From: a virus
Reading direction: 5' to 3' (one strand)
Length of the DNA: 36,008 bases
Virus genome (UHGV): UHGV-0138922
Part shown: positions 1 through 36,008 of the stretch, piece after piece
How the letters are laid out: each line of letters opens with the position of its first letter
Numbering within the stretch: the first letter of the stretch is position 1
Position numbers and translations under genes: made by a program
The notes under the pieces: generated by a model
Database searches by the model: none
Seen by the model: the letters and a program-made list of their open reading frames with translations, nothing else
What the model was told of the DNA's origin: nothing

Positions 1-26
1 CGACAGAGGATAGAAAACTCGTTCAT
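1..26 (-). CDS. ycdY: 5' end of host YcdY-like gene, partial (continues beyond window start)
   Basis: Minus-strand ATG at 24-26 reads MNEFSILCR...; host-like GC content; sits directly downstream of the YcdX-like stop codon. Confidence 0.45.
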
Positions 27-49
27 TAATATATTTCCATTACTAGTAA

Positions 50-391
50 TTAAAGGTCTGCAAATTCCGCAATCGGTGCCATACCGCGAGATTCAAGGAA
101 GTTCAGTAAGCGGCGCGGAGAAACATTCAAAATGCGCTCTGGCGGAAAATCTACCGCGTCGAGGATTTTAAGACACTCTTCAAATTCACCCATGGTAAAC
201 GCGGTGTGAGAATCCGAGCCTAATGCCACCCAACCTCCAGCGTCACGTACCGCTGCGGCTACCGCACGACAATTGTCTTCACTTCCCTTACGTGAGTGTA
301 AAAAAGAGGAATTATTGATTTCCAGCGCCACCTGATGTTTCGCGGCTGCTTCAGCAACGGCTTTAACATCTATTTCATATTTCGGATTGCC
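50..391 (-). pseudogene. ycdX: 3' fragment of PHP-family phosphoesterase gene (YcdX-like), truncated at the prophage junction
   Basis: ORF-track protein from [29 protein letters not shown] through the GSDSH motif to ...PIAEFADL looks like the C-terminal ~115 aa of a PHP-domain protein; the upstream 55 codons of the 170-aa ORF are AT-rich and antisense to gene 431-700; GC content drops sharply near 392. Confidence 0.6.
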
Positions 392-430
392 TAATATCAT
401 GTACCCACAATAACACGAGAGGATACAACG

Positions 431-700
431 ATGAACATTACCAAAGCAATCCATAACTATGCTCGCCGCCGTGGAATCGAACTTCAACTCGAAGATGAGC
501 AGGTTAGATTCTGGGAGACTGAACAAGATTGTGAATGGATGTTCAGCTATTCGATTGCTCAATGTGGTTGCTTGTTCTGGAAAGGTAATGTGTATCTTCC
601 CCGCGATATTAAAGAAGAACTTCCGGCGATGATTGGCACCGATAAGAAGTTAAAGGAAGTCTTAGATTTTATCCACAAAGAGTTTATTAGCAAGAAGTAA
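431..700 (+). CDS. Hypothetical 89-aa Cys-containing protein at prophage end
   Basis: ORF with GAGAGGA ribosome-binding site about 8 nt upstream of ATG 431; followed by a hairpin terminator. Confidence 0.55.
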
Positions 701-710
701 TTTCTAATTT

Positions 711-736
711 GGTGGGTGCAATTCCCACCGCTTTTT
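711..736 (+). terminator. Rho-independent terminator
   Basis: GGTGGG-tgcaatt-CCCACC stem-loop followed by GCTTTTT. Confidence 0.6.
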
Positions 737-753
737 AAACTGGAGAATCAAAC

Positions 754-834
754 ATGTTAGCTTTTATCTCATTCGTGGGAGGTAGTCTCACAACTATGAT
801 TAGTCTTTCTTATCTTGTTGTTAGTATGGGGTGA
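754..834 (+). CDS. Candidate 26-aa hydrophobic micro-peptide (MLAFISFVGGSLTTMISLSYLVVSMG)
   Basis: ATG preceded by GGAG; its TGA stop lies within the ribosome-binding site of the next micro-ORF (possible coupling); not in the ORF track (<60 aa). Confidence 0.3.
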   Translation: MLAFISFVGGSLTTMISLSYLVVSMG

Positions 835-838
835 TCAA

Positions 839-964
839 ATGAAACAATTTCATGATGGCATTTCATCTAAGACATTCAAGAAAGAATATAGCGGATTGTG
901 TATTAACTGGATTGATTTGATTGGTGCGGTTGTGTTTGGTCTGGTAATCAGCATCAACTTTTAA
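839..964 (+). CDS. Candidate 41-aa membrane peptide (MKQFHDGISSKTFKKEYSGLCINWIDLIGAVVFGLVISINF)
   Basis: GGGGTGA ribosome-binding site 5-6 nt upstream of ATG; C-terminal hydrophobic helix; not in the ORF track. Confidence 0.4.
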   Translation: MKQFHDGISSKTFKKEYSGLCINWIDLIGAVVFGLVISINF

Positions 965-1005
965 CGATATAAATATATCGTAATTCATTCAAAGAGGATT
1001 CAATT

Positions 1006-1347
1006 ATGAAAAAGACTATCTACGCAATTATTGTTTCTGTGTGTGTTGGTGGCATCGGTGGATTTGTTTGTGGGTATGACTATTCCGATACTCAACATCA
1101 AGAGACTATCCGGTCAACTAAGGCTGAGATTAAGGATCTGAATCAGGAGATTAGCCAGTTAGAAAATGCTCTCTCACTCAAAGATAGTGAATATAGCGAG
1201 GTTTATGCAGAGAAACAAAAATATTGGAAAGAGAAAGATAATCTCGTCGTTTACGGGATGAAATTGTGTAAGAGCATGAAGGATGAGCGCAGTTGCTTAA
1301 TGGAACTTGCCCTTAAAGGTAACGTGACCATCGACTTCAAAGACTAA
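1006..1347 (+). CDS. Membrane-anchored coiled-coil protein (113 aa), accessory (moron-type) gene
   Basis: N-terminal hydrophobic segment then heptad-like region; AGAGGA ribosome-binding site; 5' region nearly identical to that of the next gene. Confidence 0.6.
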   Translation: MKKTIYAIIVSVCVGGIGGFVCGYDYSDTQHQETIRSTKAEIKDLNQEISQLENALSLKDSEYSEVYAEKQKYWKEKDNLVVYGMKLCKSMKDERSCLMELALKGNVTIDFKD

Positions 1348-1378
1348 TTAAATTCTAATAACAAGAGGAAATTCAATT

Positions 1379-1624
1379 ATGAAAAAGATTATCGCTGGTA
1401 TCGTTCTTTCTTTAGGTCTGGTTGGTGCTGCCACTGCCGATCAATATGTACAGGGTGATAGTGTTAAACGTGCAGCCGTTGTTACTTCCCTGAATCAATT
1501 GTGTAGTGAAATAGCTGTACTGGCTGGTCAACCTAATGATGAAGAACTTATTACCGCGTGTATCTGGAGTCATGTAGAGGATATTAATATTCGTGATGCT
1601 CGACTGAAAGGTAAAAAATACTAA
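1379..1624 (+). CDS. Small secreted protein (81 aa) with signal peptide
   Basis: MKKIIAGIVLSLGLVGAATA-DQ looks like a signal peptide with AxA cleavage motif; AGAGGAAA ribosome-binding site; terminator follows. Confidence 0.6.
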   Translation: MKKIIAGIVLSLGLVGAATADQYVQGDSVKRAAVVTSLNQLCSEIAVLAGQPNDEELITACIWSHVEDINIRDARLKGKKY

Positions 1625-1628
1625 TGAC

Positions 1629-1657
1629 TTACTAACCAATGCCCCTATCGTTATAAT
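1629..1657 (+). promoter_or_regulatory. Candidate integrase promoter (TTACTA-N17-TATAAT) embedded in the terminator
   Basis: -10 TATAAT lies in the loop of the 1641-1670 hairpin, 33 nt upstream of the integrase ATG. Confidence 0.3.
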
Positions 1658-1677
1658 ACGCGGTAGGGGCTTTTTTG
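1641..1677 (+). terminator. Rho-independent terminator
   Basis: GCCCCTA...TAGGGGC stem followed by TTTTTTGTTT. Confidence 0.6.
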
Positions 1678-1689
1678 TTTGGAAATGGT

Positions 1690-3369
1690 ATGAAAACTAA
1701 ACTGTATTCGTATATTCGCTTCTCGTCTATGCGTCAGAATGATGGTTCGAGTTATGAACGACAAATCAGGATGGCTAGAGAGATTGCGGCAAAGTATGAC
1801 CTTGAACTGGTAAATGATTATCAGGATCTGGGTGTATCTGCGTTTAAGGGTGCTAACTCTAAAACAGGGGCGCTATCTCGTTTCCTTGATGCAATTGGTA
1901 GATCCGTTCCTGTTGGTAGCTGGCTATTCATCGAAAACTTGGACCGTTTATCCCGTGCCGATATTGTCAGTGCGCAGGAGTTATTCCTTTCAATCATCCG
2001 TAGGGGAATAACCATTGTTACTGGCATGGATAACAAGATCTACTCGCTGGATACTGTTACCGCTAATCCGATGGACCTGATGTTCTCCATCCTTTTATTC
2101 ATCCGTGGTAATGAGGAAAGCCAGACTAAGCGCAATCGTACTAACTCAAGCGCACTGATTAAGATTAAAGCCCATCAAGAAAATCCCCAGAATCCGGCAG
2201 TGGCAATCGAGGAAGTTGGAAAGAATATGTGGTGGACGGATACCACTTCCGGTTATGTGCTGCCTCATCCGGTGTACTTCCCTGTTGTTCAGGAGATTGT
2301 GGAATTACGGAAGAATGGACGTTCAACCGCCGAAATACTGGATCACCTTAACGAGACTTATACACCGCCACCAGCGGTTAGCAACAAGAAGCATTCAAAA
2401 TGGTCACGGGCAATGGTTGAAAGGTTGTTTCATACCCGCGCTTTGATTGGTATCAAGGAGGTCTCTGTAGATGGCGTTAACTATGAGTTAAAGGATTATT
2501 ACCCTCGTGTTATTGATGACCCTACGTTCTATCACCTTAAGAAAAATATTGGTGCTAGAGCATGGAACTTCGGAGACAAGGAAGAAGTTAAACCGATCCC
2601 CCTGCTTAGTGGTATTGGCCTATTGAAATGTGATCATTGCGGTTGCGCTATGGTTAAAGTGAAGGGAACGAACAAACGTTCTGACCAGTATCGTTATACA
2701 TGTGATGCGACCCGTTCACGTAGACTTGATTGCGAGCATCCAAACTGGAGTTTTCGAGGTGATCAATTAGAGAAAGCTGTATTGCAATTGCTGGCTGATA
2801 AAATCTGGATTGCTGAGGACAAGGCTAATCCGGTTCCGGCGTTGAAAGTACAGGTTGATGAAATATCACGCAAGATTGATAACCTGATTGCCCTTTCTGC
2901 TATGACAGGAGCAACGAAGGAGCTAGCCGATCAGATTACTACCCTCAATAGCGAGCGTGAAACACTCTACAATCAGATCAAGATGGCAGAAGAGGAAATG
3001 TATTCTGTTGACTCTCAAGGCTGGGAGAAGCTCGCAGAATTTGATTTAGAAGATGTTTACAACGAGGAACGACTAAAGGTCCGGTTTAAGATTAAGCAAG
3101 CTCTAAAGCGGATCGGGTGTAGCAGGATTGACAGAAACAAAAACTTGTTTGTACTGGAATACATCGATGGAAAGACCCAGAGAGTTGTAATAGAAAATTC
3201 AAGAGGAACGAGGAAAGGACAAATCTTTGTCGATTTGAAAACTATCAATGATAGGCAGATTCTGGAGAGTAACGGGCTTGTTCTGCATCCATGTTTAGAC
3301 ATGCTGACAGATAAGAACTGGAAACCAGAAGAGGAAATACCAGGTCCATTACAGGAATTTGGAATTTAA
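1690..3369 (+). CDS. Large serine recombinase (phage integrase)
   Basis: N-terminal resolvase-type catalytic motif YSYIRFSSMRQ; long recombinase domain; Cys-rich zinc-ribbon (CDHCGC...YRYTCD...C) and C-terminal coiled coil; ATG 1690 is the likely start (track start 1675 is TTG). Confidence 0.88.
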   Translation: MKTKLYSYIRFSSMRQNDGSSYERQIRMAREIAAKYDLELVNDYQDLGVSAFKGANSKTGALSRFLDAIGRSVPVGSWLFIENLDRLSRADIVSAQELFLSIIRRGITIVTGMDNKIYSLDTVTANPMDLMFSILLFIRGNEESQTKRNRTNSSALIKIKAHQENPQNPAVAIEEVGKNMWWTDTTSGYVLPHPVYFPVVQEIVELRKNGRSTAEILDHLNETYTPPPAVSNKKHSKWSRAMVERLFHTRALIGIKEVSVDGVNYELKDYYPRVIDDPTFYHLKKNIGARAWNFGDKEEVKPIPLLSGIGLLKCDHCGCAMVKVKGTNKRSDQYRYTCDATRSRRLDCEHPNWSFRGDQLEKAVLQLLADKIWIAEDKANPVPALKVQVDEISRKIDNLIALSAMTGATKELADQITTLNSERETLYNQIKMAEEEMYSVDSQGWEKLAEFDLEDVYNEERLKVRFKIKQALKRIGCSRIDRNKNLFVLEYIDGKTQRVVIENSRGTRKGQIFVDLKTINDRQILESNGLVLHPCLDMLTDKNWKPEEEIPGPLQEFGI

Positions 3370-3405
3370 GCGGCCTAAATCGACGTATAACGAGCTAAAA
3401 CAGTT

Positions 3406-3432
3406 AAGGGGTACTTCGTACCCCTTTTTAAT
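3406..3432. terminator. Bidirectional hairpin terminator between convergent genes
   Basis: AAGGGGTAC-ttcg-GTACCCCTT palindrome flanked by A-run and T-run. Confidence 0.6.
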
Positions 3433-3441
3433 TTAATTGCG

Positions 3442-4617
3442 TTAGAGAGCCTCTAAGAGAGTATTAAAGTATTCATCCATTAAATCAGGACTGTCGTCAT
3501 CAATACAGAAAAATTCCGGTTTATTGATGCCGTAGAAGTGAGTATGTAGCTTGAATGTATCGTCATCAAATACATCTTTCGGGGATACCCACATATTAGC
3601 CTCGTCCGGTTGATTGGTTAGGTAGTCATAAACCAGTTGCTGTAAGTGTGGTAACTCATCAATAGTCAGAGTTTCCGACCATCCATCCTTGAAATCTTTG
3701 TAGGGTGCTGCATGAGTCTTGAAGCGTTGTTTTACTTCATGCTCTAAATCAACGGCTTTCCAACCATCCTCAAACTCATGAGTAAAGATTAATCTGTGAG
3801 TGAAGTTGCTCTTTCTGGTTTGCTCTCTCATTCGTTCTTCTGGTTTCCGGGTAGTGATTCCAAATTTAATAAATTTGTCATCTAATAATTGAATGTAGAA
3901 ACTAGCCTTACCCTGATAAGTCCGGTTAGACAGTTGCACCAGTTGGTCTTTAATGCAAAGCGGACAAGTGAAAGAATCAGCACATCTTAAATGAGATTCC
4001 CATTCGTGGTTATGTGTCTTGCAATAGGTTTTAAATTTAACATCCTTTAGGTGTGGGGTGTTTATGATGAATCCTTTGAAGGTGTAAGGCGTACTCTCGC
4101 AACGTGCATTGATGATTGTCTCTTTGTCCTTAATAACTTCATCAAAAGTCTTGCCACTTCTTACCCGTTGGGATTTTTCAGCCATACAGATTTTGCAATC
4201 AAAATCGAAATCATCTTTGAGTGCATGTAATAGAGATGGCGTCATGATTTGATTGTGTTCAGGGCACAAAACACGGGCTTTCGTTCTATTTCGCCCTTTC
4301 CATTCTCCTTGCCATCCGAGGAATTTCTTTCCCTTCTCATTACAACGAGATTCCATTTTCAACCATACAGCCTTTTCAGTCTGGAATAACTCACCCCCGT
4401 TAGTATCTTCCAGTTTGCGTAATTTGTAGTCCTTATATTCTTGTGTATCTAAATTGTAGATTCGAAAGTAAGTGTGATTACCCTTCCACGGTAGGATAAA
4501 TCCACCAAATACGAAAGCAGGTTCCAGTTTAGCGATGATTCGTTGTTGGTACTCTTCCGGCGATAAACCGCGAGTTTTCTTAACAAAAGGAATTTCGGCA
4601 GCGTAAGCAAGTTTCAT
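3442..4617 (-). CDS. Zn-ribbon + GIY-YIG (T5orf172-like) nuclease-domain protein, 391 aa
   Basis: GIY-YIG-like motifs SFYIQ...KFGITTR...E; several CxxC pairs; start moved to the internal ATG at 4617, which has an AGAGGAAA ribosome-binding site (track start 4728 lacks one). Confidence 0.6.
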   Translation of the reverse strand: MKLAYAAEIPFVKKTRGLSPEEYQQRIIAKLEPAFVFGGFILPWKGNHTYFRIYNLDTQEYKDYKLRKLEDTNGGELFQTEKAVWLKMESRCNEKGKKFLGWQGEWKGRNRTKARVLCPEHNQIMTPSLLHALKDDFDFDCKICMAEKSQRVRSGKTFDEVIKDKETIINARCESTPYTFKGFIINTPHLKDVKFKTYCKTHNHEWESHLRCADSFTCPLCIKDQLVQLSNRTYQGKASFYIQLLDDKFIKFGITTRKPEERMREQTRKSNFTHRLIFTHEFEDGWKAVDLEHEVKQRFKTHAAPYKDFKDGWSETLTIDELPHLQQLVYDYLTNQPDEANMWVSPKDVFDDDTFKLHTHFYGINKPEFFCIDDDSPDLMDEYFNTLLEAL

Positions 4618-4676
4618 AGTAGTTTCCTCTAAAATAATAAGCTCACTACTATTTATTAGAGAAAATTGTCTTACTA

Positions 4677-4704
4677 TTGCATTCTCTATCTGAATGTGTA
4701 TAAT
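4677..4704 (+). promoter_or_regulatory. Sigma70-like promoter (TTGCAT-N16-TATAAT)
   Basis: Hexamers read directly from sequence, about 65 nt upstream of gene 4772. Confidence 0.45.
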
Positions 4705-4771
4705 ACGCGACCCTAAATCCCAAACCAACCATATTGAGGTTATGCCTATAAGTTAAAAAAGTGAGGTCTAT

Positions 4772-5341
4772 ATGATTCCAGTAATGGCTAAAGATATTGT
4801 TTTTACTCCTAAATCCTCCCGTGCTGTAACTCCATCGGCATTAGAACAACGCATTCTGACTCACATCAAAGAGAAGGACTTACCGTTAGTCTTTCATGGC
4901 TTTCTGGGTGAGTTTAAAGGGCTTCATTCAAGAATTGCTCTTACATGTACCCGATGCGGCAATAGAGCCGACAAATCAGCTACCAACCTGCTTAATGAAG
5001 GTAAACGCTGTGCATGTCTCAAAAGTGATTACTTTCAATATAAAGCGGGTGTGCCTTATCTCTATGTAATGAAATCAGGGGATATTGGTAAATTTGGTGT
5101 TACAAAGTCAATCATCAAGCGACGCATTAATCTGGGTGTACGCAATCCCGGTCATAACTTTGATATTGTCTTTGCTGGTGAAATGCCATCAATGAAACAT
5201 GCTTTAGCCACTGAAAGAGCAATAAAGAGATTACTGGATGTGGGTATAGGCGGGATTGAATACGGCAAAACTGAAACATTCCACTACTGCAATAAATCAC
5301 TAAACAATATAAAGAATATTGCAAGTGTGGAGTGGAACTAA
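4772..5341 (+). CDS. Zn-ribbon + GIY-YIG nuclease-like protein (189 aa), paralog of 3442-4617
   Basis: CxxC...CxC then PYLYVMKSGDIGKFGVTKS...R...E (GIY-YIG spacing); collinear similarity to the 391-aa protein. Confidence 0.65.
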   Translation: MIPVMAKDIVFTPKSSRAVTPSALEQRILTHIKEKDLPLVFHGFLGEFKGLHSRIALTCTRCGNRADKSATNLLNEGKRCACLKSDYFQYKAGVPYLYVMKSGDIGKFGVTKSIIKRRINLGVRNPGHNFDIVFAGEMPSMKHALATERAIKRLLDVGIGGIEYGKTETFHYCNKSLNNIKNIASVEWN

Positions 5342-6831
5342 TGCAAGATATTAAAATTCATTTTCAAGATTACAGTTTCGTTAAGGTTGATTGCTCTCCT
5401 TCTATCGGAATGGAATTAAGAGATTATTTCTCGTTTGAGGTTGAAGGGGCTAGATTTAGCCCCCGTTACAAGTATTCCGGCTGGGATGGAAAGATAAGAC
5501 TGTTTACGCATGAAAATACCTTGCCAATCGGATTATTGAAAACATTAGGTATCTTCGCTAAAAACATGGGCTATAGCGTATGGGTAGACCCCAGATTGCT
5601 TGAGAAGGAAGATGTAACCAAAGAATCAATTGATTCATGGATTGACTCTTTAGAAGTGTATTCCGGTAGCAATAAAATCAATCCTTACTGGTATCAAAGG
5701 GAGGCAGTATTTCAGGGTATCCATAATCGCCGTAGAATGCTGGTTCTTCCTACCAGTGCCGGAAAGTCATTGATTGCTTGTATGCTGTCTCGTTGGTACT
5801 TAGAGAACTACACCGGAAAGATTCTAATCATTGTCCCGACTACATCGCTGGTGGTTCAAATGAGGGATGATTTTGTCGATTATAGGCTATTCCCTTATGA
5901 AGCAATCCATACAATGATGAGTGGTAGCGGGAAACATCCGGGAGACAGGTTAATCACTGTTTCAACCTGGCAATCAGCTTGCAAGATGCCTCCTGAATGG
6001 TTCCGACAATATGGAATGTTGATAGTTGATGAATCACATCGCGCTAGTGCAAAGAATATCACCAATATCATCAACGGAATGAATCACTGTCAATTCAAGA
6101 TTGGTATGACTGGTTCCCCGAAAGAATCAAAGTGCCATCTCATGCAGTATGTCGGGTTGTTCGGTGATATTCAGAAGATAGTAGCAATCAAGCAATTGAT
6201 GGATGACGGACAAGTTACCCAGCTTAAAATTAATGCTCTCTTCCTTAAGTACAAAGATGAAGAATGTAAAGCAATGCGGGGCAAAGATTATCAGGAAGAG
6301 ATTAAATTCATCAATGCTCATAAGGTAAGGAATAAACTGGCTTGTAATTTGGCCTTAAAACTCGCCAGGAAGCAAGAAAACGTATTTTTGATGTTCCGGT
6401 ACTCTAAGCATGGAAAAATGCTTTATAATGCATTACAGCGCGTTTACGATAAGGTTTATTACGTTTCCAGTGAGATTACCACCGCCGAACGCGATGCCTT
6501 AAAGAAAATGGCTGAAAATGAGAAAGGATTGATTGTAGTTGCTAGCTATGGTGTTTTCTCTACTGGCGTTTCAATTAAGAATCTTCATCATGTTATTTTT
6601 GGTCATCCGGTGAAAGAATCGACCATTGTCCGGCAATCAATAGGACGTGCTCTTAGGAAACATGGTAGTAAGGCAATTGCTGTTGTATGGGATTTGATAG
6701 ATGTGATTTGTTCGAAAGACAAGAAAGGAAAATATACACGCAAGAATTATGCTTTAACTCATGGCCTCCAGAGAATCAATACTTACATATCAGATCGCTT
6801 CGAATATGCCACGAAAACAATCGAGATTTAA
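5341..6831 (+). CDS. uvsW: T4 UvsW-like SF2 (DExH) DNA helicase
   Basis: Walker A LPTSAGKS, motif II LIVDESH, motif III MTGSP, motif VI IGRALRKHG; N-terminal region MQDIKIHFQDYSFVKVDC...WDGKIRLF resembles the UvsW N-terminus as I recall it; ATG overlaps the upstream stop (TAATG); track alternative start is GTG 5332. Confidence 0.82.
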   Translation: MQDIKIHFQDYSFVKVDCSPSIGMELRDYFSFEVEGARFSPRYKYSGWDGKIRLFTHENTLPIGLLKTLGIFAKNMGYSVWVDPRLLEKEDVTKESIDSWIDSLEVYSGSNKINPYWYQREAVFQGIHNRRRMLVLPTSAGKSLIACMLSRWYLENYTGKILIIVPTTSLVVQMRDDFVDYRLFPYEAIHTMMSGSGKHPGDRLITVSTWQSACKMPPEWFRQYGMLIVDESHRASAKNITNIINGMNHCQFKIGMTGSPKESKCHLMQYVGLFGDIQKIVAIKQLMDDGQVTQLKINALFLKYKDEECKAMRGKDYQEEIKFINAHKVRNKLACNLALKLARKQENVFLMFRYSKHGKMLYNALQRVYDKVYYVSSEITTAERDALKKMAENEKGLIVVASYGVFSTGVSIKNLHHVIFGHPVKESTIVRQSIGRALRKHGSKAIAVVWDLIDVICSKDKKGKYTRKNYALTHGLQRINTYISDRFEYATKTIEI

Positions 6832-6836
6832 TAAAT

Positions 6837-6854
6837 AGGGGCTTTAATGCCCCT
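6837..6854 (+). terminator. Hairpin (AGGGGC-tttaat-GCCCCT), weak terminator or attenuator
   Basis: Stem-loop immediately after the helicase stop, followed by a T-rich tract. Confidence 0.35.
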
Positions 6855-6876
6855 TTATTCTACGGAGATTAAAAAA

Positions 6877-7128
6877 ATGATTAGCTTTAAACGTTTTTTG
6901 GTTGAGGCCGCGATCGACGGTTTCATGAGTAAGATTTATTCTTGTAATACTATCGAGGGATTAAATGAACTTGAGGCATATTATGAGAAGCGCAAGAAAG
7001 AAACAGAATTGAAACCTGCTGATGATATTTCGATCCGTGATGCCATCGCCGGACGACGCAAGCAACTGGAAGCGGAGAACGAGCCGGAAGACGATTTTTC
7101 TATCATCAATTTGTGCCAGATAAAATAA
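6877..7128 (+). CDS. Small acidic protein (83 aa)
   Basis: GGAG about 10 nt upstream of ATG 6877 (track start 6847 lacks a ribosome-binding site); followed by a strong terminator. Confidence 0.5.
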   Translation: MISFKRFLVEAAIDGFMSKIYSCNTIEGLNELEAYYEKRKKETELKPADDISIRDAIAGRRKQLEAENEPEDDFSIINLCQIK

Positions 7129-7130
7129 AA

Positions 7131-7153
7131 GCGCCCTTGTGAGGCGCTTTTTT
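7131..7153. terminator. Rho-independent terminator (usable from both strands)
   Basis: GCGCC-cttgtga-GGCGC then TTTTTTT; A-run on the other side. Confidence 0.7.
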
Positions 7154-7173
7154 TGTTATATGTGAATTGATGA

Positions 7174-7527
7174 TCAGCCATTCCATCGAGATTTTTTCGA
7201 CCTGCTATCAATATGCGTAAAGGTTTTATATTTGCCTAAGCCGTATTGAGTAGGATATTTCCCATCAAGATAAGCATGGACAATATCAGGGGAGACACCC
7301 TTGATCACAATGTCAGCCGCACGGCCTCGAACGTGATAGCTGTTGGTTGCACCGCCTACATTCTTGTTATGAGTCGGACAACGGTTCCCACTGTTAATAA
7401 TTACTGGTTTCCCGAAGTGCTCTCGTACATCCTCAAGAATTACCAGTAATTCAGCGTCGATTGTATCATAATCACATTTTCCGCATTTACATTTAAATTC
7501 CTTGCGAGAAAAATGTTTGCTTAACAT
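7174..7527 (-). CDS. Peptidase M15-family (zinc D,D/L,D-peptidase), candidate endolysin
   Basis: SRKEF...CKCGKC...NSGNRCP...SYHVRGRAADI...HID motif pattern typical of Peptidase_M15_3; GGGGGT ribosome-binding site. Confidence 0.7.
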   Translation of the reverse strand: MLSKHFSRKEFKCKCGKCDYDTIDAELLVILEDVREHFGKPVIINSGNRCPTHNKNVGGATNSYHVRGRAADIVIKGVSPDIVHAYLDGKYPTQYGLGKYKTFTHIDSRSKKSRWNG

Positions 7528-7536
7528 ATTACCCCC

Positions 7537-7884
7537 TTAGATCATTTCGAAGATATAACCAATAAAGCGCATACCCTTGATATAATAAGGAGCAGTGCCT
7601 ACACACACCGCGCGTGCATCACCCAGACAGTTAAAGCTATAAGGATTAACTACATCGACTTCTTGCCCTACACGAAAACGATATTTAGGACGTTTAGCCA
7701 ATGTAGCGACACAAAACACGGTCCCTTTTTCATGATCGCGGATACATTCTTTATATTGTTTATGTTTAACTCTCTTCGCCTCAAAATCATGTGTCATGGA
7801 TTCTGGGCTAATGCCATTAATAAAAATACCGGAAAGCTGGTCGACCGGATAAGTAGGAAATTCAGTGAAAATATTTTTAGCCAT
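7537..7884 (-). CDS. Hypothetical protein (115 aa)
   Basis: ORF in the operon, tightly spaced to the peptidase gene. Confidence 0.5.
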   Translation of the reverse strand: MAKNIFTEFPTYPVDQLSGIFINGISPESMTHDFEAKRVKHKQYKECIRDHEKGTVFCVATLAKRPKYRFRVGQEVDVVNPYSFNCLGDARAVCVGTAPYYIKGMRFIGYIFEMI

Positions 7885-7922
7885 GTTATACCCCCATAAG
7901 ATTCTATGAGGGTATTTATGGA

Positions 7923-17865: not shown

Positions 17866-17890
17866 AAAAGCCACCCCGAAGGATGGCTTA
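17866..17890 (-). terminator. Strand-specific rho-independent terminator (UUCG loop)
   Basis: Minus-strand RNA AGCCAUCC-UUCG-GGGUGGCU (one G.U wobble, a C.A mismatch on plus strand) followed by a U-run. Confidence 0.7.
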
Positions 17891-17894
17891 AAAA

Positions 17895-18017
17895 TTATTT
17901 GGTCTTGCGGCCTCGTTTTGCTGTGGCTTTCGCCGTAACTTCTTCTACTTCTGGAATCACTACAGCTTCATGTTCTGGTAGCGGTTCAGGTTCTGGTAAA
18001 TGAAGTTCTTCGTTAGT
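17895..18017 (-). CDS. Putative UGA-readthrough C-terminal extension of major tail protein (40 codons: TNEELHLPEPEPLPEHEAVVIPEVEEVTAKATAKRGRKTK)
   Basis: In frame with the upstream gene after UGA, no internal stop, UAA stop 4 nt before the terminator hairpin; similar in peptide and nucleotide blocks to the capsid extension. Confidence 0.5.
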   Translation of the reverse strand, partial: TNEELHLPEPEPLPEHEAVVIPEVEEVTAKATAKRGRKTK

Positions 18018-18494
18018 TCAACCGCCAGTGGTAAACACTTCCTGTTTCAGCGGAGCACCATCAACAGCAAAGGTAAACTCTTTAGTTACCACTTCTTCAT
18101 CGCCACCGTTCATAGCAACTTTAGAAATAAAGCCGTTGTAAGCGATACGAATACCAGTCTGTTTGCCAGCGTCCACATAATATTCTACTTTGATTTGGCA
18201 GCGAGTGCCGTCTTCGGCAGCTTTTGCGAGCTTCTCGTGTACCGCATCACCTGGGATATAGTTAACGGTCAGAGTCAGATCTTCAACGTTCAGTTTACCA
18301 ACCAGCTTACGGTTATACTGAGAAGAATAGCTCTTAACTTCTACCGTCCCGCGAGACAAAGAATATTCAGGAAAACCAGCGCACTCTTTAATTTCTTCGT
18401 ATGCTTCATCAGCAAGATCGGTATTAGTGGTATCAGCGTGATAGAACAGACTTACCAGACCACCAGTAAAAATATCTTTGAATTGTTGAGACAT
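18018..18494 (-). CDS. Major tail (tube) protein
   Basis: 158 aa, immediately upstream of the G/T chaperones and tape measure gene; paralogous to the N-terminal part of 21920-22753. Confidence 0.6.
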   Translation of the reverse strand: MSQQFKDIFTGGLVSLFYHADTTNTDLADEAYEEIKECAGFPEYSLSRGTVEVKSYSSQYNRKLVGKLNVEDLTLTVNYIPGDAVHEKLAKAAEDGTRCQIKVEYYVDAGKQTGIRIAYNGFISKVAMNGGDEEVVTKEFTFAVDGAPLKQEVFTTGG

Positions 18495-18567
18495 ATAATT
18501 ACCCCTTAATTGAATTTGTTATAACGGGGGAACTAGTCCCCCGACTTTTATTATTTAGTTGATGTTA

Positions 18568-21500
18568 TTATTCGTTTTCTACCCAGATTTCACGCGGAAC
18601 GAAGTTAGAATCTTGAATGTTCTTAAAGATTTTACCGCTAGAGTGAAGTTGGATTTTAATCCATCCACCGTTACCAGCCAGGTAATAGTTCCCGTCATTG
18701 GCAAAACGGATAAAATGGTTAAATCCTGCGGCGTCAAGAATCCACACATTACGGAAGCGGAGATCTTGTGGTAAACCTCCGGTCTGGGTATTACCAGGGA
18801 GAGTACCGGACCAGATTTTAGTACAACCTTTCGTCTTTTTGATATAACGACCGTCAAAGTTACCGTAATCAGTTGGTGTAACTCGACCAGTTACGTTTAC
18901 TGCTTTGTTTGCGGTGATTGCACCGGAAGTAAAACGCATTACTGCCACATTGTTAGCATATACATCTAAAATACCGTCGCCGTTTTGCTTAAAGCCAGTA
19001 TCACTATCACCCAAAACAATTGAGTTGCCACCTAATCCATTAGCAACGTTTACACCAAATGCGCTAATTTGCGGGGTAGTAACCTTACCAGAAACGTTCA
19101 AGTTTTGTGCGTTGATTTGTCCATTTACACTAAACTGAATCGCTGTAGTTCCTGGACCACCTGCACGCTGTGTATAGAAGTGCCAACCGCTTTCATCAGC
19201 CCACTCTAAAACCTGTTTACGATCAGCATTACCCCAAACACGACAGTTAAACGAGGATTGTGCTGTACCTTTACCCCATGTCAATTTACCACCAACTTCA
19301 AAGTCTCCTAAGAAGTTTGCTTTCAATCCACCAGTAGCCATATTACGCTCGGTGCTGAAATGACGTCCTTTGCTATCTTCCACATACAGGACGTTATCAC
19401 GACCGTTACTGCTATCACCCCAATGGTTAAAGCGAATAAAATCGCGGGATTGTCCAGCAAGTCCGGCTTCCATCGTTATATGCTGTCCAGTATTATATAA
19501 GTTACCGCCAGTATAAACATGTCCACCAAATCTAGCTGCTTTGCTTGCACCTTCTAAGGTCAATGCGGATTTATTGGAATCACCACCTAAATTAACGTTA
19601 CCGGAACTAAATTCATAAATGAATGGACGGTTTCCAGTCCAGCTACCCCATTTATCATTTTCGGCAGTAGACAGAAGATAGGTTTTAACACCATCATTTC
19701 GCCAGAATGCACCGTAATTACCGTAAATCATACGATATGCATCAGCGTTAGTTGAAATATATTGCCCGTTGGTATGGACAATTTTTGTTGCACCAACATT
19801 AAGAGAGATCTGACCGCTTTGTTCTAACGCAAAGTTGTTTTTACCAGCATCACTATAGATCTGGAATGCGTTAGTGTCGGCATTACCAAAACCAAACCAT
19901 GATTGACGAACGTTAGCACCGTTACGACGATCCCAATATTCAACAAGGTTACTATTCCCTGTCTGGCGTTCTAAACGAATATTACCACCATCAAGAACAG
20001 CACGACCAGTTTGCAGCGTGCGGTCGGTAATTTTAAGAACTTCGTTTGAGTCAGTAGTGCCAGTAGCTAGGCGGTACATGCTACCCTGAACAGTTTCATG
20101 CCAAATAGTATGACCTGATTTACTACGGAACTGACGAAGATATTTTTTACCATCACCAGTATCATTACACAAACTGATAATATCGTAAGTTCCCTGTGTA
20201 TTATCATCAAAACGAATAGTTCCGGCTTTGTTCTCTGTGTTAAACATGGTAATTACTTTACCATCAGTAACACCAGTGGACGGCTTAACGAGAGTTATTT
20301 CAGGAACGTCATGTACCGTCAGTGTAACATCGTTAGTTTTACCATATTCGACAATAACGTTATCAGTATAACGACCGTAGTTAACGTAGATATCGTAGTT
20401 ATCACCGGAAGTGTTAACCGCAAATACTTGATGAATATTTTTAGCATTTCGACGATAAGCCGCAATACTAACGCCTTTCGGGTTATTGTTACCGGAACGG
20501 ATAACAATTTCTACAAAATCAACCTGATCATAGGAGTTAACGTTATAGCCGTTACCACCGAAGATACGAAGCATTACCATTCGACCATTCTGTGGGATCG
20601 TGGCGGTTGCAATCTTGAAATAACCACGAGAAGCATCACCAGCAGGAACAGACATTTTAACGTTCTTAATGAACATCTGGTCTACTGCGGCCTTGCTATA
20701 CACACCCAATTCATCGGGAGTCGGCTTATCCCCTTCGTGATACATGCGGTAACTGAATCGCTTATTACCATCTTTATCAAAGCCATAGGTTTTAACCTGA
20801 GATGAGCTAGACCCATAATGGAACTCAAAACCGCGACCGTGAGCTTTACCGCCAGAATGAGGAATGTTCAGGATCAAGTTACCCCATCCTTCGGCATTAT
20901 TCGGACGAAACGCACCAAAATAATCAAGGTTACGTGCGCCAGCATCATCAAAGTAGTTAGCTGTTTTGGTTAACAGATACCCGTGATGATAGGTATTGGT
21001 ATTCTTCTTGATGTAAATTGCATCGTTGCTACCTTCAATACCATCAATTCGCTGGTTAGCTGCGGCAATCGCTGCATCGGTGGCAGATTTATTTTGGTCT
21101 ACCTTGTTGTTAATTGCGGTGTGGTTGCTATTAACAGTGCCAGTAAGGTTACTGATTTTAGTATCAGCGTCTTTCTTGTTATTTGCTACCGTGGTTTCAA
21201 TAGCCGATTTGTTGGACGCAACCGTGCTAGTTAAGCTAGAGATCTTGCTATCAGCATCAGACTTGTTAGCGGTAACAGTCTTAGTTAAGTTGCTAACGTT
21301 AGTGTTAGTGGTATCAACTCGGCTATTAATTGCGGTGTTATTGTCAGTAACCGTAGTGGTTAAAGCTGTGATTTTGTTGTCCGCATCTCGTTTGTTATTA
21401 GCTACGGTAGTTTCAATAGCTGATTTGTTTGCCGAAACTGTCCCCGTAAGGTTATTGATCTTGGTGTCAGCGTCGGTTTTATTTGCCGTGACTGTCTGGG

Positions 21501-21846
21501 TTAAGTTACTAACAGTGGTGTTAGTAGCATCAATGCGCTTATTGGTTGCGGTGTCTTTAGTGGTAATGGTGTTATTCAGTTCAGATTTAGCGGTAGCCAG
21601 AGCGTTAGCAGCTTCGGTTTTATTTGCCGCGATAGTAGAATCAGTAGTTTTCTTGTTATTGTCTACTTTTGTGTTTAAAGCATTATGACTTTCAGGAGAA
21701 ACACTTACTTGAACTACTGCGTTATTTTTATCTTTGGTATAAATTACATGGTCTGCCATCTGAATAGCGATTTCACCGACCTGTAATTGTTCCGGCGTTG
21801 GCTTTTTACCAGCCGTCTGTGTGCGTTTAAATTGGATTGATTGCAT
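18568..21846 (-). CDS. Tail fibre protein (1092 aa) with N-terminal Thr/Asn-rich repeat shaft
   Basis: N-terminal KPTPEQLQVGE-type motif, tandem ~66-aa repeats, Gly-rich C-terminal region; GTGAGGTG ribosome-binding site. Confidence 0.7.
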   Translation of the reverse strand: MQSIQFKRTQTAGKKPTPEQLQVGEIAIQMADHVIYTKDKNNAVVQVSVSPESHNALNTKVDNNKKTTDSTIAANKTEAANALATAKSELNNTITTKDTATNKRIDATNTTVSNLTQTVTANKTDADTKINNLTGTVSANKSAIETTVANNKRDADNKITALTTTVTDNNTAINSRVDTTNTNVSNLTKTVTANKSDADSKISSLTSTVASNKSAIETTVANNKKDADTKISNLTGTVNSNHTAINNKVDQNKSATDAAIAAANQRIDGIEGSNDAIYIKKNTNTYHHGYLLTKTANYFDDAGARNLDYFGAFRPNNAEGWGNLILNIPHSGGKAHGRGFEFHYGSSSSQVKTYGFDKDGNKRFSYRMYHEGDKPTPDELGVYSKAAVDQMFIKNVKMSVPAGDASRGYFKIATATIPQNGRMVMLRIFGGNGYNVNSYDQVDFVEIVIRSGNNNPKGVSIAAYRRNAKNIHQVFAVNTSGDNYDIYVNYGRYTDNVIVEYGKTNDVTLTVHDVPEITLVKPSTGVTDGKVITMFNTENKAGTIRFDDNTQGTYDIISLCNDTGDGKKYLRQFRSKSGHTIWHETVQGSMYRLATGTTDSNEVLKITDRTLQTGRAVLDGGNIRLERQTGNSNLVEYWDRRNGANVRQSWFGFGNADTNAFQIYSDAGKNNFALEQSGQISLNVGATKIVHTNGQYISTNADAYRMIYGNYGAFWRNDGVKTYLLSTAENDKWGSWTGNRPFIYEFSSGNVNLGGDSNKSALTLEGASKAARFGGHVYTGGNLYNTGQHITMEAGLAGQSRDFIRFNHWGDSSNGRDNVLYVEDSKGRHFSTERNMATGGLKANFLGDFEVGGKLTWGKGTAQSSFNCRVWGNADRKQVLEWADESGWHFYTQRAGGPGTTAIQFSVNGQINAQNLNVSGKVTTPQISAFGVNVANGLGGNSIVLGDSDTGFKQNGDGILDVYANNVAVMRFTSGAITANKAVNVTGRVTPTDYGNFDGRYIKKTKGCTKIWSGTLPGNTQTGGLPQDLRFRNVWILDAAGFNHFIRFANDGNYYLAGNGGWIKIQLHSSGKIFKNIQDSNFVPREIWVENE
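21140..21565 (-). repeat. Tandem coding repeats (~200 bp unit, ~2 copies, with ~22-codon sub-periodicity) inside the fibre gene
   Basis: Protein repeats VSNLTQTVTANKTDADTKINNLTGTVSANKSAIETTVANNKRDADNKITAL... / VSNLTKTVTANKSDADSKISSLTSTVASNKSAIETTVANNKKDADTKISNL... Confidence 0.7.
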
Positions 21847-21874
21847 CTAATCACCTCACATAAAACAGGAATAA

Positions 21875-21892
21875 GGGAGGCGTTAACCTCCC
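21875..21892 (-). promoter_or_regulatory. Intergenic hairpin (GGGAGG-cgttaa-CCTCCC) upstream of the fibre gene, possible attenuator
   Basis: Palindromic GC stem between the 277-aa gene stop and the fibre ribosome-binding site. Confidence 0.3.
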
Positions 21893-21919
21893 CGCGTCAT
21901 GTTTTATTTAGAGAAGTGA

Positions 21920-22753
21920 TCAGTATTCCCCGAAGTCGATTCTATCAGTCTTAGCAACCGCATTAATTTCGGCTGGCGTTGGCTTCTCATTTGTTGTATA
22001 GACTTTAATCCATTCCGATTTTCCGTTGTCCTGAATATTTCGTACCCGCAAACGTGGAGCACCGGAAGTATTACACGTTAATTGCCATGCGCCATGCTCA
22101 TTAGCTTGAAGATGAATTAACGATGTATCAGCACCATAAGGGTTAGTGCTAGCCGTTCCTTTGTAGGTTACGAAGCGGTTTCCTGTCAGAGATTCACTAT
22201 CAATAGGTCCGGTGAAAGGATTTACACCAGCGCCCAGACCAAAATCACCCTGACGCAAGATCCGGCCTTCGGTTGCAATACCCCTTGCAAGAATCCCGCC
22301 ATCTGGTTCTAGTTTGAATTCCATAGTTACAGCTTTGTTATCACCGCCACGAGTTTTATGGCTAGTGACATAAGCATCATAAATGACATAGTAACCAGTG
22401 TTAGCAGCACTATAGCCAGAGTTCACAACATAGAACATTCTAAAGCGCAAAGGTGTTTTATCCTCTACGGCTTTCATCAACATTGCTTGATGTTCGTCGT
22501 CAAGAACACGGTTTACTGTGAGCGTAGTCGGTTCAAGTTTGCGATAGCCAGCCAGCTTACCAGTCGCATCATGATCATACTCTTCGTAAGTCTCGATCTC
22601 GGTTGATTCTGTCAGCGTAGGAAAGGCTGCGATGTTCTCCATACCACTAAAGCTAGGATCGAAAAAGTCGACCTGATTGTCTAGCTGGTTAGAGATCGAC
22701 ACTTCAACATGCGACCCCGTAAAAATATCTAAGTTATCATGTGTAATATTCAT
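21920..22753 (-). CDS. Tail tube-like protein with extra C-terminal domain (277 aa), paralog of the major tail protein
   Basis: Shares DIFTG, LTLTVN and VDG/EPDG blocks with 18018-18494; C-terminal ~120 aa additional. Confidence 0.55.
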   Translation of the reverse strand: MNITHDNLDIFTGSHVEVSISNQLDNQVDFFDPSFSGMENIAAFPTLTESTEIETYEEYDHDATGKLAGYRKLEPTTLTVNRVLDDEHQAMLMKAVEDKTPLRFRMFYVVNSGYSAANTGYYVIYDAYVTSHKTRGGDNKAVTMEFKLEPDGGILARGIATEGRILRQGDFGLGAGVNPFTGPIDSESLTGNRFVTYKGTASTNPYGADTSLIHLQANEHGAWQLTCNTSGAPRLRVRNIQDNGKSEWIKVYTTNEKPTPAEINAVAKTDRIDFGEY

Positions 22754-22762
22754 TATTACCCC

Positions 22763-23185
22763 TTAAAAACGCGCTAGATAAGAAAATTTAAGACTAAGTG
22801 TCCCAACGATACCCCCATCACTAGAATCATCGTCATAATCGGTATTAGAAGCGACTGGAGTTATATCTGAAATGGAGAAGCCCAAATCTTTAAAACGTGG
22901 GTTATCTGGCTGAATCTGGATTATCTGGCAAATACCCTCATGAATTTTCGTTTCATGAATCTGAGAATATAATTGCATTTCGATAACGCATTCAGCTTGC
23001 ATTGCATTACCACCACGGACCCTAGTGTAAGTCTCATTCATTCCGGTAATCCAACACACCACGTCATCGCTAAAACCAGTTTGAGTTTGTTCTACGTTTA
23101 AAGCCAGACCTAGATCTTGTTCGATAATATCCTGTAAAGCACGTTTAATCTTAAGACGTGGCATATTATTAACGGTAGCGAGCAT
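22763..23185 (-). CDS. Head-tail joining / neck protein (putative)
   Basis: Position between capsid and tail genes; AGGGGGTG ribosome-binding site supports the internal ATG near 23185. Confidence 0.4.
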   Translation of the reverse strand: MLATVNNMPRLKIKRALQDIIEQDLGLALNVEQTQTGFSDDVVCWITGMNETYTRVRGGNAMQAECVIEMQLYSQIHETKIHEGICQIIQIQPDNPRFKDLGFSISDITPVASNTDYDDDSSDGGIVGTLSLKFSYLARF

Positions 23186-23459
23186 GAGCACCCCCTGCTA
23201 AAGTGATAAAGCAATCAGTGGTATTATCACCATTGCGCTTAATGTATTGAACTTTGAAACGCTGACTTTCTACAATGACAATATCACCTTGCTTTAAATC
23301 TCCCTCACGACAGAATAAGAATTCTGTTTCTGTCATTACCCCTTGTTCGTCGGTAGTAGTAATTTCATGGTAAGCACGAATTGATTTACCACCTTCCACC
23401 ACAAAAACAGGAGCACTCTTAAACATTCGATTTAATTGTGATTCTGATAATTTGAACAT
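23169..23459 (-). CDS. Head-tail adaptor / head completion protein (putative)
   Basis: First gene after the capsid terminator; GGGGGTG ribosome-binding site before the ATG. Confidence 0.4.
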   Translation of the reverse strand: MFKLSESQLNRMFKSAPVFVVEGGKSIRAYHEITTTDEQGVMTETEFLFCREGDLKQGDIVIVESQRFKVQYIKRNGDNTTDCFITLAGGAHARYR

Positions 23460-23495
23460 AGTCACCCCCTTTTATGGAGTATTTACATACAAAAA

Positions 23496-23517
23496 AGCCC
23501 CACCGTTAGGCAGGGCT
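23496..23517 (-). terminator. Strand-specific rho-independent terminator
   Basis: Minus-strand RNA AGCCCUGCC-UAAC-GGUGGGGCU with two G.U wobbles, followed by a U-run. Confidence 0.65.
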
Positions 23518-23522
23518 AATTA

Positions 23523-23609
23523 TTATTTTGCTTTCGGCGGGCGACCCGCCTTTTTAGCTGTGGCTTTCACCGTAACTACCGGAATTTCTTCCGGCAATTC
23601 TTCGTTATT
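23523..23609 (-). CDS. Putative UGA-readthrough C-terminal extension of the capsid polyprotein (28 codons: NNEELPEEIPVVTVKATAKKAGRPPKAK)
   Basis: In frame after UGA, UAA stop immediately before the terminator; parallels the major tail extension. Confidence 0.5.
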   Translation of the reverse strand, partial: NNEELPEEIPVVTVKATAKKAGRPPKAK

Positions 23610-25613
23610 TCATTCAGCGCCAATCTGAAGAACTTTCAGAGCTTCCGGCTGAGTAACAACATAATCCAGATCTACCCAGATACGCGGAACGATAGCAGAC
23701 TGTGCACGGTAGGTAGTGTCGTCCATATCCAATTCCAGACCGCCCCACTCACCGATAGTGATGCCGGAGAAGTCACCCAGAACGATGTGATCTGCCGGAA
23801 TAACACCAGAAGTAACTACTTCGTAACCAGCCAGTTTGCCGTTTTCGATGATATAACCGGAAACGCCGTTATCTTTCAGGGTAGATTCCAGTTCGGCAGC
23901 AGTTGCACCGCTCATCGCAAACTTGATCGCCTGAGCAGGAACGCCAGCGTCGGTCAGTTTAGCAATTTCTTTCAGGAAATCTTTGTAAGAGAAAGCAGCT
24001 TTCTTCTCAACGCGGCTAGCGTCTACCAGTTGCTTAACCAGACCAGCCGGACCACGAGCATTTTCTTTGTCAGACAGAATCAGTTGTTCCAGTTTGATAC
24101 GAACAGCTTTGTTAATGTGGTCAGTGATCAGGGTAGCGATACCCGGAACGGTTTTCAGAGACTGACGGCTAATCGGGTTGCCACCAGCGAAAGTCTTAGG
24201 AGACAGTTTCACGTTCGCAAATTCAGCTTTGCTTTCCGGCGCAGCACCGTTTTCATCAACGAAGCCGAAAGCATCAACGCTGGATTTAGTCATTTTTGGA
24301 ATAGCAGTCGGAGAAGTCAAGCCACTATAAACAGTCACACCCAGACGACCCAGAACAGATTCCGGCATCAGCATTTCGATGTAGGATTCAGTCATCAGTT
24401 TTTCGTCGGTGATAGCAGTCAGATCGGCTTTGGTGTTACCAGCAGCAGCAGCACGCATAGCAGCAGCCGGAACGAATACAGAGCCACCACGAGCAGCACG
24501 ACCACGCTGCATAGTTGCAGTAGCAGCCATTGCAGAAAACTCGGCTTCGTTAGCACCCAGAGCTTCACCATCTACCAGAGAGCGAATTACGTTGTTCAGG
24601 TCAAAAGTTTTTTCCATTTTAGAGTCCTTAATTTGTTCGTTATTACGTTGAGCATTGGTAATGTTATTTAGTGCCTTAGTGCGGAATGCTTCCGGCGTCA
24701 TATCTTTAACTGCCAATGCGCGTTTTAATTCTTCGTCGTCAATATTTAGTTCGCGTGCAATTTCGCGAATTTCTAATTCGTCTTCTTCGGAACGTTCAGC
24801 CACTTCAATTTTTTCTTCTTCAACCGGAGCAGCTTCACGTTCTTCTGTCATTTCTTCTTCTTCCCGAACAGTTCCACGATCATCATCAGAACTTTCAGAA
24901 TGTTCAGCGTCTTTTCCGTCTTCGAGATTTTCATTTTCTTCATTCTCTTCAACTTGGCGCTCTTGAGTTTCTTCTACTTCCGGTTCTTTATTTTCTTCTA
25001 CCGGAGTTTCTTCAACCTGAGCGACTTCTTTTTCTTCGTCTTTAACTTGTTCGATTTGTTCTTTAGTCATATCGCGTTTAGCCTCCAAATTAACTGTGAT
25101 AGTATTTAGAGAGCGATTTAGACCGACAGAATCGTCTGCGGGCACAGACACCCATGAAATCTCATGAGGAATCCACTTAGTAACAATCAATTGTCCTTTA
25201 GCGTAATCGATGTGATATTCTTTAATGTCATAACCGACAGAAATTTTTTCCATCGTACCTTCAATGACTTTATTACGAATATCATTAGCCAAAGTACCAT
25301 GCTTAGAGAATTTAACAGTAGCACGGCCTACTTTATCCGCATCGATTCGAGCGTTACAGACAACACCAATGTGATTATCGAAATTATGATTGAACAGCAA
25401 CGGAGCGTTATTATTCAGGCGAGACAGATCAACCGCTTCCGGTGTATGTAACAGAATTTCATCTAATACCACCATCTCTTGATTTTGCTCATCCCAGAAT
25501 TGGCGCTGGTAAGGCTGTTCACTGGAGAAAGCAATTTCAAATTCGTATTGATCGTTATGCCCTTCGTTAATAACTCCACCGTAACCGTTAAGATCGCGGC
25601 GAAATTTAAGCAT
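23610..25613 (-). CDS. Prohead protease - acidic scaffold-like linker - HK97-fold major capsid protein (single 667-aa ORF)
   Basis: N-terminus resembles HK97-type prohead protease (LLFNHNFDNHIG, ISVGYD, HEISWVSVPAD); ~150-aa Glu-rich linker; C-terminal ~330 aa HK97-like capsid domain; AAGGTGA ribosome-binding site. Confidence 0.8.
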   Translation of the reverse strand: MLKFRRDLNGYGGVINEGHNDQYEFEIAFSSEQPYQRQFWDEQNQEMVVLDEILLHTPEAVDLSRLNNNAPLLFNHNFDNHIGVVCNARIDADKVGRATVKFSKHGTLANDIRNKVIEGTMEKISVGYDIKEYHIDYAKGQLIVTKWIPHEISWVSVPADDSVGLNRSLNTITVNLEAKRDMTKEQIEQVKDEEKEVAQVEETPVEENKEPEVEETQERQVEENEENENLEDGKDAEHSESSDDDRGTVREEEEMTEEREAAPVEEEKIEVAERSEEDELEIREIARELNIDDEELKRALAVKDMTPEAFRTKALNNITNAQRNNEQIKDSKMEKTFDLNNVIRSLVDGEALGANEAEFSAMAATATMQRGRAARGGSVFVPAAAMRAAAAGNTKADLTAITDEKLMTESYIEMLMPESVLGRLGVTVYSGLTSPTAIPKMTKSSVDAFGFVDENGAAPESKAEFANVKLSPKTFAGGNPISRQSLKTVPGIATLITDHINKAVRIKLEQLILSDKENARGPAGLVKQLVDASRVEKKAAFSYKDFLKEIAKLTDAGVPAQAIKFAMSGATAAELESTLKDNGVSGYIIENGKLAGYEVVTSGVIPADHIVLGDFSGITIGEWGGLELDMDDTTYRAQSAIVPRIWVDLDYVVTQPEALKVLQIGAE

Positions 25614-25655
25614 TTAATCACCTTTAATTAATTGGGGGCATTGCGCCCCCGTTGG

Positions 25656-27170
25656 TTATTGGGGATCGGCTGGGGAATTTTTTTCTTCACCCTCGCCATT
25701 AACGATAATATTTAGTGCGCTCTTTTCGGCTTGAATCTCTGAGAATACTTTTTCAGGATCATCACCACGTTCAAGAATAACAGCAGTACGTGATTTAAGA
25801 CCATTTTGAATTAAAGCAATCTCGGCGTTTACGTCTTTAATAGGATCGACGGATTCAAAACGCGGACGAATAATAGTAGTGTTATCGATAATATGAGGAA
25901 TTGCAGTAATACGAATCGGAACAATACCACGCGCGGAATAATGGCGTAGATACGCTTCAAAAATTGGCAATACCACTGTTTCAATTAATTTGTTTTGCAG
26001 TGCTTTAATGCGGTTACGCTGAGTTAATTCACCAAAACGTGCGGCTGAGTAGTTGATCTGTGAACAATCTCCTGTTAAGCCCTGTTTGAACACGCCTAAG
26101 CCCATTGATACGCTAGTGAACATCGCATCATTGAAGCTGTTAAAGTCATCGCCATTTTGCGATGATTGAATGCTCTTGATTGTTGCCCCTTCCGGCAATT
26201 CCTGAATAGTACCCGGTGCAAAGTCCTGTACTACTTCCGGCGCTTGATATTGTTCATCCTCTTCACCAGTATCAAAATCGTCACCGGAATCTTTAGGACG
26301 TTCAATAAAGCCCATAGAACTAGCCGCAATACGTTTCTGGACGATCGCGGTTTCGCGGAACGCTTCTTGATGCGCAATATCCTTAATCACTGGCAGGAAG
26401 TCAGTCACACCACGTAAACTTTCCGCGCACAGTGGCTGGTAGTAGTGGCACACCTGAGAAGCATCTACGCGATAATTTTCGCCAGTGTAGGTCTGAGTCA
26501 GTAGATTGATTTTTCTAAACCAGTATGCTACAGGGCGCATTGTGTCTACGTCATACTCAATCCCCTGATAGATCGCACGTTCTTTGCTTATTTCACGACT
26601 AAGCGACCAGTCGCACCTATCAGCAGACAGAATAGAAACTTGTAACTCATTGTTCTCTTTGGTTAAAACGATGAAGCATTCTCCACCCTGAACACGTTCA
26701 GATTCTGCCATTGCCAGCATTTCACGGAAGTTAAAGCGACCGTTGCGAGAGAAGCGTTTAGCACTCTGCGCCCACTTCCAGAAAGCATTCTCGATCTGCT
26801 TATTCAGTGCGGTGTCAAGTTTGCCATTTGATTTAACGATTGATGGTTTCGGATCAAGCCCCGTACCAACAACTTGGTCAACGATATACTGCTTGTATCG
26901 CTTACCTACAGCATTGTTTATAGCCAGAGTACGACCCTGATCATAAAGGCGCTTACCGTTCGATTTGAGAGCCTTATTGAAGGTTCCTGTAATGGTGTCT
27001 TGTTGAAGCTGTCCATCAATGCGATCACCGACTAAGCCCAAAGAACGCTTAGACAAATCTTTCTGGAATTTTTCTACTTGTTTGTCGATAAAGATTTTTT
27101 GTTGTTGCTGGCGGTGATTAGTTTTAACTGGAGTTTCTACCGCCTTTTTGCGTCGAAAAAGATTAAACAT
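25656..27170 (-). CDS. Portal protein
   Basis: 504 aa, between terminase and capsid genes; AAGGGGT ribosome-binding site. Confidence 0.75.
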   Translation of the reverse strand: MFNLFRRKKAVETPVKTNHRQQQQKIFIDKQVEKFQKDLSKRSLGLVGDRIDGQLQQDTITGTFNKALKSNGKRLYDQGRTLAINNAVGKRYKQYIVDQVVGTGLDPKPSIVKSNGKLDTALNKQIENAFWKWAQSAKRFSRNGRFNFREMLAMAESERVQGGECFIVLTKENNELQVSILSADRCDWSLSREISKERAIYQGIEYDVDTMRPVAYWFRKINLLTQTYTGENYRVDASQVCHYYQPLCAESLRGVTDFLPVIKDIAHQEAFRETAIVQKRIAASSMGFIERPKDSGDDFDTGEEDEQYQAPEVVQDFAPGTIQELPEGATIKSIQSSQNGDDFNSFNDAMFTSVSMGLGVFKQGLTGDCSQINYSAARFGELTQRNRIKALQNKLIETVVLPIFEAYLRHYSARGIVPIRITAIPHIIDNTTIIRPRFESVDPIKDVNAEIALIQNGLKSRTAVILERGDDPEKVFSEIQAEKSALNIIVNGEGEEKNSPADPQ

Positions 27171-27180
27171 GATTTACCCC

Positions 27181-27675
27181 TTATCGCGTAAGACGTAATT
27201 TGATATTTTTAATCGGGCTAATTCCCTGCTTACGTCGTTCGGCTTGAATTAATTTAGATAACTGACGTTCATAATCAGTCTTCAATTGCTGGAGAACACC
27301 CAATGACTCATAGGCGAATGAGTTCCCTTTTATTGTCATTGCAGATAATGCGGCTTCGTCCCCAGATAAACGGGCGAAAATAACTTGCTCGATTAAGGCG
27401 ATAGTTTCCCGCAGATATTCTTTTTTGGATTGTTTGGCAAAGACTGGCAATACAGTTAATTCCTGCATTGATACCAGTTCTTCTTCCAAAGTTATTACGA
27501 TGGTATATTTACCTATCTCGAACGAGAGAGTTTTAATCTCATGATTAGCCGGAGTATCATCAACCTGATAAATGATACCTTTACTATTTCCTACCTGAAT
27601 TGTTACACCCTCTTCATTCGCCAGCGTGACTTTTTCGCCTTTACGAATTACTAAGGGAATTAGTTCTAAACTCAT
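27181..27675 (-). CDS. Hypothetical head-module protein (164 aa)
   Basis: Sits between terminase and portal genes (lambda W position); AAGGGGT ribosome-binding site. Confidence 0.5.
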   Translation of the reverse strand: MSLELIPLVIRKGEKVTLANEEGVTIQVGNSKGIIYQVDDTPANHEIKTLSFEIGKYTIVITLEEELVSMQELTVLPVFAKQSKKEYLRETIALIEQVIFARLSGDEAALSAMTIKGNSFAYESLGVLQQLKTDYERQLSKLIQAERRKQGISPIKNIKLRLTR

Positions 27676-27718
27676 AATTACCCCTTATTTAATTGTTATT
27701 GGATTAACAATATTTAGG

Positions 27719-27745
27719 AGTAAGCCGCCCCGAAGGACGGCGAGT
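27719..27745 (-). other. Stable UUCG-loop RNA hairpin without U-tract, between terL and the next gene
   Basis: Minus-strand RNA GCCGUCC-UUCG-GGGCGGC (one G.U wobble); resembles the two late terminators but lacks the U-run. Confidence 0.35.
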
Positions 27746-27747
27746 TA

Positions 27748-29655
27748 TTAGAACGATGTTACCCAGCTACGGCCTCTATTTGGGCGTCTGGCGATGTTTT
27801 GACGTTGTGGTCGTGTGATTGGCTTAGTTTCTTCGATTTGCTCGTCAGATTGCGTTTTAGGAGCTTCTACGGATTCTTCGACAACACGGTTTAAGCTGTC
27901 TTTCATTGCAATGAGTTTATCCCATGACATTTTTGAAAGAACGTAGCGAGAAGCAGCATAGCTATAAACCAGACAGTCGAGAGCCTCGTTTCGGGTACTA
28001 CCTGGATTTTTCACCCAACGAACACCAGTAGTAGTACGCTTGATGGATTCACTCAAAAGCTGATCGAGATAATCATCAGGAACGGTTTCTGATATTTCTA
28101 GGCCGATATGAGGATTGTCTTTCAGGTTTCTAACCAGCATTTCACGAACAGCGGATTTACCAACGTTAACACCCAACATAAGCAATTCATGACCACCTGT
28201 GCGGGTAGGTTTAACCGGAATCACTGGAGCATTACCAGATGAACTACCTTTGATAGCGTGTAGGTTCTTCCACTTACCGCAAATACGGTATCCGGCTTGA
28301 GTGAATCGACCGTTTGATGTATCGAGGAAGCTGGCGAGCATTGGTACACGTTCACCATTAACGTTATAGAATTTGGTTTTCTTGAAGTTAACCAGGCGAT
28401 CCCATACAGGTGATTCATATCGTTCACAGTTATGATCGTAAAAGCTGCGGTGATCCAGAATGTAAACCTTATCTTTCGCTACACCTAAGATGGTAGATTC
28501 TGCGCGATCCAATTGCTGGTCAATTCCTGAGCACAAGAAAATTACGTCATCAGGGATATTCTCGATAGAAACATCTGTTTTGAGTTGTTCCAGTTCATTG
28601 GCTTCTACGGCAGTGTCCTGATCATCGTATACCTTACCTAACACGGTGTTATAAAATGATTGTAAATCAAAGGATTGCCACGCATGACTAAAATCAACCA
28701 CACAAGCGCGAATCGTGCTAAAAGGTGAATACAGACGACTGATCCAGAATCCTGCTACTTCACTTTCACGGGTTGCTCTCCACTCGCCTTGCGCTACTGC
28801 CCTGATTCGTTCCCCTTCGGTCCATGCGTTCTTACAGTGGGGGCAAATATAACGAGCGGTATCAGGATCAGGTAAGTTCTTACCATCAATGTTACGCCAT
28901 TCAAATTGAACGTTTTCCCACTCGATCACCTGGTGTTCCCCGCAATGCGGACACGGAACAAAAAACATACGCATGTCGCTTGATAACCATTGCTGGTTAA
29001 TGCTTCCGAGCTTACTGGTCGGGGTACTGGATACGACTAATCGACCTTCATCCCCAAAGGTAGTTAAACGGTTAGCAGCCAGTGCCACCGGATCACCTTC
29101 TTCTGAGGCTGTGGCAGCATCGATTTCGTCAAGTAATCCAACCTTTGCGGTCTTACCACGTAGGGTTGATGGACTGGTAAGCGATACCATGTACAGGAAG
29201 TGATTCGTTTTTAGCTGTAGCTGGTTATTGTTGTTAACCGCATTGCGATCATTCTTGTCTGTAACCACGTCTTTTAATGCATCACATGCTTCGATAGACG
29301 GTCGGATCTTACCAGCGAGATATTGAGACATTTCTTTAGCGGTTGATTGTCCGATAATCATATTGCATGGATCGTTAGCCATCTGGTTAAACAGGATACC
29401 GTTTAGGATGGTAGTTTTTCCGATCTGCGCACTGGTCATCAGAACATACTTTTTCTTGTTCTCAAGGAAAGGAGCATCAATCATGCCTTTCTGGAATGAC
29501 AGCAATTTAACTTTATCCCCAGCTTGAGGACCATCTACCAGCACCATATTCGCTTCGCACCATTCCGATGGAAGGAGTTTAGGCGGTGGCGTAATATATT
29601 TTGCGGCATTTCTAAGAATTCTTTTTAGTTTTGTTTTGTTCGAAATTAGTTTCAT
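27748..29655 (-). CDS. Terminase large subunit (lambda gpA family)
   Basis: Walker A-like TSAQIGKTT, conserved CPHCG zinc-ribbon motif, 635 aa; GAGGGT ribosome-binding site. Confidence 0.88.
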
Positions 29656-29698
29656 TCAAATACCCTCATTACGAAATATGAAGGTATTTATTAAATTG

Positions 29699-29727
29699 TT
29701 GATATTTTGATAAATATGGGTATTAAG
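29699..29727 (+). promoter_or_regulatory. Candidate promoter (TTGATA-N16/17-TATTAA) for gene 29743
   Basis: Hexamers in the divergent intergenic region. Confidence 0.3.
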
Positions 29728-29742
29728 ATTTAAGGGGGGTGT

Positions 29743-30345
29743 ATGCTAATTAACCAACAACAAAGGGATGAATTAGATTTAGCCTTATCTTGTACCGATC
29801 ATGAATATCGTTTGCCAGTCAAGCATAAGCATTTAAAAACCGACTACACAACATCCGGTTTTAGCCGTGAGGAAGCGAAAGAGATTTTAATAGAGTTTTA
29901 CCGCGATAATGGTTATACAGACGTTCACAACTTCTTTAAGAAGCATAGAACATCACATACAGAGTTTCGGAGAGTCCGAGATTGGTTTGATTTTGATATC
30001 AAGCGGTTTTACAGGATTGATGACGGTCCGGTCTATCGGTTGCAATGGAAGCCGATCCGAGAAGTGTTGAAACAGAAGAGATTGAATCACGCTGTTACAC
30101 GCTATCGTAACGAGGCATTCAAGAAAGGCTATGGTGATACAAGGGAATTGTTTGTAGAACTCGCTAACGTGCGTTATAGCCACTATTACAACGATCCTAA
30201 AGGATTCTTCGAAGTGCTTCGCAAGGTTGATATTAGTCGGGGTACATACTATTCACGGTTGAAGAAGTACGGGATTAAGGCAGAGTTCTTCATGACCGTT
30301 GACGACTCACCGATGTTCAAGATAAAATGTAAGTCCTCTAAATAA
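29743..30345 (+). CDS. DNA-binding protein with C-terminal HTH-like domain (200 aa); possible small terminase or regulator
   Basis: AAGGGGGG ribosome-binding site; C-terminal ISRGTYYSRLKKYGI motif shared with two small paralogs. Confidence 0.55.
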   Translation: MLINQQQRDELDLALSCTDHEYRLPVKHKHLKTDYTTSGFSREEAKEILIEFYRDNGYTDVHNFFKKHRTSHTEFRRVRDWFDFDIKRFYRIDDGPVYRLQWKPIREVLKQKRLNHAVTRYRNEAFKKGYGDTRELFVELANVRYSHYYNDPKGFFEVLRKVDISRGTYYSRLKKYGIKAEFFMTVDDSPMFKIKCKSSK

Positions 30346-30380
30346 TATTGAGAATTCACTATTGTTTGGAGGAAACTACT

Positions 30381-30605
30381 ATGACTACTAAAGCTACTCG
30401 CGGACGTCCTTGCCGTTTTGATCGTGAACAACTGGCAGCGATTGTAAAAGCGTACTATCAAGCACCGAAAGGTAAAGCTGAAAAAGAGCAAGTATTGAGT
30501 GAACACGGTATTTCAATCGCTCAATTCTACAAATCACTCCATAAAGTTGATTTGAAATTCTTTGTTCAGGTTGACGGTGAAATGGTAGAAGCAACAGGAA
30601 TTTGA
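30381..30605 (+). CDS. Small HTH-like protein (74 aa), paralog family member
   Basis: MTTKATRGRPCRFDREQLAAIVKAYY...EHGISIAQFYKSLHKV; GGAGG ribosome-binding site upstream of ATG 30381. Confidence 0.55.
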   Translation: MTTKATRGRPCRFDREQLAAIVKAYYQAPKGKAEKEQVLSEHGISIAQFYKSLHKVDLKFFVQVDGEMVEATGI

Positions 30606-30613
30606 TTCTCTAG

Positions 30614-30640
30614 GCCAATCCTTCGGGGTTGGCTTTTTTT
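30614..30640 (+). terminator. Rho-independent terminator (UUCG loop)
   Basis: GCCAATCC-ttcg-GGGTTGGC followed by TTTTTTT. Confidence 0.65.
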
Positions 30641-30654
30641 ATACCTACAGATAC

Positions 30655-30679
30655 AAAAAAGCCCCTGAAATTCAGGGGC
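30655..30679 (-). terminator. Rho-independent terminator for the Rha-like operon
   Basis: GCCCCTG...CAGGGGC palindrome; on the minus strand followed by a U-run (plus-strand A-run 30655-30660). Confidence 0.6.
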
Positions 30680-30687
30680 AAAAATTA

Positions 30688-31515
30688 TTACAGTCCGAAG
30701 TGTTCCAGTGATCCAGCATTCTGACGAATCAGCAAAGCAGTATTATTGACGATTGCTCGTGAGTTGTTAGGTTGTGGCAATTTCAAAGTTGCTGCCTTTT
30801 CTTCTTCAAGCAATCCGAGTTTTACGAGATGCGGGATAGCATCAGCAGTGAACTCGATCTGACCGTGTGCTGACATACGAGCGAACATATAGCCAGGAGG
30901 AAGCAGATCATAGCCGTTAGGCTTACCAGAAGCATCCAGACGACGCTCAAGAACACCAGCAGCACATAATCCTTTCAGAATCATTTGTACCTTCACAGAG
31001 CCTCGTTTTTCGCCCAGAAGACGGGTTAAGCTGTGTGTGTCGATTGCTTTACGTACATGCAATTCAACCAGTTGATTCTTTTCCTGAATCAGTTGTTCGT
31101 TTGCAGCTTCCAGTTCCATTGCCTCGCGAATCCAATCGAGCTTAGTCATGTTTGCGTATGGGTTGACTTGCTGAGAACGCAGTTTTTCATTTTCTTCTTT
31201 CAGTCGTTTCCATTCCTGAATAACAACCATTCGACGCTTAACATCGTAACCAGTGACAAGAGTCAGTGTCAGTTCTTCATCTAAATGATATTCGGTTTGT
31301 TCTCGTCCACACTGATCAAGATAGGTGCGCTCAAAACTGAGCACATCTAATTCCAGAGCATCGAGCATGGATTTAATATCACGTTTAACGTTTTTGTGTT
31401 CTTTTCCGGTAAATTCAGCGATCTGACGAGAAGACATGGTCAGCGGTTTGGTGTTATCAACAACCAGAGACACGGAAGCAGTTTTAGTAGTATTCATAAC
31501 GGTAACAGTATTCAT
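30688..31515 (-). CDS. Rha-family regulatory protein / antirepressor-like
   Basis: N-terminal LTMSSRQIAEFTGKEHKNVKRDIKSM resembles the Phage_pRha motif; coiled-coil middle; AAGGGGAA ribosome-binding site. Confidence 0.7.
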   Translation of the reverse strand: MNTVTVMNTTKTASVSLVVDNTKPLTMSSRQIAEFTGKEHKNVKRDIKSMLDALELDVLSFERTYLDQCGREQTEYHLDEELTLTLVTGYDVKRRMVVIQEWKRLKEENEKLRSQQVNPYANMTKLDWIREAMELEAANEQLIQEKNQLVELHVRKAIDTHSLTRLLGEKRGSVKVQMILKGLCAAGVLERRLDASGKPNGYDLLPPGYMFARMSAHGQIEFTADAIPHLVKLGLLEEEKAATLKLPQPNNSRAIVNNTALLIRQNAGSLEHFGL

Positions 31516-31604
31516 AGTATTAATTCCCCTTAAACGGTTTAATGATTTGGTCCTCCTAGTTCCGGCATCACCACCGGAACAATTTTATTTATAATAGAAA
31601 TTTA

Positions 31605-31937
31605 TTACCAATCGATTTCTACCTGATCTTCTTCATAATAAGGAATCGCATATTCATAACGCCAGTTTTCGATGATTTCACGTTCTTCATTAGTAAGAAG
31701 GTGATTGCTAACTGGAGTCGCATTGTGATTACCAGCTTCGAATTGTTCGCGAACTTCCAGCATTGCATGAATACCAGTTAAGGACATCAGATCAAACGGA
31801 ACATGCATACTACGGGAGATTGTTTCACGGGATACGCCCCAATCATTTTCTACATGGCTAGGGCTTACAGAAACGGTTTTGCCGGAGATTTTAACAGTCC
31901 AGTCATACAGGGATTTAGTGATGGTAAATTCTTTCAT
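31605..31937 (-). CDS. Hypothetical early protein (110 aa)
   Basis: First ORF downstream of a consensus sigma70 promoter; AGAGGATG ribosome-binding site. Confidence 0.55.
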   Translation of the reverse strand: MKEFTITKSLYDWTVKISGKTVSVSPSHVENDWGVSRETISRSMHVPFDLMSLTGIHAMLEVREQFEAGNHNATPVSNHLLTNEEREIIENWRYEYAIPYYEEDQVEIDW

Positions 31938-31993
31938 GTTACATCCTCTTTACAAATCTAGGTCAAATAGGTTCAAAGTTGTCAAGTGCGATA

Positions 31994-32022
31994 ATCATAA
32001 AAAAGTCAGAAATATTTGTCAA
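31994..32022 (-). promoter_or_regulatory. Strong sigma70 promoter (TTGACA-N17-TATGAT)
   Basis: Minus-strand TTGACAAATATTTCTGACTTTTTTATGAT, about 50 nt upstream of gene 31937. Confidence 0.65.
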
Positions 32023-32056
32023 TACCCCTTGACAAGTTGCCAAAGGGTTGACCTCA

Positions 32057-32530
32057 TTAGAGCATTTCTAAGCCATCGTGATAGCCGTAGAAGCCATTCT
32101 GAGAAGAGAAACAGATAGGAGCATAATCATCATCTTCGTCGTCTTCATCTTCGTCATAATCGTTTTTAGGGGCTTCCTGAGCGGTTTCTTTACCGTAGTT
32201 AAACATGGCTTCGTCAATCTCTTGAAGGGTTACGAAACTACCCAAATCCACATCACCGAAACGGACTTCGAACGGCAGATCATCACGAACAATAATTGCT
32301 GGTAGATTCTGGTACTTCGCACGATCTTGATCGGTGAAGCAGTTAACTACGATAGTAGGTTTCTTGTTCTTACAAAACGAATACCAAGCACTAGAAAAGC
32401 TGGATTCATCGGAATCAAAAAGGATGTTATAACCACGTTCAACGAAGATCTTCATTAAACGGTCATTGTGAAAGCTATCTGCATCCAGACCTAACAGGAT
32501 GAAAGGAGTAGTAGTCTTGTTCTTGTACAT
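32057..32530 (-). CDS. Hypothetical protein with strongly acidic C-terminal tail (157 aa)
   Basis: AGAGGA ribosome-binding site before ATG 32530 (track start 32566 lacks one); DYDEDEDDEDDDY tail. Confidence 0.55.
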   Translation of the reverse strand: MYKNKTTTPFILLGLDADSFHNDRLMKIFVERGYNILFDSDESSFSSAWYSFCKNKKPTIVVNCFTDQDRAKYQNLPAIIVRDDLPFEVRFGDVDLGSFVTLQEIDEAMFNYGKETAQEAPKNDYDEDEDDEDDDYAPICFSSQNGFYGYHDGLEML

Positions 32531-32570
32531 AGTTGGTAATCCTCTAAAAGAAAGTGAATCAAACAAATTA

Positions 32571-32846
32571 CACTAGTATTTATAACGAGAATTTTTTATC
32601 TATTTGGAAGTGATTGGTATTCAGTCTGGCTAAAGCCATCCTTCATGTACTAGAACAAGAATTATACAAAACAAATTTTCTTCTATAATAATATTATATA
32701 ATAGTTCTTCGTTTTGATTAAATGATCATCAAACCAGTATTGACGCTCTCCAGAGCGTCTGCGAAGCAATCTATTACCTTCTAGTATTATCAAAGTGATT
32801 CCAACTACCTTTCTAGTAACCAGTTAGTAATCATCTAGTATTAAAT
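32571..32846. promoter_or_regulatory. Cluster of five CTAG-containing sites ([A/T]CTAGTA[A/T]), candidate operators
   Basis: ACTAGTAT 32571, TACTAGAA ~32650, TCTAGTATTA 32781, TCTAGTAAC 32812, TCTAGTATTA 32835; the first overlaps a candidate -10 for gene 32530. Confidence 0.4.
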
Positions 32847-32869
32847 CCCTTTCTAAGAAAATCCTTTCA

Positions 32870-33000
32870 AAAGTGAGTGAACGCCGTAGGCGTGAACGTG
32901 AGCGAAGCGAACTATCCAATCCCTTTCGAATCCTGCTTGCAGGTCTTAGAAGGTGTTGGTGGGCGCTACGCGCACGGCTACGCCGTATTCTTTTTGTGAG
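32870..33000. other. GC-rich hairpin-dense non-coding element (possible small RNA or recombination/packaging site)
   Basis: ACGCCGTAGGCGT, GCGCTACGCGC and ACGGCTACGCCGT hairpins; direct repeats GTGAGCGAAGCGAAC / GTGAGAGAAAGCGAAC; local GC far above surroundings. Confidence 0.35.
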
Positions 33001-33118
33001 ATCTTTCTTGAACGCTAGTGAGAGAAAGCGAACAAAAAGGAGAACGTTAGTTCGAGTTTTATATTCTATGGTCTGTGTGGTCAAATGCTTTTGCAAATCA
33101 TACACTTACGTGATTGAA

Positions 33119-33240
33119 GTGTAGGGTTAGTGTAGGTGTGTAGGTTTCATAGTGTAGGTTTGGACATGTTCTAGTGTAGGTTTACTGGCTAGTGTAGTGT
33201 AGGCCAATCCCTTTCATGTGTAGGTTTGTAGTGTAGGTTT
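33119..33240 (+). repeat. Iteron array: 8 direct copies of GTGTAGG(TTT)
   Basis: Copies start at 33119, 33130, 33138, 33152, 33174, 33197, 33218, 33231. Confidence 0.8.
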
Positions 33241-33330
33241 TTCATCAAAAATTTTGATAAAAAATTCTTGTATATTATTTAACCAAAAAATCATCAAAAA
33301 TCGCTGTAAGTTAATGATTTAAAAGGAATT
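33241..33330. promoter_or_regulatory. AT-rich tract with ATCAAAAATTTTGAT palindrome and repeated ATCAAAAAT half-sites
   Basis: Perfect 15-bp palindrome at 33244-33258; half-site copies near 33292 and 33395. Confidence 0.55.
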
Positions 33331-33354
33331 GTCAAAAGGTCACCGTGCTATAAT
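33326..33354 (+). promoter_or_regulatory. Promoter with extended -10 (TGcTATAAT)
   Basis: TG at 33346-47, TATAAT at 33349-54; weak -35 GAATTG/TTGTCA. Confidence 0.55.
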
Positions 33355-33434
33355 AGGTTATAAAGGTTGATAATCCTGATCAGCCGTTTTCACACAAAAA
33401 TTTTGATAGTCATTTCTCGCCTAGATCATGGGTA

Positions 33435-33463
33435 TTGACAATAGTCAAGAACTATTTTATACT
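33435..33463 (+). promoter_or_regulatory. Sigma70 promoter (TTGACA-N17-TATACT)
   Basis: Hexamers read directly; about 340 nt leader to gene 33806. Confidence 0.6.
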
Positions 33464-33805
33464 TTTTCTCACTGGTGGGGGTTGAAATTTTCAAAACAAT
33501 CCCCATATAGATGATAGGCAAGAATTTCTCTTGTATAAATACATGCATGAAAATGATTGTTCACTTCTGAAATCTCCAGATTCACTGTTAATTCATACAG
33601 CACTGGTTAGATATACAGTGCTTTTTCGGTTGAATAATGTACGAATTGATTAATTATTAATCTTCTCTTTAGCAATTCGTGCTCCCACTGATCGGATATA
33701 CAGTAGTTTTACAGGGTTTTTCGAAAATCATTTTATAAATAGATATGTCGAGAGCGAAAAGCTCTTTTTAAAGTTTTCATTATTCCACAATTGAGGATTC
33801 TACTT

Positions 33806-33985
33806 ATGGCTAGACCTGTTAAATTTACCCGTGAAATGATTGTTGATATTGCTAAACGCTTTTATGGTGACACTGAACGAGGCGGTGAGAACTTCTTTAA
33901 GAAGGAAGGAATTGATAGAAGCGGATTCTACAAACTAATGAAGAAATACGAGATTCAAGTAAAGATTAACGTTCAAGTTTGTTAA
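33806..33985 (+). CDS. Small HTH-like protein (59 aa), paralog family member
   Basis: MARPVKFTREMIVDIAKRFYGD...EGIDRSGFYKLMKKYEI; GAGGA ribosome-binding site before ATG 33806. Confidence 0.55.
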   Translation: MARPVKFTREMIVDIAKRFYGDTERGGENFFKKEGIDRSGFYKLMKKYEIQVKINVQVC

Positions 33986-34028
33986 TCACCTTTCACTGAG
34001 AATTATATGATGGCTTTAAAAATAAAAA

Positions 34029-34057
34029 AGCCTCCCTGTTGGCGCAAGGAGGCTTTT
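34029..34057 (+). terminator. Rho-independent terminator
   Basis: AGCCTCC...GGAGGCT stem followed by TTTT. Confidence 0.55.
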
Positions 34058-34103
34058 GGTATGAAACATTAAAAACTAACACAGAGTATTCAGGAGTATT
34101 TAT

Positions 34104-35129
34104 ATGAAAAATTCTAAGCGCATCACCTTCAACCTGTTCATCAAATCCAATGGCAAACTGAACATTACTGTTATGGAAGGTAAAGCAAGCAAACAAGACA
34201 AATCCTTTGAAGTAGTATCCGGTAAGACTCTGACCGAAATGCGTCAGAATGCTGGCATCAAAGACGGTGCTGAATGGCAGATCACTAACCGTTTCGACAA
34301 ACGTCACGTTAAACCTACACTGGTAGAAGGTGAATCCGTTTATTGCTTCGCTCGTGCTGTTAAAGCTGATGAGACTTACTATCTCGCTGTTGTTAAAACT
34401 GCTTCCGGCTTCCGTGCTGTAATGCATCACAAGAGCAAGCGTAACGAATACGGTGTAGAGACCCAGGAAGTTGCAAAACGCTTCCGTACTGTTGCTACTG
34501 AATCCACTGTAAAGGATGTTTCTGGTACTGTTAACACCGCTAAAGGTGGTTCCTTCTACAACCATGCATTACAGGTTACTTCCTCCTTCTTCTGCAAAAA
34601 AGAAGCACAGAAAGAAGTTGCTCCGGTGGTAGTTGAAGAAGTTAAAGAAGAAGTTGCAGTGGTTGAATCTTCCGAAGTTGAAGCACTGAAAGCTGAACTG
34701 ACAGCAGTTAAAGCGGAAAATGCTTCCCTGAAAGAAGAAAACGCATCTCTGAAAGCAGAACTGGCAGCACAGGAAACCACTTTCGAAGCAGCGGTTGAAG
34801 TTGAAGCAGTTGAAGAAAAATCCATTGATGAAGAACTGGAAGAACTCCTTAACTATCGCTGGGGTAACGGTGAAGTAGAAGAACAGGAAAACGAGAAAGA
34901 AGCTGATCCGGTAGTAGTTCCGGTTGAAGTTGAAGCAGAATCCGCACCAGTTACTAACTTTGAAACCCTGCGCAATAACTTTATGGCTAAATTCAAAACT
35001 ACTTGGGAAGATACCGAAGAAGAACAAGAAGATATTGAAGTAAACGAAGACGAGATCCGAGAAGCACAGATGGCACTGCATGACGCTATCTATGACACTA
35101 ACTACAGCGCCTACGCATACGCAGCTTAA
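34104..35129 (+). CDS. Acidic coiled-coil protein (341 aa) with host-optimised codon usage; function unknown
   Basis: CAGGAG ribosome-binding site; codons dominated by CGT/CTG/GGT/TTC/AAC/GAA unlike neighbouring phage genes; C-terminal half Glu/Ala/Val-rich heptads. Confidence 0.65.
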   Translation: MKNSKRITFNLFIKSNGKLNITVMEGKASKQDKSFEVVSGKTLTEMRQNAGIKDGAEWQITNRFDKRHVKPTLVEGESVYCFARAVKADETYYLAVVKTASGFRAVMHHKSKRNEYGVETQEVAKRFRTVATESTVKDVSGTVNTAKGGSFYNHALQVTSSFFCKKEAQKEVAPVVVEEVKEEVAVVESSEVEALKAELTAVKAENASLKEENASLKAELAAQETTFEAAVEVEAVEEKSIDEELEELLNYRWGNGEVEEQENEKEADPVVVPVEVEAESAPVTNFETLRNNFMAKFKTTWEDTEEEQEDIEVNEDEIREAQMALHDAIYDTNYSAYAYAA

Positions 35130-35143
35130 TCGAGGGTGAATCT

Positions 35144-35386
35144 ATGATGAATCAAAACAAAGAATTTCTGGGTAATCTGATGTTAGAAATTACCAAAATG
35201 AAAGAGCGTATGGCAAAGATGGAATCAGAGATTAAATCACTTAAAGCTGATAACGCCGCATTACGAAAGAGTTTAAAACTGATTGATGAGACTAATGCGG
35301 TTATGATGGATCATGTATTCCCTGAATGGCGAAATGAAACTAAACCTACACAACATAAGAAACCTACACTTCGGATTGTTGCATAA
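35144..35386 (+). CDS. Small leucine-zipper-like protein with basic C-terminus (80 aa)
   Basis: GAGGGTG ribosome-binding site; the C-terminal KPTQHKKPTL is encoded by two inverted iteron copies. Confidence 0.55.
   Translation: MMNQNKEFLGNLMLEITKMKERMAKMESEIKSLKADNAALRKSLKLIDETNAVMMDHVFPEWRNETKPTQHKKPTLRIVA
35342..35369 (-). repeat. Two inverted iteron copies (AAACCTACAC on plus strand)
   Basis: Exact reverse complements of GTGTAGGTTT at ~35342 and ~35360; another at 34311-34320; TAGGTTAGGTTT at ~35421. Confidence 0.7.
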
Positions 35387-35391
35387 AAAAA

Positions 35392-35415
35392 GGGAGTCCC
35401 ATTTAAGAGACTCCC
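35392..35415. terminator. Hairpin terminator (T-run on minus-strand side, A-run on plus)
   Basis: GGGAGTC-ccatttaaga-GACTCCC; minus-strand reading is followed by UUUUUUU. Confidence 0.5.
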
Positions 35416-35673
35416 TATAGTTAGGTTAGGTTTGCACAACAAAGATGAGGTTATAATGAACATAATGCTACATTATTCTTTAAAGCCAGAAAATAACCGC
35501 CCCTTTCGAGGCGGGAGGATTAATACTCAATCTATACTTGTTATGTTTTTATGATGTATAGATCACTGACTATGAAAACACTGTACTGGAGTTGTGTTTT
35601 ATGGCTTTTAATCGGGAATCCTCAAAGAAGATCCCCTGTTAATAACCATAAGGAGAAAAGGCAGATTACACTA

Positions 35674-35958
35674 TTATTTAGTACGCTTGAAAATGTGATT
35701 CAAAACGACAAACAGACAGTAAAACCAAAATGCGATTAACAACACATGAATTGATGAAGTCGGTTTAAAATCAAATAAGAACATCGCCAGACAATCCACC
35801 GTAAAGGAAATTACTTCGACAATCGCAAACAAACTAGCAATTCCACAAAACGCGCCTAAAAACAATTCCCAACGTTCTTTTTCATTGGTGGACAGTTTGA
35901 AAGCAGAAACGATAGAAAGAACAACGATGATCACGAGATAAGTTAAGAAAGTAGCCAT
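35674..35958 (-). CDS. Integral membrane protein (94 aa, about 3 predicted transmembrane helices)
   Basis: AGAGG ribosome-binding site before ATG 35958; hydrophobic segments LVIIVVLSIVSAF, FLGAFCGIASLFAIV, VLLIAFWFYCLFVVL. Confidence 0.5.
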   Translation of the reverse strand: MATFLTYLVIIVVLSIVSAFKLSTNEKERWELFLGAFCGIASLFAIVEVISFTVDCLAMFLFDFKPTSSIHVLLIAFWFYCLFVVLNHIFKRTK

Positions 35959-36008
35959 TAGTATTTTGCCTCTAGTTAGACAAACATCCTCTAAAAATTC
36001 AAATCAGA

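Follow-up and report, generated by a model that had tools for sequence, protein, structure and literature searches.

The 36,008-nucleotide viral sequence UHGV-0138922, analysed over its whole length and referred to here as the window, opens with a few hundred bases that look bacterial and passes abruptly into phage DNA, with a large serine recombinase gene 1.3 kb further in. Where exactly does the host end and the phage begin, and which recombinase made the join? The reading that we favour, with a probability of about 0.93 and on the strength of sequence comparisons, is that window positions 361-414 are the attL of a temperate phage, probably integrated into the E. coli gene ycdX by the large serine recombinase that it encodes itself at 1690-3369.

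Host DNA at the left end and the breakpoint

Positions 1-388 are E. coli chromosomal DNA and comprise, on the minus strand, the start of the chaperone gene ycdY (its first 26 nt including the start codon, at 1-26) and the 3′ part of ycdX (50-388, with the stop codon at 50-52 and codons 134-245). The ycdY assignment follows the RefSeq annotation of matching loci and the 100% identity to an empty-site strain, while the ycdX fragment is annotated as a 'missing N-terminus' pseudogene in lysogens, its codon position being computed. Bases 1-388 or 1-391 are matched at 90-100% identity in 5411 of 5426 complete E. coli genomes. The empty site of APEC E18055 is 100% identical over 1-388, and there an intact ycdX of 738 nt lies between ycdY and ghrA. 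A match that continues through base 700 is found in just 27 of the 5426 genomes, and GC content falls from 0.49-0.52 (segments within 101-400) to 0.33-0.39 (segments within 501-1000). The initial annotation had described YcdY-like and YcdX-like host DNA giving way to AT-rich phage DNA, and this holds at the nucleotide level: the left end is a real prophage-host junction, and at such identity chance is no consideration.

Alignment with the empty site and with the lysogens places the last certainly host base at 386; the TT at 387-388 is common to both partners, and phage DNA runs from 389. That host DNA ends here had been recognised, but the position given, about 392, was 3 bp off because phage GCC (389-391) matches host TCC at two of three bases by chance. 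Similarly, it is indeed a C-terminal part of ycdX that is kept in the window, amounting to 112 codons (134-245) rather than 115, and the junction lies not just before GNPKYEIDV but inside it, at G-N|PKYEIDV, with the Asn codon rebuilt across the join. The statement that the break falls within the PHP domain rests on the crystal structure (PDB 1M65, which covers residues 1-245 of the 245-residue protein) and not on Pfam, whose PHP match spans YcdX 5-77 only.

No intact ycdX adjoins the prophage: complete lysogens have a 5′ ycdX pseudogene at the far prophage end, beside ghrA, and this fragment terminates in ...HPGNPNVVNPQ-stop. The right junction with the 5′ part of ycdX, which the initial annotation expected, is thus present in complete lysogens and lies beyond the window, about 1-1.1 kb past the equivalent of base 36008 in the closest complete lysogen, FDAARGOS_1267. 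The identical junction recurs in 27 independently assembled complete genomes, every one with a matching attR, which leaves an assembly chimera with a practically negligible likelihood.

The truncated ycdX frame (ORF 50-562, minus strand) stays open for 57 codons more into phage DNA, overlapping the first phage gene on the opposite strand, and is named variously in RefSeq as 'hypothetical protein', 'phosphatase' or a ycdX pseudogene. An in-frame ATG at 400-402 (minus strand, M-I-L-G-N-P-K..., three codons upstream of the junction) was considered as a designed restart for the C-terminal YcdX fragment and rejected, as there is no ATG at this place in the Salmonella P′ arm; we regard it as accidental.

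Attachment sites and crossover

The attL at 361-414 consists, by alignment with the empty site and the lysogens, of a host B half-site (361-386), the TT (387-388) and a phage P′ half-site, GCCTAATATCATGTACCCACAATAAC (389-414). It reads ...CATATTTCGGA-TT-GCCTAATATCATGTACCCACAATAAC..., as against ...CATATTTCGGA-TT-TCCGGGATGG... for attB and ...GTTATTG(T/G)GGGTTGAC(A/T)ACGTT(T/C)GGG-TT-TCCGGGATG... for attR, the latter taken from complete lysogens. Immediately around the core the three sites are ...GGA|TT|(G/C)CC in attL, ...GGG|TT|TCC in attR and ...GGA|TT|TCC in attB. TT is preceded by A in attB and attL (window 386) and by G in attR/attP, and it is followed by T in attB and attR and by G or C in attL (window 389 is G); the exchange is therefore confined to TT, 387-388. 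This crossover dinucleotide has the same limits in four complete attL/attR pairs and corresponds to the AA of ycdX codon Asn134 on the coding strand.

Joining the phage halves gives a deduced attP, GTTATTGTGGGTTGACAACGTTTGGG-TT-GCCTAATATCATGTACCCACAATAAC, whose P arm is taken from other strains since attR lies outside the window. Between its 26-bp arms, 18 of 26 positions agree in dyad symmetry, and the outermost 12 bp of each, 15-26 bp away from TT, form a perfect inverted repeat: one copy, ACCCACAATAAC, occupies 403-414, and its partner, GTTATTGTGGGT, belongs to the opposite end of the prophage, beyond the window. The dyad symmetry of attB is weaker (10/26, mainly TCCG..AT beside the core). 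The P′ arm is also found in prophages inserted in hicB, described below, and in one IMG/VR prophage contig. Serine integrases act on a dyad-symmetric attP and an attB that share a non-palindromic 2-bp core and no extended homology. The comparison of attL, attR and attB gives the signature of such an enzyme, a 2-bp crossover flanked by a dyad-symmetric attP; the attP, as deduced, is short and imperfectly dyad-symmetric around a non-palindromic 2-bp core.

In the mechanism that we propose, which is the established one for serine integrases, integrase dimers would bind the attP of about 54 bp on the circular phage genome and the attB inside ycdX, and then synapse. Both sites would be cut with a 2-bp stagger at the central TT, and rotation of the subunits followed by religation would yield the attL of the window and an attR about 37 kb away, just beyond it. 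ycdX would be split after codon 133, such that a lysogen should lack YcdX activity; precise excision would restore the gene and would probably need a phage directionality factor. That the protein encoded at 1690-3369 catalyses these steps, and that the prophage is excisable, we infer.

The large serine recombinase

The recombinase gene (1690-3369, plus strand) encodes 559 aa from an ATG start that RefSeq relatives also annotate, and its product is predicted to comprise a catalytic domain, a recombinase domain, a zinc ribbon with a helical hairpin and a C-terminal beta-rich domain. Pfam recognises the resolvase-type catalytic domain (PF00239, Resolvase; E = 1.3e-14, residues 6-153), the recombinase domain (RD; PF07508, E = 1.1e-8, residues 198-287) and the zinc ribbon (ZD; PF13408, Zn_ribbon_recom, E = 1e-10, residues 310-368). 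The active-site motifs read Y8-I-R10-F-S12...Q16 and D85-R86-L-S-R89. Across 25 homologues, down to 29% identity, Y8, R10, Q16, D85, R86, R89, C314, C317, C338 and C348 are invariant and S12 is conserved in at least 90%, a pattern consistent with the active site of a serine recombinase and with a zinc ribbon that has four Cys ligands.

Searched by sequence, the PDB contained no match to the integrase at E <= 1e-3. An AlphaFold model (mean pLDDT 80.7) has a long helix at residues 127-164, in the alpha-E position before the RD, a predicted helical hairpin (382-406 and 410-437) at the position of the coiled-coil motif of serine integrases, and an extra C-terminal beta-rich domain at about residues 472-533. 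When this model was compared with the PDB using Foldseek, the top 20 matches were all serine integrases (Bxb1, PhiC31, LI and others; E = 5e-17 to 2e-6, alignments of 330-650 columns), with low TM-scores of 0.2-0.35. Low values are expected for flexible multi-domain proteins. The presence of a large serine recombinase gene 1.3 kb inside the prophage, as first annotated, is therefore upheld by three Pfam domains, conserved residues and fold matches.

The junction could conceivably have been made otherwise, by a tyrosine integrase, by transposition or by illegitimate recombination, with the serine recombinase gene a bystander encoding, for example, a resolvase or invertase. In favour of this, the YbcK-like large serine recombinases of lambdoid E. 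coli phages (31% identity) are labelled by some annotators only 'YbcK' or 'hypothetical protein', and not integrase. In five complete lysogens, however, no tyrosine integrase is annotated and the large serine recombinase is the sole annotated integrase; the only transposase gene belongs to one IS1, in 14EC007, which sits among the tail genes, well away from either end. No more of the target than the shared 2 bp is duplicated, the attP has the dyad architecture of serine-integrase sites and the allele of the DNA-binding domain switches exactly with the insertion site. We consider a bystander role extremely unlikely, and retain the encoded serine recombinase as the probable author of the junction.

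Integrase variation follows the insertion site

The integrase gene is present in 57 complete E. coli genomes, which fall into three bands of nucleotide identity. All 26 genomes in the 97-99% band are ycdX lysogens, and all 20 in the band at about 93% carry the same phage family in hicB, the antitoxin gene of hicAB. At about 87%, seven of the eight insertions are in hicB; the eighth, that of FDAARGOS_1267, is in ycdX and goes with a ycdX-type DNA-binding cassette. Lysogens with the hicB insertion total 31 genomes, with integrases 92-93% identical. Both a ycdX-type and a hicB-type prophage are found in NZ_CP063332.1 (BS74R-D) and in NZ_CP157110.1 (UTME-9), so sister phages can co-reside in one chromosome.

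Six ycdX-type integrases are separated from three hicB-type integrases by 25 positions, 22 of which lie between residues 196 and 351. Among 50 cluster representatives from E. coli and Shigella, the block 196-351 is inherited essentially as a unit and residues 482, 483 and 507 assort independently. Three hicB-type variants that have ycdX-type residues at 196, 351 or 482/483/507 all adjoin ydcR, which marks the hicB site. This leaves at most 20 candidate specificity positions, at residues 203-349, inside or between the Pfam RD and ZD. In the DNA, the P′ arm of attP is nearly equal in the ycdX and hicB types and the inner P arm differs. The catalytic domain (residues 1-160; window 1690-2170) exists as two alleles, different at about 30 of 160 positions, that reassort independently of the DNA-binding cassette and the insertion site, and the integrase gene is therefore a recombinational mosaic. 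This accounts for the mixed targets of the 87% band.

The crossover register adopted for hicB takes the last two T's of TTT as the core, with 15 of 26 dyad matches; a core at the first two T's, with only 8 of 26, was rejected. The sister prophages in hicB and codB share with the ycdX type the phage backbone, the gene order and a TT core, and their P′ arm is nearly identical. Insertion splits hicB at about codon 102, leaving hicA and the N-terminal two-thirds of hicB intact beside attR; the HTH DNA-binding domain of HicB (Pfam HTH_3, 88-134) is therefore cut off.

Co-variation of site and cassette is the pattern that would be expected if the serine recombinase chose the site. The initial proposal of serine-integrase insertion into the coding region of ycdX is thus sustained by the 2-bp crossover, the dyad in attP, the sole annotated recombinase type and a cassette allele that tracks the site. 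We lean, by a narrow measure, towards a natural change of target in which the 20 or fewer differences at residues 203-349 may direct insertion into ycdX or into hicB, the inner P arm changing to match and the catalytic and C-terminal regions reassorting freely. Retargeting of serine integrases is actively pursued in genome engineering. If the cassette alone sets the target, it would give those who engineer these enzymes a compact map of specificity determinants already validated by evolution, and the natural ycdX/hicB/codB series, with its known att sites, offers directly testable material for integrase retargeting.

Other hosts and targets

Integrases of Salmonella enterica with 72-76% protein identity lie beside csgDEFG-ycdZ-ycdY and a truncated ycdX, and the Salmonella attL, ...ACTTTGGA-TT-CCCTAATATTATACACCC..., falls in the same Asn codon of ycdX. 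A third target is codB, the cytosine permease gene next to codA, which is used in E. fergusonii by an integrase about 74% identical and in E. coli 39EVA by a related one; attL at the codB site reads ...CCCGGTTGCC-TT-GCCTAACATATCATTCCAACCACATTAAG. A scan of genome contigs for the integrase in other genera yielded only a 512-bp fragment, 99% identical, in JANCAF010000145.1 (Actinacidiphila cocklensis, an actinomycete), which is probably E. coli contamination of that assembly. A prophage of Cronobacter sakazakii is listed at ycdX in a table entry (Grim et al. 2013, PMC3680222), giving the same host gene in another enterobacterial genus; the entry names the gene only. Literature searches with the att sequences and with ycdX plus prophage located no account of the ycdX site in E. 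coli. In the available portion of the supplement text of Durrant et al. 2022 the att sites and the integrase N-terminus were both absent; the catalogue itself probably includes the ycdX-site integrase.

The prophage body

Positions 389-36008 hold the left part, about 35.6 kb, of a siphovirus-like element with genes for a tail tip, a tape-measure-size protein, capsid, portal, large terminase, a Rha regulator and a UvsW helicase. The lengths of the prophages, measured or bounded, are about 35-38 kb. Relatives carry large terminase, portal, capsid, tail tube, tail tip, tail fibre, endolysin-like M15 peptidase and Rha regulator genes, the gene set of a functional temperate prophage, and the window has equivalent long ORFs, the last 1.1 kb or so of the prophage being beyond it. 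No deposited phage genome resembles the prophage, the best match being 31% identity for the integrase and 43% for the capsid (phage DCP80).

This gene content bears on whether the junction is a working attL or the fossil of an element fixed as a defective remnant, without excision. A free attP, as in a circular or virion form, was sought with three patterns among viral contigs and with two among metagenome contigs; none was found, the only match being a hicB attL on a prophage contig; the excised form was likewise absent from the viral and metagenome contig collections, and some relatives have IS1 insertions or pseudogenes, all of which a defective remnant would explain. Set against this, the att half-sites in the window and the integrase reading frame are intact, and long ORFs matching the annotated structural genes of relatives are open. 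The element is sporadic (27 of 5426 genomes), its strains come from a variety of hosts and countries and its sequence is diverse, which suggests recent independent acquisition, and double lysogens exist. A defective remnant is in our view unlikely, and we continue to read the junction as the attL of a temperate phage.

At the left end, the first prophage gene (431-700, plus strand; 89 aa, no Pfam family) is conserved in that position in ycdX lysogens and is followed by a terminator-like hairpin at 710-730. Two small genes encoding 113 aa and 81 aa, both with hydrophobic N-termini, occupy 1006-1624 (plus strand), a region whose gene content varies among lysogens. At the right end, beyond the window, the prophage gene closest to attR encodes 185 aa with an acidic C-terminus and no Pfam match, and by eye resembles a small terminase or HTH protein. 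In the circular form this gene and the first gene (431-700) flank attP divergently, and the 185-aa product could be a directionality factor or a packaging protein.

Beyond the integrase gene, 3442-4728 (minus strand) and 4772-5341 (plus strand) are two genes with CapR-homology domains, one of them also with a T5orf172/MUG113 domain. They vary in presence and size between lysogens, with a GIY-YIG nuclease or unrelated genes in their place elsewhere, as expected for mobile nuclease-like cassettes. The UvsW-type helicase gene (5332-6831) is about 75% identical in nucleotide sequence to its counterpart uvsW in T4-like phages of the RB49 group, and a UvsY homologue is also found in relatives. Such cargo is unusual for a temperate siphovirus of 37 kb and suggests gene exchange with virulent T4-like phages. 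Towards the right, TAGTGTAGGTT occurs as a direct repeat five or more times within 33114-33420, with irregular spacings of 13-44 bp, and is followed by an A/T-rich stretch with repeated TCATCAAAAAT and AAAAATTTTGATA motifs, the whole within a gene-free region of 1.2 kb. The arrangement resembles a replication origin of the iteron type or an array of regulator-binding sites.

Probable consequences for ycdX and the host

YcdX belongs to the PHP family of enzymes and has a zinc site of three metal ions (Teplyakov et al. 2003, as cited in PMC7046640). The insertion separates residues 1-133 from residues 134-245 of this single-domain enzyme and, judging from the split, should abolish its activity; ycdY and ycdZ may be affected by polarity. 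Prophage insertion leaves about 0.5% of complete E. coli genomes (27 of 5426) without an intact ycdX.

Might the insertion serve as a regulatory switch, with reversible excision controlling whether ycdX, and perhaps ycdY/ycdZ downstream of it, is expressed? Active lysogeny of this kind, in which a conditional, non-lytic and precise excision restores the split gene, has its models in Listeria phi10403S, which resides in comK, and Bacillus SPbeta, in spsM, and sigK is a further gene of this type. The target position is codon-identical in Escherichia and Salmonella, excision by serine integrases is precise, so that the split gene would be restorable, and there is a reported link between swarming and the adjacent gene ycdY (as cited in PMC7046640). 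Sister phages nevertheless use the unrelated genes hicB and codB, which makes target choice look like sequence opportunism. Salmonella lacks the in-frame ATG of the junction, and outward promoter-like signals are not above chance, with three sites found against 4.8 ± 2.2 expected. We consider such a switch very unlikely.

Comparison with known serine integrases

A serine-integrase prophage within a coding gene belongs to a well-known class and the junction is a routine one; the use of other targets by its relatives is the more useful by-product. The nearest proteins in deposited phage genomes are the YbcK-type recombinases of the lambdoid E. coli phages 4A7, Perceval and PhiR47_2 and those of the Burkholderia phages JC1, Bcep176 and Bcep22, with 28-31% identity over 80-94%. 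These are too distant for target prediction, and their phage backbones are different from that of the ycdX prophage.

Bxb1 of a mycobacteriophage, which inserts into groEL1, and PhiC31 of a Streptomyces phage are full-length fold matches (E = 5e-16 and 1e-15, respectively) that share with the present system an attB inside a coding sequence and a non-palindromic crossover dinucleotide. Sequence identity is 14-18%, and the extra C-terminal beta-rich domain is a feature of the present integrase. The integrases of Listeria A118/phi10403S and of an L. innocua prophage (PDB 4KIS), which insert into comK, have the same three domains, mid-gene insertion, a 2-bp crossover and a dyad-symmetric attP; the fold match is at E of about 1e-8, but identity in the structural alignment is only about 14%. 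Conditional excision has been shown for the Listeria comK phages; the ycdX prophage differs from them in its Gram-negative host and its target gene. To the small set of Gram-negative serine-integrase systems it adds an attB/attP pair mapped with precision, and a lineage of temperate phages of E. coli and Salmonella that seems not to have been described before.

Follow-up and report, generated by a model that had tools for sequence, protein, structure and literature searches.

Small membrane proteins and exchangeable envelope cargo beside the integrase of an uncharacterised E. coli prophage family

What role do five small genes play that lie between the attachment junction and the integrase of a prophage, and in which state of the phage genome are they expressed? 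In the window, the whole stretch of 36,008 nucleotides of viral DNA that was analysed, a preliminary description had placed such a cluster at positions 431-1624 and had read it as a terminator-bounded set of small membrane and secreted proteins, suggestive of lysogenic-conversion or superinfection-exclusion genes or of a small toxin-type peptide. The five plus-strand open reading frames were recovered exactly where they had been placed, purifying selection acts on all of them (orf89, m1, m2, orf113 and orf81), and they are genuine genes. Together they make up an accessory operon linked to the integrase, in an uncharacterised family of siphovirus-type E. coli prophages.

Location and composition of the cluster

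The prophage of about 37 kb is inserted in the E. coli gene ycdX, a flank that is matched in 5411 of 5426 E. coli genomes and that in relatives is labelled by RefSeq as a pseudogene without N-terminus. Alignment by hand of attL, attR and attB places the attL crossover at 390/391. From this junction to the large serine integrase the order is orf89, a weak hairpin, m1, m2, an invariant linker, the cargo slot and a strong terminator.

50-391, minus strand: 3' part of ycdX (PHP-family phosphatase), interrupted by the prophage; crossover dinucleotide CC at 390-391
392-414, plus strand: phage-side arm of attP, TAATATCATGTACCCACAATAAC, with a -10-like TATCAT at 395-400
431-700, plus strand: orf89, soluble cytoplasmic alpha-beta4-alpha protein of PHROG 6147; Shine-Dalgarno sequence GAGAGGA at 417-423
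710-736, plus strand: weak hairpin (710-730) with T-run between orf89 and m1; about -9.5 kcal/mol, z -1
754-834, plus strand: m1, 26-aa uncharged single-helix membrane peptide; GGAG 8 nt 5' of the ATG
839-964, plus strand: m2, 41-aa tail-anchored membrane peptide; start 4 nt past the m1 stop
965-1005, plus strand: invariant linker with the palindrome CGATATA-AA-TATATCG (965-980) and the ribosome-binding site of the first cargo gene
998-1052 and 1371-1425, plus strand: two copies of a 55-nt cassette-junction repeat
1006-1347, plus strand: orf113, bitopic inner-membrane protein with N-terminal anchor, periplasmic coiled coil and C-terminal knob
1379-1624, plus strand: orf81, predicted Sec-exported periplasmic protein with signal-peptide features
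1641-1680, plus strand: strong intrinsic terminator closing the cluster, conserved in all relatives; stem 1641-1670, -23 kcal/mol, z -4.5
1690-3369, plus strand: large serine integrase (int); Pfam Resolvase, Recombinase and Zn_ribbon_recom; phrog_95, E 5.9e-63

The GC content of the cluster is 35-39%, compared with 43-46% for int and 38-41% for the other neighbours. In Salmonella, a homologue of orf89 is located on the attR side, and the accessory region therefore spans attP. Megablast with the cluster DNA and tblastn with orf113 and m2 gave no match in 50,697 phage records, no intact attP was found in viral contigs, and the search for the integrase in species-representative genomes returned nothing but one contaminant fragment. 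Equally, the literature yielded nothing specific on prophages in ycdX, on small membrane proteins for exclusion or on coupling of attP to a promoter. No cluster protein belongs to a family with a known function, and comparison with Pfam, PHROGs, NCBIfam and PADLOC, with PDB sequences and with folds brought up no known exclusion, defence or conversion family; on the part of Pfam, PHROGs, PADLOC and NCBIfam, the only matches were PHROG 6147 for orf89 and coiled-coil noise for orf113.

A constant core and its exchangeable cargo

The first gene does not belong to the proposed membrane and secreted set, as orf89 is a soluble alpha/beta protein common among virulent phages and not an envelope protein. 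Its residues 1-84 align with profile positions 1-88 of 91 of PHROG 6147 (E 1.5e-31), a family without assigned function, and in the fold search it resembles a generic RWD/UBC-like fold, with viral fold matches that are all uncharacterised. Because the homologues occupy the early regions of virulent phages of about 150 kb, orf89 is not specific to lysogeny. The gene as such has stood up, whereas the cysteines by which the 89-aa protein had been characterised are not conserved among homologues. The other four of the five cluster genes are predicted to encode membrane or exported proteins, in agreement with the original expectation.

The coupled hydrophobic peptides of 26 and 41 aa are borne out, m2 by a clear coding signature and m1 by a frame that three diverged lineages all keep open and hydrophobic. 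Both are present and open in all of the about 40 related loci, always 5' of int and on the same strand. With its basic N-terminus and C-terminal hydrophobic helix (KD15 2.51, in the top 3% of the small open reading frames of the window), m2 displays variable columns distributed as 8/5/23 over the three codon positions in 17 distinct nucleotide versions, an in-frame indel of 3 nt, and a pN/pS of 0.03-0.37. The m1 frame, which encodes zero charged residues (GRAVY 1.62), is maintained at 25-27 codons across the three lineages despite saturated synonymous divergence, retains the motif Y-[ILF]-V-V and varies least at the second codon position (20/12/23). A 22-aa alternative-frame open reading frame within m2 (852-920) was discarded, being not conserved and lost in the relative L024. 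While m2 is called as a gene in L008 and is found as 'hypothetical protein' in several GenBank records, m1 is annotated in none of the records searched, and the RefSeq annotation of the closest relatives leaves out both, an example of routine annotation overlooking conserved small membrane proteins. No relatives of m2 were found beyond the same prophage family.

An uncharged, very hydrophobic peptide of 26 aa is comparable in size to the toxins Ibs, ShoB and TisB, and m1 and/or m2 might depolarise the membrane when de-repressed, as part of a type I toxin-antitoxin or abortive infection system. This is improbable, since m1 possesses a strong Shine-Dalgarno sequence in a sense operon and not a structured leader, the minus-strand scan detected promoter-like sites at 1055-1027, 693-666 and 535-508 and no antisense promoter over 754-964, no Rfam match was obtained, and benign small membrane peptides are frequent. 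A toxin-antitoxin layout, which would have underpinned the suggested small toxin-type peptide, is accordingly unsupported.

Downstream of m2, the linker of 45 nt stands 5' of every type of cargo gene and is identical even in L007 and L008 despite the diverged flanking coding sequence. The palindrome within it occurs in exact form once in the window; a role as a repeated operator was rejected, the one other copy, with two mismatches (9085-9100), being compatible with chance. In the about 40 related prophages this constant core of m1, m2 and linker is followed by a variable slot with six states, namely orf113 with orf81 (1006-1624, as here), only orf81, only orf113, a lipoprotein bearing an LAGC lipobox, another secreted protein of 137-139 aa with the same signal-peptide coding start, and a homing nuclease. 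The proteins of five of these states are equipped with an anchor, signal peptide or lipobox; with one exception, the contents of the slot are proteins of the inner-membrane, periplasmic or outer-membrane lipoprotein pathway.

The description of the 113-aa product as a membrane-anchored coiled-coil protein is in accordance with hydropathy and sequence. A hydrophobic helix at residues 5-23 (KD19 2.12), in which G15-x3-G19-x3-G23 is embedded, precedes about five clean heptads over residues 35-66 (a = I35, I42, I49, L56, Y63; d = T38, L45, L52, K59, V66) and a conserved C-terminal knob with the invariant C88 and C97. The family is tiny: a search of 5.8 billion proteins gave 5 clusters, and one of 1.84 billion representatives added 3 relatives at a greater distance. 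For orf113, dN/dS is 0.19-0.43. Likewise, the 81-aa signal-peptide protein has the expected features, with an N-terminal MKK, a hydrophobic core of 15 residues and a signal-peptidase-I type cleavage site ATA|DQ, and no lipobox cysteine. The mature part of about 60 aa folds into a hairpin of two helices that contains C42 and C61 (AlphaFold2 helices 27-48 and 55-76, pLDDT 75-90) for which the fold search gave no match; a PDB match to a designed repeat protein was dismissed because it was without an aligned stretch. Confined to E. coli, orf81 occurs in two allele groups about 75% identical, with a dN/dS of 0.08-0.19.

The anchor and coiled-coil architecture of orf113, together with a weak match to the Rz-like spanin family phrog_739 (E 3.7e-4) and the absence of a spanin beside the endolysin gene (7174-7527), might indicate an inner-membrane spanin, with holin-like m1/m2 as another variant of an accessory role in lysis. 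Such a role is very improbable. Equally weak matches to FtsL, DivIC, LapA and the N-terminus of RmuC, like those of the anchor and coiled-coil part to the PADLOC RmuC-type models (E 2e-4), point to generic architecture and coiled-coil noise. No lipoprotein gene is embedded in, overlapping or beside orf113, and a strict lipobox scan in all frames of the window gave no lipoprotein candidate; orf113 itself is without lipobox (VSVC, with V at -1), and its homologues are without the cysteine. In addition, the gene lies 6 kb from the lysis genes on the opposite strand and is missing in most relatives, though their lysis genes are 96-100% identical. On the basis of the missing lipoprotein partner and the dispensability among relatives, the spanin assignment was rejected; the spanin reading is disfavoured, as is the toxin reading.

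How the cargo is exchanged can be read from the near-identical 5' regions of orf113 and orf81, which are genuine and longer than had been noticed (55 nt, 73% identity, 17-nt exact core). They span the spacer between ribosome-binding site and ATG, the ATG itself and about the first 15 codons for the anchor or signal peptide, and constitute a cassette junction, not a regulatory duplication. In the chimera P0036, the orf113 anchor is joined to the domain of the other secreted protein. Slot exchange is recombination at the common ribosome-binding-site and signal-peptide sequence. As dispensable, swappable cargo beside an integrase, orf113 and orf81 look as lysogenic-conversion or exclusion genes usually do, which supports that reading in part.

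Promoters, attP and the timing of expression

Of the terminators described on both sides of the cluster, only the one with the stem at 1641-1670 is strong, whereas the hairpin at 710-730 is weak and lies inside the cluster. The latter, with its T-run, probably acts as a leaky terminator or in RNA stability; in L008 the stem is retained via a compensatory T-A to C-G change and the T-run is absent. No convincing sigma-70 promoter was found within the cluster, no sigma-70-like site precedes m1, orf113 or orf81, promoter-like sites on the plus strand are few within the cluster, with none of at least 9/12 in 1-5000, and the top-scoring internal site (PWM 9.9) stays under the shuffle mean (11.5). 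The distance between the hairpin and the ribosome-binding site of m1 is too short for a promoter. In the loop of the closing terminator, a perfect TATAAT (1652-1657; TTACTA-17-TATAAT, 9.9 bits) may, from its sequence, be the -10 element of a weak candidate promoter of int.

The best site of the region arises when TAATATCATGTACCCACAATAAC is fused to the attR-side arm found in relatives, GGGGGTTGACTACGTTCGGGTTTCC. The hybrid TTGACT-17-TATCAT scores 14.1 bits, against 5.8-7.2 bits for the attL version, with an expectation of 0.0013 in a 40-nt window, and its spacing to the Shine-Dalgarno sequence and ATG is correct. Compared with the top-scoring sites of shuffled 1.3-kb sequences it ranks no higher than the 95th percentile, which counts against the split promoter. 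TATCAT is retained in the L008 lineage despite a different attB (in ydiJ), and three diverged attP arms, differing in their spacers, have TTGAC equally far from the crossover; these bases might be conserved for integrase binding and not as parts of a promoter. KSC64-type relatives carry a terminator 14 nt 5' of the attP arm. As the best promoter is assembled only across attP, expression in the prophage state is doubtful, and expression may be strongest in the circular phage genome and not in the lysogen.

Tentatively, and with a likelihood that falls somewhat short of even for the combination, the cluster can be explained as an accessory module that acts at the envelope in the way of superinfection exclusion and is driven by an attP-split promoter. 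The module probably protects the cell envelope from other phages, which would be hindered or excluded at a periplasmic or inner-membrane step in a mode likened to superinfection exclusion by T4 Imm/Sp or HK97 gp15, with the swappable cargo as the putative specificity part of fast turnover. The sigma-70 promoter would combine the -35 element TTGACT of the attR arm with the -10 element TATCAT (395-400) of the attL arm, and operon expression would peak while the genome is circular, during infection or after excision, and fall strongly upon integration. Against this explanation counts that a split promoter would leave the genes poorly expressed in lysogens, where exclusion would matter most. So do the lack of any match to known exclusion, defence or conversion families and the absence of a link between cargo type and the receptor-binding end of the tail-tip protein.

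On the other hand, a promoter that escapes the scans might render the genes constitutive in the prophage as classical conversion or exclusion genes, a possibility that is rather unlikely and differs from the split-promoter explanation solely in the timing of expression. The position adjoining int and att with a terminator-bounded layout is consistent with it, as are the -10 sequence TATCAT still present at attL and an orf113 homologue in L057 that, at the other prophage end, has its own predicted strong promoter (TTGACA-16-TATACT) and terminator and would be on in the lysogen; the outcome of the promoter scans and the missing promoter space upstream of m1 argue against it. Of the proposed conversion or exclusion genes, the membrane or exported products and the swappable cargo beside int hold, while orf89 is soluble and the cluster contains no convincing sigma-70 promoter.

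The invariance of m1/m2 next to varying cargo, their constant place 5' of int on the same strand and a promoter that would be active before integration only might equally suit a helper in the establishment of lysogeny. Lambda CIII inhibits the membrane protease FtsH and thereby favours lysogeny; by pure analogy, m1/m2, produced while the phage genome is circular, would modulate a membrane factor of the host, with the cargo as unrelated hitch-hikers. This has a low probability, given that m1/m2 are without similarity to CIII or other known regulators and that a strong terminator lies between cluster and int.

Within the preferred explanation of an accessory envelope module, m1 and m2 might form a new two-peptide inner-membrane module, shared by the entire prophage family, with an exchangeable periplasmic partner, dedicated to anti-phage or entry control and switched by attP so as to be on in the circular and largely off in the integrated genome; taken jointly, these claims are doubtful. 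If the module excludes phages, new protein families would be added to the few envelope-level exclusion mechanisms of E. coli, including two proteins of less than 45 aa, one of them in no public record searched, and the swapping of cargo at a common signal-peptide sequence would be a compact route of diversification. The attP-split promoter, if true, would be a simple device to limit accessory-gene expression to the non-integrated state.

Comparison with known systems

In temperate phages, an attP within or beside a regulatory element can change expression upon integration, with the integration-dependent immunity of mycobacteriophages as an example. Here, too, attP lies between the -35 and -10 elements of the best candidate promoter, and integration would uncouple the operon from it; in contrast to the truncated repressor gene of mycobacteriophage immunity, it would be the promoter of an accessory operon that is split, as deduced solely from sequence.

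Receptor-blocking lipoproteins are represented by Cor of phi80 and N15 and Llp of T5. Among the relatives one slot variant, the lipoprotein with the LAGC lipobox, resembles them, whereas the proteins of the window lack a lipobox and any Pfam, PHROG or NCBIfam match to this group. No link emerged between the cargo type of the relatives and the receptor-binding C-terminus of the tail-tip protein, so that the idea of the phage blocking its own receptor in the manner of Cor or Llp gains nothing. With the lambda spanins Rz/Rz1, orf113 shares the N-terminal anchor, the periplasmic coiled coil and periplasmic cysteines, and differs in its lack of an outer-membrane lipoprotein partner, its place outside the lysis cassette and its dispensability.

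Superinfection exclusion at the periplasm or inner membrane is performed by T4 Imm and Sp, HK97 gp15, lactococcal Sie2009 and TP-J34 Ltp, the genes of the last two adjoining the integrase gene. The cluster proteins, small and inner-membrane-anchored or periplasmic, are alike in kind and, as for Sie2009 and Ltp, are encoded next to the integrase; unlike in these systems, expression in the lysogen is doubtful, and no similarity in sequence or fold was detected. Lambdoid morons, finally, are reportedly insertions of promoter, gene and terminator (HK97 gp15, lambda bor and lom). gp15, Bor and Lom have no sequence similarity to the cluster proteins, yet orf113 and orf81 are likewise variably present, terminator-bounded envelope genes at a prophage edge, and the orf113 homologue of L057 has the full moron layout. 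In contrast to morons, the cargo of the cluster is without its own promoter and stands behind a constant pair of micro-proteins, and its cassettes swap at a common ribosome-binding-site and signal-peptide sequence.

Prophage setting and insertion site

The window holds the left 36 kb of a siphovirus-type prophage of ~37 kb in full, with terminase, portal, fused protease-capsid protein, tape measure, tail tip and fibres, and M15 endolysin on the minus strand. Five small ORFs lie between the left junction and the integrase, and sequence inspection and property computation confirmed both the positions and the physical descriptions proposed for them.

50-391, minus, 3' part of E. coli ycdX, left flank of the prophage
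431-700, plus, orf89 (89 aa)
754-834, plus, micro-ORF m1 (26 aa)
839-964, plus, micro-ORF m2 (41 aa)
1006-1347, plus, orf113 (113 aa)
1379-1624, plus, orf81 (81 aa)
1690-3369, start at 1690, large serine integrase

Beyond the ycdX flank, relatives continue into ycdY, ycdZ and csgG, and in strain PSJ-22, the closest complete relative (94.9% identity), the 5' part of ycdX is reached 36.9 kb away. Comparison of attL, attR and the intact gene placed the crossover at CC, positions 390-391, within the HPGNPKY codons. The ycdX frame (50-562, minus) continues into phage DNA, where an ATG at 398-400 would yield a 116-aa C-terminal YcdX fragment; its equivalent is labelled a pseudogene in RefSeq. At least 80% of positions 1-1700 is carried by 19 of 5426 complete E. 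coli genomes, and a related right end by 52 of this set. No close isolate was found among sequenced phages, capsid protein identity being at most 43%. In the diverged lineage L008 the integrase is 73% identical and the m1-m2-orf113 cluster is kept, a different host gene is hit (the flank, L008 330-460, resembles ydiJ), and the order of orf89 and an extra 128-aa gene is reversed.

The small terminase gene (phrog_57) adjoins attP, the phage attachment site, at the far right end (36365-36931 in the related locus L003, just past the window). The large terminase (27748-29655) follows ~7 kb downstream, after an interval that includes anti-repressor/Rha-type genes among others. The 22-bp unit TAGTGTAGGTTTGGACATTTCA, repeated 2.5 times at 33128-33183 within a 1.2-kb gene-poor stretch (~32570-33790) where convincing ORFs are absent, may represent an origin or operator set. 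A 91-nt tRNA-Glu called by ARAGORN within a minus-strand coding region (22908-22998) was not found by Rfam and is therefore probably a false positive.

A constant micro-ORF pair and a variable cargo slot

A search with 20 nt of the invariant linker following m2 retrieved ~40 related prophage loci from viral and metagenome contigs, and protein look-ups yielded the diverged lineages L007 and L008. All relatives (~40 loci) possess m1, m2 and the linker (965-1005), and the sequence 3' of the linker differs between them, with the following slot contents.

orf81 alone
orf113 alone
orf113 plus orf81, as in the window
130-aa lipoprotein with an LAGC lipobox
137-139-aa secreted protein, signal-peptide start same as that of orf81
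348-aa GIY-YIG/T5orf172 nuclease, one case (relative L017)

Very likely a gene, m2 occurs in 17 nucleotide versions, in which variable columns number 8 at the first codon position, 5 at the second and 23 at the third; it also shows an in-frame 3-nt indel and a pN/pS of 0.03-0.37. The frame m1 is probably a gene: across three lineages synonymous sites are saturated, yet the frame stays open over 25-27 codons, codon position 2 changes least, and the hydrophobic character and a Y-[ILF]-V-V motif are retained. A 22-aa alternative-frame ORF within m2 was discarded, being lost from one relative. Both micro-ORFs had been described as unannotated, which holds for m1, seen in no public protein record searched; m2 is a 'hypothetical protein' in several GenBank records. 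Across the five genes dN/dS is 0.08-0.43. A membrane toxin is an improbable explanation, as an antisense RNA signal is absent and the ribosome-binding site is strong; a helper in lysogeny establishment, for which an analogy with lambda CIII is the only basis, is just as improbable.

The 5' likeness of orf113 and orf81 amounts to a 55-nt repeat of 73% identity with a 17-nt exact core. In the public protein P0036, the orf113 anchor is fused to a domain of the lipoprotein/secreted family, and this fusion together with the varied slot contents identifies the repeat as a cassette-exchange junction. Two GIY-YIG/T5orf172-type nuclease genes (phrog_681) directly follow the integrase (3442-4728, minus; 4772-5341, plus), the longer also bearing CapR domains; they resemble mobile homing-endonuclease genes, as does the slot nuclease of L017.

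The orf113 family is tiny: 5.8 billion proteins contained five clusters, and 1.84 billion representatives added three full-length relatives at greater distance. Its anchor (G15-x3-G19-x3-G23) and C-terminal motif (LCKxMKxxRxCLMELA..DFKD) are conserved, and the coiled coil is the fast-evolving part. Seen only in E. coli, with two allele groups, orf81 is predicted to comprise a signal peptide and a two-cysteine helical hairpin, for which a fold search gave no match. Family libraries and PDB searches returned no function for the cluster proteins. The initial observation is real and richer than first described: a prophage accessory cluster built of new protein families. The best-supported reading, a tentative one, is an envelope-directed module in which the micro-protein pair stays constant and the exported partner can be swapped; its likeliest role is the exclusion of other phages, which would act in the periplasm or at the inner membrane. 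Cargo type does not co-vary with the receptor-binding end of the tail tip, so blocking of the phage's own receptor gains no support.

A spanin or lysis role is very improbable, as the required lipoprotein partner is missing and orf113 is lacking in the majority of relatives that share the phage's lysis genes. The lysis region itself (7174-9076) comprises the following.

7174-7527, minus, M15 endolysin
8608-8778, minus, 56-aa membrane protein
8798-9076, minus, 92-aa anchor-plus-coiled-coil protein

This region contains no recognisable spanin pair, and a strict lipobox scan of the whole window gave no lipoprotein candidate. Just upstream of the 92-aa gene, CGATATTTTTATATAG (9085-9100) copies the linker palindrome with 2 mismatches, which could be chance; two matches arose in 2 of 100 shuffles. 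A 93-aa ORF between helicase and endolysin (6847-7128) is missing in PSJ-22, where the gap is 32 bp.

Possible transcription across the attachment site

Terminators had been proposed on both sides of the cluster; the hairpin at 1641-1670 is indeed strong, and that at 710-730 is weak and internal to the cluster. The loop of the former contains a perfect TATAAT (1652-1657), 33 nt upstream of the integrase start codon and kept in all relatives, which may be a weak integrase promoter overlapping the terminator. No promoter-like site of at least 9/12 was found on the plus strand of 1-5000; the best internal PWM score, 9.9, lies below the shuffle mean of 11.5 and falls in this same loop, and the space between the 710-730 hairpin and the m1 ribosome-binding site is insufficient for a promoter. 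The missing internal promoter argues against constitutive lysogenic conversion, an unlikely reading that differs from the exclusion module solely in timing.

When the phage arm on the attR side of relatives, which is without variation in five prophages, is placed next to the arm in the window, TTGACT-17-TATCAT arises (14.1 bits), canonically spaced relative to the orf89 ATG and a GAGAGGA Shine-Dalgarno. Its chance is ~0.0013 per given 40-nt window, and when shuffled 1.3-kb stretches are each scored for their best site, it ranks no higher than the 95th percentile. At attL, host DNA replaces the -35 and the score drops to 5.8-7.2. KSC64-type relatives have a terminator 14 nt upstream of the attP arm, so that there orf89 cannot be fed by upstream transcription. 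The TTGAC-to-crossover distance is constant across three diverged attP arms with differing spacers, and TATCAT is retained in the lineage integrating at ydiJ. From these arms we infer a promoter split across attP; the conserved bases may just as well serve as contacts for the integrase. The timing of the exclusion module may thus be linked to the circular genome rather than the lysogen. Furthermore, relatives bear plus-strand accessory genes on the attR side as well: L057 has an orf113 homologue equipped with a strong promoter and a terminator of its own, and Salmonella an orf89 homologue. Once the genome is circular, the accessory region thus extends across attP.

The upstream protein orf89

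Upstream of the constant core, two orf89 alleles (~67% identical) occur with or without the extra 128-aa gene. The cluster had been described as one of membrane and secreted proteins, from which orf89 departs, being soluble by model and neither an envelope protein nor lysogeny-specific. By profile match it is a member of PHROG 6147. Of its 420 tblastn matches to phage genomes, most lie in virulent ~150-kb phAPEC8-type phages, where its homologues sit amid small early genes. The predicted structure (pLDDT 93) is an alpha-beta4-alpha arrangement of the RWD/UBC-type fold, with weaker fold matches to T7 Gp1.2, PsiB and the MotA C-terminal domain, small inhibitor proteins from phages or plasmids.

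What the first reader, a model, noticed from the sequence alone, without database searches (positions are those of the whole stretch)
3442..5341. Divergent pair of paralogous Zn-ribbon + GIY-YIG nuclease-like genes
Both proteins show CxxC pairs followed by a GIY-YIG-type core (YxY...KFG[IV]T...R...E) with matching order. Such genes are typical homing endonucleases of virulent T-even/T5-like phages and are unexpected next to a serine integrase in a prophage. They could also act in inter-phage competition or DNA targeting.
Basis: partly seen in the sequence, partly recalled or inferred. Interest (0 to 1): 0.45.

Follow-up and report, generated by a model that had tools for sequence, protein, structure and literature searches.

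The report
Prophage homing-type nuclease pair beside uvsW
Two back-to-back genes in an E. coli prophage encode zinc-finger DNA-binding repeats fused to a GIY-YIG-type nuclease, a known kind of selfish "homing" nuclease, and they sit directly upstream of a helicase gene (uvsW) shared with virulent T4-like phages.

Summary

They are distant family members, not recent duplicates. This architecture was described in 2023 as the T5orf172 class of putative homing endonucleases in ICP1, T5-like and T4-like phages.

The downstream genes are uvsW plus uvsW.1, 71-75% identical to those of RB49-like T-even phages (Krischvirus). ORF-B sits where T4 segE sits, immediately upstream of uvsW.

- The slot is hypervariable across about 57 related E. 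coli prophages, with replaced alleles and microhomology deletions.
- A sharp recombination boundary lies about 176 nt into uvsW.
- Both genes are under purifying selection (dN/dS 0.08-0.24).
- Sister prophages carry a 567-nt uvsW patch 97-98% identical to RB49.

Best reading: free-standing homing-type nucleases forming a uvsW island in a temperate phage. Nuclease activity, targets and homing are untested. I rate it a new member of a known kind, of moderate interest.

The parts
1675..3369 (+). Large serine recombinase (prophage integrase). Context only; it forms the left flank of the variable slot.
   Evidence: Pfam Resolvase, Recombinase and Zn_ribbon_recom domains. PHROG 95 integrase, 2e-63. 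57 of 5426 complete E. coli genomes carry it; the loci inspected are inserted in ycdX, hicB or codB.
3406..3426 (.). Bidirectional intrinsic terminator between the convergent recombinase gene and ORF-A.
   Evidence: 9-bp stem with 5 GC pairs and T runs on both strands. Conserved in all related prophages, including those with other A-slot alleles.
3442..4617 (-). ORF-A, 391 aa. Three CapR-type repeats (aa 33-228 = nt 3934-4521; the first lacks Cys, the other two are CxxH...CxxC). T5orf172/MUG113 nuclease domain (aa 233-335 = nt 3613-3921). Acidic C-terminal tail ending LLEAL (nt 3445-3612).
4618..4771 (.). Divergent intergenic region. By eye it holds back-to-back promoters: for ORF-B, TTGCAT-16 nt-TGtTATAAT at about 4677-4704; for ORF-A, an overlapping TATTAT on the minus strand.
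   Evidence: Sequence read. The strict consensus scan did not flag these sites, so this is inference. The deletion allele L002 loses everything from 4699 onward.
4772..5341 (+). ORF-B, 189 aa. One CapR zinc finger (CxxC...CxC, aa 34-84 = nt 4871-5023) and a T5orf172-like nuclease domain (aa 92-185 = nt 5045-5326). Its TAA stop overlaps the uvsW ATG (TAATG).
5234..5516 (+). Conserved 'anchor': the last 108 nt of ORF-B plus the first ~176 nt of uvsW. It is shared (95-100%) by the four related uvsW-bearing alleles aligned (A3) or compared by segment, including the ORF-B deletion allele. Divergent B alleles (42-47% identity) end in the same 23 residues. A sharp recombination boundary lies at its right end.
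5341..6831 (+). uvsW-type helicase, 496 aa. It is the cargo, and possibly the target gene, of the nuclease locus.
   Evidence: Pfam UvsW_N 3e-35, plus ResIII and Helicase_C. 71-75% amino-acid identity to UvsW of Krischvirus (RB49-like) phages; only 58 phage records exceed 60%. Nucleotide homology to these phages starts exactly at the ATG.
6847..7128 (+). uvsW.1 homologue, 93 aa. Marks the end of the T-even-like block.
   Evidence: Pfam UvsW-1 PF11637, 1e-21. blastn homology to Krischvirus runs to window position 7094.

Best explanation
ORF-A and ORF-B are free-standing, homing-type site-specific DNA endonucleases of the CapR-zinc-finger plus T5orf172 (GIY-YIG superfamily) class. They reside in the accessory slot next to the integrase of a roughly 37-kb temperate phage integrated in E. 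coli ycdX.

Proposed mechanism:
- The CapR repeats (three in A, one in B) read a long DNA site.
- The C-terminal GIY-YIG-like domain cuts nearby, using Tyr, Arg and a metal-binding Glu.
- When a related genome lacking that allele is in the same cell, the break is repaired from the nuclease-bearing copy. Such a genome could be a co-resident or superinfecting phage of the same family, or an RB49-like T-even phage sharing the uvsW block. Repair drags the nuclease gene and adjacent sequence along.
- ORF-B occupies the position that segE holds in T4: immediately upstream of uvsW, same strand, translationally coupled. Its most likely target is therefore the 5' part of uvsW in foreign alleles. The linked first ~176 nt of uvsW would then be the co-converted, cleavage-resistant tract.
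- ORF-A has its own promoter and terminator, and its target is unknown.
- Together with uvsW and uvsW.1 they form a 'HEG-island'-like unit.

What is shown: domain architecture, fold, conserved catalytic residues, purifying selection, allele turnover, recombination boundaries, and the T-even relationship of the cargo.

What is inferred: nuclease activity, target sites, and that the nucleases caused the recombination.
For: - Architecture: CapR and MUG113/T5orf172 hits and PHROG 681 endonuclease.
- Family size: 1673 cluster representatives match the B profile, most with 2-10 CapR repeats plus a C-terminal nuclease. Of 61 relatives scanned, 60 hit CapR, 36 MUG113 and 32 T5orf172.
- Catalytic set invariant.
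- GIY-YIG fold in both models.
- Literature: this architecture defines the T5orf172 HEG class, whose genes occupy boundaries of genetic exchange (PMC10448857). T4 segE lies between inh and uvsW, targets uvsW and homes with co-conversion of flanks (PMC2988022 and PMC2330249).
- Turnover at the slot: 12 genomes carry A+B. One has A replaced (29% identity) with B kept. Some have other CapR/T5orf172 alleles. Four are deletion alleles.
- Independent reassortment of A and B in Salmonella: A 64% and B 51% in one locus, A 39% and B 69% in another, against 70-77% for the flanks.
- Boundaries: A, B and uvsW 1-176 are 97-100% identical in L016, where the recombinase is 87% and the uvsW body 76% identical.
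- The same uvsW locus is a nuclease-gene hotspot in Krischvirus. G5211 has a GIY-YIG gene upstream with about 1000 nt of foreign uvsW. JK32 has the best cultured-phage homologue of ORF-A just after uvsW, with divergence confined to the last ~330 nt.
- dN/dS is 0.08-0.24, and the nuclease domain is more constrained than the DNA-binding repeats.
Against: - No biochemical data exist for these proteins.
- ORF-B is below the Pfam T5orf172 threshold (13.6 against 20 bits), and ORF-A is just below it (19.1).
- Neither protein hits the canonical GIY-YIG model.
- No intact nuclease-free cognate site exists in the prophage family. All 'empty' alleles are microhomology deletions that keep gene remnants, so no target site can be pointed to.
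- The uvsW +176 boundary is shared by four prophages and may reflect a single recombination event rather than repeated homing.
- The left boundary, in the recombinase gene, is diffuse.
- Conserved synteny of the pair in Salmonella prophages, together with purifying selection, fits a gene useful to the phage or host as well as it fits a selfish element.
- In the window both nuclease genes lie upstream of uvsW and none lies downstream, so the cargo is not bracketed.
Confidence: 0.55

Rival explanations
1. Prophage-encoded exclusion or defence nucleases. ORF-A, and perhaps ORF-B, would be expressed in the lysogen and cut incoming competitor phages at specific sites, such as RB49-like T-even phages or rival phages of the same family. 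This would protect the host and prophage. Gene conversion would be a by-product, and diversification of the CapR repeats would reflect an arms race over target sites.
For: - Position in the hypervariable accessory slot beside the integrase at the prophage end.
- ORF-A has its own divergent promoter region and a terminator.
- Purifying selection, with faster change in the DNA-binding repeats than in the nuclease domain.
- Allele replacement at a fixed locus across E. coli and Salmonella.
- Sister prophages carry 97-98% RB49-identical patches in uvsW, showing physical encounters with such phages.
- ICP1 Odn is a precedent for a T5orf172 nuclease used against a competing element (PMC10448857).
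- A GIY-YIG anti-T4 restriction enzyme (PD-T4-3) is among the structural matches.
Against: - No PADLOC model matches either protein.
- The architecture is the same as that of the putative homing genes of lytic phages.
- ORF-B is co-oriented and translationally coupled with uvsW, like a T4 seg gene.
- There are no expression data for the lysogenic state.
- Most prophages of the family lack the window-type A, B and uvsW block: about 40 of 57 match only the recombinase at megablast level, though at least one of them carries other CapR/T5orf172 alleles in the slot.
- This rival overlaps with homing, since T4 seg genes also cause marker exclusion.
Confidence: 0.25
2. Domesticated DNA-binding proteins with no nuclease role. 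Like the satellite protein CapR, they would act as transcriptional regulators of the prophage, for example of uvsW or of lysis-lysogeny genes, or of another phage.
For: - The CapR homology domain is a proven sequence-specific repressor domain (PMC8096241).
- The two genes flank a shared divergent promoter region.
- The pair is syntenically conserved in Salmonella relatives.
Against: - CapR itself is only the 15.5-kDa DNA-binding part, without the T5orf172 domain.
- Here the nuclease domain is present. Its catalytic residues are invariant in both families, and it is the most constrained part of ORF-A (pN 0.14 against 0.29).
- Prophages that lack both genes keep the rest of the genome.
Confidence: 0.1
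3. Decaying remnants of old homing genes with no present function, retained by hitch-hiking or because ORF-B's 3' end carries expression signals for uvsW.
For: - Deletion alleles exist.
- The 3' 108 nt of ORF-B are kept even when the rest is deleted or replaced. This parallels promoters embedded in T4 seg genes (PMC2988022).
Against: - Both ORFs are intact in all 12 full-length genomes and in clusters of hundreds of database members.
- dN/dS is 0.08-0.24, not near 1.
- Catalytic residues are invariant.
Confidence: 0.05

Closest known systems
CapR-domain T5orf172 putative homing endonucleases of ICP1, T5-like and T4-like phages (Barth, Dunham and Seed 2023, PMC10448857; Netter et al. 2021, PMC8096241)
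   Same: - N-terminal repeated CapR-type zinc fingers and a C-terminal T5orf172/MUG113 nuclease domain.
- Variable repeat number.
- Domain and allele shuffling.
- Location at boundaries of genetic exchange, next to a conserved replication/repair gene.
   Different: - Only 25-30% identity to any cultured-phage protein.
- The host genome is a temperate prophage with a serine integrase, a setting the 2023 paper does not mention (no occurrence of 'temperate' or 'prophage').
- The two genes are divergent neighbours, both on one side of the cargo.
T4 SegE, the free-standing GIY-YIG homing endonuclease between inh/hoc.1 and uvsW
   Same: Same genomic position relative to uvsW as ORF-B: immediately upstream and on the same strand. 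SegE is listed with uvsW as its target gene, and it homes with co-conversion of flanking sequence.
   Different: - SegE is a canonical GIY-YIG protein with a different DNA-binding region.
- ORF-B has no detectable sequence similarity to the GIY-YIG gene that occupies this position upstream of uvsW in Krischvirus G5211.
- The resemblance is positional, not one of homology.
HEG-islands (PMC10448857)
   Same: Nuclease genes are linked to a cargo gene block (uvsW, uvsW.1) that is conserved at the nucleotide level between otherwise unrelated phages. The window allele is 71-75% identical, and sister prophages have patches of up to 98%. Cognate positions are occupied by unrelated nuclease genes in different genomes.
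   Different: - The cargo is not bracketed on both sides in the window.
- Overall cargo identity is below the >90% described for the published islands.
- The partners differ in lifestyle: a temperate phage with a lambda-type (Phage_Tail_Tip) tail module and a virulent Straboviridae myovirus.
ICP1 Odn, a T5orf172 nuclease used against the PLE satellite
   Same: Same nuclease domain family. It is a precedent for use in inter-element conflict, and its catalytic Glu is required for activity (PMC10448857).
   Different: Odn uses a RepA_N DNA-binding domain rather than CapR fingers. Nothing shows that ORF-A or ORF-B targets a competitor.

Membership tests
GIY-YIG nuclease superfamily | Small alpha/beta fold with a three-stranded antiparallel sheet, as in I-TevI, UvrC and SLX1 | tested here: met
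GIY-YIG nuclease superfamily | Conserved first-strand Tyr, catalytic Arg and metal-binding Glu | tested here: met
   A: Y241, R262 and E315. B: Y98, R117 and E168. Invariant in alignments A4 (12 sequences) and A6 (61 sequences at 18-43% identity). Assignment of each residue to its catalytic role is by motif order, not by superposition.
GIY-YIG nuclease superfamily | Canonical Y-I-G second motif and a match to Pfam PF01541 | tested here: not met
   The second motif is K-F-G in both proteins. PF01541 hits neither window protein at E<=1. Only the replaced A allele in L003 gives a weak 0.071. This is the T5orf172-branch variant.
T5orf172 (PF10544) / MUG113 (PF13455) | Profile match above the curated cut-off | tested here: inconclusive
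   ORF-A: MUG113 27.3 bits against a cut-off of 22.3 (met); T5orf172 19.1 against 20 (just under). ORF-B: T5orf172 13.6 against 20 (not met); no MUG113 hit. Indirect support for B: 32 of 61 profile relatives hit T5orf172 and 36 of 61 hit MUG113, and PHROG 681 gives 6e-19.
CapR homology domain (PF21817) | Profile match above cut-off and a zinc-ligand pattern (CxxC...CxC) | tested here: met
   A: 39.8 bits with two stretches. B: 25.2 bits against a cut-off of 24.2. B has C59xxC62...C80xC82. A has two CxxH...CxxC units and one Cys-less repeat. Zinc binding itself was not tested.
Free-standing homing endonuclease genes | Site-specific endonuclease activity on a cognate nuclease-free allele | not testable with these tools
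   Needs purified protein or in vivo cleavage mapping. No intact nuclease-free cognate site was found in the prophage family.
Free-standing homing endonuclease genes | Presence/absence or allele polymorphism among closely related genomes | tested here: met
   12 genomes carry both genes. One has A replaced, four have deletion alleles, and about 40 have other content in the slot. Caveat: the 'absent' alleles are deletions that keep remnants.
Free-standing homing endonuclease genes | Co-conversion tract or recombination boundary adjacent to the gene | tested here: inconclusive
   There is a sharp boundary at uvsW +176, and the B 3' end is conserved. The boundary is shared by four prophages and could stem from one event. 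The left boundary is diffuse.
HEG-island (PMC10448857) | Two or more nuclease genes bracketing cargo that is conserved at the nucleotide level between otherwise unrelated phages | tested here: inconclusive
   The cargo, uvsW plus uvsW.1, is shared with Krischvirus at 71-75% nt identity, with patches of 97-98% in sister prophages. Both nuclease genes lie on the same side of the cargo in the window.
Known anti-phage defence systems (PADLOC-DB 2.0) | Match to any defence-system protein model | tested here: not met
   No hit for ORF-A or ORF-B at E<=0.01. NCBIfam also gives none.

The most novel reading that the evidence does not exclude
A temperate E. coli/Salmonella prophage lineage keeps a nuclease-linked T-even recombination module (uvsW, uvsW.1, and in some members uvsY) and uses it as a recombination interface with virulent RB49-like phages. 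The prophage nucleases would cut the uvsW region of infecting T-even genomes, and possibly the reverse also occurs. The locus would then be both a weapon against a virulent phage and a conduit for gene flow between temperate and virulent phages with no other detectable nucleotide similarity. The 97-98% RB49-identical patches in sister prophages would be scars of such encounters.
Probability: 0.3. Interest if true: 0.65.

Novelty: new member of a known kind. Interest (0 to 1): 0.42.

Why it matters
The proteins themselves are ordinary members of a recently described class whose biochemistry is still almost unexplored. No structure of a CapR-T5orf172 protein is solved, and only Odn has been shown to cut DNA. 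The context is the useful part. This is a naturally occurring, genetically tractable E. coli prophage in which such nucleases sit beside a uvsW gene shared with RB49-like phages, which the records list with E. coli hosts including K-12 strains. That gives a simple system for three questions. Do T5orf172 nucleases really home? What do CapR repeat arrays recognise? Do nuclease-induced breaks drive gene exchange between temperate and virulent phages? If the nucleases restrict Krischvirus phages, that would also bear on phage-therapy host-range predictions for the roughly 1% of E. coli genomes carrying this prophage family.

Tried and rejected
- Megablast of 3300-5400 against cultured phages found no match. 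The cassette is known only from prophages.
- PADLOC and NCBIfam gave no hits for A or B, so there is no support for a catalogued defence system or a named family.
- The G5211 upstream GIY-YIG gene is not homologous to ORF-B (E 1.7). The shared position is therefore analogy only.
- I treated the 'empty' alleles as possible virgin homing sites and rejected that. Junction sequences show deletions that keep the first 7 codons of A fused to its stop, and the 3' end of B after a 9-bp direct repeat.
- I considered repeated independent spread of the A-B cassette. The common uvsW +176 breakpoint in four genomes means one event may explain it.
- Two species-representative genome scans found no relatives.
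- The consensus promoter scan did not detect the intergenic promoters seen by eye.
- hhalign of the A and B families reported only the N-terminal match. Homology of the nuclease domains rests on the shared PHROG and Pfam models and on motif order.
- The idea that A or B act with the serine recombinase, for example as a directionality factor, was dropped. Prophages with 93-99% identical recombinases lack them.
- A first megablast with a 94% identity filter missed the RB49-like patch because alignments extended into divergent flanks. Segment-wise blastn resolved it.
Full report
**1. What is there**

The window starts in the 3' fragment of E. coli ycdX. It then runs through almost all of a roughly 36.7-kb prophage that splits that gene.

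Gene order from the left end:
- small ORFs;
- a large serine recombinase, 1675..3369 (Resolvase, Recombinase and Zn_ribbon_recom domains);
- a bidirectional terminator, 3406-3426;
- ORF-A on the minus strand;
- a 154-nt intergenic region;
- ORF-B on the plus strand;
- a helicase gene whose ATG overlaps ORF-B's stop codon (TAATG);
- a 93-aa ORF;
- an M15 peptidase gene, followed by tail, head and terminase genes.

ORF-A is listed as 3442..4728 from a TTG. RefSeq annotation of near-identical genomes and every homologue start at the ATG at 4617 (MKLAYAAE, 391 aa). ORF-B is 4772..5341 (189 aa), with a GAGG six bases upstream of the ATG.

**2. The domain claim holds**

Profile matches:

| Model | ORF-A | ORF-B |
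|---|---|---|
| Pfam CapR PF21817 | E 5e-10, two stretches | E 1.8e-5, above cut-off |
| Pfam MUG113 PF13455 | E 5e-6, above cut-off | no hit |
| Pfam T5orf172 PF10544 | 19.1 bits (cut-off 20) | 13.6 bits |
| PHROG 681 'endonuclease' | 9e-44 | 6e-19 |

In PHROG 681, ORF-B aligns to the same C-terminal profile segment as the last repeat plus nuclease of ORF-A.

Repeat structure:
- ORF-A has three CapR-type repeats. One has no cysteines. Two are C-x2-H...C-x2-C.
- ORF-B has one repeat, C-x2-C...C-x-C. This is the pattern reported for CapR itself (PMC10448857).

The nuclease core reads (F/L)Y-x-(Q/V)...K-F-G-(I/V)-T...R...E...G-x-(S/T)-E-T in both. Y, K, G, R, E, G and E are invariant in 12 A-family proteins. 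They are also invariant in 61 diverse relatives of ORF-B at 18-43% identity.

An exhaustive profile search with the B family found 1673 cluster representatives at E<=1e-3. Most have 2-10 CapR repeats followed by the nuclease domain. Of 61 scanned, 60 hit CapR, 36 MUG113, 32 T5orf172, 34 DUF4379 and 17 DUF723.

The canonical GIY-YIG Pfam model does not hit either window protein. The second motif is K-F-G, not Y-I-G, which is the T5orf172-branch variant.

A and B are related only distantly. 'Paralogous' should be read as 'same family'.

**3. Known class**

This architecture is the one described by Netter et al. 2021 and by Barth, Dunham and Seed 2023. It defines the T5orf172 putative homing endonucleases of ICP1, T5-like and T4-like phages.
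- CapR itself is the 15.5-kDa DNA-binding part alone.
- In that study, 95 of 229 T5orf172 genes carried CapR domains, often repeated.
- Such genes were found at boundaries of genetic exchange.

The nearest cultured-phage relatives are all at 25-30% identity. For ORF-A they are in Krischvirus (RB49-like) phages, T5, and Aeromonas and Vibrio phages. For ORF-B they are in T5-like phages.

**4.

The helicase (5341..6831) has a UvsW_N domain (3e-35). It is 71-75% identical in protein to UvsW of Krischvirus phages, and only 58 phage records exceed 60%.

The 93-aa ORF (6847..7128) is UvsW.1 (PF11637, 1e-21).

Nucleotide homology to Krischvirus (71-75%) starts exactly at the uvsW ATG and ends at 7094. 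A sister prophage (L003) also has UvsY. The rest of the prophage has no close cultured relative: the best terminase match is 43%.

The uvsW locus is a nuclease-gene hotspot in T-even phages:
- T4 segE lies between inh/hoc.1 and uvsW. It is listed with uvsW as its target gene and homes with co-conversion of flanks.
- Krischvirus G5211 has a canonical GIY-YIG gene ending 4 nt before uvsW. It is unrelated in sequence to ORF-B. The first ~1000 nt of its uvsW are foreign relative to RB49, while the last ~480 nt are nearly identical.
- JK32 and Whisky carry the best cultured-phage homologue of ORF-A (29%) at the uvsW locus; in JK32 it lies between uvsW and uvsW.1. JK32 diverges from RB49 only in the last ~330 nt of uvsW.

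ORF-B therefore occupies the segE position.

**5. Population picture**

57 of 5426 complete E. coli genomes carry the recombinase. The loci inspected are inserted in ycdX, hicB or codB.

The stretch between the recombinase gene and the M15 peptidase gene is hypervariable:
- 12 genomes have A, B and uvsW, at >=95.5% identity over 3300-5400.
- One (L003) has A replaced by a 337-aa protein at 29% identity, while B is 93% and the helicase 95% identical.
- L004-type prophages have other CapR/T5orf172 alleles and no helicase.
- L005-type prophages have only a 65-aa remnant.
- Four have deletion alleles.

The deletion junctions are informative. ORF-A is reduced to its first seven codons fused to its own stop codon. 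ORF-B is lost between the direct repeats CTGAATGTG and CTGGATGTG, leaving its last 108 nt. These are secondary losses, not empty homing sites.

Divergent B alleles (42-47% identity) end in the identical 23 residues, TETFHYCNKSLNNIKNIASVEWN. The B 3' end plus the first ~176 nt of uvsW therefore forms a conserved anchor across the uvsW-bearing alleles compared.

Salmonella prophages in the same chromosomal site keep the order recombinase, A, B, uvsW. A and B are more diverged than the flanks and reassort independently:

| Salmonella locus | ORF-A identity | ORF-B identity | Flank identity |
|---|---|---|---|
| L008 | 64% | 51% | 70-77% |
| L009 | 39% | 69% | 70-77% |

Both genes are intact everywhere examined and under purifying selection, with dN/dS 0.08-0.24. 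The nuclease domain of A is more constrained than its DNA-binding repeats (pN 0.14 against 0.29).

**6. Recombination boundaries**

Against L016 (hicB site), the identities are as follows:

| Segment | Identity to window |
|---|---|
| Recombinase | 87% |
| ORF-A | 99% |
| ORF-B | 99-100% |
| uvsW 1-180 | 97% |
| uvsW 181-600 | 90% |
| Rest of uvsW | 76% |

The right-hand break at about +176 is sharp. It is the same in L001, L016, L015 and L002, so it may record one event. The left-hand side decays gradually through the recombinase gene. This fits nuclease genes sitting at exchange boundaries, but it does not prove repeated homing.

**7. Exchange with virulent phages**

In sister prophages L016 and L001, uvsW nt 801-1370 is 98.1% and 96.8% identical to RB49. 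That is 11 and 18 mismatches in 567 nt. The patch is flanked by 72% identity upstream and by no detectable similarity downstream. L015 shows 86% over the same patch.

The window's own allele has no such patch. This shows recent gene conversion between a T-even-type virulent phage and resident prophages at this locus. It does not show what caused it.

**8. Interpretation**

Most likely (0.55): A and B are active, free-standing homing-type endonucleases forming a uvsW-linked island in a temperate phage. ORF-B would be functionally analogous to SegE, and the 5' part of foreign uvsW alleles is its probable target.

A defence or exclusion role against T-even or sibling phages (0.25) is compatible with the data and overlaps mechanistically with homing. 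A purely regulatory, CapR-like role (0.1) and plain decay (0.05) are disfavoured by the invariant catalytic residues and the selection data.

Nuclease activity, target sites, expression timing and actual homing were not, and cannot be, tested with these tools.

**9. Verdict**

The proteins are new, divergent members of a known class.

The added value is the setting: a T-even uvsW block in a temperate prophage, with allele turnover and evidence of recent prophage-to-virulent-phage exchange nearby.

Interest is moderate (0.42). Novelty: new member of a known kind.

Noticed in passing
L016:9468-10037 and L001:8842-9411 (uvsW nt 801-1370 of sister prophages). The equivalent window region, about 6141-6710, lacks the patch.: A 567-nt patch of prophage uvsW is 98.1% (L016) and 96.8% (L001) identical to virulent phage RB49. 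It is flanked by 72% identity upstream and by no similarity downstream. This indicates recent gene conversion between a T-even-type phage and resident E. coli prophages.
   Followed up: partly
window 3445-3480 (ORF-A C-terminus) and all A-slot alleles in L003, L004, L005 and P0008-P0010: A-slot proteins, even at 27-38% identity, end in a conserved acidic tail (E/D)L(D/E)LSPLEAL; the window protein ends ...TLLEAL. It has low pLDDT with a predicted terminal helix. It could be a partner-binding peptide, or merely part of the conserved recombination anchor next to the terminator.
   Followed up: no
L002:6144-6250 and L002:6236-6350 (ETEC1738); also hits H39-H41: These are deletion alleles. ORF-A is collapsed to MKLAYAA-stop. 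ORF-B is removed between the 9-bp repeats CTGAATGTG and CTGGATGTG, together with both putative -10 elements. In ETEC1738 an IS1 also interrupts uvsW.
   Followed up: yes
window 1-36008 as a whole; L007: The roughly 36.7-kb prophage shows no recognisable replication module, repressor or excisionase by name. Only uvsW and a Rha-family regulator (30688..31515) were recognised. The 43% terminase match (to phage DCP80) is its closest link to any cultured phage.
   Followed up: partly
window 23610-25613 (-): A 667-aa capsid gene is a fusion of a prohead protease domain (Peptidase_S78, aa 40-162) and a major capsid domain (Phage_capsid, aa 409-663).
   Followed up: no
window 1675-3369 versus L002, L015, L016 (hicB site), L006 (codB site), and L001, L004 (ycdX site): Recombinase alleles track the integration site. 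ycdX-type alleles are 99% identical to the window. hicB-type alleles are 87-94% identical, with most divergence in the first ~450 nt. The codB-type allele is about 84% identical.
   Followed up: no
L005:15450-16045 (E. coli O55:H7 DEC5A prophage, tail module): A sister prophage carries a NUMOD3-domain gene, another homing-endonuclease-associated DNA-binding module, between tail genes. The window has DUF2163/DUF6950-type genes there, so other nuclease-type insertions occur in this phage family.
   Followed up: no
window 1006-1347 and 1379-1624 (+): Two small ORFs with N-terminal hydrophobic, signal-like segments lie between the attachment site and the integrase gene. This region is also variable among relatives. 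In some Salmonella relatives an OmpW-like gene sits there instead, so it looks like a second accessory-gene slot.
   Followed up: no
L003:9531-9698 (FDAARGOS_1267 prophage): A UvsY-annotated ORF follows uvsW in this sister prophage. It is short (55 aa; RB49 UvsY is 135 aa). Its position mirrors the T-even uvsW, uvsW.1, uvsY gene order, so the T-even-like block can be larger than in the window.
   Followed up: no

What the first reader, a model, noticed from the sequence alone, without database searches (positions are those of the whole stretch)
5332..7128. T4 UvsW-like helicase translationally coupled to a GIY-YIG protein
The helicase start overlaps the upstream stop (TAATG). The protein has SF2 motifs and an N-terminal domain that I recall as strongly resembling T4 UvsW, a branch-migration helicase of T-even phages. 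This is a T4-type recombination/replication gene in an otherwise lambda/HK97-type genome, which indicates a mosaic replication module.
Basis: partly seen in the sequence, partly recalled or inferred. Interest (0 to 1): 0.4.

Follow-up and report, generated by a model that had tools for sequence, protein, structure and literature searches.

The report
T4-type UvsW helicase cassette in prophage
A rare E. coli prophage carries a genuine copy of the phage T4 recombination helicase UvsW, next to two selfish nuclease genes, and a 300-base stretch of it was copied recently from a virulent T4-like phage, which is direct evidence that a dormant and a virulent phage exchanged DNA.

Summary
ORF 5341-6831 starts at the ATG of a TAATG overlap with the upstream stop codon. 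It is a full-length UvsW orthologue: T4 UvsW structure 2OCA E=1.9e-185, and Pfam UvsW_N. ORF 6877-7128 is UvsW.1. The upstream 189-aa ORF is a CapR zinc-finger plus T5orf172-type GIY-YIG nuclease, and a 392-aa paralogue lies on the other strand.

The host genome is a ~37 kb siphovirus-like prophage with a serine integrase, inserted in ycdX of E. coli. It has no recognisable replication module. The cassette sits between the integrase and the endolysin and is bounded by terminators.

uvsW is a conserved gene of this prophage family in E. coli and Salmonella, under purifying selection (dN/dS about 0.2). Its closest phage relatives are Krischvirus (RB49-like) phages, at 72-76% amino-acid identity.

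The locus is a recombination hot spot. Window 6793-7098 (uvsW 3' end, hairpin, uvsW.1) is 96% identical to RB49, against 68% for the rest of uvsW (p=1.5e-29). Sister prophages carry nothing, a uvsY fragment, full uvsY, or gene 51/27 fragments at this place.

The layout parallels T4 segE-uvsW. The most likely role is a branch-migration helicase for the prophage's own recombination and replication. An anti-T4 role, or a role for the nucleases in driving the exchange, remains possible.

The parts
1..445 (.). E. coli chromosomal flank: end of ycdY and the 3' fragment of ycdX, which the prophage disrupts
   Evidence: 5411 of 5426 E. coli genomes match this end of the window. The PSJ-22 annotation shows truncated ycdX at both prophage ends.
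1675..3369 (+). Large serine recombinase (prophage integrase)
   Evidence: phrog_95 integrase 2.1e-63. Resolvase, Recombinase and Zn_ribbon_recom domains in sister loci.
3406..3426 (.). Bidirectional terminator-like hairpin; left boundary of the cassette
   Evidence: Terminator scan, 9-bp stem with 5 GC pairs on both strands.
3442..4620 (-). 392-aa CapR + MUG113/T5orf172 (GIY-YIG superfamily) homing-endonuclease-like gene
   Evidence: Pfam CapR 4.1e-10 and MUG113 3.7e-6. phrog_681 endonuclease 1.8e-43. RefSeq names it 'GIY-YIG nuclease family protein'. It is absent, leaving a 27-nt remnant, in UTAK-14 and ES2.
4621..4771 (.). Divergent intergenic region with a perfect TATAAT -10 element; probable promoter region for both nuclease genes and uvsW
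   Evidence: Read from the sequence. The consensus promoter scan did not report it because the -35 element is weak. Promoter function is an inference.
4772..5341 (+). 189-aa CapR zinc finger (CxxC...CxC) + GIY-YIG (T5orf172-like) nuclease gene; its stop overlaps the uvsW start
5341..6831 (+). uvsW: SF2 branch-migration, RNA-DNA and DNA-DNA helicase orthologue (496 aa)
   Evidence: PDB 2OCA E=1.9e-185. Pfam UvsW_N 2.9e-35. 72-76% aa identity to Krischvirus UvsW and 54% to a Tequatrovirus UvsW. dN/dS 0.17-0.23 among prophage alleles.
6793..7098 (+). Recent Krischvirus-derived patch: last 39 nt of uvsW, intergenic hairpin, and uvsW.1 up to its last sense codon
   Evidence: Maximum chi-square breakpoint at 6793. 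Identity to RB49 is 67.6% to the left and 95.7% to the right, Fisher p=1.5e-29. 94-96% identity to all 54 Krischvirus records. Absent from all 17 complete E. coli genomes that carry the prophage uvsW.
6837..6854 (+). Terminator-like hairpin between uvsW and uvsW.1, inherited with the Krischvirus patch
   Evidence: Terminator scan. The intergenic region 6832-6876 has no substitution against RB49, only a 2-nt indel in an A run. Annotated as 'terminator' in Krischvirus records.
6877..7128 (+). uvsW.1 (83 aa), with 9 extra C-terminal codons read from prophage DNA because the junction removed the original stop codon
   Evidence: Pfam UvsW-1 9.1e-22. Protein comparison and junction GATTTTT|CTATC. 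The identical 83-aa product occurs in the same context on at least 7 contigs, spanning at least three separate samples or assemblies.
7127..7151 (.). Bidirectional terminator; right boundary of the cassette, facing the endolysin gene
   Evidence: Terminator scan, 9-10 bp stem followed by a T run on both strands.
7174..7527 (-). Peptidase M15 endolysin; first gene of the prophage lysis and tail block (context)
   Evidence: Pfam Peptidase_M15_3 1.1e-27. phrog_894 endolysin 1.9e-45.

Best explanation
Window 3406-7151 is an autonomous, terminator-bounded cassette of a ~37 kb temperate, siphovirus-like prophage integrated in ycdX. It encodes two CapR/T5orf172 GIY-YIG homing-endonuclease-like proteins, a catalytically intact orthologue of the T4-type helicase UvsW, and its small partner UvsW.1.

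Shown: the identity of each protein. uvsW is conserved and under purifying selection throughout this prophage family in E. coli and Salmonella, including copies that have lost both nuclease genes. Its phage relatives are Krischvirus (RB49-like) T4-type phages. The locus is mosaic, and a ~300-bp patch carrying uvsW.1 was acquired much more recently from a Krischvirus than uvsW itself.

Inferred: the helicase works as in T4. It would be an ATP-driven branch-migration, fork-regression, R-loop and D-loop unwinding and strand-annealing enzyme, here serving the prophage's own recombination-dependent replication or concatemer formation and repair during lytic growth. It would take the place of the Red/RecET/Erf plus Rus-type functions that other temperate phages carry.

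Also inferred: the adjacent nucleases behave like T4 SegE, which sits upstream of uvsW and cuts uvsW. They would make breaks in or near uvsW of a co-resident homologous genome, and repair of those breaks would produce the observed gene-conversion tracts between the prophage and infecting Krischviruses.
For: Identity: UvsW, UvsW.1, intact motifs I, II, III and VI; GIY-YIG fold and invariant catalytic-type residues.

Fixation and selection: uvsW is present in all 17 prophage-bearing complete E. coli genomes and at the same ycdX locus in Salmonella. It is intact in the nuclease-less copies UTAK-14 and ES2. dN/dS is 0.17-0.23.

Lineage: prophage and Krischvirus UvsW form one clade at 65-94% aa identity, apart from other Straboviridae at 53-58%.

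Mosaicism: against PSJ-22, the window's flanks are 97-100% identical but uvsW 6150-6750 is about 70%. Against FDAARGOS_1267, the flanks are about 90% but uvsW is 97-99%. The breakpoint at 6793 has p=1.5e-29. The content downstream of uvsW varies between copies: nothing, uvsW.1, a uvsY fragment, full uvsY, or uvsY plus two gene 51/27 fragments at 96-98% identity to two Krischvirus lineages.

Not an artefact: the same arrangement occurs on at least 7 contigs, spanning at least three separate samples or assemblies.

Precedent: segE lies between inh and uvsW in T4 and targets uvsW (PMC2988022). SegE-like genes occupy that site in Krischvirus G5211 and contig L012. T5orf172/CapR homing endonuclease genes mark boundaries of genetic exchange between phages (PMC10448857). 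A recurrent boundary lies at about window 5234, at the 3' end of the 189-aa gene. It is the deletion junction in UTAK-14, the start of the high-identity tract with FDAARGOS_1267, and the start of the C-terminal stretch (from about residue 167) that stays identical in nuclease alleles only 42-47% identical overall.

T4 UvsW activities are summarised in PMC5180179. No other DNA replication or recombination enzyme was recognised in the element.
Against: There is no expression or biochemical data. It is not known whether the cassette is transcribed in the lysogen or only after induction. The T4 partners of UvsW (UvsX, gp32, gp59) are absent, and UvsY is absent from this window. Several right-arm ORFs have no detectable family and might encode an ordinary replication initiator, in which case UvsW would be accessory. 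Nuclease activity and target sites are untested. The 189-aa protein is small and could be a domesticated DNA-binding regulator, as PLE CapR is (PMC8096241, found; my reading of its title and abstract). Its position next to the integrase, between terminators, is also typical of accessory 'moron' or defence genes. From my own knowledge, not tested here: wild-type T4 UvsW is reported to be toxic when over-expressed in E. coli.
Confidence: 0.6

Rival explanations
1. The cassette is an anti-phage (superinfection exclusion) module directed at T4-like phages. The prophage nucleases would cut the uvsW region of an incoming Krischvirus, as in homing-type marker exclusion. In addition or instead, prophage UvsW made before the invader's late phase would unwind the R-loops that prime T4-type origin replication.
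For: The cassette is terminator-bounded, next to the integrase, and has its own divergent promoter region, which is the usual place for prophage accessory genes. The locus has clearly met Krischvirus DNA repeatedly. The prophage tail fibre shares a gp37-like region with Krischviruses at 62-67% aa identity, suggesting the same hosts and receptors. Domesticated CapR/T5orf172 proteins act against a lytic phage in the PLE/ICP1 system (PMC8096241, PMC10448857). UvsW activity changes the outcome of defence, since Shedu escape mutants map to uvsW (PMC13434031). The idea that UvsW regulates T4 origin replication by unwinding R-loops rests only on the title of Dudas & Kreuzer 2001, seen in the reference list of PMC5180179.
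Against: No PADLOC defence model fits beyond generic helicase similarity; the best hit is PbeA at 6.7e-14 over the helicase core only. uvsW is retained under purifying selection in copies that lost both nucleases. There is no evidence of expression in the lysogen. The recombination patches show that Krischvirus DNA survived long enough to recombine.
Confidence: 0.2
2. uvsW is passive cargo. It would be a T4-derived fragment that hitch-hiked into the prophage with selfish homing endonuclease genes and persists by co-conversion, with no benefit to the prophage.
For: Homing endonucleases co-convert flanking markers (PMC2988022; PMC10448857). Non-functional T4-like debris does accumulate at this locus: a uvsY fragment and gene 51/27 fragments.
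Against: Every copy examined has an intact ORF, with dN/dS about 0.2 and conserved catalytic motifs. uvsW is retained where the nucleases were deleted. It is conserved across E. coli and Salmonella copies whose flanking genes have diverged to about 60-85% nucleotide identity.
Confidence: 0.1
3. The uvsW.1 patch is a chimeric mis-assembly of prophage and contaminating Krischvirus reads.
For: There is an abrupt change in identity, and none of the 17 complete RefSeq E. coli genomes with the prophage uvsW has the patch.
Against: The identical 83-aa read-through product, in the same gene order, occurs on at least 7 contigs, spanning at least three separate samples or assemblies (SRR5050585, SRR12692943, GCA_014704045.1). 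These include prophage copies with a different nuclease allele. The right junction uses the same native nucleotide as the uvsY fragment junction of FDAARGOS_1267.
Confidence: 0.02

Closest known systems
Phage T4 UvsW (PDB 2OCA, 1RIF) and UvsW of Krischvirus RB49
   Same: Full-length colinear orthologue with the N-terminal UvsW_N domain, two RecA-like SF2 domains and motifs I, II (DExH), III and VI. It is followed by uvsW.1, as in T4-type phages. Identity is 72-76% aa to Krischvirus UvsW and about 54% to a Tequatrovirus UvsW.
   Different: It resides in a ~37 kb temperate, integrase-bearing, siphovirus-like prophage rather than a ~165 kb virulent myovirus. UvsX, gp32, gp59 and T4-type transcription signals are missing. 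Its flanks are an integrase and an endolysin rather than inh, hoc and uvsY.
T4 segE-uvsW free-standing homing endonuclease arrangement
   Same: A GIY-YIG-superfamily nuclease gene lies immediately upstream of uvsW on the same strand. It shows presence/absence polymorphism among otherwise near-identical genomes, and recombination tract boundaries lie at its 3' end.
   Different: The nuclease here is a CapR zinc-finger + T5orf172-type protein with no BLASTP similarity to the SegE-like protein of G5211. There are two divergently transcribed paralogues. Cleavage of uvsW was not shown.
CapR/T5orf172 homing endonuclease genes of ICP1-like vibriophages and PLE CapR (PMC10448857, PMC8096241)
   Same: Same domain pair: a CxxC...CxC zinc finger plus a T5orf172/MUG113 domain. 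Same location at boundaries of genetic exchange, and the same exchange between a lytic phage and an integrated element.
   Different: A different host, different phages and a different target gene. Whether the proteins are active nucleases or domesticated DNA binders is unknown.
E. coli RecG and phage T5 D10 (functional analogues of UvsW)
   Same: SF2 branch-migration helicases acting on forks, Holliday junctions and R-loops. D10 is a distant UvsW relative in a non-T4 phage (PMC5180179).
   Different: RecG and D10 are not orthologues. D10 shares only 20-30% identity with UvsW. The protein here is a true UvsW.

Membership tests
UvsW helicase (T4-type) | N-terminal UvsW_N domain (PF21241) | tested here: met
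   E=2.9e-35, 121 bits against a cut-off of 25.3; residues 3-83 cover the whole 81-position model.
UvsW helicase (T4-type) | SF2 core with intact Walker A lysine, DExH, motif III and motif VI | tested here: met
   PTSAGKS at 137, DESH at 230, TGS at 257, QSIGRALR at 432. These positions are invariant in an 18-sequence alignment.
UvsW helicase (T4-type) | Full-length colinearity with the solved T4 UvsW structure, and a closer match to UvsW than to other SF2 helicases | tested here: met
   2OCA E=1.9e-185 over residues 3-495; the next family (XPB) scores 2e-14.
UvsW helicase (T4-type) | Linkage to uvsW.1 and/or uvsY, as in T4-type genomes | tested here: met
   uvsW.1 lies 45 nt downstream here. 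uvsY is downstream in Salmonella and other E. coli copies of the prophage.
UvsW helicase (T4-type) | ATP-dependent branch migration, R-loop unwinding and strand annealing | not testable with these tools
   Needs purified protein, or complementation of a T4 uvsW or E. coli recG mutant.
UvsW.1 | PF11637 domain in a small protein encoded directly after uvsW | tested here: met
   E=9.1e-22. 66 of the first 66 residues are identical to RB49 UvsW.1. The C-terminal acidic tail is shortened and followed by 9 foreign residues.
GIY-YIG superfamily, T5orf172/MUG113 branch (189-aa ORF 4772-5341) | GIY-YIG fold (beta-beta-alpha-beta-alpha core) | tested here: met
GIY-YIG superfamily, T5orf172/MUG113 branch (189-aa ORF 4772-5341) | Conserved Tyr-x-Tyr, Lys/Tyr-x-Gly, Arg and Glu catalytic-type residues | tested here: met
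   Y96, Y98, G106, K107, G109, R117 and E148 are invariant in 11 family members down to 42% identity.
GIY-YIG superfamily, T5orf172/MUG113 branch (189-aa ORF 4772-5341) | Direct Pfam T5orf172 or MUG113 hit | tested here: inconclusive
   No Pfam nuclease hit for this protein at E<=0.01. A 73%-identical homologue carries PF10544. The 392-aa paralogue hits MUG113 at 3.7e-6. Both align to the same part of phrog_681.
Free-standing homing endonuclease gene | Presence/absence polymorphism at a fixed site between conserved genes | tested here: met
   UTAK-14 and ES2 lack both genes and keep short remnants. Other copies carry alleles only 42-47% identical at the same site.
Free-standing homing endonuclease gene | Site-specific cleavage of the endonuclease-less allele, and homing | not testable with these tools
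   Requires cleavage assays and mixed-infection crosses.
   None was found by PHROGs or Pfam in the window and none is named in the annotation of the complete sister prophage. The neighbours are an integrase and an endolysin.
Known anti-phage defence systems (PADLOC) | Match to a defence-system protein model beyond generic helicase similarity | tested here: not met
   Only partial helicase-core hits for UvsW (PbeA 6.7e-14, Cas3, HamB). No hits for the nucleases or UvsW.1.

The most novel reading that the evidence does not exclude
The nuclease-uvsW cassette is an active interface for gene flow between a temperate prophage and virulent T4-type (Krischvirus) phages. The prophage's CapR/T5orf172 nucleases would cut the uvsW region of infecting Krischviruses, or Krischvirus SegE-like enzymes would cut the prophage copy. 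The shared uvsW homology would then serve as the anchor for break repair. This would repeatedly load T4-type DNA (uvsW.1, uvsY, gene 51/27 pieces) into the prophage and possibly push prophage alleles into the virulent phage. It would act as a cross-lifestyle homing system and perhaps double as exclusion of T4-like phages.
Probability: 0.25. Interest if true: 0.7.

Novelty: new member of a known kind. Interest (0 to 1): 0.42.

Why it matters
UvsW is treated as a hallmark of virulent T4-type phages. Here it is a fixed, selected gene of a temperate prophage family that has no other recognisable replication or recombination enzyme. That raises the question of how this phage replicates, and whether UvsW can work with host RecA and SSB.

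The locus also gives unusually clean, datable evidence of DNA exchange between a virulent myovirus lineage and a temperate siphovirus-like prophage. A 96%-identical patch sits next to a gene whose synonymous sites are saturated. The exchange happens at a site where homing-endonuclease-like genes sit, as in the T4 segE-uvsW paradigm.

The system is experimentally tractable: E. coli lysogens plus RB49-like phages. It could be used to test nuclease-driven gene flow across phage lifestyles.

Tried and rejected
- A generic DEAD-box RNA helicase is rejected. The best solved relative by 170 orders of magnitude in E-value is T4 UvsW.
- The GTG start at 5332 is rejected in favour of ATG 5341. The N-terminus MQDI is conserved in all homologues.
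- ATG 6847 as the start of uvsW.1 is rejected. It lies inside the hairpin, whereas 6877 has a GGAG and matches the RB49 UvsW.1 start.
- NCBIfam gave no family for either nuclease or for UvsW.1.
- PADLOC gave no defence assignment.
- A search for replication genes in the right arm (29.7-36 kb) found only a Rha/Ant-like regulator.
It was not found.
- A scan of 185,579 species-representative genomes for other chromosomal UvsW genes returned only three strong loci. All three are T4-like phage contigs with inh, hoc, uvsY or gene 25-27 neighbours. The scan is pattern-based, so its sensitivity is limited.
- Literature searches for UvsW in prophages or temperate phages found no report of this arrangement in the held library.
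- I looked by eye for a LexA box in the intergenic region 4621-4771 and saw none. No tool was used.
Full report
OBSERVATION

The sequence is as described. ORF 4772-5341 ends with TAA at 5339-5341, and the helicase ORF begins at ATG 5341-5343, giving a TAATG overlap. The GTG at 5332 that opens the mechanical ORF is not the start, because all homologues begin MQDI. A GGAG lies 8 nt upstream of the ATG. The same 107-nt leader is kept in prophage copies that lack the upstream gene. Translational coupling is therefore possible but not required.

WHAT THE GENES ARE

The 496-aa product is a true UvsW.
- Pfam UvsW_N scores 2.9e-35 over residues 3-83, followed by ResIII, DEAD and Helicase_C.
- The T4 UvsW structure 2OCA aligns colinearly over residues 3-495 at E=1.9e-185. 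The next solved family (XPB) is at 2e-14.
- Motifs I (PTSAGKS), II (DESH), III (TGS) and VI (QSIGRALR) are intact and invariant across 18 diverse UvsW proteins.

ORF 6877-7128 is UvsW.1 (PF11637 9.1e-22; phrog_1143 2e-35).

The upstream 189-aa protein has a CapR zinc finger (CxxC...CxC; motif as described in PMC10448857) and a C-terminal GIY-YIG domain.
- It matches phrog_681 'endonuclease' at 6e-19.
- A 73%-identical homologue carries PF10544 T5orf172.
- Y96, Y98, G106, K107, G109, R117 and E148 are invariant in the family.

A 392-aa paralogue (CapR 4e-10, MUG113 3.7e-6) is transcribed divergently from 4620 to 3442.

GENOMIC SETTING

The window is an E. coli chromosome end (ycdY and a 3' fragment of ycdX) followed by almost all of a ~37 kb prophage.
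- It encodes a large serine recombinase, the cassette, an M15 endolysin, a tail tip protein, a tape measure protein, tail tube proteins, a gp37-like fibre, a protease-capsid fusion, a portal, a lambda gpA-type terminase and a Rha/Ant-like regulator.
- 17 of 5426 complete E. coli genomes carry its uvsW.
- The same element sits at the same ycdX site in Salmonella enterica.
- IMG/VR lists it as 34-45 kb proviruses.
- Apart from uvsW, nothing in the window has a nucleotide match in 50,697 phage records. The capsid protein is at most 43% identical to any isolated phage.
- No replication initiator, primase, replicative helicase or polymerase is recognisable in the window, and none is named in the complete sister prophage.
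- The cassette lies between bidirectional terminators at 3406-3426 and 7127-7151. It has its own 151-bp divergent intergenic region (sequence).

ORIGIN AND EVOLUTION

Prophage UvsW proteins (65-94% identical to the window's) and Krischvirus (RB49-like) UvsW (72-76%) form one clade. Other Straboviridae are at 53-58%. T4-type synteny (inh-uvsW-uvsW.1-uvsY.-2-uvsY) identifies the T4-type lineage as the source.

The gene is functional in the prophage. All copies examined are intact, and dN/dS is 0.17-0.23. It is also retained where both nuclease genes were deleted. UTAK-14 and ES2 keep only the first 27 nt of one nuclease gene and the last 107 nt of the other.

The locus is strongly mosaic.
- Against the PSJ-22 prophage, the window is 97-100% identical in the flanks. 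Identity falls to 87-95% over 5400-6150 and to about 70% over 6150-6750.
- Against FDAARGOS_1267, the flanks are about 90% identical but uvsW is 97-99%.

Most striking is the patch at the 3' end. Synonymous sites between the window's uvsW and RB49 uvsW are saturated (pS 0.74), and nucleotide identity is 67.6%. From position 6793 to 7098, identity jumps to 95.7%. It is 98.4% over 6799-7049, and the intergenic hairpin region has no substitution (maximum chi-square breakpoint, Fisher p=1.5e-29). All 54 Krischvirus records match this patch at 94-96%.

The patch carries the last 39 nt of uvsW, the terminator-like hairpin and uvsW.1. Its right junction (GATTTTT|CTATC) removes the uvsW.1 stop codon, so 9 foreign codons are appended.

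None of the 17 complete genomes has this patch. PSJ-22 goes straight from uvsW to the terminator. The identical 83-aa product in the same gene order occurs on at least 7 contigs, spanning at least three separate samples or assemblies. It is therefore not a chimeric assembly.

Other copies of the prophage hold other T4-type pieces at this place:
- a uvsY 3' fragment, joined to the same native nucleotide (FDAARGOS_1267);
- a complete uvsY (Salmonella);
- uvsY plus two tandem ~275-bp copies of the gene 51/27 junction, one 96-97% identical to RB49 and G5211 and the other 98% identical to a different Krischvirus lineage.

uvsW thus seems to act as a homology anchor through which Krischvirus DNA repeatedly enters the prophage.

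ROLE OF THE NUCLEASE GENES

In T4, the free-standing GIY-YIG gene segE lies between inh and uvsW and targets uvsW (PMC2988022). SegE-like genes occupy this site in Krischvirus G5211 and in contig L012.

The prophage has an unrelated GIY-YIG-superfamily gene of T5orf172 type at the equivalent place. It has no BLASTP similarity to the G5211 protein.

T5orf172/CapR genes are putative homing endonucleases that sit at boundaries of genetic exchange between phages, and between ICP1 and its PLE satellite (PMC10448857; PMC8096241).

Here, a recurrent boundary lies at about 5234, at the 3' end of the 189-aa gene. It is the deletion junction in UTAK-14 and ES2. It is the start of the high-identity tract with FDAARGOS_1267. 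It is also the start of the C-terminal stretch (from about residue 167) that stays identical in nuclease alleles only 42-47% identical overall. This fits nuclease-stimulated exchange, but cleavage was not tested.

MECHANISM

Shown: a catalytically intact, selected UvsW orthologue with UvsW.1, in an autonomous cassette of a temperate prophage, exchanging DNA with Krischviruses.

Inferred from established T4 biology (branch migration of Holliday junctions, D-loop stabilisation for recombination-dependent replication, and reactivation of stalled forks, as summarised in PMC5180179; R-loop unwinding rests only on the title of Dudas & Kreuzer 2001 in that paper's reference list): the protein most likely serves the prophage's own recombination-dependent replication, concatemer formation and repair after induction.

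Rivals:
- A defence or exclusion module against T4-like phages. The position, the repeated contact with Krischvirus DNA, the shared gp37-like fibre and the UvsW-Shedu link speak for it. The lack of any PADLOC match and the retention of uvsW without the nucleases speak against it.
- Passive cargo of selfish nucleases. This is contradicted by purifying selection.
- An assembly artefact. This is refuted.

NOVELTY AND VERDICT

The proteins belong to known families. The segE-like layout is a known theme. Mosaicism is expected in phages.

What is new is the setting. A T4-hallmark recombination helicase is fixed in a temperate enterobacterial prophage family with no other recognisable replication or recombination enzyme. 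Patches from a virulent phage genus are recent and sharply delimited.

I found no report of this in the literature library. A pattern scan of 185,579 species-representative genomes found no other chromosomal UvsW; its three strong hits are T4-like phage contigs.

This is a new member of a known kind in an unusual context, of moderate interest.

Noticed in passing
window 18568-21846 (-): The 1092-aa tail-fibre protein has residues 290 to about 930 that are 62-67% identical to gp37 (long tail fibre distal subunit) of Krischvirus phages such as RB49, Cognac and Whisky. This is a second module shared with the same virulent genus as uvsW. The gene lies between two tail-tube paralogues (18018-18494 and 21920-22753).
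   Followed up: partly
L024-L026 (E. coli prophage variants), locus coordinates 7103-8124: These copies carry a complete uvsY (135 aa) after uvsW. They also carry two tandem ~275-bp copies of the Krischvirus gene 51/27 junction, one 96-97% identical to RB49 and G5211 and the other 98% identical to a different Krischvirus lineage (L012). The same T4-type segment was apparently captured twice.
   Followed up: partly
L004 (E. coli FDAARGOS_1267) 4720-4887; window ~7098-7100: A 55-codon uvsY 3' fragment (RefSeq names it 'recombination mediator protein UvsY') is joined to prophage DNA at the same native nucleotide (CTATC...) as the uvsW.1 patch of the window. This suggests either a preferred illegitimate-joining point or descent from a longer ancestral insert by internal deletion.
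   Followed up: partly
window 29743-36008: The right arm of the prophage holds about nine ORFs with no Pfam or PHROG family, apart from a Rha/Ant-like regulator at 30688-31515. It also holds a low-GC stretch (0.34 at 33-34 kb). No replication gene is recognisable anywhere in the ~37 kb element, so how it replicates is open.
   Followed up: partly
window 1-700 and L013 24896-25300: The prophage is inserted in ycdX (zinc-binding phosphatase), between ycdY and ghrA, by a large serine recombinase (1675-3369). The same site is used in Salmonella enterica.
   Followed up: partly
L002 (Krischvirus G5211) 3265-5503: G5211 carries a SegE-like GIY-YIG gene directly upstream of uvsW. Its uvsW is only about 70% identical in nucleotides to RB49 over the first ~1000 nt, but 95-99% after that. 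This is a conversion-tract-like gradient next to the nuclease gene, inside the virulent genus itself.
   Followed up: no
window 23610-25613 (-): The 667-aa major head protein appears to be a protease-capsid fusion (phrog_617 and phrog_4523 'major head and protease protein'). Its nearest isolated relative is Escherichia phage DCP80 (141 kb record) at 43% aa identity.
   Followed up: no
window 7050-7098: RB49-type uvsW.1 ends with about two copies of a 12-nt repeat (GAGCCGGAAGAG). The window has lost one copy, which shortens the acidic C-terminal tail before the read-through.
   Followed up: no

What the first reader, a model, noticed from the sequence alone, without database searches (positions are those of the whole stretch)
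17895..18020. Major tail protein ends in UGA followed by an in-frame 40-codon Pro/Glu-rich then basic extension that stops at the terminator
The 158-aa major tail ORF stops at UGA (18018-18020). The next 40 codons are open in the same frame (TNEELHLPEPEPLPEHEAVVIPEVEEVTAKATAKRGRKTK) and end with UAA only 4 nt before the strand-specific terminator hairpin. The real stop lies 123 nt upstream of that terminator, which is unusual for a terminal gene. The capsid gene has the same arrangement (see 23523-23612). UGA is the leakiest stop codon in E. coli, so a small fraction of tail-tube subunits would carry a flexible acidic linker plus a Lys/Arg-rich tail. This would be a recoding route different from the -1 frameshifts that append Ig-like domains to other siphovirus tail proteins. 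I am not aware of this having been described.
Basis: partly seen in the sequence, partly recalled or inferred. Interest (0 to 1): 0.88.

Follow-up and report, generated by a model that had tools for sequence, protein, structure and literature searches.

The report
Leaky-stop tails on capsid and tube
In an E. coli/Salmonella prophage lineage, both the major capsid gene and the tail-tube gene end in a weak UGA stop followed by a conserved in-frame acidic-linker-plus-basic-tail peptide, which looks like the first candidate for programmed stop-codon readthrough in structural genes of a tailed DNA phage.

Summary
The 158-aa tail-tube gene (18018..18494, minus strand) ends in TGA. Forty open in-frame codons follow, closed by TAA 5 nt before an intrinsic terminator. 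The protease-capsid fusion gene (23610..25613) has the same layout, and both extensions share NEEL…VT(A/V)KATAK plus a basic end.

Comparative data favour translation. I compared 67 distinct upstream sequences from E. coli prophages, IMG/VR, metagenomes and Salmonella. In all of them the gene and the motif share a frame, across 11 different spacings. They comprise 19 tail and 30 capsid extension variants. Every variant starts TGA-A and ends in TAA or TGA-TAA, and the other two frames are always closed. Relatives without an extension end in TAA next to the terminator. Salmonella and Edwardsiella relatives carry homologous short basic tails fused directly, with no stop.

The best explanation is tRNA-Trp readthrough of UGA, giving a minor fraction of capsid and tube subunits a flexible surface tether. 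No protein evidence exists. Synonymous sites are unusually conserved and hairpins show compensatory changes, so an added RNA-level role is possible. I found no prior description. It is a new variant of a known kind: recoded C-terminal extensions as in T7 10B and Listeria PSA, by a Qβ-type mechanism.

The parts
18018..18494 (-). Tail tube (major tail) protein gene, 158 aa, ending in TGA at 18020-18018
18017..18020 (-). Candidate leaky stop signal UGA-A (TGA plus the first base of the ACT codon)
   Evidence: TGA followed by A is invariant in 56 tail and 72 capsid instances, covering 19 and 30 distinct variants. The window otherwise uses TAA in 31 of 36 ORFs.
17940..18017 (-). Acidic Pro/Glu-rich linker of the tail extension (TNEELHLPEPEPLPEHEAVVIPEVEE, 26 codons)
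   Evidence: The frame is kept through length variants of 21, 24 and 26 codons in relatives. No Pfam or PHROG domain matches.
17916..17939 (-). Shared core motif VTAKATAK (GTTACGGCGAAAGCCACAGCAAAA), also present after the capsid gene
   Evidence: Found by the DNA search with 2 hits and 0 expected. It is conserved in all relatives. A related ...TAVAKAK* tail is fused to the capsid in Salmonella L151/L152.
17898..17915 (-). Basic C-terminal tail RGRKTK
   Evidence: Read directly from the sequence. Variants are RGRKAKN and RSRKAKD. Salmonella tube proteins end in fused ...GRK/...ARK.
17895..17897 (-). True stop of the extension (TAA)
   Evidence: TAA in all 56 tail instances. It sits a constant 5 nt before the terminator stem.
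17858..17889 (-). Intrinsic terminator after the tail tube gene (9-bp stem at 17889-17868 plus T run)
   Evidence: Terminator scan and RNA fold.
23610..25613 (-). Prohead protease-major capsid fusion gene, 667 aa, ending in TGA at 23612-23610
   Evidence: Pfam Peptidase_S78 and Phage_capsid both pass their cut-offs. phrog_617 matches at E 1e-92.
23526..23609 (-). Capsid extension, 28 in-frame codons. NNEELPEEIPV is the linker, VTVKATAK the core (23576-23553), and KAGRPPKAK an AT-hook-like basic tail.
   Evidence: Sequence. Thirty distinct variants of 28-45 codons are all in frame after TGA, on three different capsid C-termini. AT_hook matches weakly at E 0.03-0.08, below the cut-off.
23520..23525 (-). 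Tandem stops TAA TAA closing the capsid extension
23486..23517 (-). Intrinsic terminator after the capsid gene (9-bp stem at 23517-23496 plus T run)
   Evidence: Terminator scan and RNA fold.

Best explanation
Each of the two most abundant virion genes of this temperate siphophage ends in a weak UGA-A stop: the protease-capsid fusion gene and the tail-tube gene. Most ribosomes terminate there. I infer that a small fraction decode UGA with near-cognate Trp-tRNA(Trp), as in Qbeta A1, and continue for 28-45 codons to a strong TAA stop next to the terminator. The product would be a minor population of capsid and tube subunits with a C-terminal appendage. The appendage is a disordered acidic Pro/Glu-rich spacer, then VTAKATAK, then a Lys/Arg-rich tail that is AT-hook-like in some alleles. 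The C-termini of HK97-fold capsid proteins and of siphophage tube proteins point outward. A few flexible cationic tethers would therefore be displayed on head and tail. Their most likely role is weak binding to polyanionic surfaces (cell envelope, capsule, DNA), like the Ig-like domains that other phages add by frameshifting. Shown here: the anatomy, and its strict frame and stop-codon conservation across relatives. Inferred: that readthrough occurs, its level, incorporation into virions, and the function.
For: 1. Anatomy is confirmed.
2. In 67 distinct upstream sequences (27 tail, 40 capsid) the gene's C-terminal marker and the VTAKATAK motif share one frame in 100% of cases. This holds across 5 and 6 different spacings, all multiples of 3.
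3. All 19 tail and 30 capsid extension variants start after TGA-A. The other two frames carry 1-7 stops each.
4. At least 41 and 73 substitutions are seen in the two extensions. The chance of no in-frame stop arising is roughly 0.16 x 0.04.
5. The same cassette follows TGA on three unrelated capsid C-termini...ALKVLHISAE...ALTVVQKKSD (42% identical body) and Salmonella ...LRVMKAASE.
6. Stop choice tracks the extension. Relatives with no extension end TAA(TAA) directly at the terminator: tail in L081/L082/L148 and DCP80.
7. Homologous tails are ordinary coding sequence in relatives. Edwardsiella tube protein continues ...PDAPLATYHMNVIPEAVAAKEK* with no stop and with synonymous differences from E. 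coli. Salmonella L153 capsid reads ...AASE-TRVKK*, whereas L084 reads ...AASE-TGA-TPVEP...; ACT is the next codon in both. Other Salmonella ends are capsid ...TAVAKAK* and tube ...GLMGRK*/...SAAARK*.
8. pN/pS is 0.38 and 0.69, below 1.
9. A 277-aa paralogue of the tube protein carries a folded domain at exactly this C-terminal position. In lambda gpV and T5 pb6 the C-terminal domains protrude outward (PMC8718954).
10. E. coli K-12 reads through UGA at about 2% (37 C) to 4% (25 C) via Trp-tRNA(Trp) (PMC10570021). Qbeta uses this route for A1 (PMC6526423).
11. ARAGORN found only one tRNA-like call in the window, a tRNA-Glu that is probably spurious, and no suppressor tRNA. Long ORFs show that the standard genetic code is in use.
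Against: No proteomic, ribosome-profiling or reporter data exist. Purifying selection on the extension is weak (pN/pS 0.38 and 0.69, against 0.16 and 0.44 for the gene bodies). Synonymous divergence in the extension is only about half that of the bodies. That points to nucleotide-level constraint or recent recombinational spread rather than purely protein-level selection. Hairpins inside the capsid extension show compensatory changes. In Edwardsiella the capsid-side basic peptide is in the -1 frame, overlapping the stop as GTGA. In DCP80 three stops intervene. Readthrough is therefore not universal in the wider family. Natural E. coli isolates probably read through UGA less than K-12 (my own knowledge, not tested). 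The AT-hook match is below threshold and is absent from many alleles.
Confidence: 0.65

Rival explanations
1. The 3' regions are primarily RNA elements, such as stabilising hairpins, a terminator-upstream module, or a 3'UTR-derived small RNA ending in the terminator. On this view the open frame is a by-product.
For: Synonymous-site divergence in the extensions (0.15 and 0.22) is about half that of the gene bodies (0.32 and 0.37). The core GTTACGGCGAAAGCCACA is nearly invariant and can form a GGC-GAAA-GCC mini-hairpin. The capsid extension hairpin CUUCCCCC...GGGGGAAG in E. coli becomes CUCUCCCC...GGGGAGAG in Salmonella. GTG..CCA covaries with GCG..CCG. The short capsid extension plus its terminator folds far better than shuffled sequences (z -4.3). 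In relatives, core and terminator are duplicated together between the capsid and tail sites.
Against: An RNA element does not require the frame to be kept through 11 spacings, TGA at the junction, or closure of the other two frames. The tail extension is not significantly structured apart from the terminator (z -1.7). No Rfam family matches. Related peptides are fused coding sequence in Salmonella and Edwardsiella, with synonymous differences. This rival can coexist with readthrough rather than replace it.
Confidence: 0.1
2. Readthrough occurs, but its main purpose is regulatory. A ribosome that passes UGA stops 5 nt before the terminator stem and blocks the hairpin. A few percent of transcripts would then continue into the downstream genes for minor structural proteins.
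For: The extension stop sits a constant 5 nt before the 9-bp terminator stem at both sites and in all relatives. No promoter-like site lies between either terminator and the next gene on the minus strand. Both terminators lie inside the late operon, directly after the two genes needed in the largest amounts.
Against: This is entirely inferential. Relatives without an extension have their only stop 7-19 nt from the hairpin and still need downstream expression. The peptide motif is conserved and occurs as a fused tail elsewhere, which the regulatory model does not need.
Confidence: 0.1
3. The extension is a decaying relic. An ancestral fused C-terminal tail was cut off by a nonsense mutation, and the rest has not yet degraded.
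For: Fused tails exist in relatives. Selection on the extension is weak. In DCP80 the equivalent capsid region is interrupted by three stops.
Against: Two separate genes would both need a TGA nonsense mutation at the junction. Gene-body synonymous divergence is 0.32-0.37, and there are many in-frame indels. Yet none of 49 distinct variants has acquired a stop or frameshift. The cassette has also been recombined in frame onto different capsid alleles.
Confidence: 0.08
4. The extension is translated separately as a small peptide from an internal start or by reinitiation, not as a fusion.
For: In Edwardsiella the capsid-side peptide starts with a GTG that overlaps the TGA (GTGA), which is a classic coupling arrangement. 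The tail extension contains an in-frame GTG (V20).
Against: E. coli and Salmonella sequences have no conserved ATG, GTG or TTG at or near the junction. The only TTG in the long capsid linker is TCG in L020. Frame conservation begins immediately after TGA and includes indels in the first codons.
Confidence: 0.04
5. UGA is decoded as selenocysteine through a downstream SECIS hairpin.
For: The codon is UGA, the hosts have Sec machinery, and hairpins occur 13-22 nt downstream in capsid variants.
Against: The tail site has no conserved hairpin. Hairpin position and loop differ between capsid alleles and do not resemble the fdhF-type SelB-binding loop (from memory). Rfam found nothing.
Confidence: 0.01

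Closest known systems
Qbeta (Qubevirus) A1 readthrough protein
   Same: It is an E. coli phage coat gene ending in a leaky UGA that tRNA-Trp reads at low frequency. This gives a minor C-terminally extended coat protein on the virion surface. The extension begins with a Pro-rich, polyproline-II-type stretch (PMC6526423).
   Different: Qbeta is an ssRNA levivirus with a ~196-aa folded readthrough domain that is essential for infectivity. Here the phage is a temperate dsDNA siphophage. The extension is only 28-45 aa and low-complexity. The same cassette sits on two genes, capsid and tail tube. Nothing has been shown experimentally.
Listeria phages PSA, A118 and A500: recoded long forms of both the capsid (Cps) and major tail (Tsh) proteins
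   Same: Both major structural genes of one siphophage give a second, C-terminally extended product by recoding at the 3' end. In tsh the shift site abuts a UGA stop (PMC5009743).
   Different: Those use +1 or -1 ribosomal frameshifting at CCC_UGA or slippery sites into another frame. Here the extension is in frame 0 and needs only stop-codon readthrough. The two extensions here are homologous to each other.
T7/T3 gene 10A/10B
   Same: A minor capsid protein is made by recoding near the end of the major capsid gene. The extension ends shortly before the terminator that follows the capsid gene, and it is surface exposed (PMC5009743; the T-phi position and display use are from my own knowledge).
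   Different: The mechanism is -1 frameshifting. It affects one gene only, and the extension is unrelated.
SPP1 gp17.1* and Ig-like/FN3 C-terminal domains of tube proteins (lambda gpV, T5 pb6)
   Different: Those appendages are folded Ig/FN3 domains. Here the appendage is a disordered acidic spacer with a cationic tip, and no domain was detected.

Membership tests
Programmed stop-codon readthrough (Qbeta A1 type, leaky UGA) | An in-frame ORF continues directly after a UGA stop and ends at a second, efficient stop | tested here: met
   TGA is followed by 40 codons then TAA (tail) and by 28 codons then TAA TAA (capsid).
Programmed stop-codon readthrough (Qbeta A1 type, leaky UGA) | Stop-codon identity, context and the downstream frame are conserved among relatives | tested here: met
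   TGA-A occurs in 19 + 30 distinct variants. The frame is kept in 67 of 67 distinct sequences across 11 spacings. Relatives without an extension use TAA.
Programmed stop-codon readthrough (Qbeta A1 type, leaky UGA) | The extended protein is actually made, with Trp or another residue at UGA, at a reproducible level | not testable with these tools
   Needs mass spectrometry, a western blot or a reporter. The only 'fused' database protein (P0001, W at the junction) is a gene-caller artefact, because its DNA has TGA.
Programmed stop-codon readthrough (Qbeta A1 type, leaky UGA) | The extended product is incorporated into virions and contributes to infectivity | not testable with these tools
   No isolate of this prophage group is in the phage collection. 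The nearest is DCP80 at 43% amino-acid identity.
Frameshift-generated long forms of phage capsid/tail proteins (T7 10B, PSA Cps/Tsh, SPP1 gp17.1*) | The recoding site lies at the 3' end of the major capsid and/or major tail gene | tested here: met
   Both junctions are the last codon of the capsid and tube genes.
Frameshift-generated long forms of phage capsid/tail proteins (T7 10B, PSA Cps/Tsh, SPP1 gp17.1*) | The extension is in the +1 or -1 frame and is reached via a slippery or shift site | tested here: not met
   The extension is in frame 0. Frames +1 and +2 carry 1-7 stops.
Frameshift-generated long forms of phage capsid/tail proteins (T7 10B, PSA Cps/Tsh, SPP1 gp17.1*) | The extension is a folded Ig-like or FN3 domain | tested here: not met
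   No Pfam or PHROG domain matches. The extension is a 28-45-aa low-complexity acidic/Pro linker plus a basic tail.
Siphophage tail tube protein (MTP fold) | Tube-protein beta-sandwich fold, with the gene upstream of the G/T chaperones and tape measure | tested here: met
HK97-type major capsid protein with fused S78 prohead protease | Peptidase_S78 and Phage_capsid domains in one polypeptide | tested here: met
   PF04586 matches at E 1e-9 and PF05065 at E 8e-27, both above their cut-offs.
AT-hook DNA-binding motif | A GRP core flanked by basic residues that scores above the Pfam threshold | tested here: inconclusive
   PF02178 matches at E 0.027-0.081 with 13-15 bits, against a cut-off of 17.4. 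It matches only the ...KK(A/V)GRPPKAK alleles, not ...KKQRKTKE or the tail ...KRGRKAKN.
Bacterial selenocysteine insertion (SECIS) | A conserved SelB-binding hairpin at a fixed distance 3' of UGA | tested here: not met
   No significant structure follows the tail UGA. Capsid hairpins vary in position and loop. Rfam gives no hit.

The most novel reading that the evidence does not exclude
The cassette would be a portable dual-purpose recoding module. UGA readthrough would place cationic tethers on a few capsid and tube subunits. The read-through ribosome would also park 5 nt from the terminator stem and block the hairpin. The frequency of a translational error would then set the fraction of late transcripts that continue into the minor-protein genes. 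In effect this would be a stoichiometry controller that couples stop-codon leakiness to transcription antitermination.
Probability: 0.08. Interest if true: 0.9.

Novelty: new variant of a known kind. Interest (0 to 1): 0.72.

Why it matters
Tailed phages are known to make long and short forms of capsid and tail proteins by ribosomal frameshifting. Stop-codon readthrough for this purpose is textbook only for the RNA phage Qbeta. A conserved UGA-gated extension on both the capsid and the tube of a dsDNA prophage, present in about 1% of complete E. coli genomes (54 of 5,426), would have three consequences:
- It would add a third recoding route to tailed-phage structural biology.
- It would show that genome annotation pipelines systematically miss such products. 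PGAP leaves the region unannotated.
- It would offer a natural, tunable low-copy display site on both head and tail.

Because UGA readthrough in E. coli changes with temperature and cAMP (PMC10570021), virion surface composition could depend on host physiology. The hypothesis can be tested directly with one mass-spectrometry run on an induced lysate.

Tried and rejected
- **Suppressor tRNA or alternative genetic code.** ARAGORN finds only one doubtful 91-nt tRNA-Glu inside a minus-strand ORF. Long uninterrupted ORFs show the standard code is in use.
- **Known RNA family.** Rfam in E-value mode over 17000-26000 gave only a chance snoRNA hit.
- **SECIS/selenocysteine.** Rejected, because there is no conserved hairpin at the tail site.
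- **Independent small ORF.** There is no conserved start codon.
- **A naturally fused variant.** P0001 (198 aa, W at the junction) looked like one, but its contig has TGA, so the W comes from the gene caller. A second protein search, using capsid C-terminus plus W plus extension, returned only a capsid fragment.
- **Genome-contig scan** with the tube-protein alignment found nothing.
- **PDB sequence search** with the tube profile found nothing; the fold search was needed instead.
- **TonB resemblance.** The acidic-Pro then basic layout recalled the TonB spacer.
- **pN/pS as a decisive coding test.** It is only mildly below 1 and is confounded by low synonymous divergence, so I relied on frame and indel evidence instead.
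- **Phage isolates.** Megablast of the region against phage isolates found only a 32-nt terminator match to a T4-like phage.

Full report
**1. The observation**

On the minus strand the ORF 18018..18494 encodes 158 aa and ends ...FTTGG-TGA. The next 40 codons are open in the same frame and read TNEELHLPEPEPLPEHEAVVIPEVEEVTAKATAKRGRKTK. They are closed by TAA at 17897-17895. An intrinsic terminator follows, with a 9-bp stem at 17889-17868 and a T run.

The capsid gene (23610..25613, 667 aa) has both a Peptidase_S78 and a Phage_capsid domain. It also ends in TGA. This is followed by NNEELPEEIPVVTVKATAKKAGRPPKAK, TAA TAA, and a terminator at 23517-23496.

The two extensions share NEEL at the start and VT(A/V)KATAK plus a basic end. 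At the DNA level they share a 20-nt stretch that differs at one base. No other copy exists in the window, and none is expected by chance.

**2. Identity of the genes**

The window is most of a temperate siphophage. It carries a serine recombinase, a gpA-type terminase, a lambda-type portal, Rha, an M15 endolysin, a J-like tip and a T4 gp34-like fibre. No sequenced phage isolate is close. The nearest is DCP80, at 43% amino-acid identity. The tube-gene region occurs in 54 of 5,426 complete E. coli genomes. There PGAP ends the tube protein at TGA and leaves the gap unannotated.

**3. More than chance within the window**

Of 36 ORFs that look like genes, 31 end in TAA and 5 in TGA. The two most abundant structural genes both use TGA-A. 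They are the only two ORFs followed by long in-frame stretches that resemble each other.

**4. Comparative test**

I gathered relatives from four sources:
- IMG/VR, by tube protein (24 loci)
- IMG/VR, by the core DNA motif (52 stretches)
- metagenomes, by the core motif (60 stretches, about 25 from this phage group)
- E. coli and Salmonella assemblies

Every tail and capsid instance has TGA at the junction followed by A (TGA ACT or TGA AAT). Every instance has the extension in frame 0. Each extension is closed by TAA, or in one capsid allele by TGA immediately followed by TAA. There are 19 distinct tail and 30 distinct capsid extension sequences. Frames +1 and +2 always contain 1-7 stops.

I also ran a frame-agnostic check. 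It located a marker peptide of the gene body in any of the three frames relative to the motif. In all 67 distinct sequences the marker was in the motif's frame. This held across 5 different spacings for the tail (87-102 nt) and 6 for the capsid (51-99 nt).

The linker varies by whole codons:
- tail: 26, 24 or 21 codons
- capsid: 11, 18, 19 or 27 codons

At least 41 and 73 substitutions are visible in the two extensions, and about 4.4% of possible single-base changes would create a stop. The chance of seeing no stop is therefore roughly 0.16 x 0.04.

The same cassette follows TGA on three different capsid C-termini:
- ...ALKVLHISAE
- ...ALTVVQKK(S/V)D, whose C-terminal region is only about 42% identical to the window's
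- Salmonella ...LRVMKAASE

**5. Contrasts that tie stop choice to the extension**

Relatives whose tube gene lacks an extension end ...VFSAE TAA TAA or ...EIFGIV TAA, 7 nt from the terminator (L081, L082, L148). DCP80 also ends both genes in TAA. Outside the extension-bearing alleles, the only TGA is the Edwardsiella capsid discussed in section 7.

**6. The peptide is real coding sequence in relatives**

The Edwardsiella tarda tube protein runs straight on as ...PDAPLATYHMNVIPEAVAAKEK*, with no internal stop. Its VIPE...V.AK segment aligns with VVIPEVEEVTAK of E. coli and uses different synonymous codons.

Salmonella L153 capsid reads ...AASE-TRVKK*. Salmonella L084 reads ...AASE-TGA-TPVEPSEPLPDNGESETPSVTAKATKRGRKPKE*. 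ACT is the next codon in both.

Other Salmonella capsids end ...TAVAKAK*...APVAKAK*...APAGRSK* or ...AEARSK*. Salmonella tube proteins end ...GLMGRK*...GLSARK*...ALGARK* or ...SAAARK*.

A short basic C-terminal tail on both capsid and tube therefore looks ancestral in this lineage. The E. coli group and some Salmonella phages instead place a long acidic spacer plus the basic tail behind a UGA.

**7. Evidence pulling the other way**

Selection on the extension is weak. pN/pS is 0.38 (tail) and 0.69 (capsid), against 0.16 and 0.44 for the adjacent gene bodies. Synonymous divergence in the extension is only about half that of the bodies.

Hairpins inside the capsid extension show apparent compensatory changes. 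CUUCCCCC/GGGGGAAG in E. coli becomes CUCUCCCC/GGGGAGAG in Salmonella. GTG..CCA covaries with GCG..CCG. The short capsid 3' region folds far better than shuffled sequences (z -4.3). The tail region does not (z -1.7).

Either the RNA has a function of its own, or the cassette spreads and homogenises by recombination. The second possibility is supported by the tail and capsid sites of many relatives sharing even the terminator.

In Edwardsiella the capsid-side peptide (V/M)IPTGREEVSVKSGRKPKTDN is in the -1 frame, and its GTG overlaps the TGA. This remains unexplained. It could reflect a frameshift, reinitiation or decay.

**8. Mechanism**

No suppressor tRNA gene or altered genetic code is present. 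No SECIS-like element is conserved at both sites, and no Rfam family matches.

The simplest mechanism is near-cognate decoding of UGA by Trp-tRNA(Trp) in competition with RF2. In E. coli K-12 this runs at about 2% at 37 C and 4% at 25 C (PMC10570021). Qbeta uses it to make A1 (PMC6526423).

At 1-4% readthrough, a T=7 head would carry a few to about 15 extended subunits. A tube of about 180-240 subunits would carry a few. These copy numbers are inferences, not measurements.

C-terminal domains of lambda gpV and T5 pb6 project outward (PMC8718954). The window's own 277-aa tube paralogue carries an extra domain at exactly this position. From my own knowledge, C-termini of HK97-fold coat proteins such as T7 and P22 are external. 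The extensions are therefore probably surface tethers.

Only the ...GRPPKAK alleles give a sub-threshold AT-hook match. Binding to polyanions is a reasonable guess at function, but it is untested.

**9. Comparison with what is known**

The logic matches the recoded long forms of phage structural proteins. These include T7/T3 10B, Listeria PSA/A118/A500 (both cps and tsh), and SPP1 gp17.1* (PMC5009743, PMC8718954). The frameshift criterion and the folded-domain criterion are both not met here. The mechanism instead matches Qbeta A1.

Four full-text searches found no report of stop-codon readthrough in structural genes of a tailed phage. The 2016 recoding review lists only frameshifting for these cases.

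**10. Verdict**

It is a new variant of a known kind. It still needs protein-level proof, and an RNA-level or regulatory layer is possible.

Noticed in passing
window 21920-22753 (-): A 277-aa protein is a paralogue of the 158-aa tube protein (31% identity over 155 aa, E 7e-19; it also hits phrog_158). It has an extra ~115-aa C-terminal domain attached exactly where the tube protein ends. It lies upstream of the 1092-aa gp34-like fibre gene, so the tail module encodes two tube-like proteins. It may be a fibre-bearing ring.
   Followed up: partly
L079 2780-2860 (Edwardsiella tarda prophage, capsid 3' end): The capsid ends ...LVKQG-TGA. A peptide related to the extension, (V/M)IPTGREEVSVKSGRKPKTDN, lies in the -1 frame with GTG overlapping the stop (GGGTGA). 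The tube gene of the same phage has its extension fused with no stop. The route of expression is unclear: -1 shift, reinitiation, or none.
   Followed up: partly
window 23526-23609 (-); L084 about 3093-3200: Hairpins inside the capsid extension appear to covary. CUUCCCCC-GAUUU-GGGGGAAG in E. coli corresponds to CUCUCCCC-GAUAAU-GGGGAGAG in Salmonella. GGYGGG-NCG-YCCRCC pairs GTG with CCA or GCG with CCG. Synonymous divergence in the extensions is about half that of the gene bodies.
   Followed up: partly
L081 644-1666; L151 2108-3157; L152 1686-3146; L086/L087 9618-10637; window 3442-4728 and 4772-5341: A CapR/DUF723-domain gene sits at different positions in different relatives: after the portal, after the capsid terminator, or after the tube terminator. 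In L151/L152 and L086/L087 a TTGACA-like hexamer lies between the terminator and this gene. It behaves like a mobile moron. The window itself has two CapR-domain ORFs near its recombinase end.
   Followed up: no
L001 3566-3660 (Escherichia phage DCP80): DCP80 is filed under Straboviridae/Tevenvirinae, yet this region has a siphophage-type capsid-tube-tape-measure module. Its capsid gene ends in TAA. It is followed by a hairpin (GGAGAGAGCAATCTCTCC) and a basic-peptide-like stretch interrupted by stops, which may be a degraded version of the cassette.
   Followed up: no
window 22908-22998 (+): ARAGORN calls a 91-nt tRNA-Glu(UUC) antisense to, and inside, the 142-aa head-tail ORF. It is probably spurious.
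   Followed up: no
window 17126-17814 (-): The two chaperone-like ORFs (102 aa, weak Phage_TAC_13 hit; 116 aa, weak Phage_tail_T hit) are separate ORFs, with a TAA and a 29-nt gap between them. This differs from the usual overlapping G/GT -1 frameshift layout. In relatives the gene calls for the second ORF vary from 76 to 123 aa.
   Followed up: no
window 17858-17889 (-) versus MK327932.1 104329-104360: The tube-gene terminator is 100% identical over 32 nt to an annotated terminator of the T4-like phage vB_EcoM_G2248. Together with the gp34/gp38-like fibre modules, this hints at exchange with T-even phages.
   Followed up: no
L119 (ERZ781272 NODE-77, 143 kb metagenome contig): This contig carries both extension variants identical to the window, including the rare ...HLPEPEPLPE...RGRKTK tail allele. 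It is probably the same prophage in its chromosomal context.
   Followed up: no

What the first reader, a model, noticed from the sequence alone, without database searches (positions are those of the whole stretch)
17895..22753. Two tail-tube paralogs bracket a 1092-aa fibre gene
The 277-aa protein (21920-22753) and the 158-aa major tail protein (18018-18494) share collinear blocks (DIFTG, LTLTVN, KA-ED, VDG/EPDG). The longer one carries an extra ~120-aa C-terminal domain containing a KPTPAEINAV motif that echoes the KPTPEQLQ and DKPTPDELG motifs in the fibre. A large fibre gene between a tube paralog and the real tube gene is an atypical order for lambda-like tails. The 277-aa protein may be a tube-initiator or fibre-docking ring.
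Basis: partly seen in the sequence, partly recalled or inferred. Interest (0 to 1): 0.5.

Follow-up and report, generated by a model that had tools for sequence, protein, structure and literature searches.

The report
Tail-tube paralog that mounts side fibres
In this lambda-like E. coli prophage, a second copy of the tail-tube gene has been fused to the connector end of a phage-T4-type tail fibre, so it most likely forms a special ring in the tail onto which the neighbouring T4-like fibre plugs, a way of attaching side fibres that has not been described.

Summary
Residues 9-163 of the 277-aa protein align with the 158-aa tube protein at 31% identity (67.8 bits, E 7e-19; best of 300 shuffles 27.7 bits). 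The N-domain model matches lambda gpV.

The extra C-terminal domain is a pyocin-knob/T4 gp34-type fibre module. It ends in the same tail as T-even gp36 (IDFGEY* here, VIDFGTF* in RB49, QDFGYY* in T4). The N-terminus of the 1092-aa fibre is homologous to that of gp37, the part that gp36 binds in T4.

The cassette is therefore a tube domain fused to a gp36 C-terminus, followed by gp37, inserted between a gpU-like terminator and the true tube gene. All 47 related viral contigs show it as far as they extend, and so do phage record DCP80 and one bacterial-genome locus. Representatives of the paralog's relatives run from 342 to 1209 aa, with fibre sequence after the knob. Paralogs and tubes form two separate clades, so the duplication is ancient.

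The best reading is a minor tube-like ring that is itself the proximal piece of a side fibre. Where the ring sits and how many fibres it carries are unresolved. Of the two KPTP echoes, DKPTPDELG is real and KPTPEQLQ is coincidental. No isolated, studied phage has this arrangement.

I also noticed a conserved in-frame 40-codon extension after the tube gene's TGA stop.

The parts
22763..23191 (-). Tail terminator (gpU-like), 142 aa. Its stop codon lies inside the ribosome-binding site of the paralog gene.
   Evidence: The AF2 model (pLDDT 80) matches lambda gpU (3fzb), T5 p142 (8bcu) and the neck/terminator chains of NF5, SaPI1 and E217. Junction sequence read.
22265..22753 (-). N-domain of the 277-aa protein (aa 1-163): paralog of the tail-tube protein with a lambda gpV-like fold.
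   Evidence: BLASTP against the 158-aa tube gives 31% identity, E 7e-19, far above shuffles. PHROG 158, E 1.8e-9. The AF2 N-domain is confident, and the top Foldseek hits are the lambda gpV tube (8k36_A, E 2e-7) and the 80alpha, monocin and YDC107 tubes.
21920..22264 (-). C-domain of the 277-aa protein (aa 164-277 plus stop): one fibre 'knob' module ending in a gp36-type C-terminal tail (aa 255-277, window 21923-21991, ...EKPTPAEINAVAKTDRIDFGEY*).
   Evidence: The module profile hits R1/R2 pyocin fibre knobs (6cl6 E 2e-8, 6ct8), Mu fibre S, the F2-pyocin side fibre and T4 gp34. BLASTP against the RB49 gp36-like C-terminus gives 33% identity, E 3e-6, aligned end to end. T4 gp36 ends ...QDFGYY. 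D273 and G275 are invariant in the family.
21694..21846 (-). Fibre N-terminal domain (aa 1-51), gp37-N type: the presumed socket for the paralog's C-terminus.
   Evidence: 39% identity, E 1e-14 against the RB49 gp37 N-terminus. It also aligns with the T4 gp37 N-terminus. It is kept at 38-100% identity in all related loci while the rest of the fibre varies.
18568..21846 (-). 1092-aa gp37-like side tail fibre. It contains a 71-aa tandem duplication in the shaft (aa 108-250, window 21097-21525) and a partial knob module at aa 339-387 (window 20686-20832).
   Evidence: Pfam Gp34_trimer E 8e-24 and PHROG 1699 E 1e-59. 75-80% nucleotide identity to RB49-group gene 37. Internal repeat at 73% identity. 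Knob match.
18018..18494 (-). 158-aa tail-tube protein, the likely major tube subunit (lambda V position).
   Evidence: PHROG 158 E 1e-20; Pfam TTP_11, TTP_12 and Phage_tail_2 below their cut-offs. It lies directly upstream of the chaperone, T-like and tape-measure genes and is followed by a strong terminator hairpin.
17895..18017 (-). In-frame 40-codon stretch after the tube gene's TGA stop, ending in TAA: a candidate read-through extension (TNEELHLPEPEPLPEHEAVVIPEVEEVTAKATAKRGRKTK).
   Evidence: TGA-ACT followed by an open frame is present in the window and in all 20 window-type tube loci (13 distinct sequences). Indels are 3, 6 and 15 nt only, and the other two frames are closed. A related tail is fused with no stop in L042.
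17868..17889 (-). Intrinsic-terminator-like hairpin plus T-run after the tube gene and its extension.
   Evidence: 9-bp stem, 5 G-C pairs, followed by TTTTGTTT.
14690..17814 (-). Context: tail assembly chaperone (17506-17814), T-like ORF (17126-17476) and tape measure protein (14690-17122).
   Evidence: Phage_TAC_13, Phage_tail_T and PHROG 344 hits; ORFs.
9183..14638 (-). Context: distal tail protein (14078-14638), hub N-domain protein (13425-14078), DUF6950 protein (12959-13534) and gpJ-like central fibre with the lambda J receptor-binding domain (9183-12959).
   Evidence: PHROG 1302 'distal tail protein' E 1e-16; Phage_phiJL001_Gp84_N; DUF6950; Ig_GpJ_C E 4e-34.

Best explanation
The 277-aa protein is a minor structural tail protein made of two parts. 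Its N-domain is an ancient duplicate of the phage's own tube protein. That domain most likely assembles as one tube-like ring built into the tail (inferred). Its C-domain is a fibre knob module that ends in the same tail as T-even gp36. That end binds the gp37-type N-terminal domain of the 1092-aa fibre encoded next to it, as trimeric gp36 binds the gp37 N-terminus in T4 (inferred from homology). The ring is therefore itself the proximal segment of the side fibres.

The phage also has a gpJ-type central fibre for its main receptor. The side fibres would give fast reversible adsorption, as in Ur-lambda and T5.

Shown here: the paralogy, the tube fold, the fibre-module and gp36-C homology, the gp37-N homology, the conserved synteny, the long fused forms and the ancient duplication.

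Inferred: ring formation, copy number (six chains, hence probably two trimeric fibres per ring), the physical joint and the ring's position. My estimates for position are: tip-proximal above the distal tail protein about 55%, head-proximal below the terminator about 25%, other about 20%.
For: - Paralogy well above shuffles, and a gpV-like fold for the N-domain.
- The alignment has only 4 gap positions over 155 columns, so the whole tube fold is kept.
- The C-domain is a pyocin-knob/T4 gp34-type fibre module.
- The C-terminal tail matches gp36 of RB49 and T4 to the last residue. It is kept in 15 representatives that are at most 50% identical to each other.
- The fibre N-terminus matches the gp37 N-terminus.
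- T4 gp36 binds the gp37 N-terminal region (PMC3004832).
- Genes 36 and 37 are adjacent in T4 and RB49, as the two genes are here.
- All 47 IMG/VR loci, plus DCP80 and L052, keep the order terminator, paralog, fibre with conserved N-terminus, tube, chaperones, tape measure wherever the contig extends that far.
- Representatives of the paralog's relatives are 342-1209 aa, with fibre sequence added between the knob and the conserved tail. In L052 a 1209-aa paralog is followed by a distal fibre of only 490 aa. This fits a fibre anchor, not a protein present at about 180 copies.
- Paralog N-domains and tubes form separate clades with parallel branching in 13 genomes, so both have been retained since one old duplication.
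- The 158-aa gene has the marks of the major tube protein: the V position, a better fit to the major-tail profile, slower divergence and a terminator hairpin.
- Precedent for a tube-paralog ring that serves fibre attachment: T5 p140 (PMC10038345).
Against: - There is no direct evidence that the protein is in virions, forms a ring or touches the fibre.
- The C-domain model has low confidence (pLDDT below 50).
- Pfam finds nothing in the 277-aa protein, and PF03903 (gp36) matches only the long relatives.
- A hexameric ring and trimeric fibres need a 6-to-2x3 arrangement that has no direct precedent.
- Gene order (next to the terminator gene) and function (fibres should reach the cell near the tip) point to opposite ends of the tail.
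- The gp36 C-terminus/gp37 N-terminus joint has no solved structure to compare with.
- The window lacks the gp38-like adhesin gene that close relatives carry, so this copy's fibre may not be fully functional.
Confidence: 0.6

Rival explanations
1. Decorated tube subunit. The 277-aa protein co-polymerises with the 158-aa protein along the whole tail, or is the main tube protein. Its knob is a surface adhesin, like the Ig domain of lambda gpV, SPP1 gp17.1* or lactococcal MTP extensions, with no role in holding the fibre.
For: It keeps the full tube fold at 31% identity to the tube. Knob modules of this type bind LPS in pyocins (PMC13455828). Decorated tube proteins are common (PMC6669499; PMC5009743).
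Against: Relatives carry 200-900 extra residues of fibre sequence after the knob, which is implausible at about 180 copies per tail. The invariant gp36-type tail and the adjacent gp37-N fibre argue for a joint. A separate canonical tube gene sits at the V position, and in distant relatives it has its own Ig-like decoration.
Confidence: 0.12
2. Neck collar. The same adaptor role as in the best explanation, but the ring is the last, head-proximal tube ring under the terminator. The fibres would then hang from the neck, like T4 whiskers or lactococcal neck passage structures.
For: The gene lies directly after the gpU-like terminator gene, and its ribosome-binding site overlaps that gene's stop codon. 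Lambda-type tail gene order usually follows position in the tail. Neck-borne fibres with host-binding modules exist in siphophages (PMC6669499).
Against: Solved cases of siphophage side-fibre attachment are at the tip (T5, Ur-lambda, monocin, F-pyocin). By my rough estimate, a fibre of about 1100 aa hung from the neck would not reach the end of a tail measured by an 810-aa tape. In L021 the terminator is only 47% identical to the window's while the paralog N-domain stays at 90%, so the two do not co-vary.
Confidence: 0.2
3. Non-virion helper. The 277-aa protein is an assembly factor that folds or trimerises the fibre, or helps tube initiation, and is not part of the finished particle.
For: Fibre genes are often flanked by chaperone genes, and this window has no other fibre chaperone.
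Against: Neither half resembles a known chaperone. Both halves are homologous to structural virion parts: the tube, and gp36 and knob modules. The long forms are full fibres.
Confidence: 0.05
4. Decaying duplicate. The second tube copy is a leftover of recombination with no function.
For: Tail-fibre regions are recombination hot spots. The fibre shares 75-80% DNA identity with T-even phages.
Against: The ORF is intact in every sufficiently complete locus across 33-100% identity and has many invariant residues. Clades are separate with parallel branching. Clusters hold hundreds of member sequences.
Confidence: 0.02

Closest known systems
Phage T5 p140 ring with p132 collar and pb1 L-shaped fibres (Linares et al. 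2023, PMC10038345)
   Same: A duplicate of the tube protein forms a dedicated ring whose job is to carry side fibres on a siphophage that also has a central receptor-binding fibre.
   Different: T5 p140 is undecorated, shares only 9% identity with its tube protein, and needs a separate Ig-like collar protein (p132, 12 copies) to hold three fibres. Its gene lies by the distal tail protein gene. Here the paralog carries the fibre-joining module itself, is 31% identical to the tube, has no collar gene beside it, and lies by the terminator gene.
T-even long tail fibre joint gp36-gp37 (T4, RB49)
   Same: The C-terminal tail (...DFG-x-aromatic) and last knob of the 277-aa protein match gp36. The fibre N-terminus matches gp37. 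The two genes are adjacent and in the same order. A gp38-type adhesin gene is present in relatives.
   Different: In T-evens the N-terminus of gp36 joins gp35 and gp34, which plug into a contractile-tail baseplate. Here the N-terminal part is a tail-tube domain, there are no gp34 or gp35 homologues, and so there is no knee. The tube gene lies between the gp37-like and gp38-like genes in relatives.
Ur-lambda Stf collar (PMC12617516)
   Same: A lambda-like tail with a gpJ central fibre plus gp37-related side fibres that speed adsorption.
   Different: [quoted passage not shown] No tube paralog is involved.
Decorated tube proteins and evolved distal tail proteins (lambda gpV Ig domain, SPP1 gp17.1*, lactococcal MTP extensions, evolved Dit)
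   Same: A tube-fold domain followed by a C-terminal host-binding or fibre-type module.
   Different: Those are the major tube or Dit proteins themselves, sometimes extended by frameshifting. Here a separate, anciently duplicated gene carries the module and a fibre joint.
R-type pyocin, Mu and T4 gp34 fibre knob modules (6cl6, 6ct8, 8ju3, 4uxe)
   Same: The 277-aa C-domain belongs to this repeated module family (profile E 2e-8 to 4e-4).
   Different: In those proteins the module lies inside long trimeric fibres. Here a single copy follows a tube domain.

Membership tests
Lambda-type tail tube proteins (gpV N-domain fold; PHROG 158; Pfam Phage_TTP_11/12) | Tail-tube fold (beta-sandwich with one flanking helix and a long hairpin) | tested here: met
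   The AF2 N-domain is confident over most of aa 15-168. Foldseek's top hit is lambda gpV 8k36_A (E 2e-7, probability 1.0), followed by many siphophage tubes.
Lambda-type tail tube proteins (gpV N-domain fold; PHROG 158; Pfam Phage_TTP_11/12) | Significant match to a curated family profile | tested here: inconclusive
   PHROG 158 'major tail protein' E 1.8e-9, but no Pfam family at E up to 0.1. The 158-aa paralog itself reaches Pfam TTP_11 and TTP_12 only below their cut-offs.
Lambda-type tail tube proteins (gpV N-domain fold; PHROG 158; Pfam Phage_TTP_11/12) | Is the major, about 180-copy building block polymerised around the tape measure | not testable with these tools
   Indirect evidence is against it: the long fibre-fused relatives and a separate tube gene at the V position.
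T4 gp36 (long tail fibre distal connector, PF03903) | C-terminal segment ending ...D-F-G-x-aromatic, homologous to the gp36 C-terminus | tested here: met
   BLASTP against the RB49 gp36-like protein gives 33% identity over 73 columns, E 3e-6, ending at both C-termini. Alignment with T4 gp36 (...QDFGYY) shows D and G invariant.
T4 gp36 (long tail fibre distal connector, PF03903) | Encoded directly upstream of a fibre with a gp37-type N-terminal domain | tested here: met
   Fibre aa 1-51 against RB49 gp37: 39% identity, E 1e-14. Alignment with T4 gp37. Adjacency holds in all related loci that extend that far.
T4 gp36 (long tail fibre distal connector, PF03903) | Match to Pfam PF03903 above its cut-off | tested here: not met
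   There is no Pfam hit in the 277-aa protein. The long relatives P0081 and P0084 do pass (28.8 and 32.0 bits; cut-off 26).
T4 gp36 (long tail fibre distal connector, PF03903) | N-terminus joins the gp35 hinge and gp34 proximal half-fibre | tested here: not met
   The N-terminal 163 residues are a tube domain. In the scans of the tail proteins, the Pfam Gp34_trimer domain turned up only within the gp37-like fibre itself, and nothing else in the late operon resembled a fibre. No model specific for gp35 was searched.
T5-type fibre-docking ring (p140 + p132) | A tube-protein duplicate that forms one ring dedicated to fibre attachment | tested here: inconclusive
   The duplication is shown. Formation of a single ring and its position cannot be tested with these tools.
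T5-type fibre-docking ring (p140 + p132) | Undecorated ring surrounded by a separate Ig-like collar protein that holds the fibres | tested here: not met
   The paralog has its own C-terminal fibre module. No further ORF lies in the cassette between the terminator and tube genes apart from the fibre. No sequence relationship to T5 p140 or p132 was sought beyond the fold search.
Pyocin-knob / T4 gp34-type fibre module | Profile-level sequence homology to knob domains of solved fibres | tested here: met
   The profile of 33 module copies hits 6cl6 (E 1.8e-8), 8ju3 (1.7e-7), 25ve (8.5e-7), 6ct8 (1.4e-5) and 4uxe/5nxf (about 4e-4). The module recurs inside 500-1900-aa fibre proteins.

The most novel reading that the evidence does not exclude
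This prophage family uses a mode of side-fibre attachment not among those listed so far (Dit-galectin, Stf Ig collar, T5 p140/p132, F-pyocin shaft). A dedicated ring of tube-protein paralogs is itself the covalent proximal segment of the fibres. Six chains resolve into trimeric fibres. A T-even gp36/gp37 joint lets distal half-fibres from lytic T4-like phages be swapped onto a temperate lambda-like tail. In the same operon, the true tube gene makes a second, extended product by read-through of a conserved UGA.
Probability: 0.45. Interest if true: 0.7.

Novelty: new variant of a known kind. Interest (0 to 1): 0.55.

Why it matters
How side fibres are fixed to non-contractile tails has been solved for only a few phages, and each used a different device. 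A tube paralog fused to a gp36-type connector would add a compact, genetically simple solution. It would also show how a module from lytic T-even phages (75-80% DNA identity in gene 37) is plugged into a temperate lambda-like tail.

The family is present in about 1% of complete E. coli genomes (55 of 5426). It also occurs in Shigella, Salmonella, Providencia, Edwardsiella and Proteus. No isolated phage with it has been studied.

The joint is a natural, portable adaptor, which could help host-range engineering of siphophages and tailocins.

The hexamer-to-trimer problem it poses is directly testable by cryo-EM of an inducible lysogen.

Tried and rejected
- Plain BLASTP of the 277-aa C-domain against the fibre gave only chance-level scores. 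A narrow family profile was blocked by HMMER's bias filter. Only a profile broadened with module copies from other fibres showed the match at fibre aa 339-387.
- A profile of the whole 277-aa family against PDB sequences found nothing.
- The AF2 model of the C-domain was too poor for fold search, so I relied on sequence profiles instead.
- The fibre N-terminus has no relative among solved structures, so the gp36/gp37 joint cannot be checked against coordinates.
- Two broader alignments were too diverse for the genome-contig scan. The scan with the close-family alignment found no relative among one-genome-per-species records, so I did not map the taxonomic spread beyond the protein-search names.
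- tblastn of three diverse paralogs against 50,697 phage records found only DCP80. No characterised isolate or virion proteome could therefore be used.
- Literature searches for a tube-domain/fibre fusion or a read-through tube protein found no description.
- I looked at whether variants of neighbouring genes co-vary with the paralog to place the ring. The paralog tolerates a 47%-identical terminator and a 56%-identical tube, so this was uninformative.
- Tandem Repeats Finder did not detect the shaft duplication at DNA level. Protein comparison did.
- I considered a pseudogene or recent duplicate and rejected it on conservation and tree shape.

Full report
**What is there**

The window is a prophage of about 36 kb with its late genes on the minus strand. 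In transcription order the genes are:

- gpA-type large terminase, a 164-aa ORF and the portal (25656-27170)
- a protease-capsid fusion (23610-25613)
- a 98-aa protein with a sub-threshold match to the Pfam head-tail attachment family Phage_attach (23169-23465)
- a 142-aa protein (22763-23191)
- the 277-aa protein (21920-22753)
- the 1092-aa fibre (18568-21846)
- the 158-aa tube protein (18018-18494)
- a tail assembly chaperone, a T-like ORF and the tape measure protein (14690-17814)
- the distal tail protein, a hub N-domain protein, a DUF6950 protein and a 1258-aa gpJ-like tip carrying the lambda J C-terminal receptor-binding domain

These assignments rest. A serine recombinase lies at 1675-3369.

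The closest complete-genome relative is an E. coli prophage integrated in hicB, at 88.6% identity over the region. Matches occur in 55 of 5426 complete E. coli genomes.

**Check of the observation**

- **Paralogy.** The two proteins are real paralogs. BLASTP gives 31% identity over 155 columns with four gap positions, 67.8 bits, E 7e-19. In 300 shuffles of the short protein the best score reached 27.7 bits, with a mean of 14.3.
- **Family.** Both proteins match PHROG 158 'major tail protein' over the same profile positions.
- **Fold.** An AlphaFold model of the 277-aa protein is confident for residues 15-168. Its best match in the PDB is the lambda gpV tube (8k36_A, E 2e-7), followed by the 80alpha, monocin, YDC107, NF5 and Sf11 tubes.
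- **Fibre.** It is a gp37-type long fibre (Pfam Gp34_trimer E 8e-24, PHROG 1699 E 1e-59). It shares 75-80% nucleotide identity with gene 37 of RB49-group T-even phages.

**The extra C-terminal domain**

A full HMMER search with residues 160-277 found 88 cluster representatives.

About 18 of them share the window protein's architecture, with a tube domain followed by this module at about residues 160-280. Fifteen of these were read through to their ends. They are 342 to 1209 aa long and include P0080 (556 aa), P0094 (689 aa), P0084 (1204 aa) and P0081 (1209 aa). The extra length is fibre sequence. The two longest pass the Pfam cut-off for Phage_T4_gp36.

The remaining hits are internal, often repeated, modules of tail fibre proteins of 500-1900 aa.

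A profile of 33 module copies matches several solved fibres:

- R1 and R2 pyocin fibres (6cl6 at E 1.8e-8; 6ct8)
- the Mu fibre protein S (8ju3)
- the F2-pyocin side fibre (25ve)
- T4 gp34 (4uxe, 5nxf)

So the domain is a 'knob' module of trimeric fibres.

The same profile matches the window's own fibre at residues 339-387, the part that ends in DKPTPDELG. The score is 15.0 bits against a maximum of 7.1 in 500 shuffles. That echo is therefore real. The other echo, KPTPEQLQ at fibre residues 14-21, is not. It sits in a different, gp37-type N-terminal domain that has a conserved proline, and the profile does not match it.

**The key link**

All 15 of those representatives, which are at most 50% identical to each other, end in [ILV]-D-[FLA]-G-x-[FYLE] at the very C-terminus, whatever their length. 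The gp36-like protein of RB49 ends ...NKPTPADVGAVPLNAVIDFGTF*. T4 gp36 ends ...VIKDSVQDFGYY*.

BLASTP aligns the last 71 residues of the 277-aa protein with the last 71 residues of RB49 gp36 at 33% identity, E 3e-6. Both alignments run to the final residue.

The first 51 residues of the window's fibre are 39% identical (E 1e-14) to the N-terminus of RB49 gp37, and they align with the T4 gp37 N-terminus.

In T4, trimeric gp36 binds the N-terminal region of gp37 to begin the distal half-fibre (PMC3004832). Genes 36 and 37 are adjacent in T4 and RB49.

The cassette is therefore a tube domain fused to a gp36 C-terminus, followed by a gp37-type fibre.

**Context**

- **Terminator.** The 142-aa protein just upstream is a tail terminator. 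Its model (pLDDT 80) matches lambda gpU, T5 p142 and the neck/terminator chains of several phages. The cassette thus sits between the U and V positions of a lambda-type tail operon.
- **Ribosome-binding sites.** The paralog's ribosome-binding site overlaps the terminator gene's stop codon. It is nearly identical to the site ahead of the tube gene, TAAGGGGTAAT[A/T]ATG.
- **Synteny.** In 47 related IMG/VR loci the order, as far as each contig extends, is terminator, paralog of 277-485 aa, fibre, 0-1 kb of extra genes, tube of about 156-252 aa, chaperones and tape measure. The fibre's N-terminal 60 residues stay 38-100% identical while the rest of the fibre varies. The same order holds in phage record DCP80 and in locus L052.
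- **L052.** A 1209-aa paralog is followed by a distal fibre of only 490 aa. The joint therefore moves along a fibre of roughly constant total length.
- **Tree.** A neighbour-joining tree of 13 genome pairs puts all paralog N-domains in one clade and all tubes in another, with parallel branching. Paralogs diverge somewhat faster (median 37% against 46% identity). There was one old duplication, and both copies have been kept.
- **Distant relatives.** Their tube protein has its own C-terminal Ig-like domain. This marks it as the decorated major tube protein.

**How it most likely works**

The 158-aa protein is the major tube subunit. The 277-aa protein most likely forms one tube-like ring. Its C-terminal knobs gather into trimers and hold the gp37-like fibres through a gp36/gp37-type joint. 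The fibres supplement the gpJ central fibre, as Stf does in Ur-lambda (PMC12617516) and pb1 does in T5.

The homologies, the synteny and the long fused forms are shown. Ring formation, copy number, the physical joint and the ring's position are inferred.

Position is open:

- Gene order and the coupling to the terminator gene suggest the head-proximal end.
- Function and the solved cases suggest the tip. Those cases are T5, Ur-lambda, monocin and F-pyocin (PMC10038345, PMC12617516, PMC13455828).

**Comparison with what is known**

The nearest system is the T5 p140 ring, also a tube duplicate dedicated to fibre attachment. However, p140 is bare and needs the p132 collar, and the T5 authors call p140 and p132 a landmark of T5-like phages only.

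A recent summary lists four ways of attaching side fibres to siphophage-type tails, and none of them is a tube-fold protein fused to a fibre connector.

tblastn of three diverse paralogs against 50,697 phage records found only DCP80. That record is filed as a T4-like phage and carries this module at its left end.

Every source name returned for the family was 'hypothetical protein' or 'phage tail protein'. Literature searches found no description. I rate this a new variant of a known kind.

**Seen in passing: a possible read-through extension of the tube gene**

- **Extension.** The tube gene's TGA stop is followed by 40 in-frame codons ending in TAA, and then by a strong terminator hairpin.
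- **Conservation.** The window and all 20 loci with the window-type tube (13 distinct sequences in all) have TGA-ACT and an open frame.
- **Frames.** The only indels are 3, 6 and 15 nt, and the other two frames are closed.
- **Other tube variants.** Variants at 56% and 42% identity end in TAA and have no extension.
- **L042.** Its tube carries a related tail (...NVIPEAVAAKEK) with no intervening stop.

This looks like programmed UGA read-through that gives a minor extended tube protein. It would parallel the frameshift-derived second products of major tail genes in Listeria phages (PMC5009743). It is untested.

**Verdict**

Interest is moderate to good. Confidence in the adaptor-ring model is 0.6.

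Noticed in passing
window 17895-18020 (minus strand): The tube gene's TGA stop is followed by a conserved in-frame 40-codon stretch (a Pro/Glu-rich linker and a basic tail, ...AKATAKRGRKTK) ending in TAA. TGA-ACT and an open frame are present in the window and all 20 window-type loci. Indels are only 3, 6 and 15 nt. A related tail is fused without a stop in L042. This is a candidate programmed UGA read-through product of the major tail gene.
   Followed up: partly
window 17815-17894, compared with L002 18856-19362: Close relatives carry a 168-aa 'receptor recognizing protein Gp38' gene between the tube gene and the chaperone gene, so the order is gp37-like, tube, gp38-like. The window lacks it cleanly, although its fibre is 88% identical to the relative's over the full length. 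This copy's fibre may have no adhesin.
   Followed up: partly
window 19583-20928: The fibre gene shares 75-80% nucleotide identity with gene 37 of RB49-group T-even phages (80.0% over 764 nt, window 20029-20792). This points to relatively recent exchange between lytic myophages and this temperate siphophage.
   Followed up: partly
window 21097-21525 (fibre aa 108-250): The fibre's N-terminal shaft contains a tandem duplication of a 71-aa unit (73% identity, E 1e-31). Tandem Repeats Finder did not see it at DNA level. The region also shows a marked AT and GC skew.
   Followed up: yes
window 3442-7128: There is a cargo block next to the serine recombinase that is absent from the relative L002. 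It holds two proteins with CapR homology domains (one also with MUG113), a UvsW-N/DEAD-box helicase with weak PADLOC PbeA hits, and a 93-aa ORF. It may be a defence or accessory island.
   Followed up: partly
window 22753-22770 and 18494-18512: The two paralogs have nearly identical ribosome-binding contexts (TAAGGGGTAAT[A/T]ATG). G+C-rich hairpins follow the capsid, paralog, fibre and tube genes, at about 23496-23517, 21874-21893, 18525-18543 and 17868-17889.
   Followed up: no
L001 (PQ671644.1, Escherichia phage DCP80) 1-22000: This 140,978-bp record is filed as a T4-like Gaprivervirus. Its left end carries a siphophage module of this family: terminase, portal, capsid, a 699-aa tube-fibre paralog, a 745-aa fibre, a 164-aa tube and a tape measure protein. 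The record may be a chimeric assembly.
   Followed up: no
L026 12420-13365: In relatives with the 56%-identity tube variant, three tandem paralogous genes of about 100 aa (motif W..FDIPNGW) lie between the fibre (which has a C-terminal S74-like chaperone region) and the tube gene. Their function is unknown.
   Followed up: no
window 17126-17814: The T-like ORF (17126-17476) is in the -1 frame relative to the chaperone ORF (17506-17814), as expected for a lambda G/GT-type frameshift. I did not look for the slippery site.
   Followed up: no

What the first reader, a model, noticed from the sequence alone, without database searches (positions are those of the whole stretch)
23523..23612. Capsid polyprotein also ends in UGA with a paralogous in-frame 28-codon basic extension
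After the UGA stop of the 667-aa capsid ORF, the same frame stays open for 28 codons (NNEELPEEIPVVTVKATAKKAGRPPKAK) and ends with UAA about 5 nt before the terminator hairpin. The two extensions share peptide blocks (xNEEL, PE-rich, VV, VT[A/V]KATAK, GR, K-x-K end) although much of the coding differs. They also share two nucleotide blocks: the stop context ttcttcgtta(g/t)ttca (UGA A-U AAC GAA GAA) and GCTGTGGCTTTC(G/A)CCGTAAC (19/21 match). Two independent genes, both UGA, both in frame, both ending at the terminator, argue against coincidence. The basic end (KKAGRPPKAK) resembles AT-hook or histone-tail-like nucleic-acid or surface-binding motifs. About 3% readthrough would place roughly a dozen tagged subunits on each capsid.
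Basis: partly seen in the sequence, partly recalled or inferred. Interest (0 to 1): 0.88.

Follow-up and report, generated by a model that had tools for sequence, protein, structure and literature searches.

The report
Leaky-stop tail on capsid and tube
In a family of E. coli prophages, the major capsid gene and the tail-tube gene both end in the weak stop UGA-A followed by a conserved in-frame 28-45-codon tail, so a small fraction of both proteins is probably made longer by stop-codon readthrough, which has not been described for tailed DNA phages in the literature I could search.

Summary
The capsid gene (23613-25613, minus strand) ends in TGA-A. The frame then stays open for 28 codons to TAATAA, which lies 5 nt before an intrinsic terminator. 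The tail-tube gene (18021-18494) has the same layout with a homologous 40-codon extension.

Either open frame alone could be chance (p about 0.24 and 0.13). Comparison with relatives makes chance unlikely.
- All 36 related capsid loci keep TGA-A and an open frame. This includes a capsid lineage only 37% identical, where homology starts exactly at the TGA.
- All 16 type-A tail-tube loci do the same. Extension-less homologues end in TAA-T directly at the terminator.
- All 7 indel blocks are multiples of 3.
- Frame-0 codon usage looks like that of real genes.
- 31 of 37 ORFs in the window use TAA.

An RNA helix starts 10 nt after each UGA and shows compensatory changes across sequence versions.

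Most likely this is programmed UGA readthrough by tRNA-Trp, giving sub-stoichiometric subunits with an acidic Pro/Glu linker and a basic tip on the head and tail surface. pN/pS is only weakly below 1. No protein data exist. The AT-hook idea is not supported. I rate it a new variant of a known kind: Qβ A1-type readthrough combined with Listeria-phage-type dual capsid and tail extension.

The parts
23613..25613 (-). Major capsid gene, 667 aa: a fusion of prohead protease (S78), scaffold and HK97-fold capsid protein.
   Evidence: Pfam PF05065 at 8e-27 and PF04586 at 1e-9. NCBIfam TIGR01554 and phrog_617 at 1e-92.
23609..23612 (-). Leaky stop signal UGA-A of the capsid gene.
   Evidence: Seen. Invariant TGA-A in 36 of 36 related capsid loci. 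Only 3 of 37 ORFs in the window use TGAA.
23526..23609 (-). In-frame 28-codon extension NNEELPEEIPVVTVKATAKKAGRPPKAK: an acidic Pro/Glu linker, the VT(A/V)KATAK block, and a basic tip.
23574..23599 (-). RNA hairpin AAUUGCCGGAA-GAAA-UUCCGGUAGUU. It begins 10 nt after the UGA and ends just before ACGG(U/C)GAAAGCC.
   Evidence: Fold z-score -3.9. The register-conserved helix shows compensatory changes across versions.
23562..23573 (-). Nucleotide-invariant block ACGGUGAAAGCC, a 3-bp GNRA mini-hairpin. It is part of the 20-nt block shared with the tail-tube extension.
23536..23550 (-). GC hairpin GGCGGG-UCG-CCCGCC lying within the AGRPP codons.
   Evidence: GCG/CCG and GUG/CCA covary among relatives.
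23520..23525 (-). Tandem strong stop UAA UAA that ends the extension.
23490..23517 (-). Intrinsic terminator: a 9-bp stem plus a U-run, starting 5 nt after the first UAA.
18021..18494 (-). Tail tube (major tail) protein gene, 158 aa.
   Evidence: phrog_158 at 1.2e-20. Pfam and NCBIfam tube models match just below their cut-offs. The gene lies upstream of the G/T chaperone genes and the tape-measure gene. PGAP names the orthologue 'phage tail tube protein'.
18017..18020 (-). Leaky stop signal UGA-A of the tail-tube gene.
   Evidence: Seen. Invariant in 16 of 16 type-A tail-tube loci.
17898..18017 (-). In-frame 40-codon extension TNEELHLPEPEPLPEHEAVVIPEVEEVTAKATAKRGRKTK.
17937..18007 (-). Long-range RNA helix. 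The 5' arm AACUUCAUUUA (18007-17997) pairs with the 3' arm UAGAAGAAGUU (17947-17937). It has the same register as the capsid hairpin.
17920..17939 (-). Shared 20-nt block GTTACGGCGAAAGCCACAGC, which encodes VTAKATA.
17895..17897 (-). UAA(U) stop that ends the tail-tube extension.
17862..17889 (-). Intrinsic terminator, starting 5 nt after the UAA.

Best explanation
Both genes carry the same recoding cassette. Its parts, in order, are a weak stop (UGA followed by A), a 10-nt spacer, an RNA helix, a 28-45-codon frame-0 extension, a strong stop (UAA UAA or UAA-U), and an intrinsic terminator.

Proposed mechanism:
- In E. coli, RF2 terminates most ribosomes at the UGA. This gives the normal capsid and tail-tube proteins.
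- A small fraction of ribosomes, roughly 0.1 to a few percent, accept Trp-tRNA(Trp) at the UGA. They translate on to the UAA that abuts the terminator.
- The longer subunits co-assemble with the normal ones.
- Because the C-termini of HK97-fold capsid proteins and lambda-type tube proteins face outward, each virion would carry a few flexible tails on head and tail. Each tail is an acidic, extended Pro/Glu-rich spacer ending in a Lys/Arg-rich tip.
- The tip most plausibly gives weak electrostatic adhesion to anionic cell-surface or mucosal polymers. This is the role proposed for frameshift-added Ig-like domains.

Status of each step:
- Shown: the anatomy, its conservation, its frame preservation, its codon usage, and its transfer as a unit between diverged genes.
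- Inferred: that readthrough occurs, that Trp is inserted, that the helix modulates readthrough, that the long forms are incorporated, and what the tip binds.
For: 1. Conservation of the stop and frame. TGA-A and an open frame 0 are found in all 32 close capsid relatives (27 distinct nucleotide versions) plus a RefSeq E. coli genome. They are also found in 3 loci whose capsid is only 37% identical to the window's. In those loci, near-identity begins exactly at the TGA.
2. Same pattern in the tail tube. All type-A tail-tube genes (82-97% identity) have TGA-A plus a 36-41-codon extension. All 13 type-B tail-tube genes (56-58% identity) and all distant homologues end in TAA-T or TAA at the terminator.
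3. Frame-preserving indels. An unconstrained nucleotide alignment gives 7 gap blocks of 48, 3, 6, 3, 6, 15 and 3 nt. All are multiples of 3, which has a chance of about (1/3)^7 = 5e-4. No in-frame stop appears despite at least 97 substitution events (P about 0.013). The other two frames carry 2-5 stops each.
4. Codon usage. The frame-0 log-odds score is 0.26-0.47 bits per codon in 5 versions. Real genes score 0.38 +/- 0.18. The other frames score -0.6 to -1.5.
5. Homologous peptides. The three sequence types align as peptides: [T/N]N[E/V]E, an acidic Pro/Glu-rich stretch, IP, V[T/K]AKATAK[K/R], and a basic end.
6. Stop-codon usage. 31 of 37 ORFs use TAA. The two most abundant virion proteins use the weak TGAA, while their extensions end in TAATAA or TAAT.
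7. RNA helix. It starts 10 nt after the UGA in all versions. 85% of cells are paired, against 22-47% when the partner is slid. 6 of 11 pairs show compensatory changes. The covariation score is 0.284, against 0.123 +/- 0.015 in shuffles (0 of 500 reach it). MFE folding finds the helix unaided in 3 of 4 further variants.
8. Host and known readthrough. The host is E. coli: 56 of 5426 complete genomes carry the prophage. In E. coli, Trp-tRNA competes with RF2 at UGA, giving 1e-3 to 1e-2 readthrough generally and 2-4% in a reporter (PMC10570021).
9. Permissive C-termini. The phrog_158 profile continues about 220 positions beyond this tail-tube protein's C-terminus. Some 41%-identical capsids end natively in short acidic-then-basic tails.
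Against: - There is no protein-level evidence of any kind.
- The substitution pattern is weak. pN/pS is 0.63-0.73 for the long capsid type and 0.40 for the tail tube, against 0.25 for the capsid body. A frame-shifted control does not separate frame 0 from frame +1 in the long type.
- Several stretches are invariant at synonymous sites. These include the CCCCCGAUUUGGGGG hairpin and GTTACGGCGAAAGCCACAG. This shows selection at the RNA or DNA level, which could by itself explain part of the conservation.
- A profile of the extension found no protein among 5.8 billion in which it is natively fused. It has therefore never been seen as undisputed coding sequence.
- Wild E. coli RF2 is more active than the K-12 allele (my own knowledge), so readthrough could be well below 1%.
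- The helix starts about 17 nt downstream of the first P-site nucleotide. That is slightly farther than classical recoding stimulators.
Confidence: 0.65

Rival explanations
1. The segment is a structured 3' untranslated region. It is a stack of hairpins placed between the true stop and the terminator. Its job would be to stabilise the mRNAs of the two most abundant virion proteins, or to block Rho or RNase access. On this view the open frame is incidental and any readthrough product is noise.
For: - The capsid 3' regions fold far better than shuffles (z -4.3 and -4.9).
- The stems are invariant at the nucleotide level, including synonymous positions.
- A register-conserved helix shows compensatory changes.
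- The AGRPP hairpin covaries.
- pS in the extension (0.13) is lower than in the capsid body (0.29), while pN is similar.
- The extension is never found fused in any database protein.
Against: - An untranslated region has no reason to keep frame 0 open in every version, or to restrict all 7 indel blocks to multiples of 3.
- It has no reason to show gene-like codon usage in frame 0 only.
- It has no reason to conserve peptide character across divergent nucleotide sequences.
- It has no reason to fix UGA-A rather than the UAA-U used elsewhere, or to place a tandem UAA UAA in that frame 5 nt before the terminator.
- The tail-tube extension is barely structured (z -0.7 to -2.7), yet it is equally conserved.
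Confidence: 0.2
2. The extension is the remnant of a formerly fused C-terminal tail that was cut off by a TGG to TGA (or similar) mutation. It persists only because the prophages are closely related. Any readthrough is background and has no function.
For: - Distant capsids (L035, L036, L073) carry short native acidic-then-basic tails.
- pN/pS is fairly high.
- The prophage family is narrow, being E. coli only.
Against: - The same stop and frame are kept in two genes and in four upstream gene lineages, across synonymous divergence of about 0.28.
- There is mosaic reshuffling of linker and tip types, and every indel is in frame.
- No revertant to a sense codon and no drift to UAA is seen in about 50 loci.
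- The cassette has been moved onto a 37%-identical capsid gene with the junction exactly at the TGA.
Confidence: 0.1
3. The UGA is decoded by a dedicated mechanism rather than near-cognate tRNA-Trp: selenocysteine insertion through a SECIS-like hairpin, or a phage-encoded opal suppressor tRNA. A further possibility is that the tail is a separate small ORF with its own start.
For: - A hairpin lies about 10 nt 3' of the UGA. This is roughly the spacing used by the E. coli fdhF SECIS upper stem (my own knowledge).
- One database entry (P0001) calls a 33-aa ORF inside the long-type extension.
Against: - There is no Rfam match down to E=10.
- The apical parts of the structure differ completely among the three types.
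- There is no suppressor tRNA in the window. The only ARAGORN call is an antisense 91-nt tRNA-Glu inside an ORF.
- No ATG lies in frame in the extensions. The TTG and GTG candidates lack a Shine-Dalgarno sequence and sit inside stems (sequence).
Confidence: 0.03

Closest known systems
Coliphage Qβ minor coat protein A1 (readthrough of the coat-gene UGA)
   Same: - Same host.
- The same leaky UGA is read as Trp at low frequency. PMC8067240 gives about 1/15.
- A few extended coat subunits co-assemble into the capsid.
- The extension begins with a Pro-rich extended linker.
   Different: - Qβ is a 4.2-kb ssRNA levivirus.
- Its extension is a folded domain of about 195 aa, on one gene only.
- Here the phage is a 36-kb tailed dsDNA prophage.
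- The extension is a 28-45-aa low-complexity tail, and it sits on two genes.
Listeria phages PSA, A118 and A500: C-terminally extended capsid (Cps) and tail (Tsh) proteins
   Same: Both the major capsid and the major tail protein of one siphovirus get a second, longer form by recoding at the 3' end of the gene. RNA structure or a stop codon acts as the stimulator (PMC5009743).
   Different: - Those phages use +1 or -1 ribosomal frameshifting at slippery or proline codons. Here the extension is in frame behind a UGA.
- There the two extensions are not reported as a shared cassette. Here they are paralogous.
T7 capsid protein 10A/10B, T3 and Lactobacillus phage A2 capsid extensions; SPP1 gp17.1* and the lambda gpV C-terminal Ig-like domain
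   Same: - They carry a minor or accessory C-terminal addition exposed on the outside of an HK97-fold capsid or a siphovirus tail tube.
- The T7 10B extension is also short and not Ig-like (PMC5009743).
   Different: - Those additions arise by frameshift or constitutive fusion.
- Most are folded Ig or FN3 domains.
- No Pfam domain is found here.
Readthrough-stimulating 3' stem-loops of eukaryotic viruses (alphaviruses, coltiviruses, MuLV pseudoknot)
   Same: A UGA or UAG is followed, after a spacer of about 8-10 nt, by a conserved extended RNA structure (cited in PMC5009743; otherwise my own knowledge).
   Different: - Those act on eukaryotic ribosomes and eRF1.
- I know of no bacterial counterpart.
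- The function of the helix here is untested.

Membership tests
Programmed stop-codon readthrough giving an extended structural protein (Qβ A1 type) | A leaky stop codon in a weak context, conserved among relatives. | tested here: met
   TGA-A is present in all 36 capsid and all 16 tail-tube loci that carry the cassette. Homologues without it use TAA-T or TAA. The window otherwise uses TAA in 31 of 37 ORFs.
Programmed stop-codon readthrough giving an extended structural protein (Qβ A1 type) | The downstream frame-0 ORF is conserved as coding sequence. | tested here: met
   - The frame is open in every version.
- 7 of 7 gap blocks are multiples of 3.
- Codon usage is gene-like in frame 0 only.
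- P(no stop) is about 0.013.
- Caveat: pN/pS is 0.4-0.7, which is only weakly purifying.
Programmed stop-codon readthrough giving an extended structural protein (Qβ A1 type) | A cis-acting 3' RNA element that raises readthrough. | tested here: inconclusive
   A register-conserved helix 10 nt after the UGA shows compensatory changes. Unaided MFE folding supports it. Its effect on termination cannot be tested here.
Programmed stop-codon readthrough giving an extended structural protein (Qβ A1 type) | The extended polypeptide is made and incorporated into virions. | not testable with these tools
   This needs mass spectrometry, western blot or ribosome profiling of induced lysogens.
Frameshift-derived capsid and tail extensions (Listeria phages PSA, A118, A500) | The extension lies in the +1 or -1 frame and is reached at a slippery or proline site. 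| tested here: not met
   The extension is in frame 0 directly after the TGA. The +1 and +2 frames carry 2-5 stops.
Ig-like domain decorations on phage structural proteins | A folded Ig, BIG2 or FN3 domain at the C-terminus. | tested here: not met
   The extension is 28-45 aa of low-complexity sequence. No Pfam domain is found at E up to 10, apart from a sub-threshold AT_hook match.
AT-hook DNA-binding motif (PF02178) | A GRP core flanked by basic residues that scores above the Pfam gathering cut-off and is conserved. | tested here: not met
   The window's capsid tail scores 13.3 bits against a 17.4 cut-off. Three other variants (RGRKTK, RGRKPKE, QRKTKE) do not match at all. Only the basic charge is conserved.
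Bacterial selenocysteine recoding (SECIS) | A conserved SelB-binding hairpin immediately 3' of the UGA. | tested here: not met
   There is no Rfam hit. The apical loops differ among the three sequence types.
HK97-fold major capsid protein fused to an S78 prohead protease | The Phage_capsid and Peptidase_S78 domains lie in one ORF. | tested here: met
   PF05065 scores 94.7 bits and PF04586 scores 39 bits, both above their cut-offs. TIGR01554 scores 69.9 bits. phrog_617 matches at 1e-92. The nearest solved structure is 8GTA.
Lambda-type siphovirus tail tube protein | Tube-protein homology, and a position upstream of the G/T chaperone genes and the tape-measure gene. | tested here: met
   phrog_158 matches at 1.2e-20. 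The Pfam and NCBIfam tube models match just below their cut-offs. Synteny with TAC, Phage_tail_T and an 810-aa tape-measure protein is seen. PGAP names the orthologue a tail tube protein.

The most novel reading that the evidence does not exclude
The cassette is a portable recoding module. It consists of UGA-A, a 10-nt spacer, an RNA helix that raises readthrough on bacterial ribosomes, a Pro/Glu-rich spacer, a polycationic tip, and a terminator. Recombination can paste it behind any virion gene to display a few charged tentacles per particle. If so, this would be the first programmed stop-codon readthrough in a tailed dsDNA phage and the first natural RNA-structure stimulator of readthrough in bacteria. 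The level of display could be tied to host physiology, because UGA readthrough in E. coli responds to cAMP, pH and growth state.
Probability: 0.3. Interest if true: 0.85.

Novelty: new variant of a known kind. Interest (0 to 1): 0.7.

Why it matters
- It would extend programmed stop-codon readthrough, known in phages only from Qβ-like RNA phages, to tailed dsDNA phages. It would do so in two structural genes at once.
- It offers a compact, testable candidate for a bacterial cis-acting readthrough signal.
- It shows that standard annotation misses virion protein isoforms. PGAP ends both genes at the TGA.
- It suggests a natural design for low-copy peptide display on both the head and the tail of a coliphage.
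- It would add charge-based tails to the list of accessory adhesion devices on virions, alongside Ig-like domains.

Tried and rejected
- Megablast and blastn of the capsid end and both cassettes against 50,697 phage records found no cultured phage that carries the cassette. Only the window's tail-tube terminator matches, and it matches RB49-like phages.
- The conserved 19-mer scanned against GTDB genomes gave two chance hits in Bacteroidota and no host information. The host was instead identified through the E. coli genome collection.
- A profile of 15 extension peptides searched against 5.8 billion proteins found only one 33-aa mis-called ORF. There is no natively fused relative.
- A search with the downstream 98-aa gene recovered the same contigs and no new upstream contexts.
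- pN/pS with frame-shifted controls was not discriminating for the long capsid type.
- RNAalifold on 11 long-type sequences gave a strong consensus fold but zero compensatory pairs, because the stems never vary. Covariation appeared only when the different sequence types were compared in a fixed register.
- Selenocysteine insertion, a suppressor tRNA, independent initiation and stop-hopping were rejected. Rfam gave nothing, ARAGORN found no suppressor, no start context exists, and the tail-tube gene has no matching take-off and landing codons (sequence).
- AT-hook membership was rejected.
- Literature searches for readthrough in dsDNA-phage capsid or tail genes found nothing. The library is incomplete, so this is not proof of novelty.
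Full report
**1. What is in the window**

The window is a prophage of about 36 kb. Its late genes lie on the minus strand.
- The ORF at 23613-25613 encodes a 667-aa fusion of an S78 prohead protease, a scaffold region and an HK97-fold major capsid protein. Evidence: Pfam PF04586 and PF05065, TIGR01554, phrog_617 at 1e-92. The nearest solved chain is 8GTA.
- This ORF ends in TGA (23612-23610). The same frame then runs for 28 sense codons, NNEELPEEIPVVTVKATAKKAGRPPKAK, to TAA TAA (23525-23520). A 9-bp intrinsic terminator stem follows 5 nt later, at 23517-23496.
Evidence: phrog_158 at 1.2e-20, and Pfam and NCBIfam tube models just under their cut-offs. It lies upstream of the G/T chaperone genes and an 810-aa tape-measure gene.
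- The tail-tube gene ends in TGA (18020-18018). It continues in frame for 40 codons, TNEELHLPEPEPLPEHEAVVIPEVEEVTAKATAKRGRKTK, to TAA. A terminator follows 5 nt later.
- The two shared nucleotide blocks each occur exactly twice in the window, against 0.01 expected.

**2. Is it more than chance?**

Each open frame alone is unremarkable. Shuffled sequences of the same composition stay open in 24%, 13% and 10% of trials for the three sequence types. The weight comes from relatives.

*Capsid relatives.* A capsid-based scan of IMG/VR returned 32 close relatives (87-99% amino-acid identity) and about 47 distant ones (33-42%).
- Every close relative ends its capsid gene in TGA-A and keeps frame 0 open to TAA(TAA). 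There are 27 distinct nucleotide versions.
- The extensions are mosaics. There are two linker types: 28 aa NNEELPEEIPVV..., and 42-45 aa T[N/P/S]VEPSEPSPDLGEENLIP...
- There are two main tip types: KK[A/V]GRPPKAK, and KK[Q/E]RKTK(E/AK).

*Tail-tube relatives.* The tail-tube gene comes in two lineages among these same phages.
- Type A (82-97% identical) always has TGA-A plus a 36-41-codon extension.
- Type B (56-58% identical) always ends in TAA-T directly at its terminator.
- All distant capsid and tail-tube homologues, including Escherichia phage DCP80, end in TAA without an extension.

*Divergent capsid lineage.* Three loci (L081, L099, L117) have a capsid protein only 37% identical to the window's. 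They still carry the long extension, and nucleotide near-identity to the others begins exactly at the TGA. The unit TGA, extension, terminator and downstream gene has therefore been recombined onto a different capsid gene.

*RefSeq check.* A RefSeq E. coli genome shows the same arrangement in both genes. PGAP annotates both as ending at the TGA.

**3. Coding signatures**

- A nucleotide alignment made without any codon constraint has 7 distinct gap blocks: 48, 3, 6 and 3 nt in capsids, and 6, 15 and 3 nt in tail tubes. All are multiples of three, with a chance of about 5e-4.
- At least 97 substitution events occurred without creating a frame-0 stop (P about 0.013). Frames +1 and +2 contain 2-5 stops each.
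- A log-odds codon-usage score trained on the phage's own structural genes gives 0.26-0.47 bits per codon for frame 0 of five different versions. This is within the range of real genes (0.38 +/- 0.18). The other frames score -0.6 to -1.5, like out-of-frame sequence.
- The three sequence types align as peptides with a common plan.
- Stop-codon usage fits. 31 of 37 ORFs in the window use TAA, mostly TAA-T. Only three use TGA-A, and two of those are the two most abundant virion proteins. Their extensions end in strong stops.

**4. What is weak**

- pN/pS is 0.63-0.73 for the long capsid extension, 0.14 for the short one (few changes) and 0.40 for the tail-tube extension. The capsid body gives 0.25.
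- For the long type, a frame-shifted control does not distinguish frame 0 from frame +1.
- Part of the reason is that synonymous divergence is depressed: pS is 0.13 in the extension against 0.29 in the capsid body. Non-synonymous divergence is about the same (0.08 against 0.07). The region is therefore constrained overall, but some of the constraint acts on nucleotides.
- A profile of the extension peptides found no protein among 5.8 billion that carries the tail natively. The only hit was a 33-aa mis-called ORF.
- No proteomic or ribosome-profiling evidence is available to me.

**5.

- The capsid 3' regions fold much better than shuffles (z -4.3 and -4.9).
- In every version a helix begins 10 nt after the UGA. 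Its 3' arm ends at the GUU immediately before the invariant ACGGCGAAAGCC mini-hairpin. The helix therefore encloses the whole acidic-linker coding segment.
- The arms differ between versions:
  - AAUUGCCGGAA / UUCCGGUAGUU
  - AACCUUCUG / CAGACGGUU
  - AACCUUCUGAA / UUCAAGAGGUU
  - AACUUCCUUUA / UAGAAGAAGUU
  - AACAACC / GGUUGUU
- In a fixed register across 25 distinct sequences, 85% of cells are paired, against 22-47% when the partner is slid by 1-3 nt. 6 of 11 pairs show compensatory double changes. The covariation score is 0.284, against 0.123 +/- 0.015 in shuffles (0 of 500 reach it).
- Unaided MFE folding recovers this helix in 3 of 4 further variants.
- Caveats: I derived the structure from these sequences, there are only about five independent versions, and the tail-tube folds are weak (z -0.7 to -2.7).
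- RNAalifold on the long type alone shows no covariation, because the stems never vary.
- Whether this helix stimulates readthrough, protects a mostly untranslated stretch of mRNA, or does both cannot be decided here.

**6. Mechanism proposed**

The host is E. coli. The region matches chromosomal prophages in 56 of 5426 complete genomes.
- In E. coli, Trp-tRNA(Trp) competes with RF2 at UGA. Readthrough is 1e-3 to 1e-2 in general and 2-4% in a reporter. It responds to cAMP, temperature and acid stress (PMC10570021).
- There is no suppressor tRNA in the window, no SECIS-like Rfam match, and no plausible independent start.
- I therefore propose near-cognate decoding of UGA-A as Trp, possibly modulated by the downstream helix. 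Translation would continue to the UAA next to the terminator.
- With about 415 capsid and about 175 tube subunits (inferred from T=7 and the 810-aa tape measure), 0.1-3% readthrough would give roughly 0.4-12 tagged subunits on the head and 0.2-5 on the tail.

Where the tails would sit:
- The C-termini of HK97-fold proteins are external in T7 10B display, P22 and encapsulins (my own knowledge).
- The C-termini of lambda-type tube proteins are also external. The gpV Ig-like domain attaches there, and the phrog_158 profile extends about 220 positions past this protein's end.
- The tails would therefore project outward.

Composition and likely role:
- The tails have a Glu/Pro-rich spacer reminiscent of the TonB (Glu-Pro)n rod (resemblance from memory) and of the polyproline linker of Qβ A1 (PMC8067240).
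- They end in 5-7 Lys/Arg residues.
- The most economical functional guess is weak electrostatic adhesion to anionic surface or mucosal polymers. This parallels the role proposed for frameshift-added Ig-like domains.
- This last step is inference only.

**7. Comparison with known systems**

- Closest in mechanism is Qβ A1. It involves UGA read as Trp at about 1/15, giving a minor extended coat protein in E. coli.
- Closest in biology are the Listeria phages PSA, A118 and A500. There both the capsid and the tail protein receive C-terminal extensions, but by +1 or -1 frameshifting (PMC5009743). T7 10B is a short non-Ig extension made by frameshift.
- The present case fails the defining feature of the frameshift family, because it is in frame.
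- It fails the Ig-like family, because no domain is found.
- It fails the AT-hook family, because the match is sub-threshold in one variant and absent in the others.
- It meets the sequence-level criteria for programmed readthrough, but the product itself is untested.
- Searches of the held literature found no report of readthrough in capsid or tail genes of dsDNA phages.
- No cultured phage genome carries the cassette.

**8. Verdict**

- The readthrough interpretation is well supported by comparative genomics (confidence about 0.65) but unproven.
- The AT-hook and histone-like reading is not supported beyond "basic tip".
- The main rival is a structured 3' UTR whose open frame is incidental (about 0.2). 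It explains the nucleotide-level invariance. It does not explain frame preservation, codon usage or the stop-codon pattern.
- Novelty: a new variant of a known kind.
- Interest: 0.7.

Noticed in passing
window 21920-22753 (-): This is a second tail-tube-like paralogue of 277 aa. Its N-terminal 150 aa match phrog_158 (major tail protein) and about 120 extra C-terminal residues follow. It sits between the head-completion genes and a gp34-like long-tail-fibre gene (18568-21846), so the fibre gene is wedged between two tube-like genes.
   Followed up: partly
L034 4972-5020 and L038 9075-9110: In 41%-identical capsid relatives, the TAA stop is followed directly by a hexanucleotide repeat (AAAAGC)n. 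It is Lys-rich in all three frames (EKQKQKRKRK, KSKSKS, KAKAKAKAKA). The two loci differ in its length by 12 nt. This may be a different route to a basic tail, or just a repeat.
   Followed up: no
L035 ~9070-9105, L036 ~9070-9114, L073 ~9000-9039: These capsids end natively, with no stop in between, in short acidic-then-basic tails: GTPAEAKAAKQ, GTPAEAPAEAKAGK and GEAEAGETRKAK. Sister sequences stop about 10-14 residues earlier. A constitutive version of a similar tail therefore exists.
   Followed up: partly
L001 (PQ671644.1, Escherichia phage DCP80) 1-22000: The record is classified as Straboviridae (141 kb). Its first 22 kb are a lambda-like siphovirus head and tail module that is 43% identical to this window's. 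It may be a chimeric assembly.
   Followed up: no
window 17862-17889 (-): The window's tail-tube terminator is 92% identical to terminators in RB49-like T-even phages (54 records). In relatives, the tail-tube terminator is instead nearly identical to the capsid terminator. Together with the gp34-like and gp38-like fibre genes, this suggests exchange with T-even phages.
   Followed up: partly
window 23536-23550 and relatives: The codons for A/V-G-R-P-P form a GC hairpin (GGCGGG-UCG-CCCGCC). Among relatives, GCG...CCG and GUG...CCA covary, so an Ala/Val change is paired with a synonymous Pro change. This suggests RNA-level selection inside the extension.
   Followed up: partly
window 17920-17939 and 23557-23576: The block GTTACGG(C/T)GAAAGCCACAG shows no synonymous variation in about 34 distinct versions of both genes. 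The only three variants are non-synonymous. The block also marks the boundary between independently shuffled linker and tip types, so it may be a recombination junction or an RNA element.
   Followed up: partly
window 22908-22998 (+): ARAGORN calls a 91-nt tRNA-Glu(UUC) antisense inside ORF 22763-23191. This is probably a false positive.
   Followed up: no
P0001 (nr, Caudoviricetes MAG): A public annotation calls a 33-aa 'hypothetical protein' MGEENLIPPQEEESQTVKAKATAKKVGRPPKAK. It is the distal part of the long capsid extension, started from an internal TTG.
   Followed up: yes

What the first reader, a model, noticed from the sequence alone, without database searches (positions are those of the whole stretch)
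23610..25613. Prohead protease, scaffold-like acidic linker and HK97-fold capsid protein fused in one ORF
A single uninterrupted 667-aa frame contains an HK97-type prohead protease-like N-terminal domain, a ~150-residue Glu-rich coiled-coil linker (EEKEVAQVEETPVEENKEPEVEE...) and a C-terminal HK97-like capsid domain. The whole assembly machinery would be delivered as one self-processing polyprotein, and it is additionally tagged by the readthrough extension.
Basis: partly seen in the sequence, partly recalled or inferred. Interest (0 to 1): 0.5.

Follow-up and report, generated by a model that had tools for sequence, protein, structure and literature searches.

The report
Capsid–protease fusion gene with leaky-stop tail
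This E. coli prophage gene is an ordinary member of a very common family that fuses the head-maturation protease, a scaffold and the capsid protein in one reading frame, but comparison with relatives suggests it also makes shorter products from internal starts and, through a leaky UGA stop, a minor capsid form carrying a short tail that also follows the phage's major tail gene.

Summary
The 667-aa ORF is real (minus strand, 23610-25613). It carries an S78/HK97-gp4-type protease domain (aa ~21-165; H76, S125 and E151 invariant), a disordered acidic linker (168-272, net charge -29), a helical scaffold-like segment, and an HK97-fold capsid domain (~400-667).

The fusion itself is already known and very common. 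PHROG 617 covers its full length, 442 cluster representatives score below E 1e-30, IMG/VR holds at least 586 loci, and papers use the term 'major capsid and protease fusion'. It is not a sequencing artefact.

Two further layers are new, but rest on comparative evidence only:
- In-frame ATGs just after the protease domain carry a Shine-Dalgarno far more often than neighbouring codons (odds ratio 7.8, p 6.5e-16). Here that site is Met182 with GGAGG. This points to nested protease-less products, so the gene probably makes more than one polyprotein.
- In about 50 loci the gene ends in TGA-A followed by an open, coding-like extension of 28-45 codons. Every indel is a multiple of 3. The extension survives a swap to a capsid gene only 37% identical, and a homologous tag follows the major tail gene after its own TGA-A.

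Most likely reading: UGA readthrough makes minor, C-terminally tagged head and tail proteins.

The parts
23610..25613 (-). Fusion ORF of 667 aa, ATG to TGA: protease, linker, scaffold-like segment and capsid domain
   Evidence: An identical protein is in NCBI as 'phage major capsid protein [E. coli]'.
25119..25553 (-). Prohead serine protease domain (aa ~21-165). Candidate catalytic residues are H76 (25386-25388), S125 (25239-25241) and E151 (25161-25163).
   Evidence: Pfam S78 E 1.2e-9. H76, S125 and E151 are invariant in 20 fusions of 26-45% identity. hhalign to HK97 gp4 aligns H76 with gp4 H65 and S125 with the Ser of 'GMSVGF'. AF2 pLDDT is about 88.
25068..25086 (-). Candidate internal start: GGAGG (25082-25086), 11 nt, then ATG of Met182 (25068-25070). 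It would give a 486-aa protease-less linker-scaffold-capsid product.
   Evidence: odds ratio 7.8, p 6.5e-16 across 76 loci. Met182 is kept in 42 of 42 clade ORFs with GGAGG or GGGGG upstream.
24798..25112 (-). Acidic low-complexity linker, aa 168-272 (net charge -29), predicted disordered
24423..24797 (-). Helical scaffold/delta-like segment plus propeptide (aa 273-~397). The inferred maturation cleavage lies near aa 390-400.
   Evidence: AF2 helices at 276-321 and 339-368, with low confidence at 390-408. The solved R4C capsid chain 8gta_A equals residues 362-629 of R4C's 629-aa fusion ORF, and its residue 11 aligns with query residue 408.
24615..24629 (-). Second, weaker candidate internal start: AAGGA (24625-24629) and ATG of Met333 (24615-24617)
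   Evidence: bin 130-185: odds ratio 2.6, p 0.002. Met333 is kept in 40 of 42 clade ORFs with AAGGA retained although the intervening codons differ.
23613..24422 (-). HK97-fold major capsid domain (inferred mature protein, aa ~398-667)
23609..23612 (-). Leaky-type stop: TGA (23610-23612) followed by A (23609)
   Evidence: TGA-A in every one of about 50 loci. None of 75 distant relatives uses TGA-A. 27 of 32 long ORFs of this prophage end in TAA.
23520..23609 (-). In-frame extension NNEELPEEIPVVTVKATAKKAGRPPKAK (28 codons, 23526-23609) plus double stop TAATAA (23520-23525)
23574..23599 (-). Hairpin AAUUGCCGGAA-GAAA-UUCCGGUAGUU starting 11 nt after the UGA. Its role is uncertain.
   Evidence: z -3.4. 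The unrelated long module has its own hairpin, but the tail-gene copy has none.
23490..23517 (-). Intrinsic terminator, 5 nt after the TAATAA
17895..18020 (-). Homologous tag after the major-tail-like gene (18018-18494): TGA-A (TGA at 18018-18020, A at 18017), then 40 codons TNEELHLPEPEPLPEHEAVVIPEVEEVTAKATAKRGRKTK (17898-18017), then TAA (17895-17897). A terminator follows at about 17862-17889.

Best explanation
The gene is a genuine member of the widespread 'major capsid and protease fusion' family of tailed phages.

Core reading (shown or well founded):
- An HK97-gp4-type serine protease, an acidic disordered linker, a helical scaffold-like segment and an HK97-fold capsid domain lie in one frame.
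- The gene sits where lambda has C, Nu3, D and E, between a lambda-family portal gene and an FII-like gene.
- By analogy with HK97, and with the solved R4C capsid, the N-terminal part faces the prohead interior. After assembly the protease removes everything N-terminal of about residue 390-400, leaving a capsid protein of about 270 aa.

Two inferred layers:
1. About 0.5 likely. Ribosomes also start at Met182, and perhaps at Met333, giving protease-less scaffold-capsid proteins. Protease would then be sub-stoichiometric, as it is in HK97 (about 60 protease copies per 415 capsid subunits).
2. About 0.7 likely. A small fraction of ribosomes read the UGA-A stop, probably as Trp, and add a tail of 28-45 residues: an acidic, Pro-rich spacer, then VTAKATAK, then a basic tip. 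The major tail gene receives a homologous tail in the same way, so a few head and tail-tube subunits would display the same tag.
For: Architecture.

Catalytic residues.

Family size and single-ORF integrity:
- Many annotated phages carry it.
- 442 representatives score below E 1e-30.
- At least 586 IMG/VR loci encode it.
- 75 of 75 distant relatives have no internal stop, and 42 clade ORFs are intact.
- The literature already uses the term (PMC8601537).

Processing: PDB chain 8gta_A equals residues 362-629 of the R4C fusion ORF.

Internal starts:
- 47 of 76 loci have an SD+ATG 5-70 codons after the protease 'PAD' motif.
- In codons 5-40 after that motif, 51% of ATGs have an SD against 12% of other codons, while inside the two domains ATGs carry an SD only at background rate (odds ratio 0.8-0.9).
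- Met182 is conserved in the clade.
- Protease is sub-stoichiometric in HK97 and D3 (PMC12749128).

Readthrough:
- TGA-A is universal in the clade.
- 23 nucleotide versions of 84, 126, 129, 132 or 135 nt, plus one of 99 nt, are all multiples of 3 with no in-frame stop. The other two frames contain stops in every version, and the next 75 nt of intergenic DNA has 1-2 nt indels.
- The capsid frame is the best coding frame in 23 of 23 versions, at gene-like scores.
- The stop and frame survive replacement by a capsid gene only 37% identical.
- A homologous TGA-A tag follows the tail gene in 8 loci, again with in-frame lengths only.
- TGA is the leakiest E. coli stop and is read mainly as Trp, while a +4 T tightens termination (PMC11126739).
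Against: There is no protein-level evidence for any product of this prophage, and no isolated phage in the collection is a close relative (best 43% identity).

Protease domain:
- The fold was not confirmed by structure search. Capsid hits filled both lists, and the single-sequence model failed.
- The hhalign probability to gp4 is only 78%.

Internal start:
- The SD-to-ATG spacing at Met182 is 11 nt, which is long.
- 29 of 76 loci lack such a site under my definition.
- The loci are not phylogenetically independent.

Extension:
- pN/pS is 0.70 for the long versions, so the peptide sequence is only weakly constrained.
- Part of the 'synonymous' variation also preserves a hairpin (C-G to T-A, 23536-23550).
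- The conserved GTTACGGCGAAAGCC contains a small GAAA hairpin, so RNA-level selection is a confounder.
- The tag occurs only in this E. coli prophage group.
Confidence: 0.8

Rival explanations
1. A single polyprotein only. Every subunit is made full length with protease at 1:1, and the internal SD-like motifs are by-products of linker composition.
For: Only one ORF is annotated in all records. Glu-rich linkers create GGAG or GAGG strings, with a background of 11-12% in that region. 29 of 76 loci lack a site.
Against: The SD-ATG association is specific to the domain boundary (odds ratio 7.8) and vanishes later in the linker (odds ratio 1.1 for codons 75-130) although the composition is similar. 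The sequences after these ATGs look like N-termini with normal SD spacing. Studied HK97-like proheads hold far fewer protease than capsid subunits.
Confidence: 0.4
2. The post-stop stretch is not translated. It is a conserved 3'-UTR and terminator cassette (RNA or DNA function) that was duplicated after two highly expressed genes, and its open frame is incidental.
For: Both copies start exactly at the stop codon and end at a terminator. Hairpins are present. There is a compensatory C-G to T-A change in the 23536-23550 hairpin. pN/pS is about 0.7 in the long versions.
Against: At least 6 independent length changes in the capsid copy, and 3 or more in the tail copy, are all multiples of 3, while the adjacent non-coding DNA shows 1-2 nt indels. 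No version has a stop in frame 0, and every version has stops in the other two frames. Codon usage is gene-like in frame 0 only. The acidic/Pro then basic character is kept across unrelated sequences. Hairpins are not shared by all modules.
Confidence: 0.2
3. The extension is translated by readthrough, but the peptide is unimportant. Ribosomes that pass the UGA stop at TAAT only 5-6 nt before the terminator stem and mask it. This would let a set fraction of transcription continue into the low-copy downstream genes (translation-coupled antitermination).
For: In both genes the extension's stop lies 5-6 nt from the terminator stem, whatever the extension length. Both genes are high-copy structural genes followed by low-copy ones. 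Weak peptide constraint fits this idea.
Against: VTAKATAK and the charge pattern are conserved across modules and across both genes. A fraction of a few percent seems too small to set downstream expression. There is no direct evidence.
Confidence: 0.15
4. The ORF is an assembly or sequencing artefact hiding a frameshift, so protease and capsid are really two genes.
For: None found. In a few genomes the gene is split, but by IS elements (H45, H60 and L008).
Against: There are 42 independent intact ORFs of 664-670 aa at 88-96% DNA identity. 75 of 75 distant relatives are single ORFs. A full-length PHROG profile matches.
Confidence: 0.01
5. The UGA encodes selenocysteine, directed by the hairpin that starts 11 nt downstream.
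For: In the short module the hairpin spacing resembles that of the E. coli SECIS (SECIS spacing from my own knowledge).
Against: No Rfam SECIS match even at E<=10. The loop is GAAA with no bulged U. The long module's hairpin starts about 18 nt after the UGA, and the tail copy has no hairpin.
Confidence: 0.02

Closest known systems
Capsid-protease fusion genes of other tailed phages: PHROG 617/4523, Dinoroseobacter phage R4C gp6, phiHAP-1, VP882, Rhodobacter RcC-cluster phages, Xanthomonas FoX/Murka, and the actinophage 'major capsid and protease fusion protein'
   Same: Same domain order in one ORF. The match is full length at 27-43% identity. The gene sits after a portal gene. In R4C the mature capsid protein is only the C-terminal 268 aa.
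   Different: None of 75 sampled relatives ends in TGA-A with a long in-frame extension; the median is 2 codons to the next stop.
HK97 gp4 protease plus gp5 (delta domain fused to the capsid protein)
   Different: In HK97 the protease is a separate gene and is packaged at about 60 copies per 415 capsid subunits (PMC12749128). Here it is covalently joined through a 105-residue acidic linker.
Nested in-frame protease/scaffold genes: lambda C/Nu3 and herpesvirus UL26/UL26.5 (from my own knowledge)
   Same: An internal in-frame start after the protease part gives an abundant protease-less scaffold. The neighbouring genes here are lambda-like (gpA terminase, lambda-family portal, FII-like).
   Different: Here the nested product would also include the capsid protein itself. 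The internal start is inferred from SD+ATG statistics only.
Recoded C-terminally extended coat and tail proteins: T7/T3 gene 10A/10B, Lactobacillus phage A2, and Listeria phages A118, A500 and PSA (PMC5009743)
   Same: A minor, longer form of the major capsid protein is made from the same gene. In A2 and the Listeria phages the major tail protein is extended as well, which matches the pairing seen here.
   Different: Those cases use -1 or +1 frameshifting and often add an Ig-like domain. Here the extension is in frame behind a UGA, is short and probably disordered, and is homologous between the two genes.
Q-beta A1 (coat readthrough protein of an RNA phage; from my own knowledge)
   Same: A leaky UGA at the end of the coat gene is read at a few percent to give a minor extended coat protein in the virion.
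   Different: Q-beta is an ssRNA levivirus with an unrelated coat fold and a long (about 200 aa) folded extension. No homology.

Membership tests
Peptidase_S78 (HK97 gp4-type prohead serine protease) | Profile match above the curated threshold | tested here: met
   PF04586: 39 bits against a cut-off of 21, E 1.2e-9, aa 40-162
Peptidase_S78 (HK97 gp4-type prohead serine protease) | Catalytic His and Ser (gp4 H65/S114) conserved | tested here: met
   H76 aligns with gp4 H65 and S125 with the Ser of 'GMSVGF'. H76, S125 and E151 are invariant in 20 diverse fusions.
Peptidase_S78 (HK97 gp4-type prohead serine protease) | Assemblin-like protease fold | tested here: inconclusive
Peptidase_S78 (HK97 gp4-type prohead serine protease) | Proteolytic activity on the capsid precursor | not testable with these tools
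   Needs expression of wild type against S125A
HK97-fold major capsid protein (PF05065) | Profile match and HK97 fold | tested here: met
Capsid-protease fusion family (PHROG 617) | Both domains in one uninterrupted ORF, conserved in relatives | tested here: met
   phrog_617 covers aa 21-662, E 1.3e-92. 75 of 75 distant and 42 clade ORFs are intact.
Capsid-protease fusion family (PHROG 617) | N-terminal protease and scaffold part absent from the mature virion | not testable with these tools
   Shown only for relative R4C, where chain 8gta_A equals residues 362-629 of 629. Inferred here.
Programmed stop-codon readthrough (Q-beta A1 type) | Conserved leaky stop and context | tested here: met
   TGA-A in about 50 of 50 capsid loci and 8 of 8 tail loci. 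The context is UGA-A(A/C)U in all.
Programmed stop-codon readthrough (Q-beta A1 type) | Downstream ORF kept open and in frame through divergence | tested here: met
   All length variants are multiples of 3, and no version has a frame-0 stop. Codon usage is gene-like in frame 0.
Programmed stop-codon readthrough (Q-beta A1 type) | Purifying selection on the extension peptide | tested here: inconclusive
   pN/pS is 0.28 for short versions and 0.70 for long versions, against 0.26 for the capsid C-terminus. The comparison is confounded by mosaicism and RNA hairpins.
Programmed stop-codon readthrough (Q-beta A1 type) | Extended protein detected, and readthrough efficiency above background | not testable with these tools
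   Needs mass spectrometry or reporter assays
Nested in-frame internal initiation (lambda C/Nu3 type) | Conserved RBS and start codon at the domain boundary | tested here: met
   Odds ratio 7.8, p 6.5e-16. 47 of 76 loci. 42 of 42 in the clade.
Nested in-frame internal initiation (lambda C/Nu3 type) | Shorter product actually made | not testable with these tools
   Needs start-site profiling or N-terminal mass spectrometry
Bacterial SECIS / selenoprotein | SECIS element after the UGA | tested here: not met
   No Rfam match at E<=10. The hairpins differ in position and loop, and the tail copy has none.

The most novel reading that the evidence does not exclude
This E. coli siphovirus-type prophage group uses programmed UGA readthrough, not frameshifting, to put the same short tag (an acidic, Pro-rich spacer plus a Lys/Arg-rich tip) on a few copies of both its major capsid protein and its major tail protein. 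As far as I know and could find in the held literature, that would be the first readthrough-made virion protein variant in a tailed dsDNA phage. Together with nested internal starts, the one capsid ORF would yield up to four or more products: full length, Met182 form, Met333 form, each with or without the tag.
Probability: 0.6. Interest if true: 0.65.

Novelty: new variant of a known kind. Interest (0 to 1): 0.45.

Why it matters
The fusion itself adds nothing new. It should simply be annotated 'major capsid and protease fusion protein'.

The two inferred layers would matter if confirmed.
- A conserved internal start would explain how fusion-type phages avoid a 1:1 protease load, and it predicts products that current annotation misses in hundreds of phages.
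- A readthrough tag shared by head and tail proteins would extend the known theme of recoded extensions on both coat and tail proteins (A2, PSA, A118) to a new mechanism in E. coli, where it is easy to test. It would also give a natural low-copy display site on both capsid and tail tube, and it would flag TGA-A ends of structural genes as something gene callers should not ignore.

Tried and rejected
- Structure model of the protease domain alone (aa 1-175, no alignment): pLDDT 30.6, unusable.
- phmmer of aa 1-175 against PDB sequences: no hit.
- Genome-contig scan: only one distant Pseudomonas locus.
- Database search with capsid C-terminus + W + extension: the word index could not seed, so the result is uninformative.
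- Scans with patterns from inside the extension: only one new locus, and no variant with a sense codon at the TGA position.
- Suppressor tRNA: none. The single ARAGORN call is a doubtful 91-nt tRNA-Glu inside an ORF.
- Rfam on the stop region: only sub-threshold, terminator-like noise.
- Selenocysteine: rejected.
- A separate small gene in the extension: there is no ATG. The ATGA overlap at the stop gives only 2 codons (read from the sequence). Antisense frames are not consistently open.
- A hairpin as a general readthrough stimulator: not supported, because the tail copy lacks one.
- An HFTV1 ribosome-profiling preprint that might bear on internal starts could not be opened.
- The CBASS paper concerns a protease-scaffold fusion, not this architecture.
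Full report
**Observation**

The ORF is real. It runs ATG to TGA at 23610-25613 on the minus strand and encodes 667 aa.
- Pfam finds Peptidase_S78 at aa 40-162 (E 1.2e-9, above the curated cut-off) and Phage_capsid at aa 409-663 (E 8.4e-27).
- PHROG 617 'major head protein' aligns over aa 21-662 (E 1.3e-92), and phrog_4523 is literally named 'major head and protease protein'.
- The only PDB sequence match is the capsid protein of roseophage R4C, 8gta.

An AlphaFold model built on 20 diverse homologues gives the following picture:

| Residues | Prediction |
|---|---|
| 21-165 | confident beta-rich domain (pLDDT about 88) |
| 168-272 | disordered |
| 276-321, 339-368 | helices |
| 390-408 | low confidence |
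| 410-667 | confident HK97-fold domain |

**Protease**

H76, S125 and E151 are invariant across 20 fusions of 26-45% identity. A profile alignment to HK97 gp4 places H76 on gp4 H65 and S125 on the serine of 'GMSVGF' (probability 78%). I could not confirm the fold by structure search: capsid hits filled both lists, and a single-sequence model of the domain failed.

**How ordinary the fusion is**

- The window is an E. coli prophage. An identical protein is in NCBI as 'phage major capsid protein'.
- 44 of 5426 complete E. coli genomes hold at least 80% of the queried stretch (ORF plus short flanks), and all 55 matching genomes lie at 80-99% DNA identity.
- The same architecture is annotated in phiHAP-1, VP882, R4C, RcCronus, FoX/Murka ('major capsid protein and protease'), ECO1230-10, Arya, Persinger and others.
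- An exhaustive HMMER search finds 442 representatives of 50%-identity clusters below E 1e-30. Nearly all of the top 150 are 560-890 aa and match both ends.
- IMG/VR holds at least 586 loci.
- All 75 distant genes examined, and 42 clade genes, are single uninterrupted ORFs, so a hidden frameshift is excluded.

The gene order here is gpA-type terminase, W-like, lambda-family portal, fusion, FII-like. The fusion therefore sits where lambda has C, Nu3, D and E.

**Processing**

The deposited R4C capsid chain (268 aa) is exactly residues 362-629 of R4C's 629-aa fusion ORF. The mature protein therefore lacks the protease, linker and scaffold part. By alignment, the cleavage in our protein falls near residue 390-400. 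This is inference for our protein.

**Nested starts (inferred)**

Met182, at the end of the protease domain, is preceded by GGAGG. I tested whether this pattern recurs across 76 fusion loci.
- SD-preceded in-frame ATGs cluster at the annotated start, at 14-60 codons after the protease 'PAD' motif (47 of 76 loci), and weakly around +145-175, which is Met333 here.
- Composition control:

| Region (codons after PAD) | ATGs with an SD | Other codons with an SD | Odds ratio | p |
|---|---|---|---|---|
| 5-40 | 51% | 12% | 7.8 | 6.5e-16 |
| 75-130 (later linker) | 8% | 7% | 1.1 | 0.51 |
| 130-185 (Met333 site) | 17% | 7% | 2.6 | 0.002 |
| 185-480 (capsid domain) | 3% | 4% | 0.9 | 0.77 |
| -140 to -5 (protease domain) | 8% | 9% | 0.8 | 0.76 |

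- In the E. coli clade, Met182 and its SD are kept in 42 of 42 ORFs. Met333 with AAGGA is kept in 40 of 42.

HK97 and D3 proheads hold only about 60-90 protease copies for 415-535 capsid subunits (PMC12749128). A protease-less nested product, as in lambda C/Nu3, would give a comparable ratio here. No product has been observed.

**Readthrough extension**

After the TGA come 28 sense codons (NNEELPEEIPVVTVKATAKKAGRPPKAK), then TAATAA, then an intrinsic terminator. I collected about 50 independent loci using seeds upstream, downstream and inside the extension. The findings:

1. Every locus has TGA-A. None of 75 distant relatives does; they use TAA or mostly TGA-T, with a median of 2 codons to the next stop. 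In this prophage, 27 of 32 long ORFs end in TAA.
2. There are 23 nucleotide versions of 84, 126, 129, 132 or 135 nt, plus one of 99 nt. All are multiples of 3. None has a stop in frame 0, and all have stops in the other two frames. The next 75 nt of true intergenic DNA shows 1-2 nt indels. At least six independent in-frame events give a chance of roughly (1/3)^6, about 0.001 (my arithmetic).
3. A codon-usage model trained on the prophage's other genes picks the capsid frame in 23 of 23 versions, at 0.30-0.58 bits per codon. Real genes average 0.43.
4. L048 and L136 carry a fusion capsid gene only 37% identical to ours, yet keep TGA-A and the in-frame tag.
5. The major-tail-like gene (18018-18494, phrog_158) also ends in TGA-A, followed by a homologous tag (TNEEL...VTAKATAKRGRKTK), TAAT and its own terminator. 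In 7 further loci that tag is 36, 39 or 41 codons long, always in frame.

There are counter-points.
- pN/pS is 0.28 for short versions but 0.70 for long versions.
- Some variation also preserves hairpins.
- The tag is restricted to this prophage group.
- No suppressor tRNA, Rfam element or SECIS-like feature explains it.
- TGA is the leakiest E. coli stop and is read mainly as Trp, and a +4 T improves termination (PMC11126739).

**Mechanism and rivals**

The most likely reading is that a few percent of ribosomes read UGA-A and produce minor, C-terminally tagged capsid and tail-tube subunits. By analogy with T7 gp10B and encapsulins (from my own knowledge), the C-terminus of the HK97 fold is external, so the tag would be displayed on the surface. 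Its role is unknown; a weak, charge-based surface adhesion is one possibility.

Two rivals remain open.
- A ribosome-dependent masking of the terminator could be the real function, because both extension stops lie 5-6 nt before the terminator stem.
- The stretch could be an untranslated 3' cassette.

**Comparison with what is known, and novelty**

The closest precedent is the pair of recoded, extended coat and tail proteins of Lactobacillus phage A2 and Listeria phages A118, A500 and PSA, together with T3/T7 10B. All of these work by frameshifting (PMC5009743). Readthrough-made coat variants are known from Q-beta (my own knowledge). My searches of the held literature found no report of stop-codon readthrough in a capsid or tail gene of a tailed phage.

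**Verdict**

The finding as written describes a known, common architecture and deserves low interest on its own. The gene's conserved leaky-stop tag, shared with the tail gene, and its probable nested starts make it a new variant of known kinds that is worth a bench test.

Noticed in passing
window 17895-18494 (minus strand): The 158-aa major-tail-like gene ends in TGA-A, followed by a 40-codon in-frame tag homologous to the capsid extension, then TAA and a terminator. In 7 other loci the tag is 36, 39 or 41 codons long, always in frame.
   Followed up: yes
window 18018-18494, 18568-21846 and 21920-22753 (minus strand): Two phrog_158 tail-tube paralogues (158 aa and 277 aa, the longer one with an extra C-terminal part) flank a 1092-aa tail-fibre gene that contains repeated TVTANK-DAD-KI motifs. 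This is an unusual order for a siphovirus tail module.
   Followed up: partly
window 23536-23550: A GGCGGG-TCG-CCCGCC hairpin lies inside the extension. Relatives have GGTGGG-ACG-TCCACC, a compensatory C-G to T-A change. On the plus strand it reads as a terminator-like hairpin followed by a T-run, so it might stop antisense transcription.
   Followed up: partly
L135 (Escherichia phage DCP80, PQ671644.1, record positions 1734-10859): A 141-kb record classified as a T4-like Straboviridae phage begins with a lambda-like head module (terminase, portal, a 666-aa fusion gene 43% identical to ours) annotated mostly as 'hypothetical'. This may be a chimeric assembly. Its fusion gene ends in TAA-A with no extension.
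   Followed up: partly
H45, H60 and L008 (E. coli chromosomes NZ_CP195866, NZ_OW848980 and NZ_CP124819): In some genomes the fusion gene is interrupted or truncated by IS1, IS903B or IS3 elements. The annotation pipeline then names the remnant 'HK97 family phage prohead protease'. In L008 the prophage remnant lies next to ynfE.
   Followed up: no
window 22908-22998 (plus strand): ARAGORN calls a 91-nt tRNA-Glu(ttc) lying antisense inside the 142-aa ORF at 22763-23191. This is probably a false positive.
   Followed up: no
window 17126-17814 (minus strand): A tail assembly chaperone (102 aa, phrog_344) is followed by a 116-aa ORF upstream of the tape-measure gene. The usual G/GT -1 frameshift was not examined.
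   Followed up: no
window 33993-34565 (minus strand): This is the third ORF in the window ending in TGA-A, but only 8 in-frame codons follow. It was not examined further.
   Followed up: no
A1 alignment, C-termini (P0123, P0130, P0133): Some distant fusion proteins carry short Ala/Lys-rich C-terminal tails inside the ORF (...PAEVKAALKASA, ...AATVQATKK). These are reminiscent of the ...TAKATAKK... tag that lies behind the stop in the E. coli clade.
   Followed up: no
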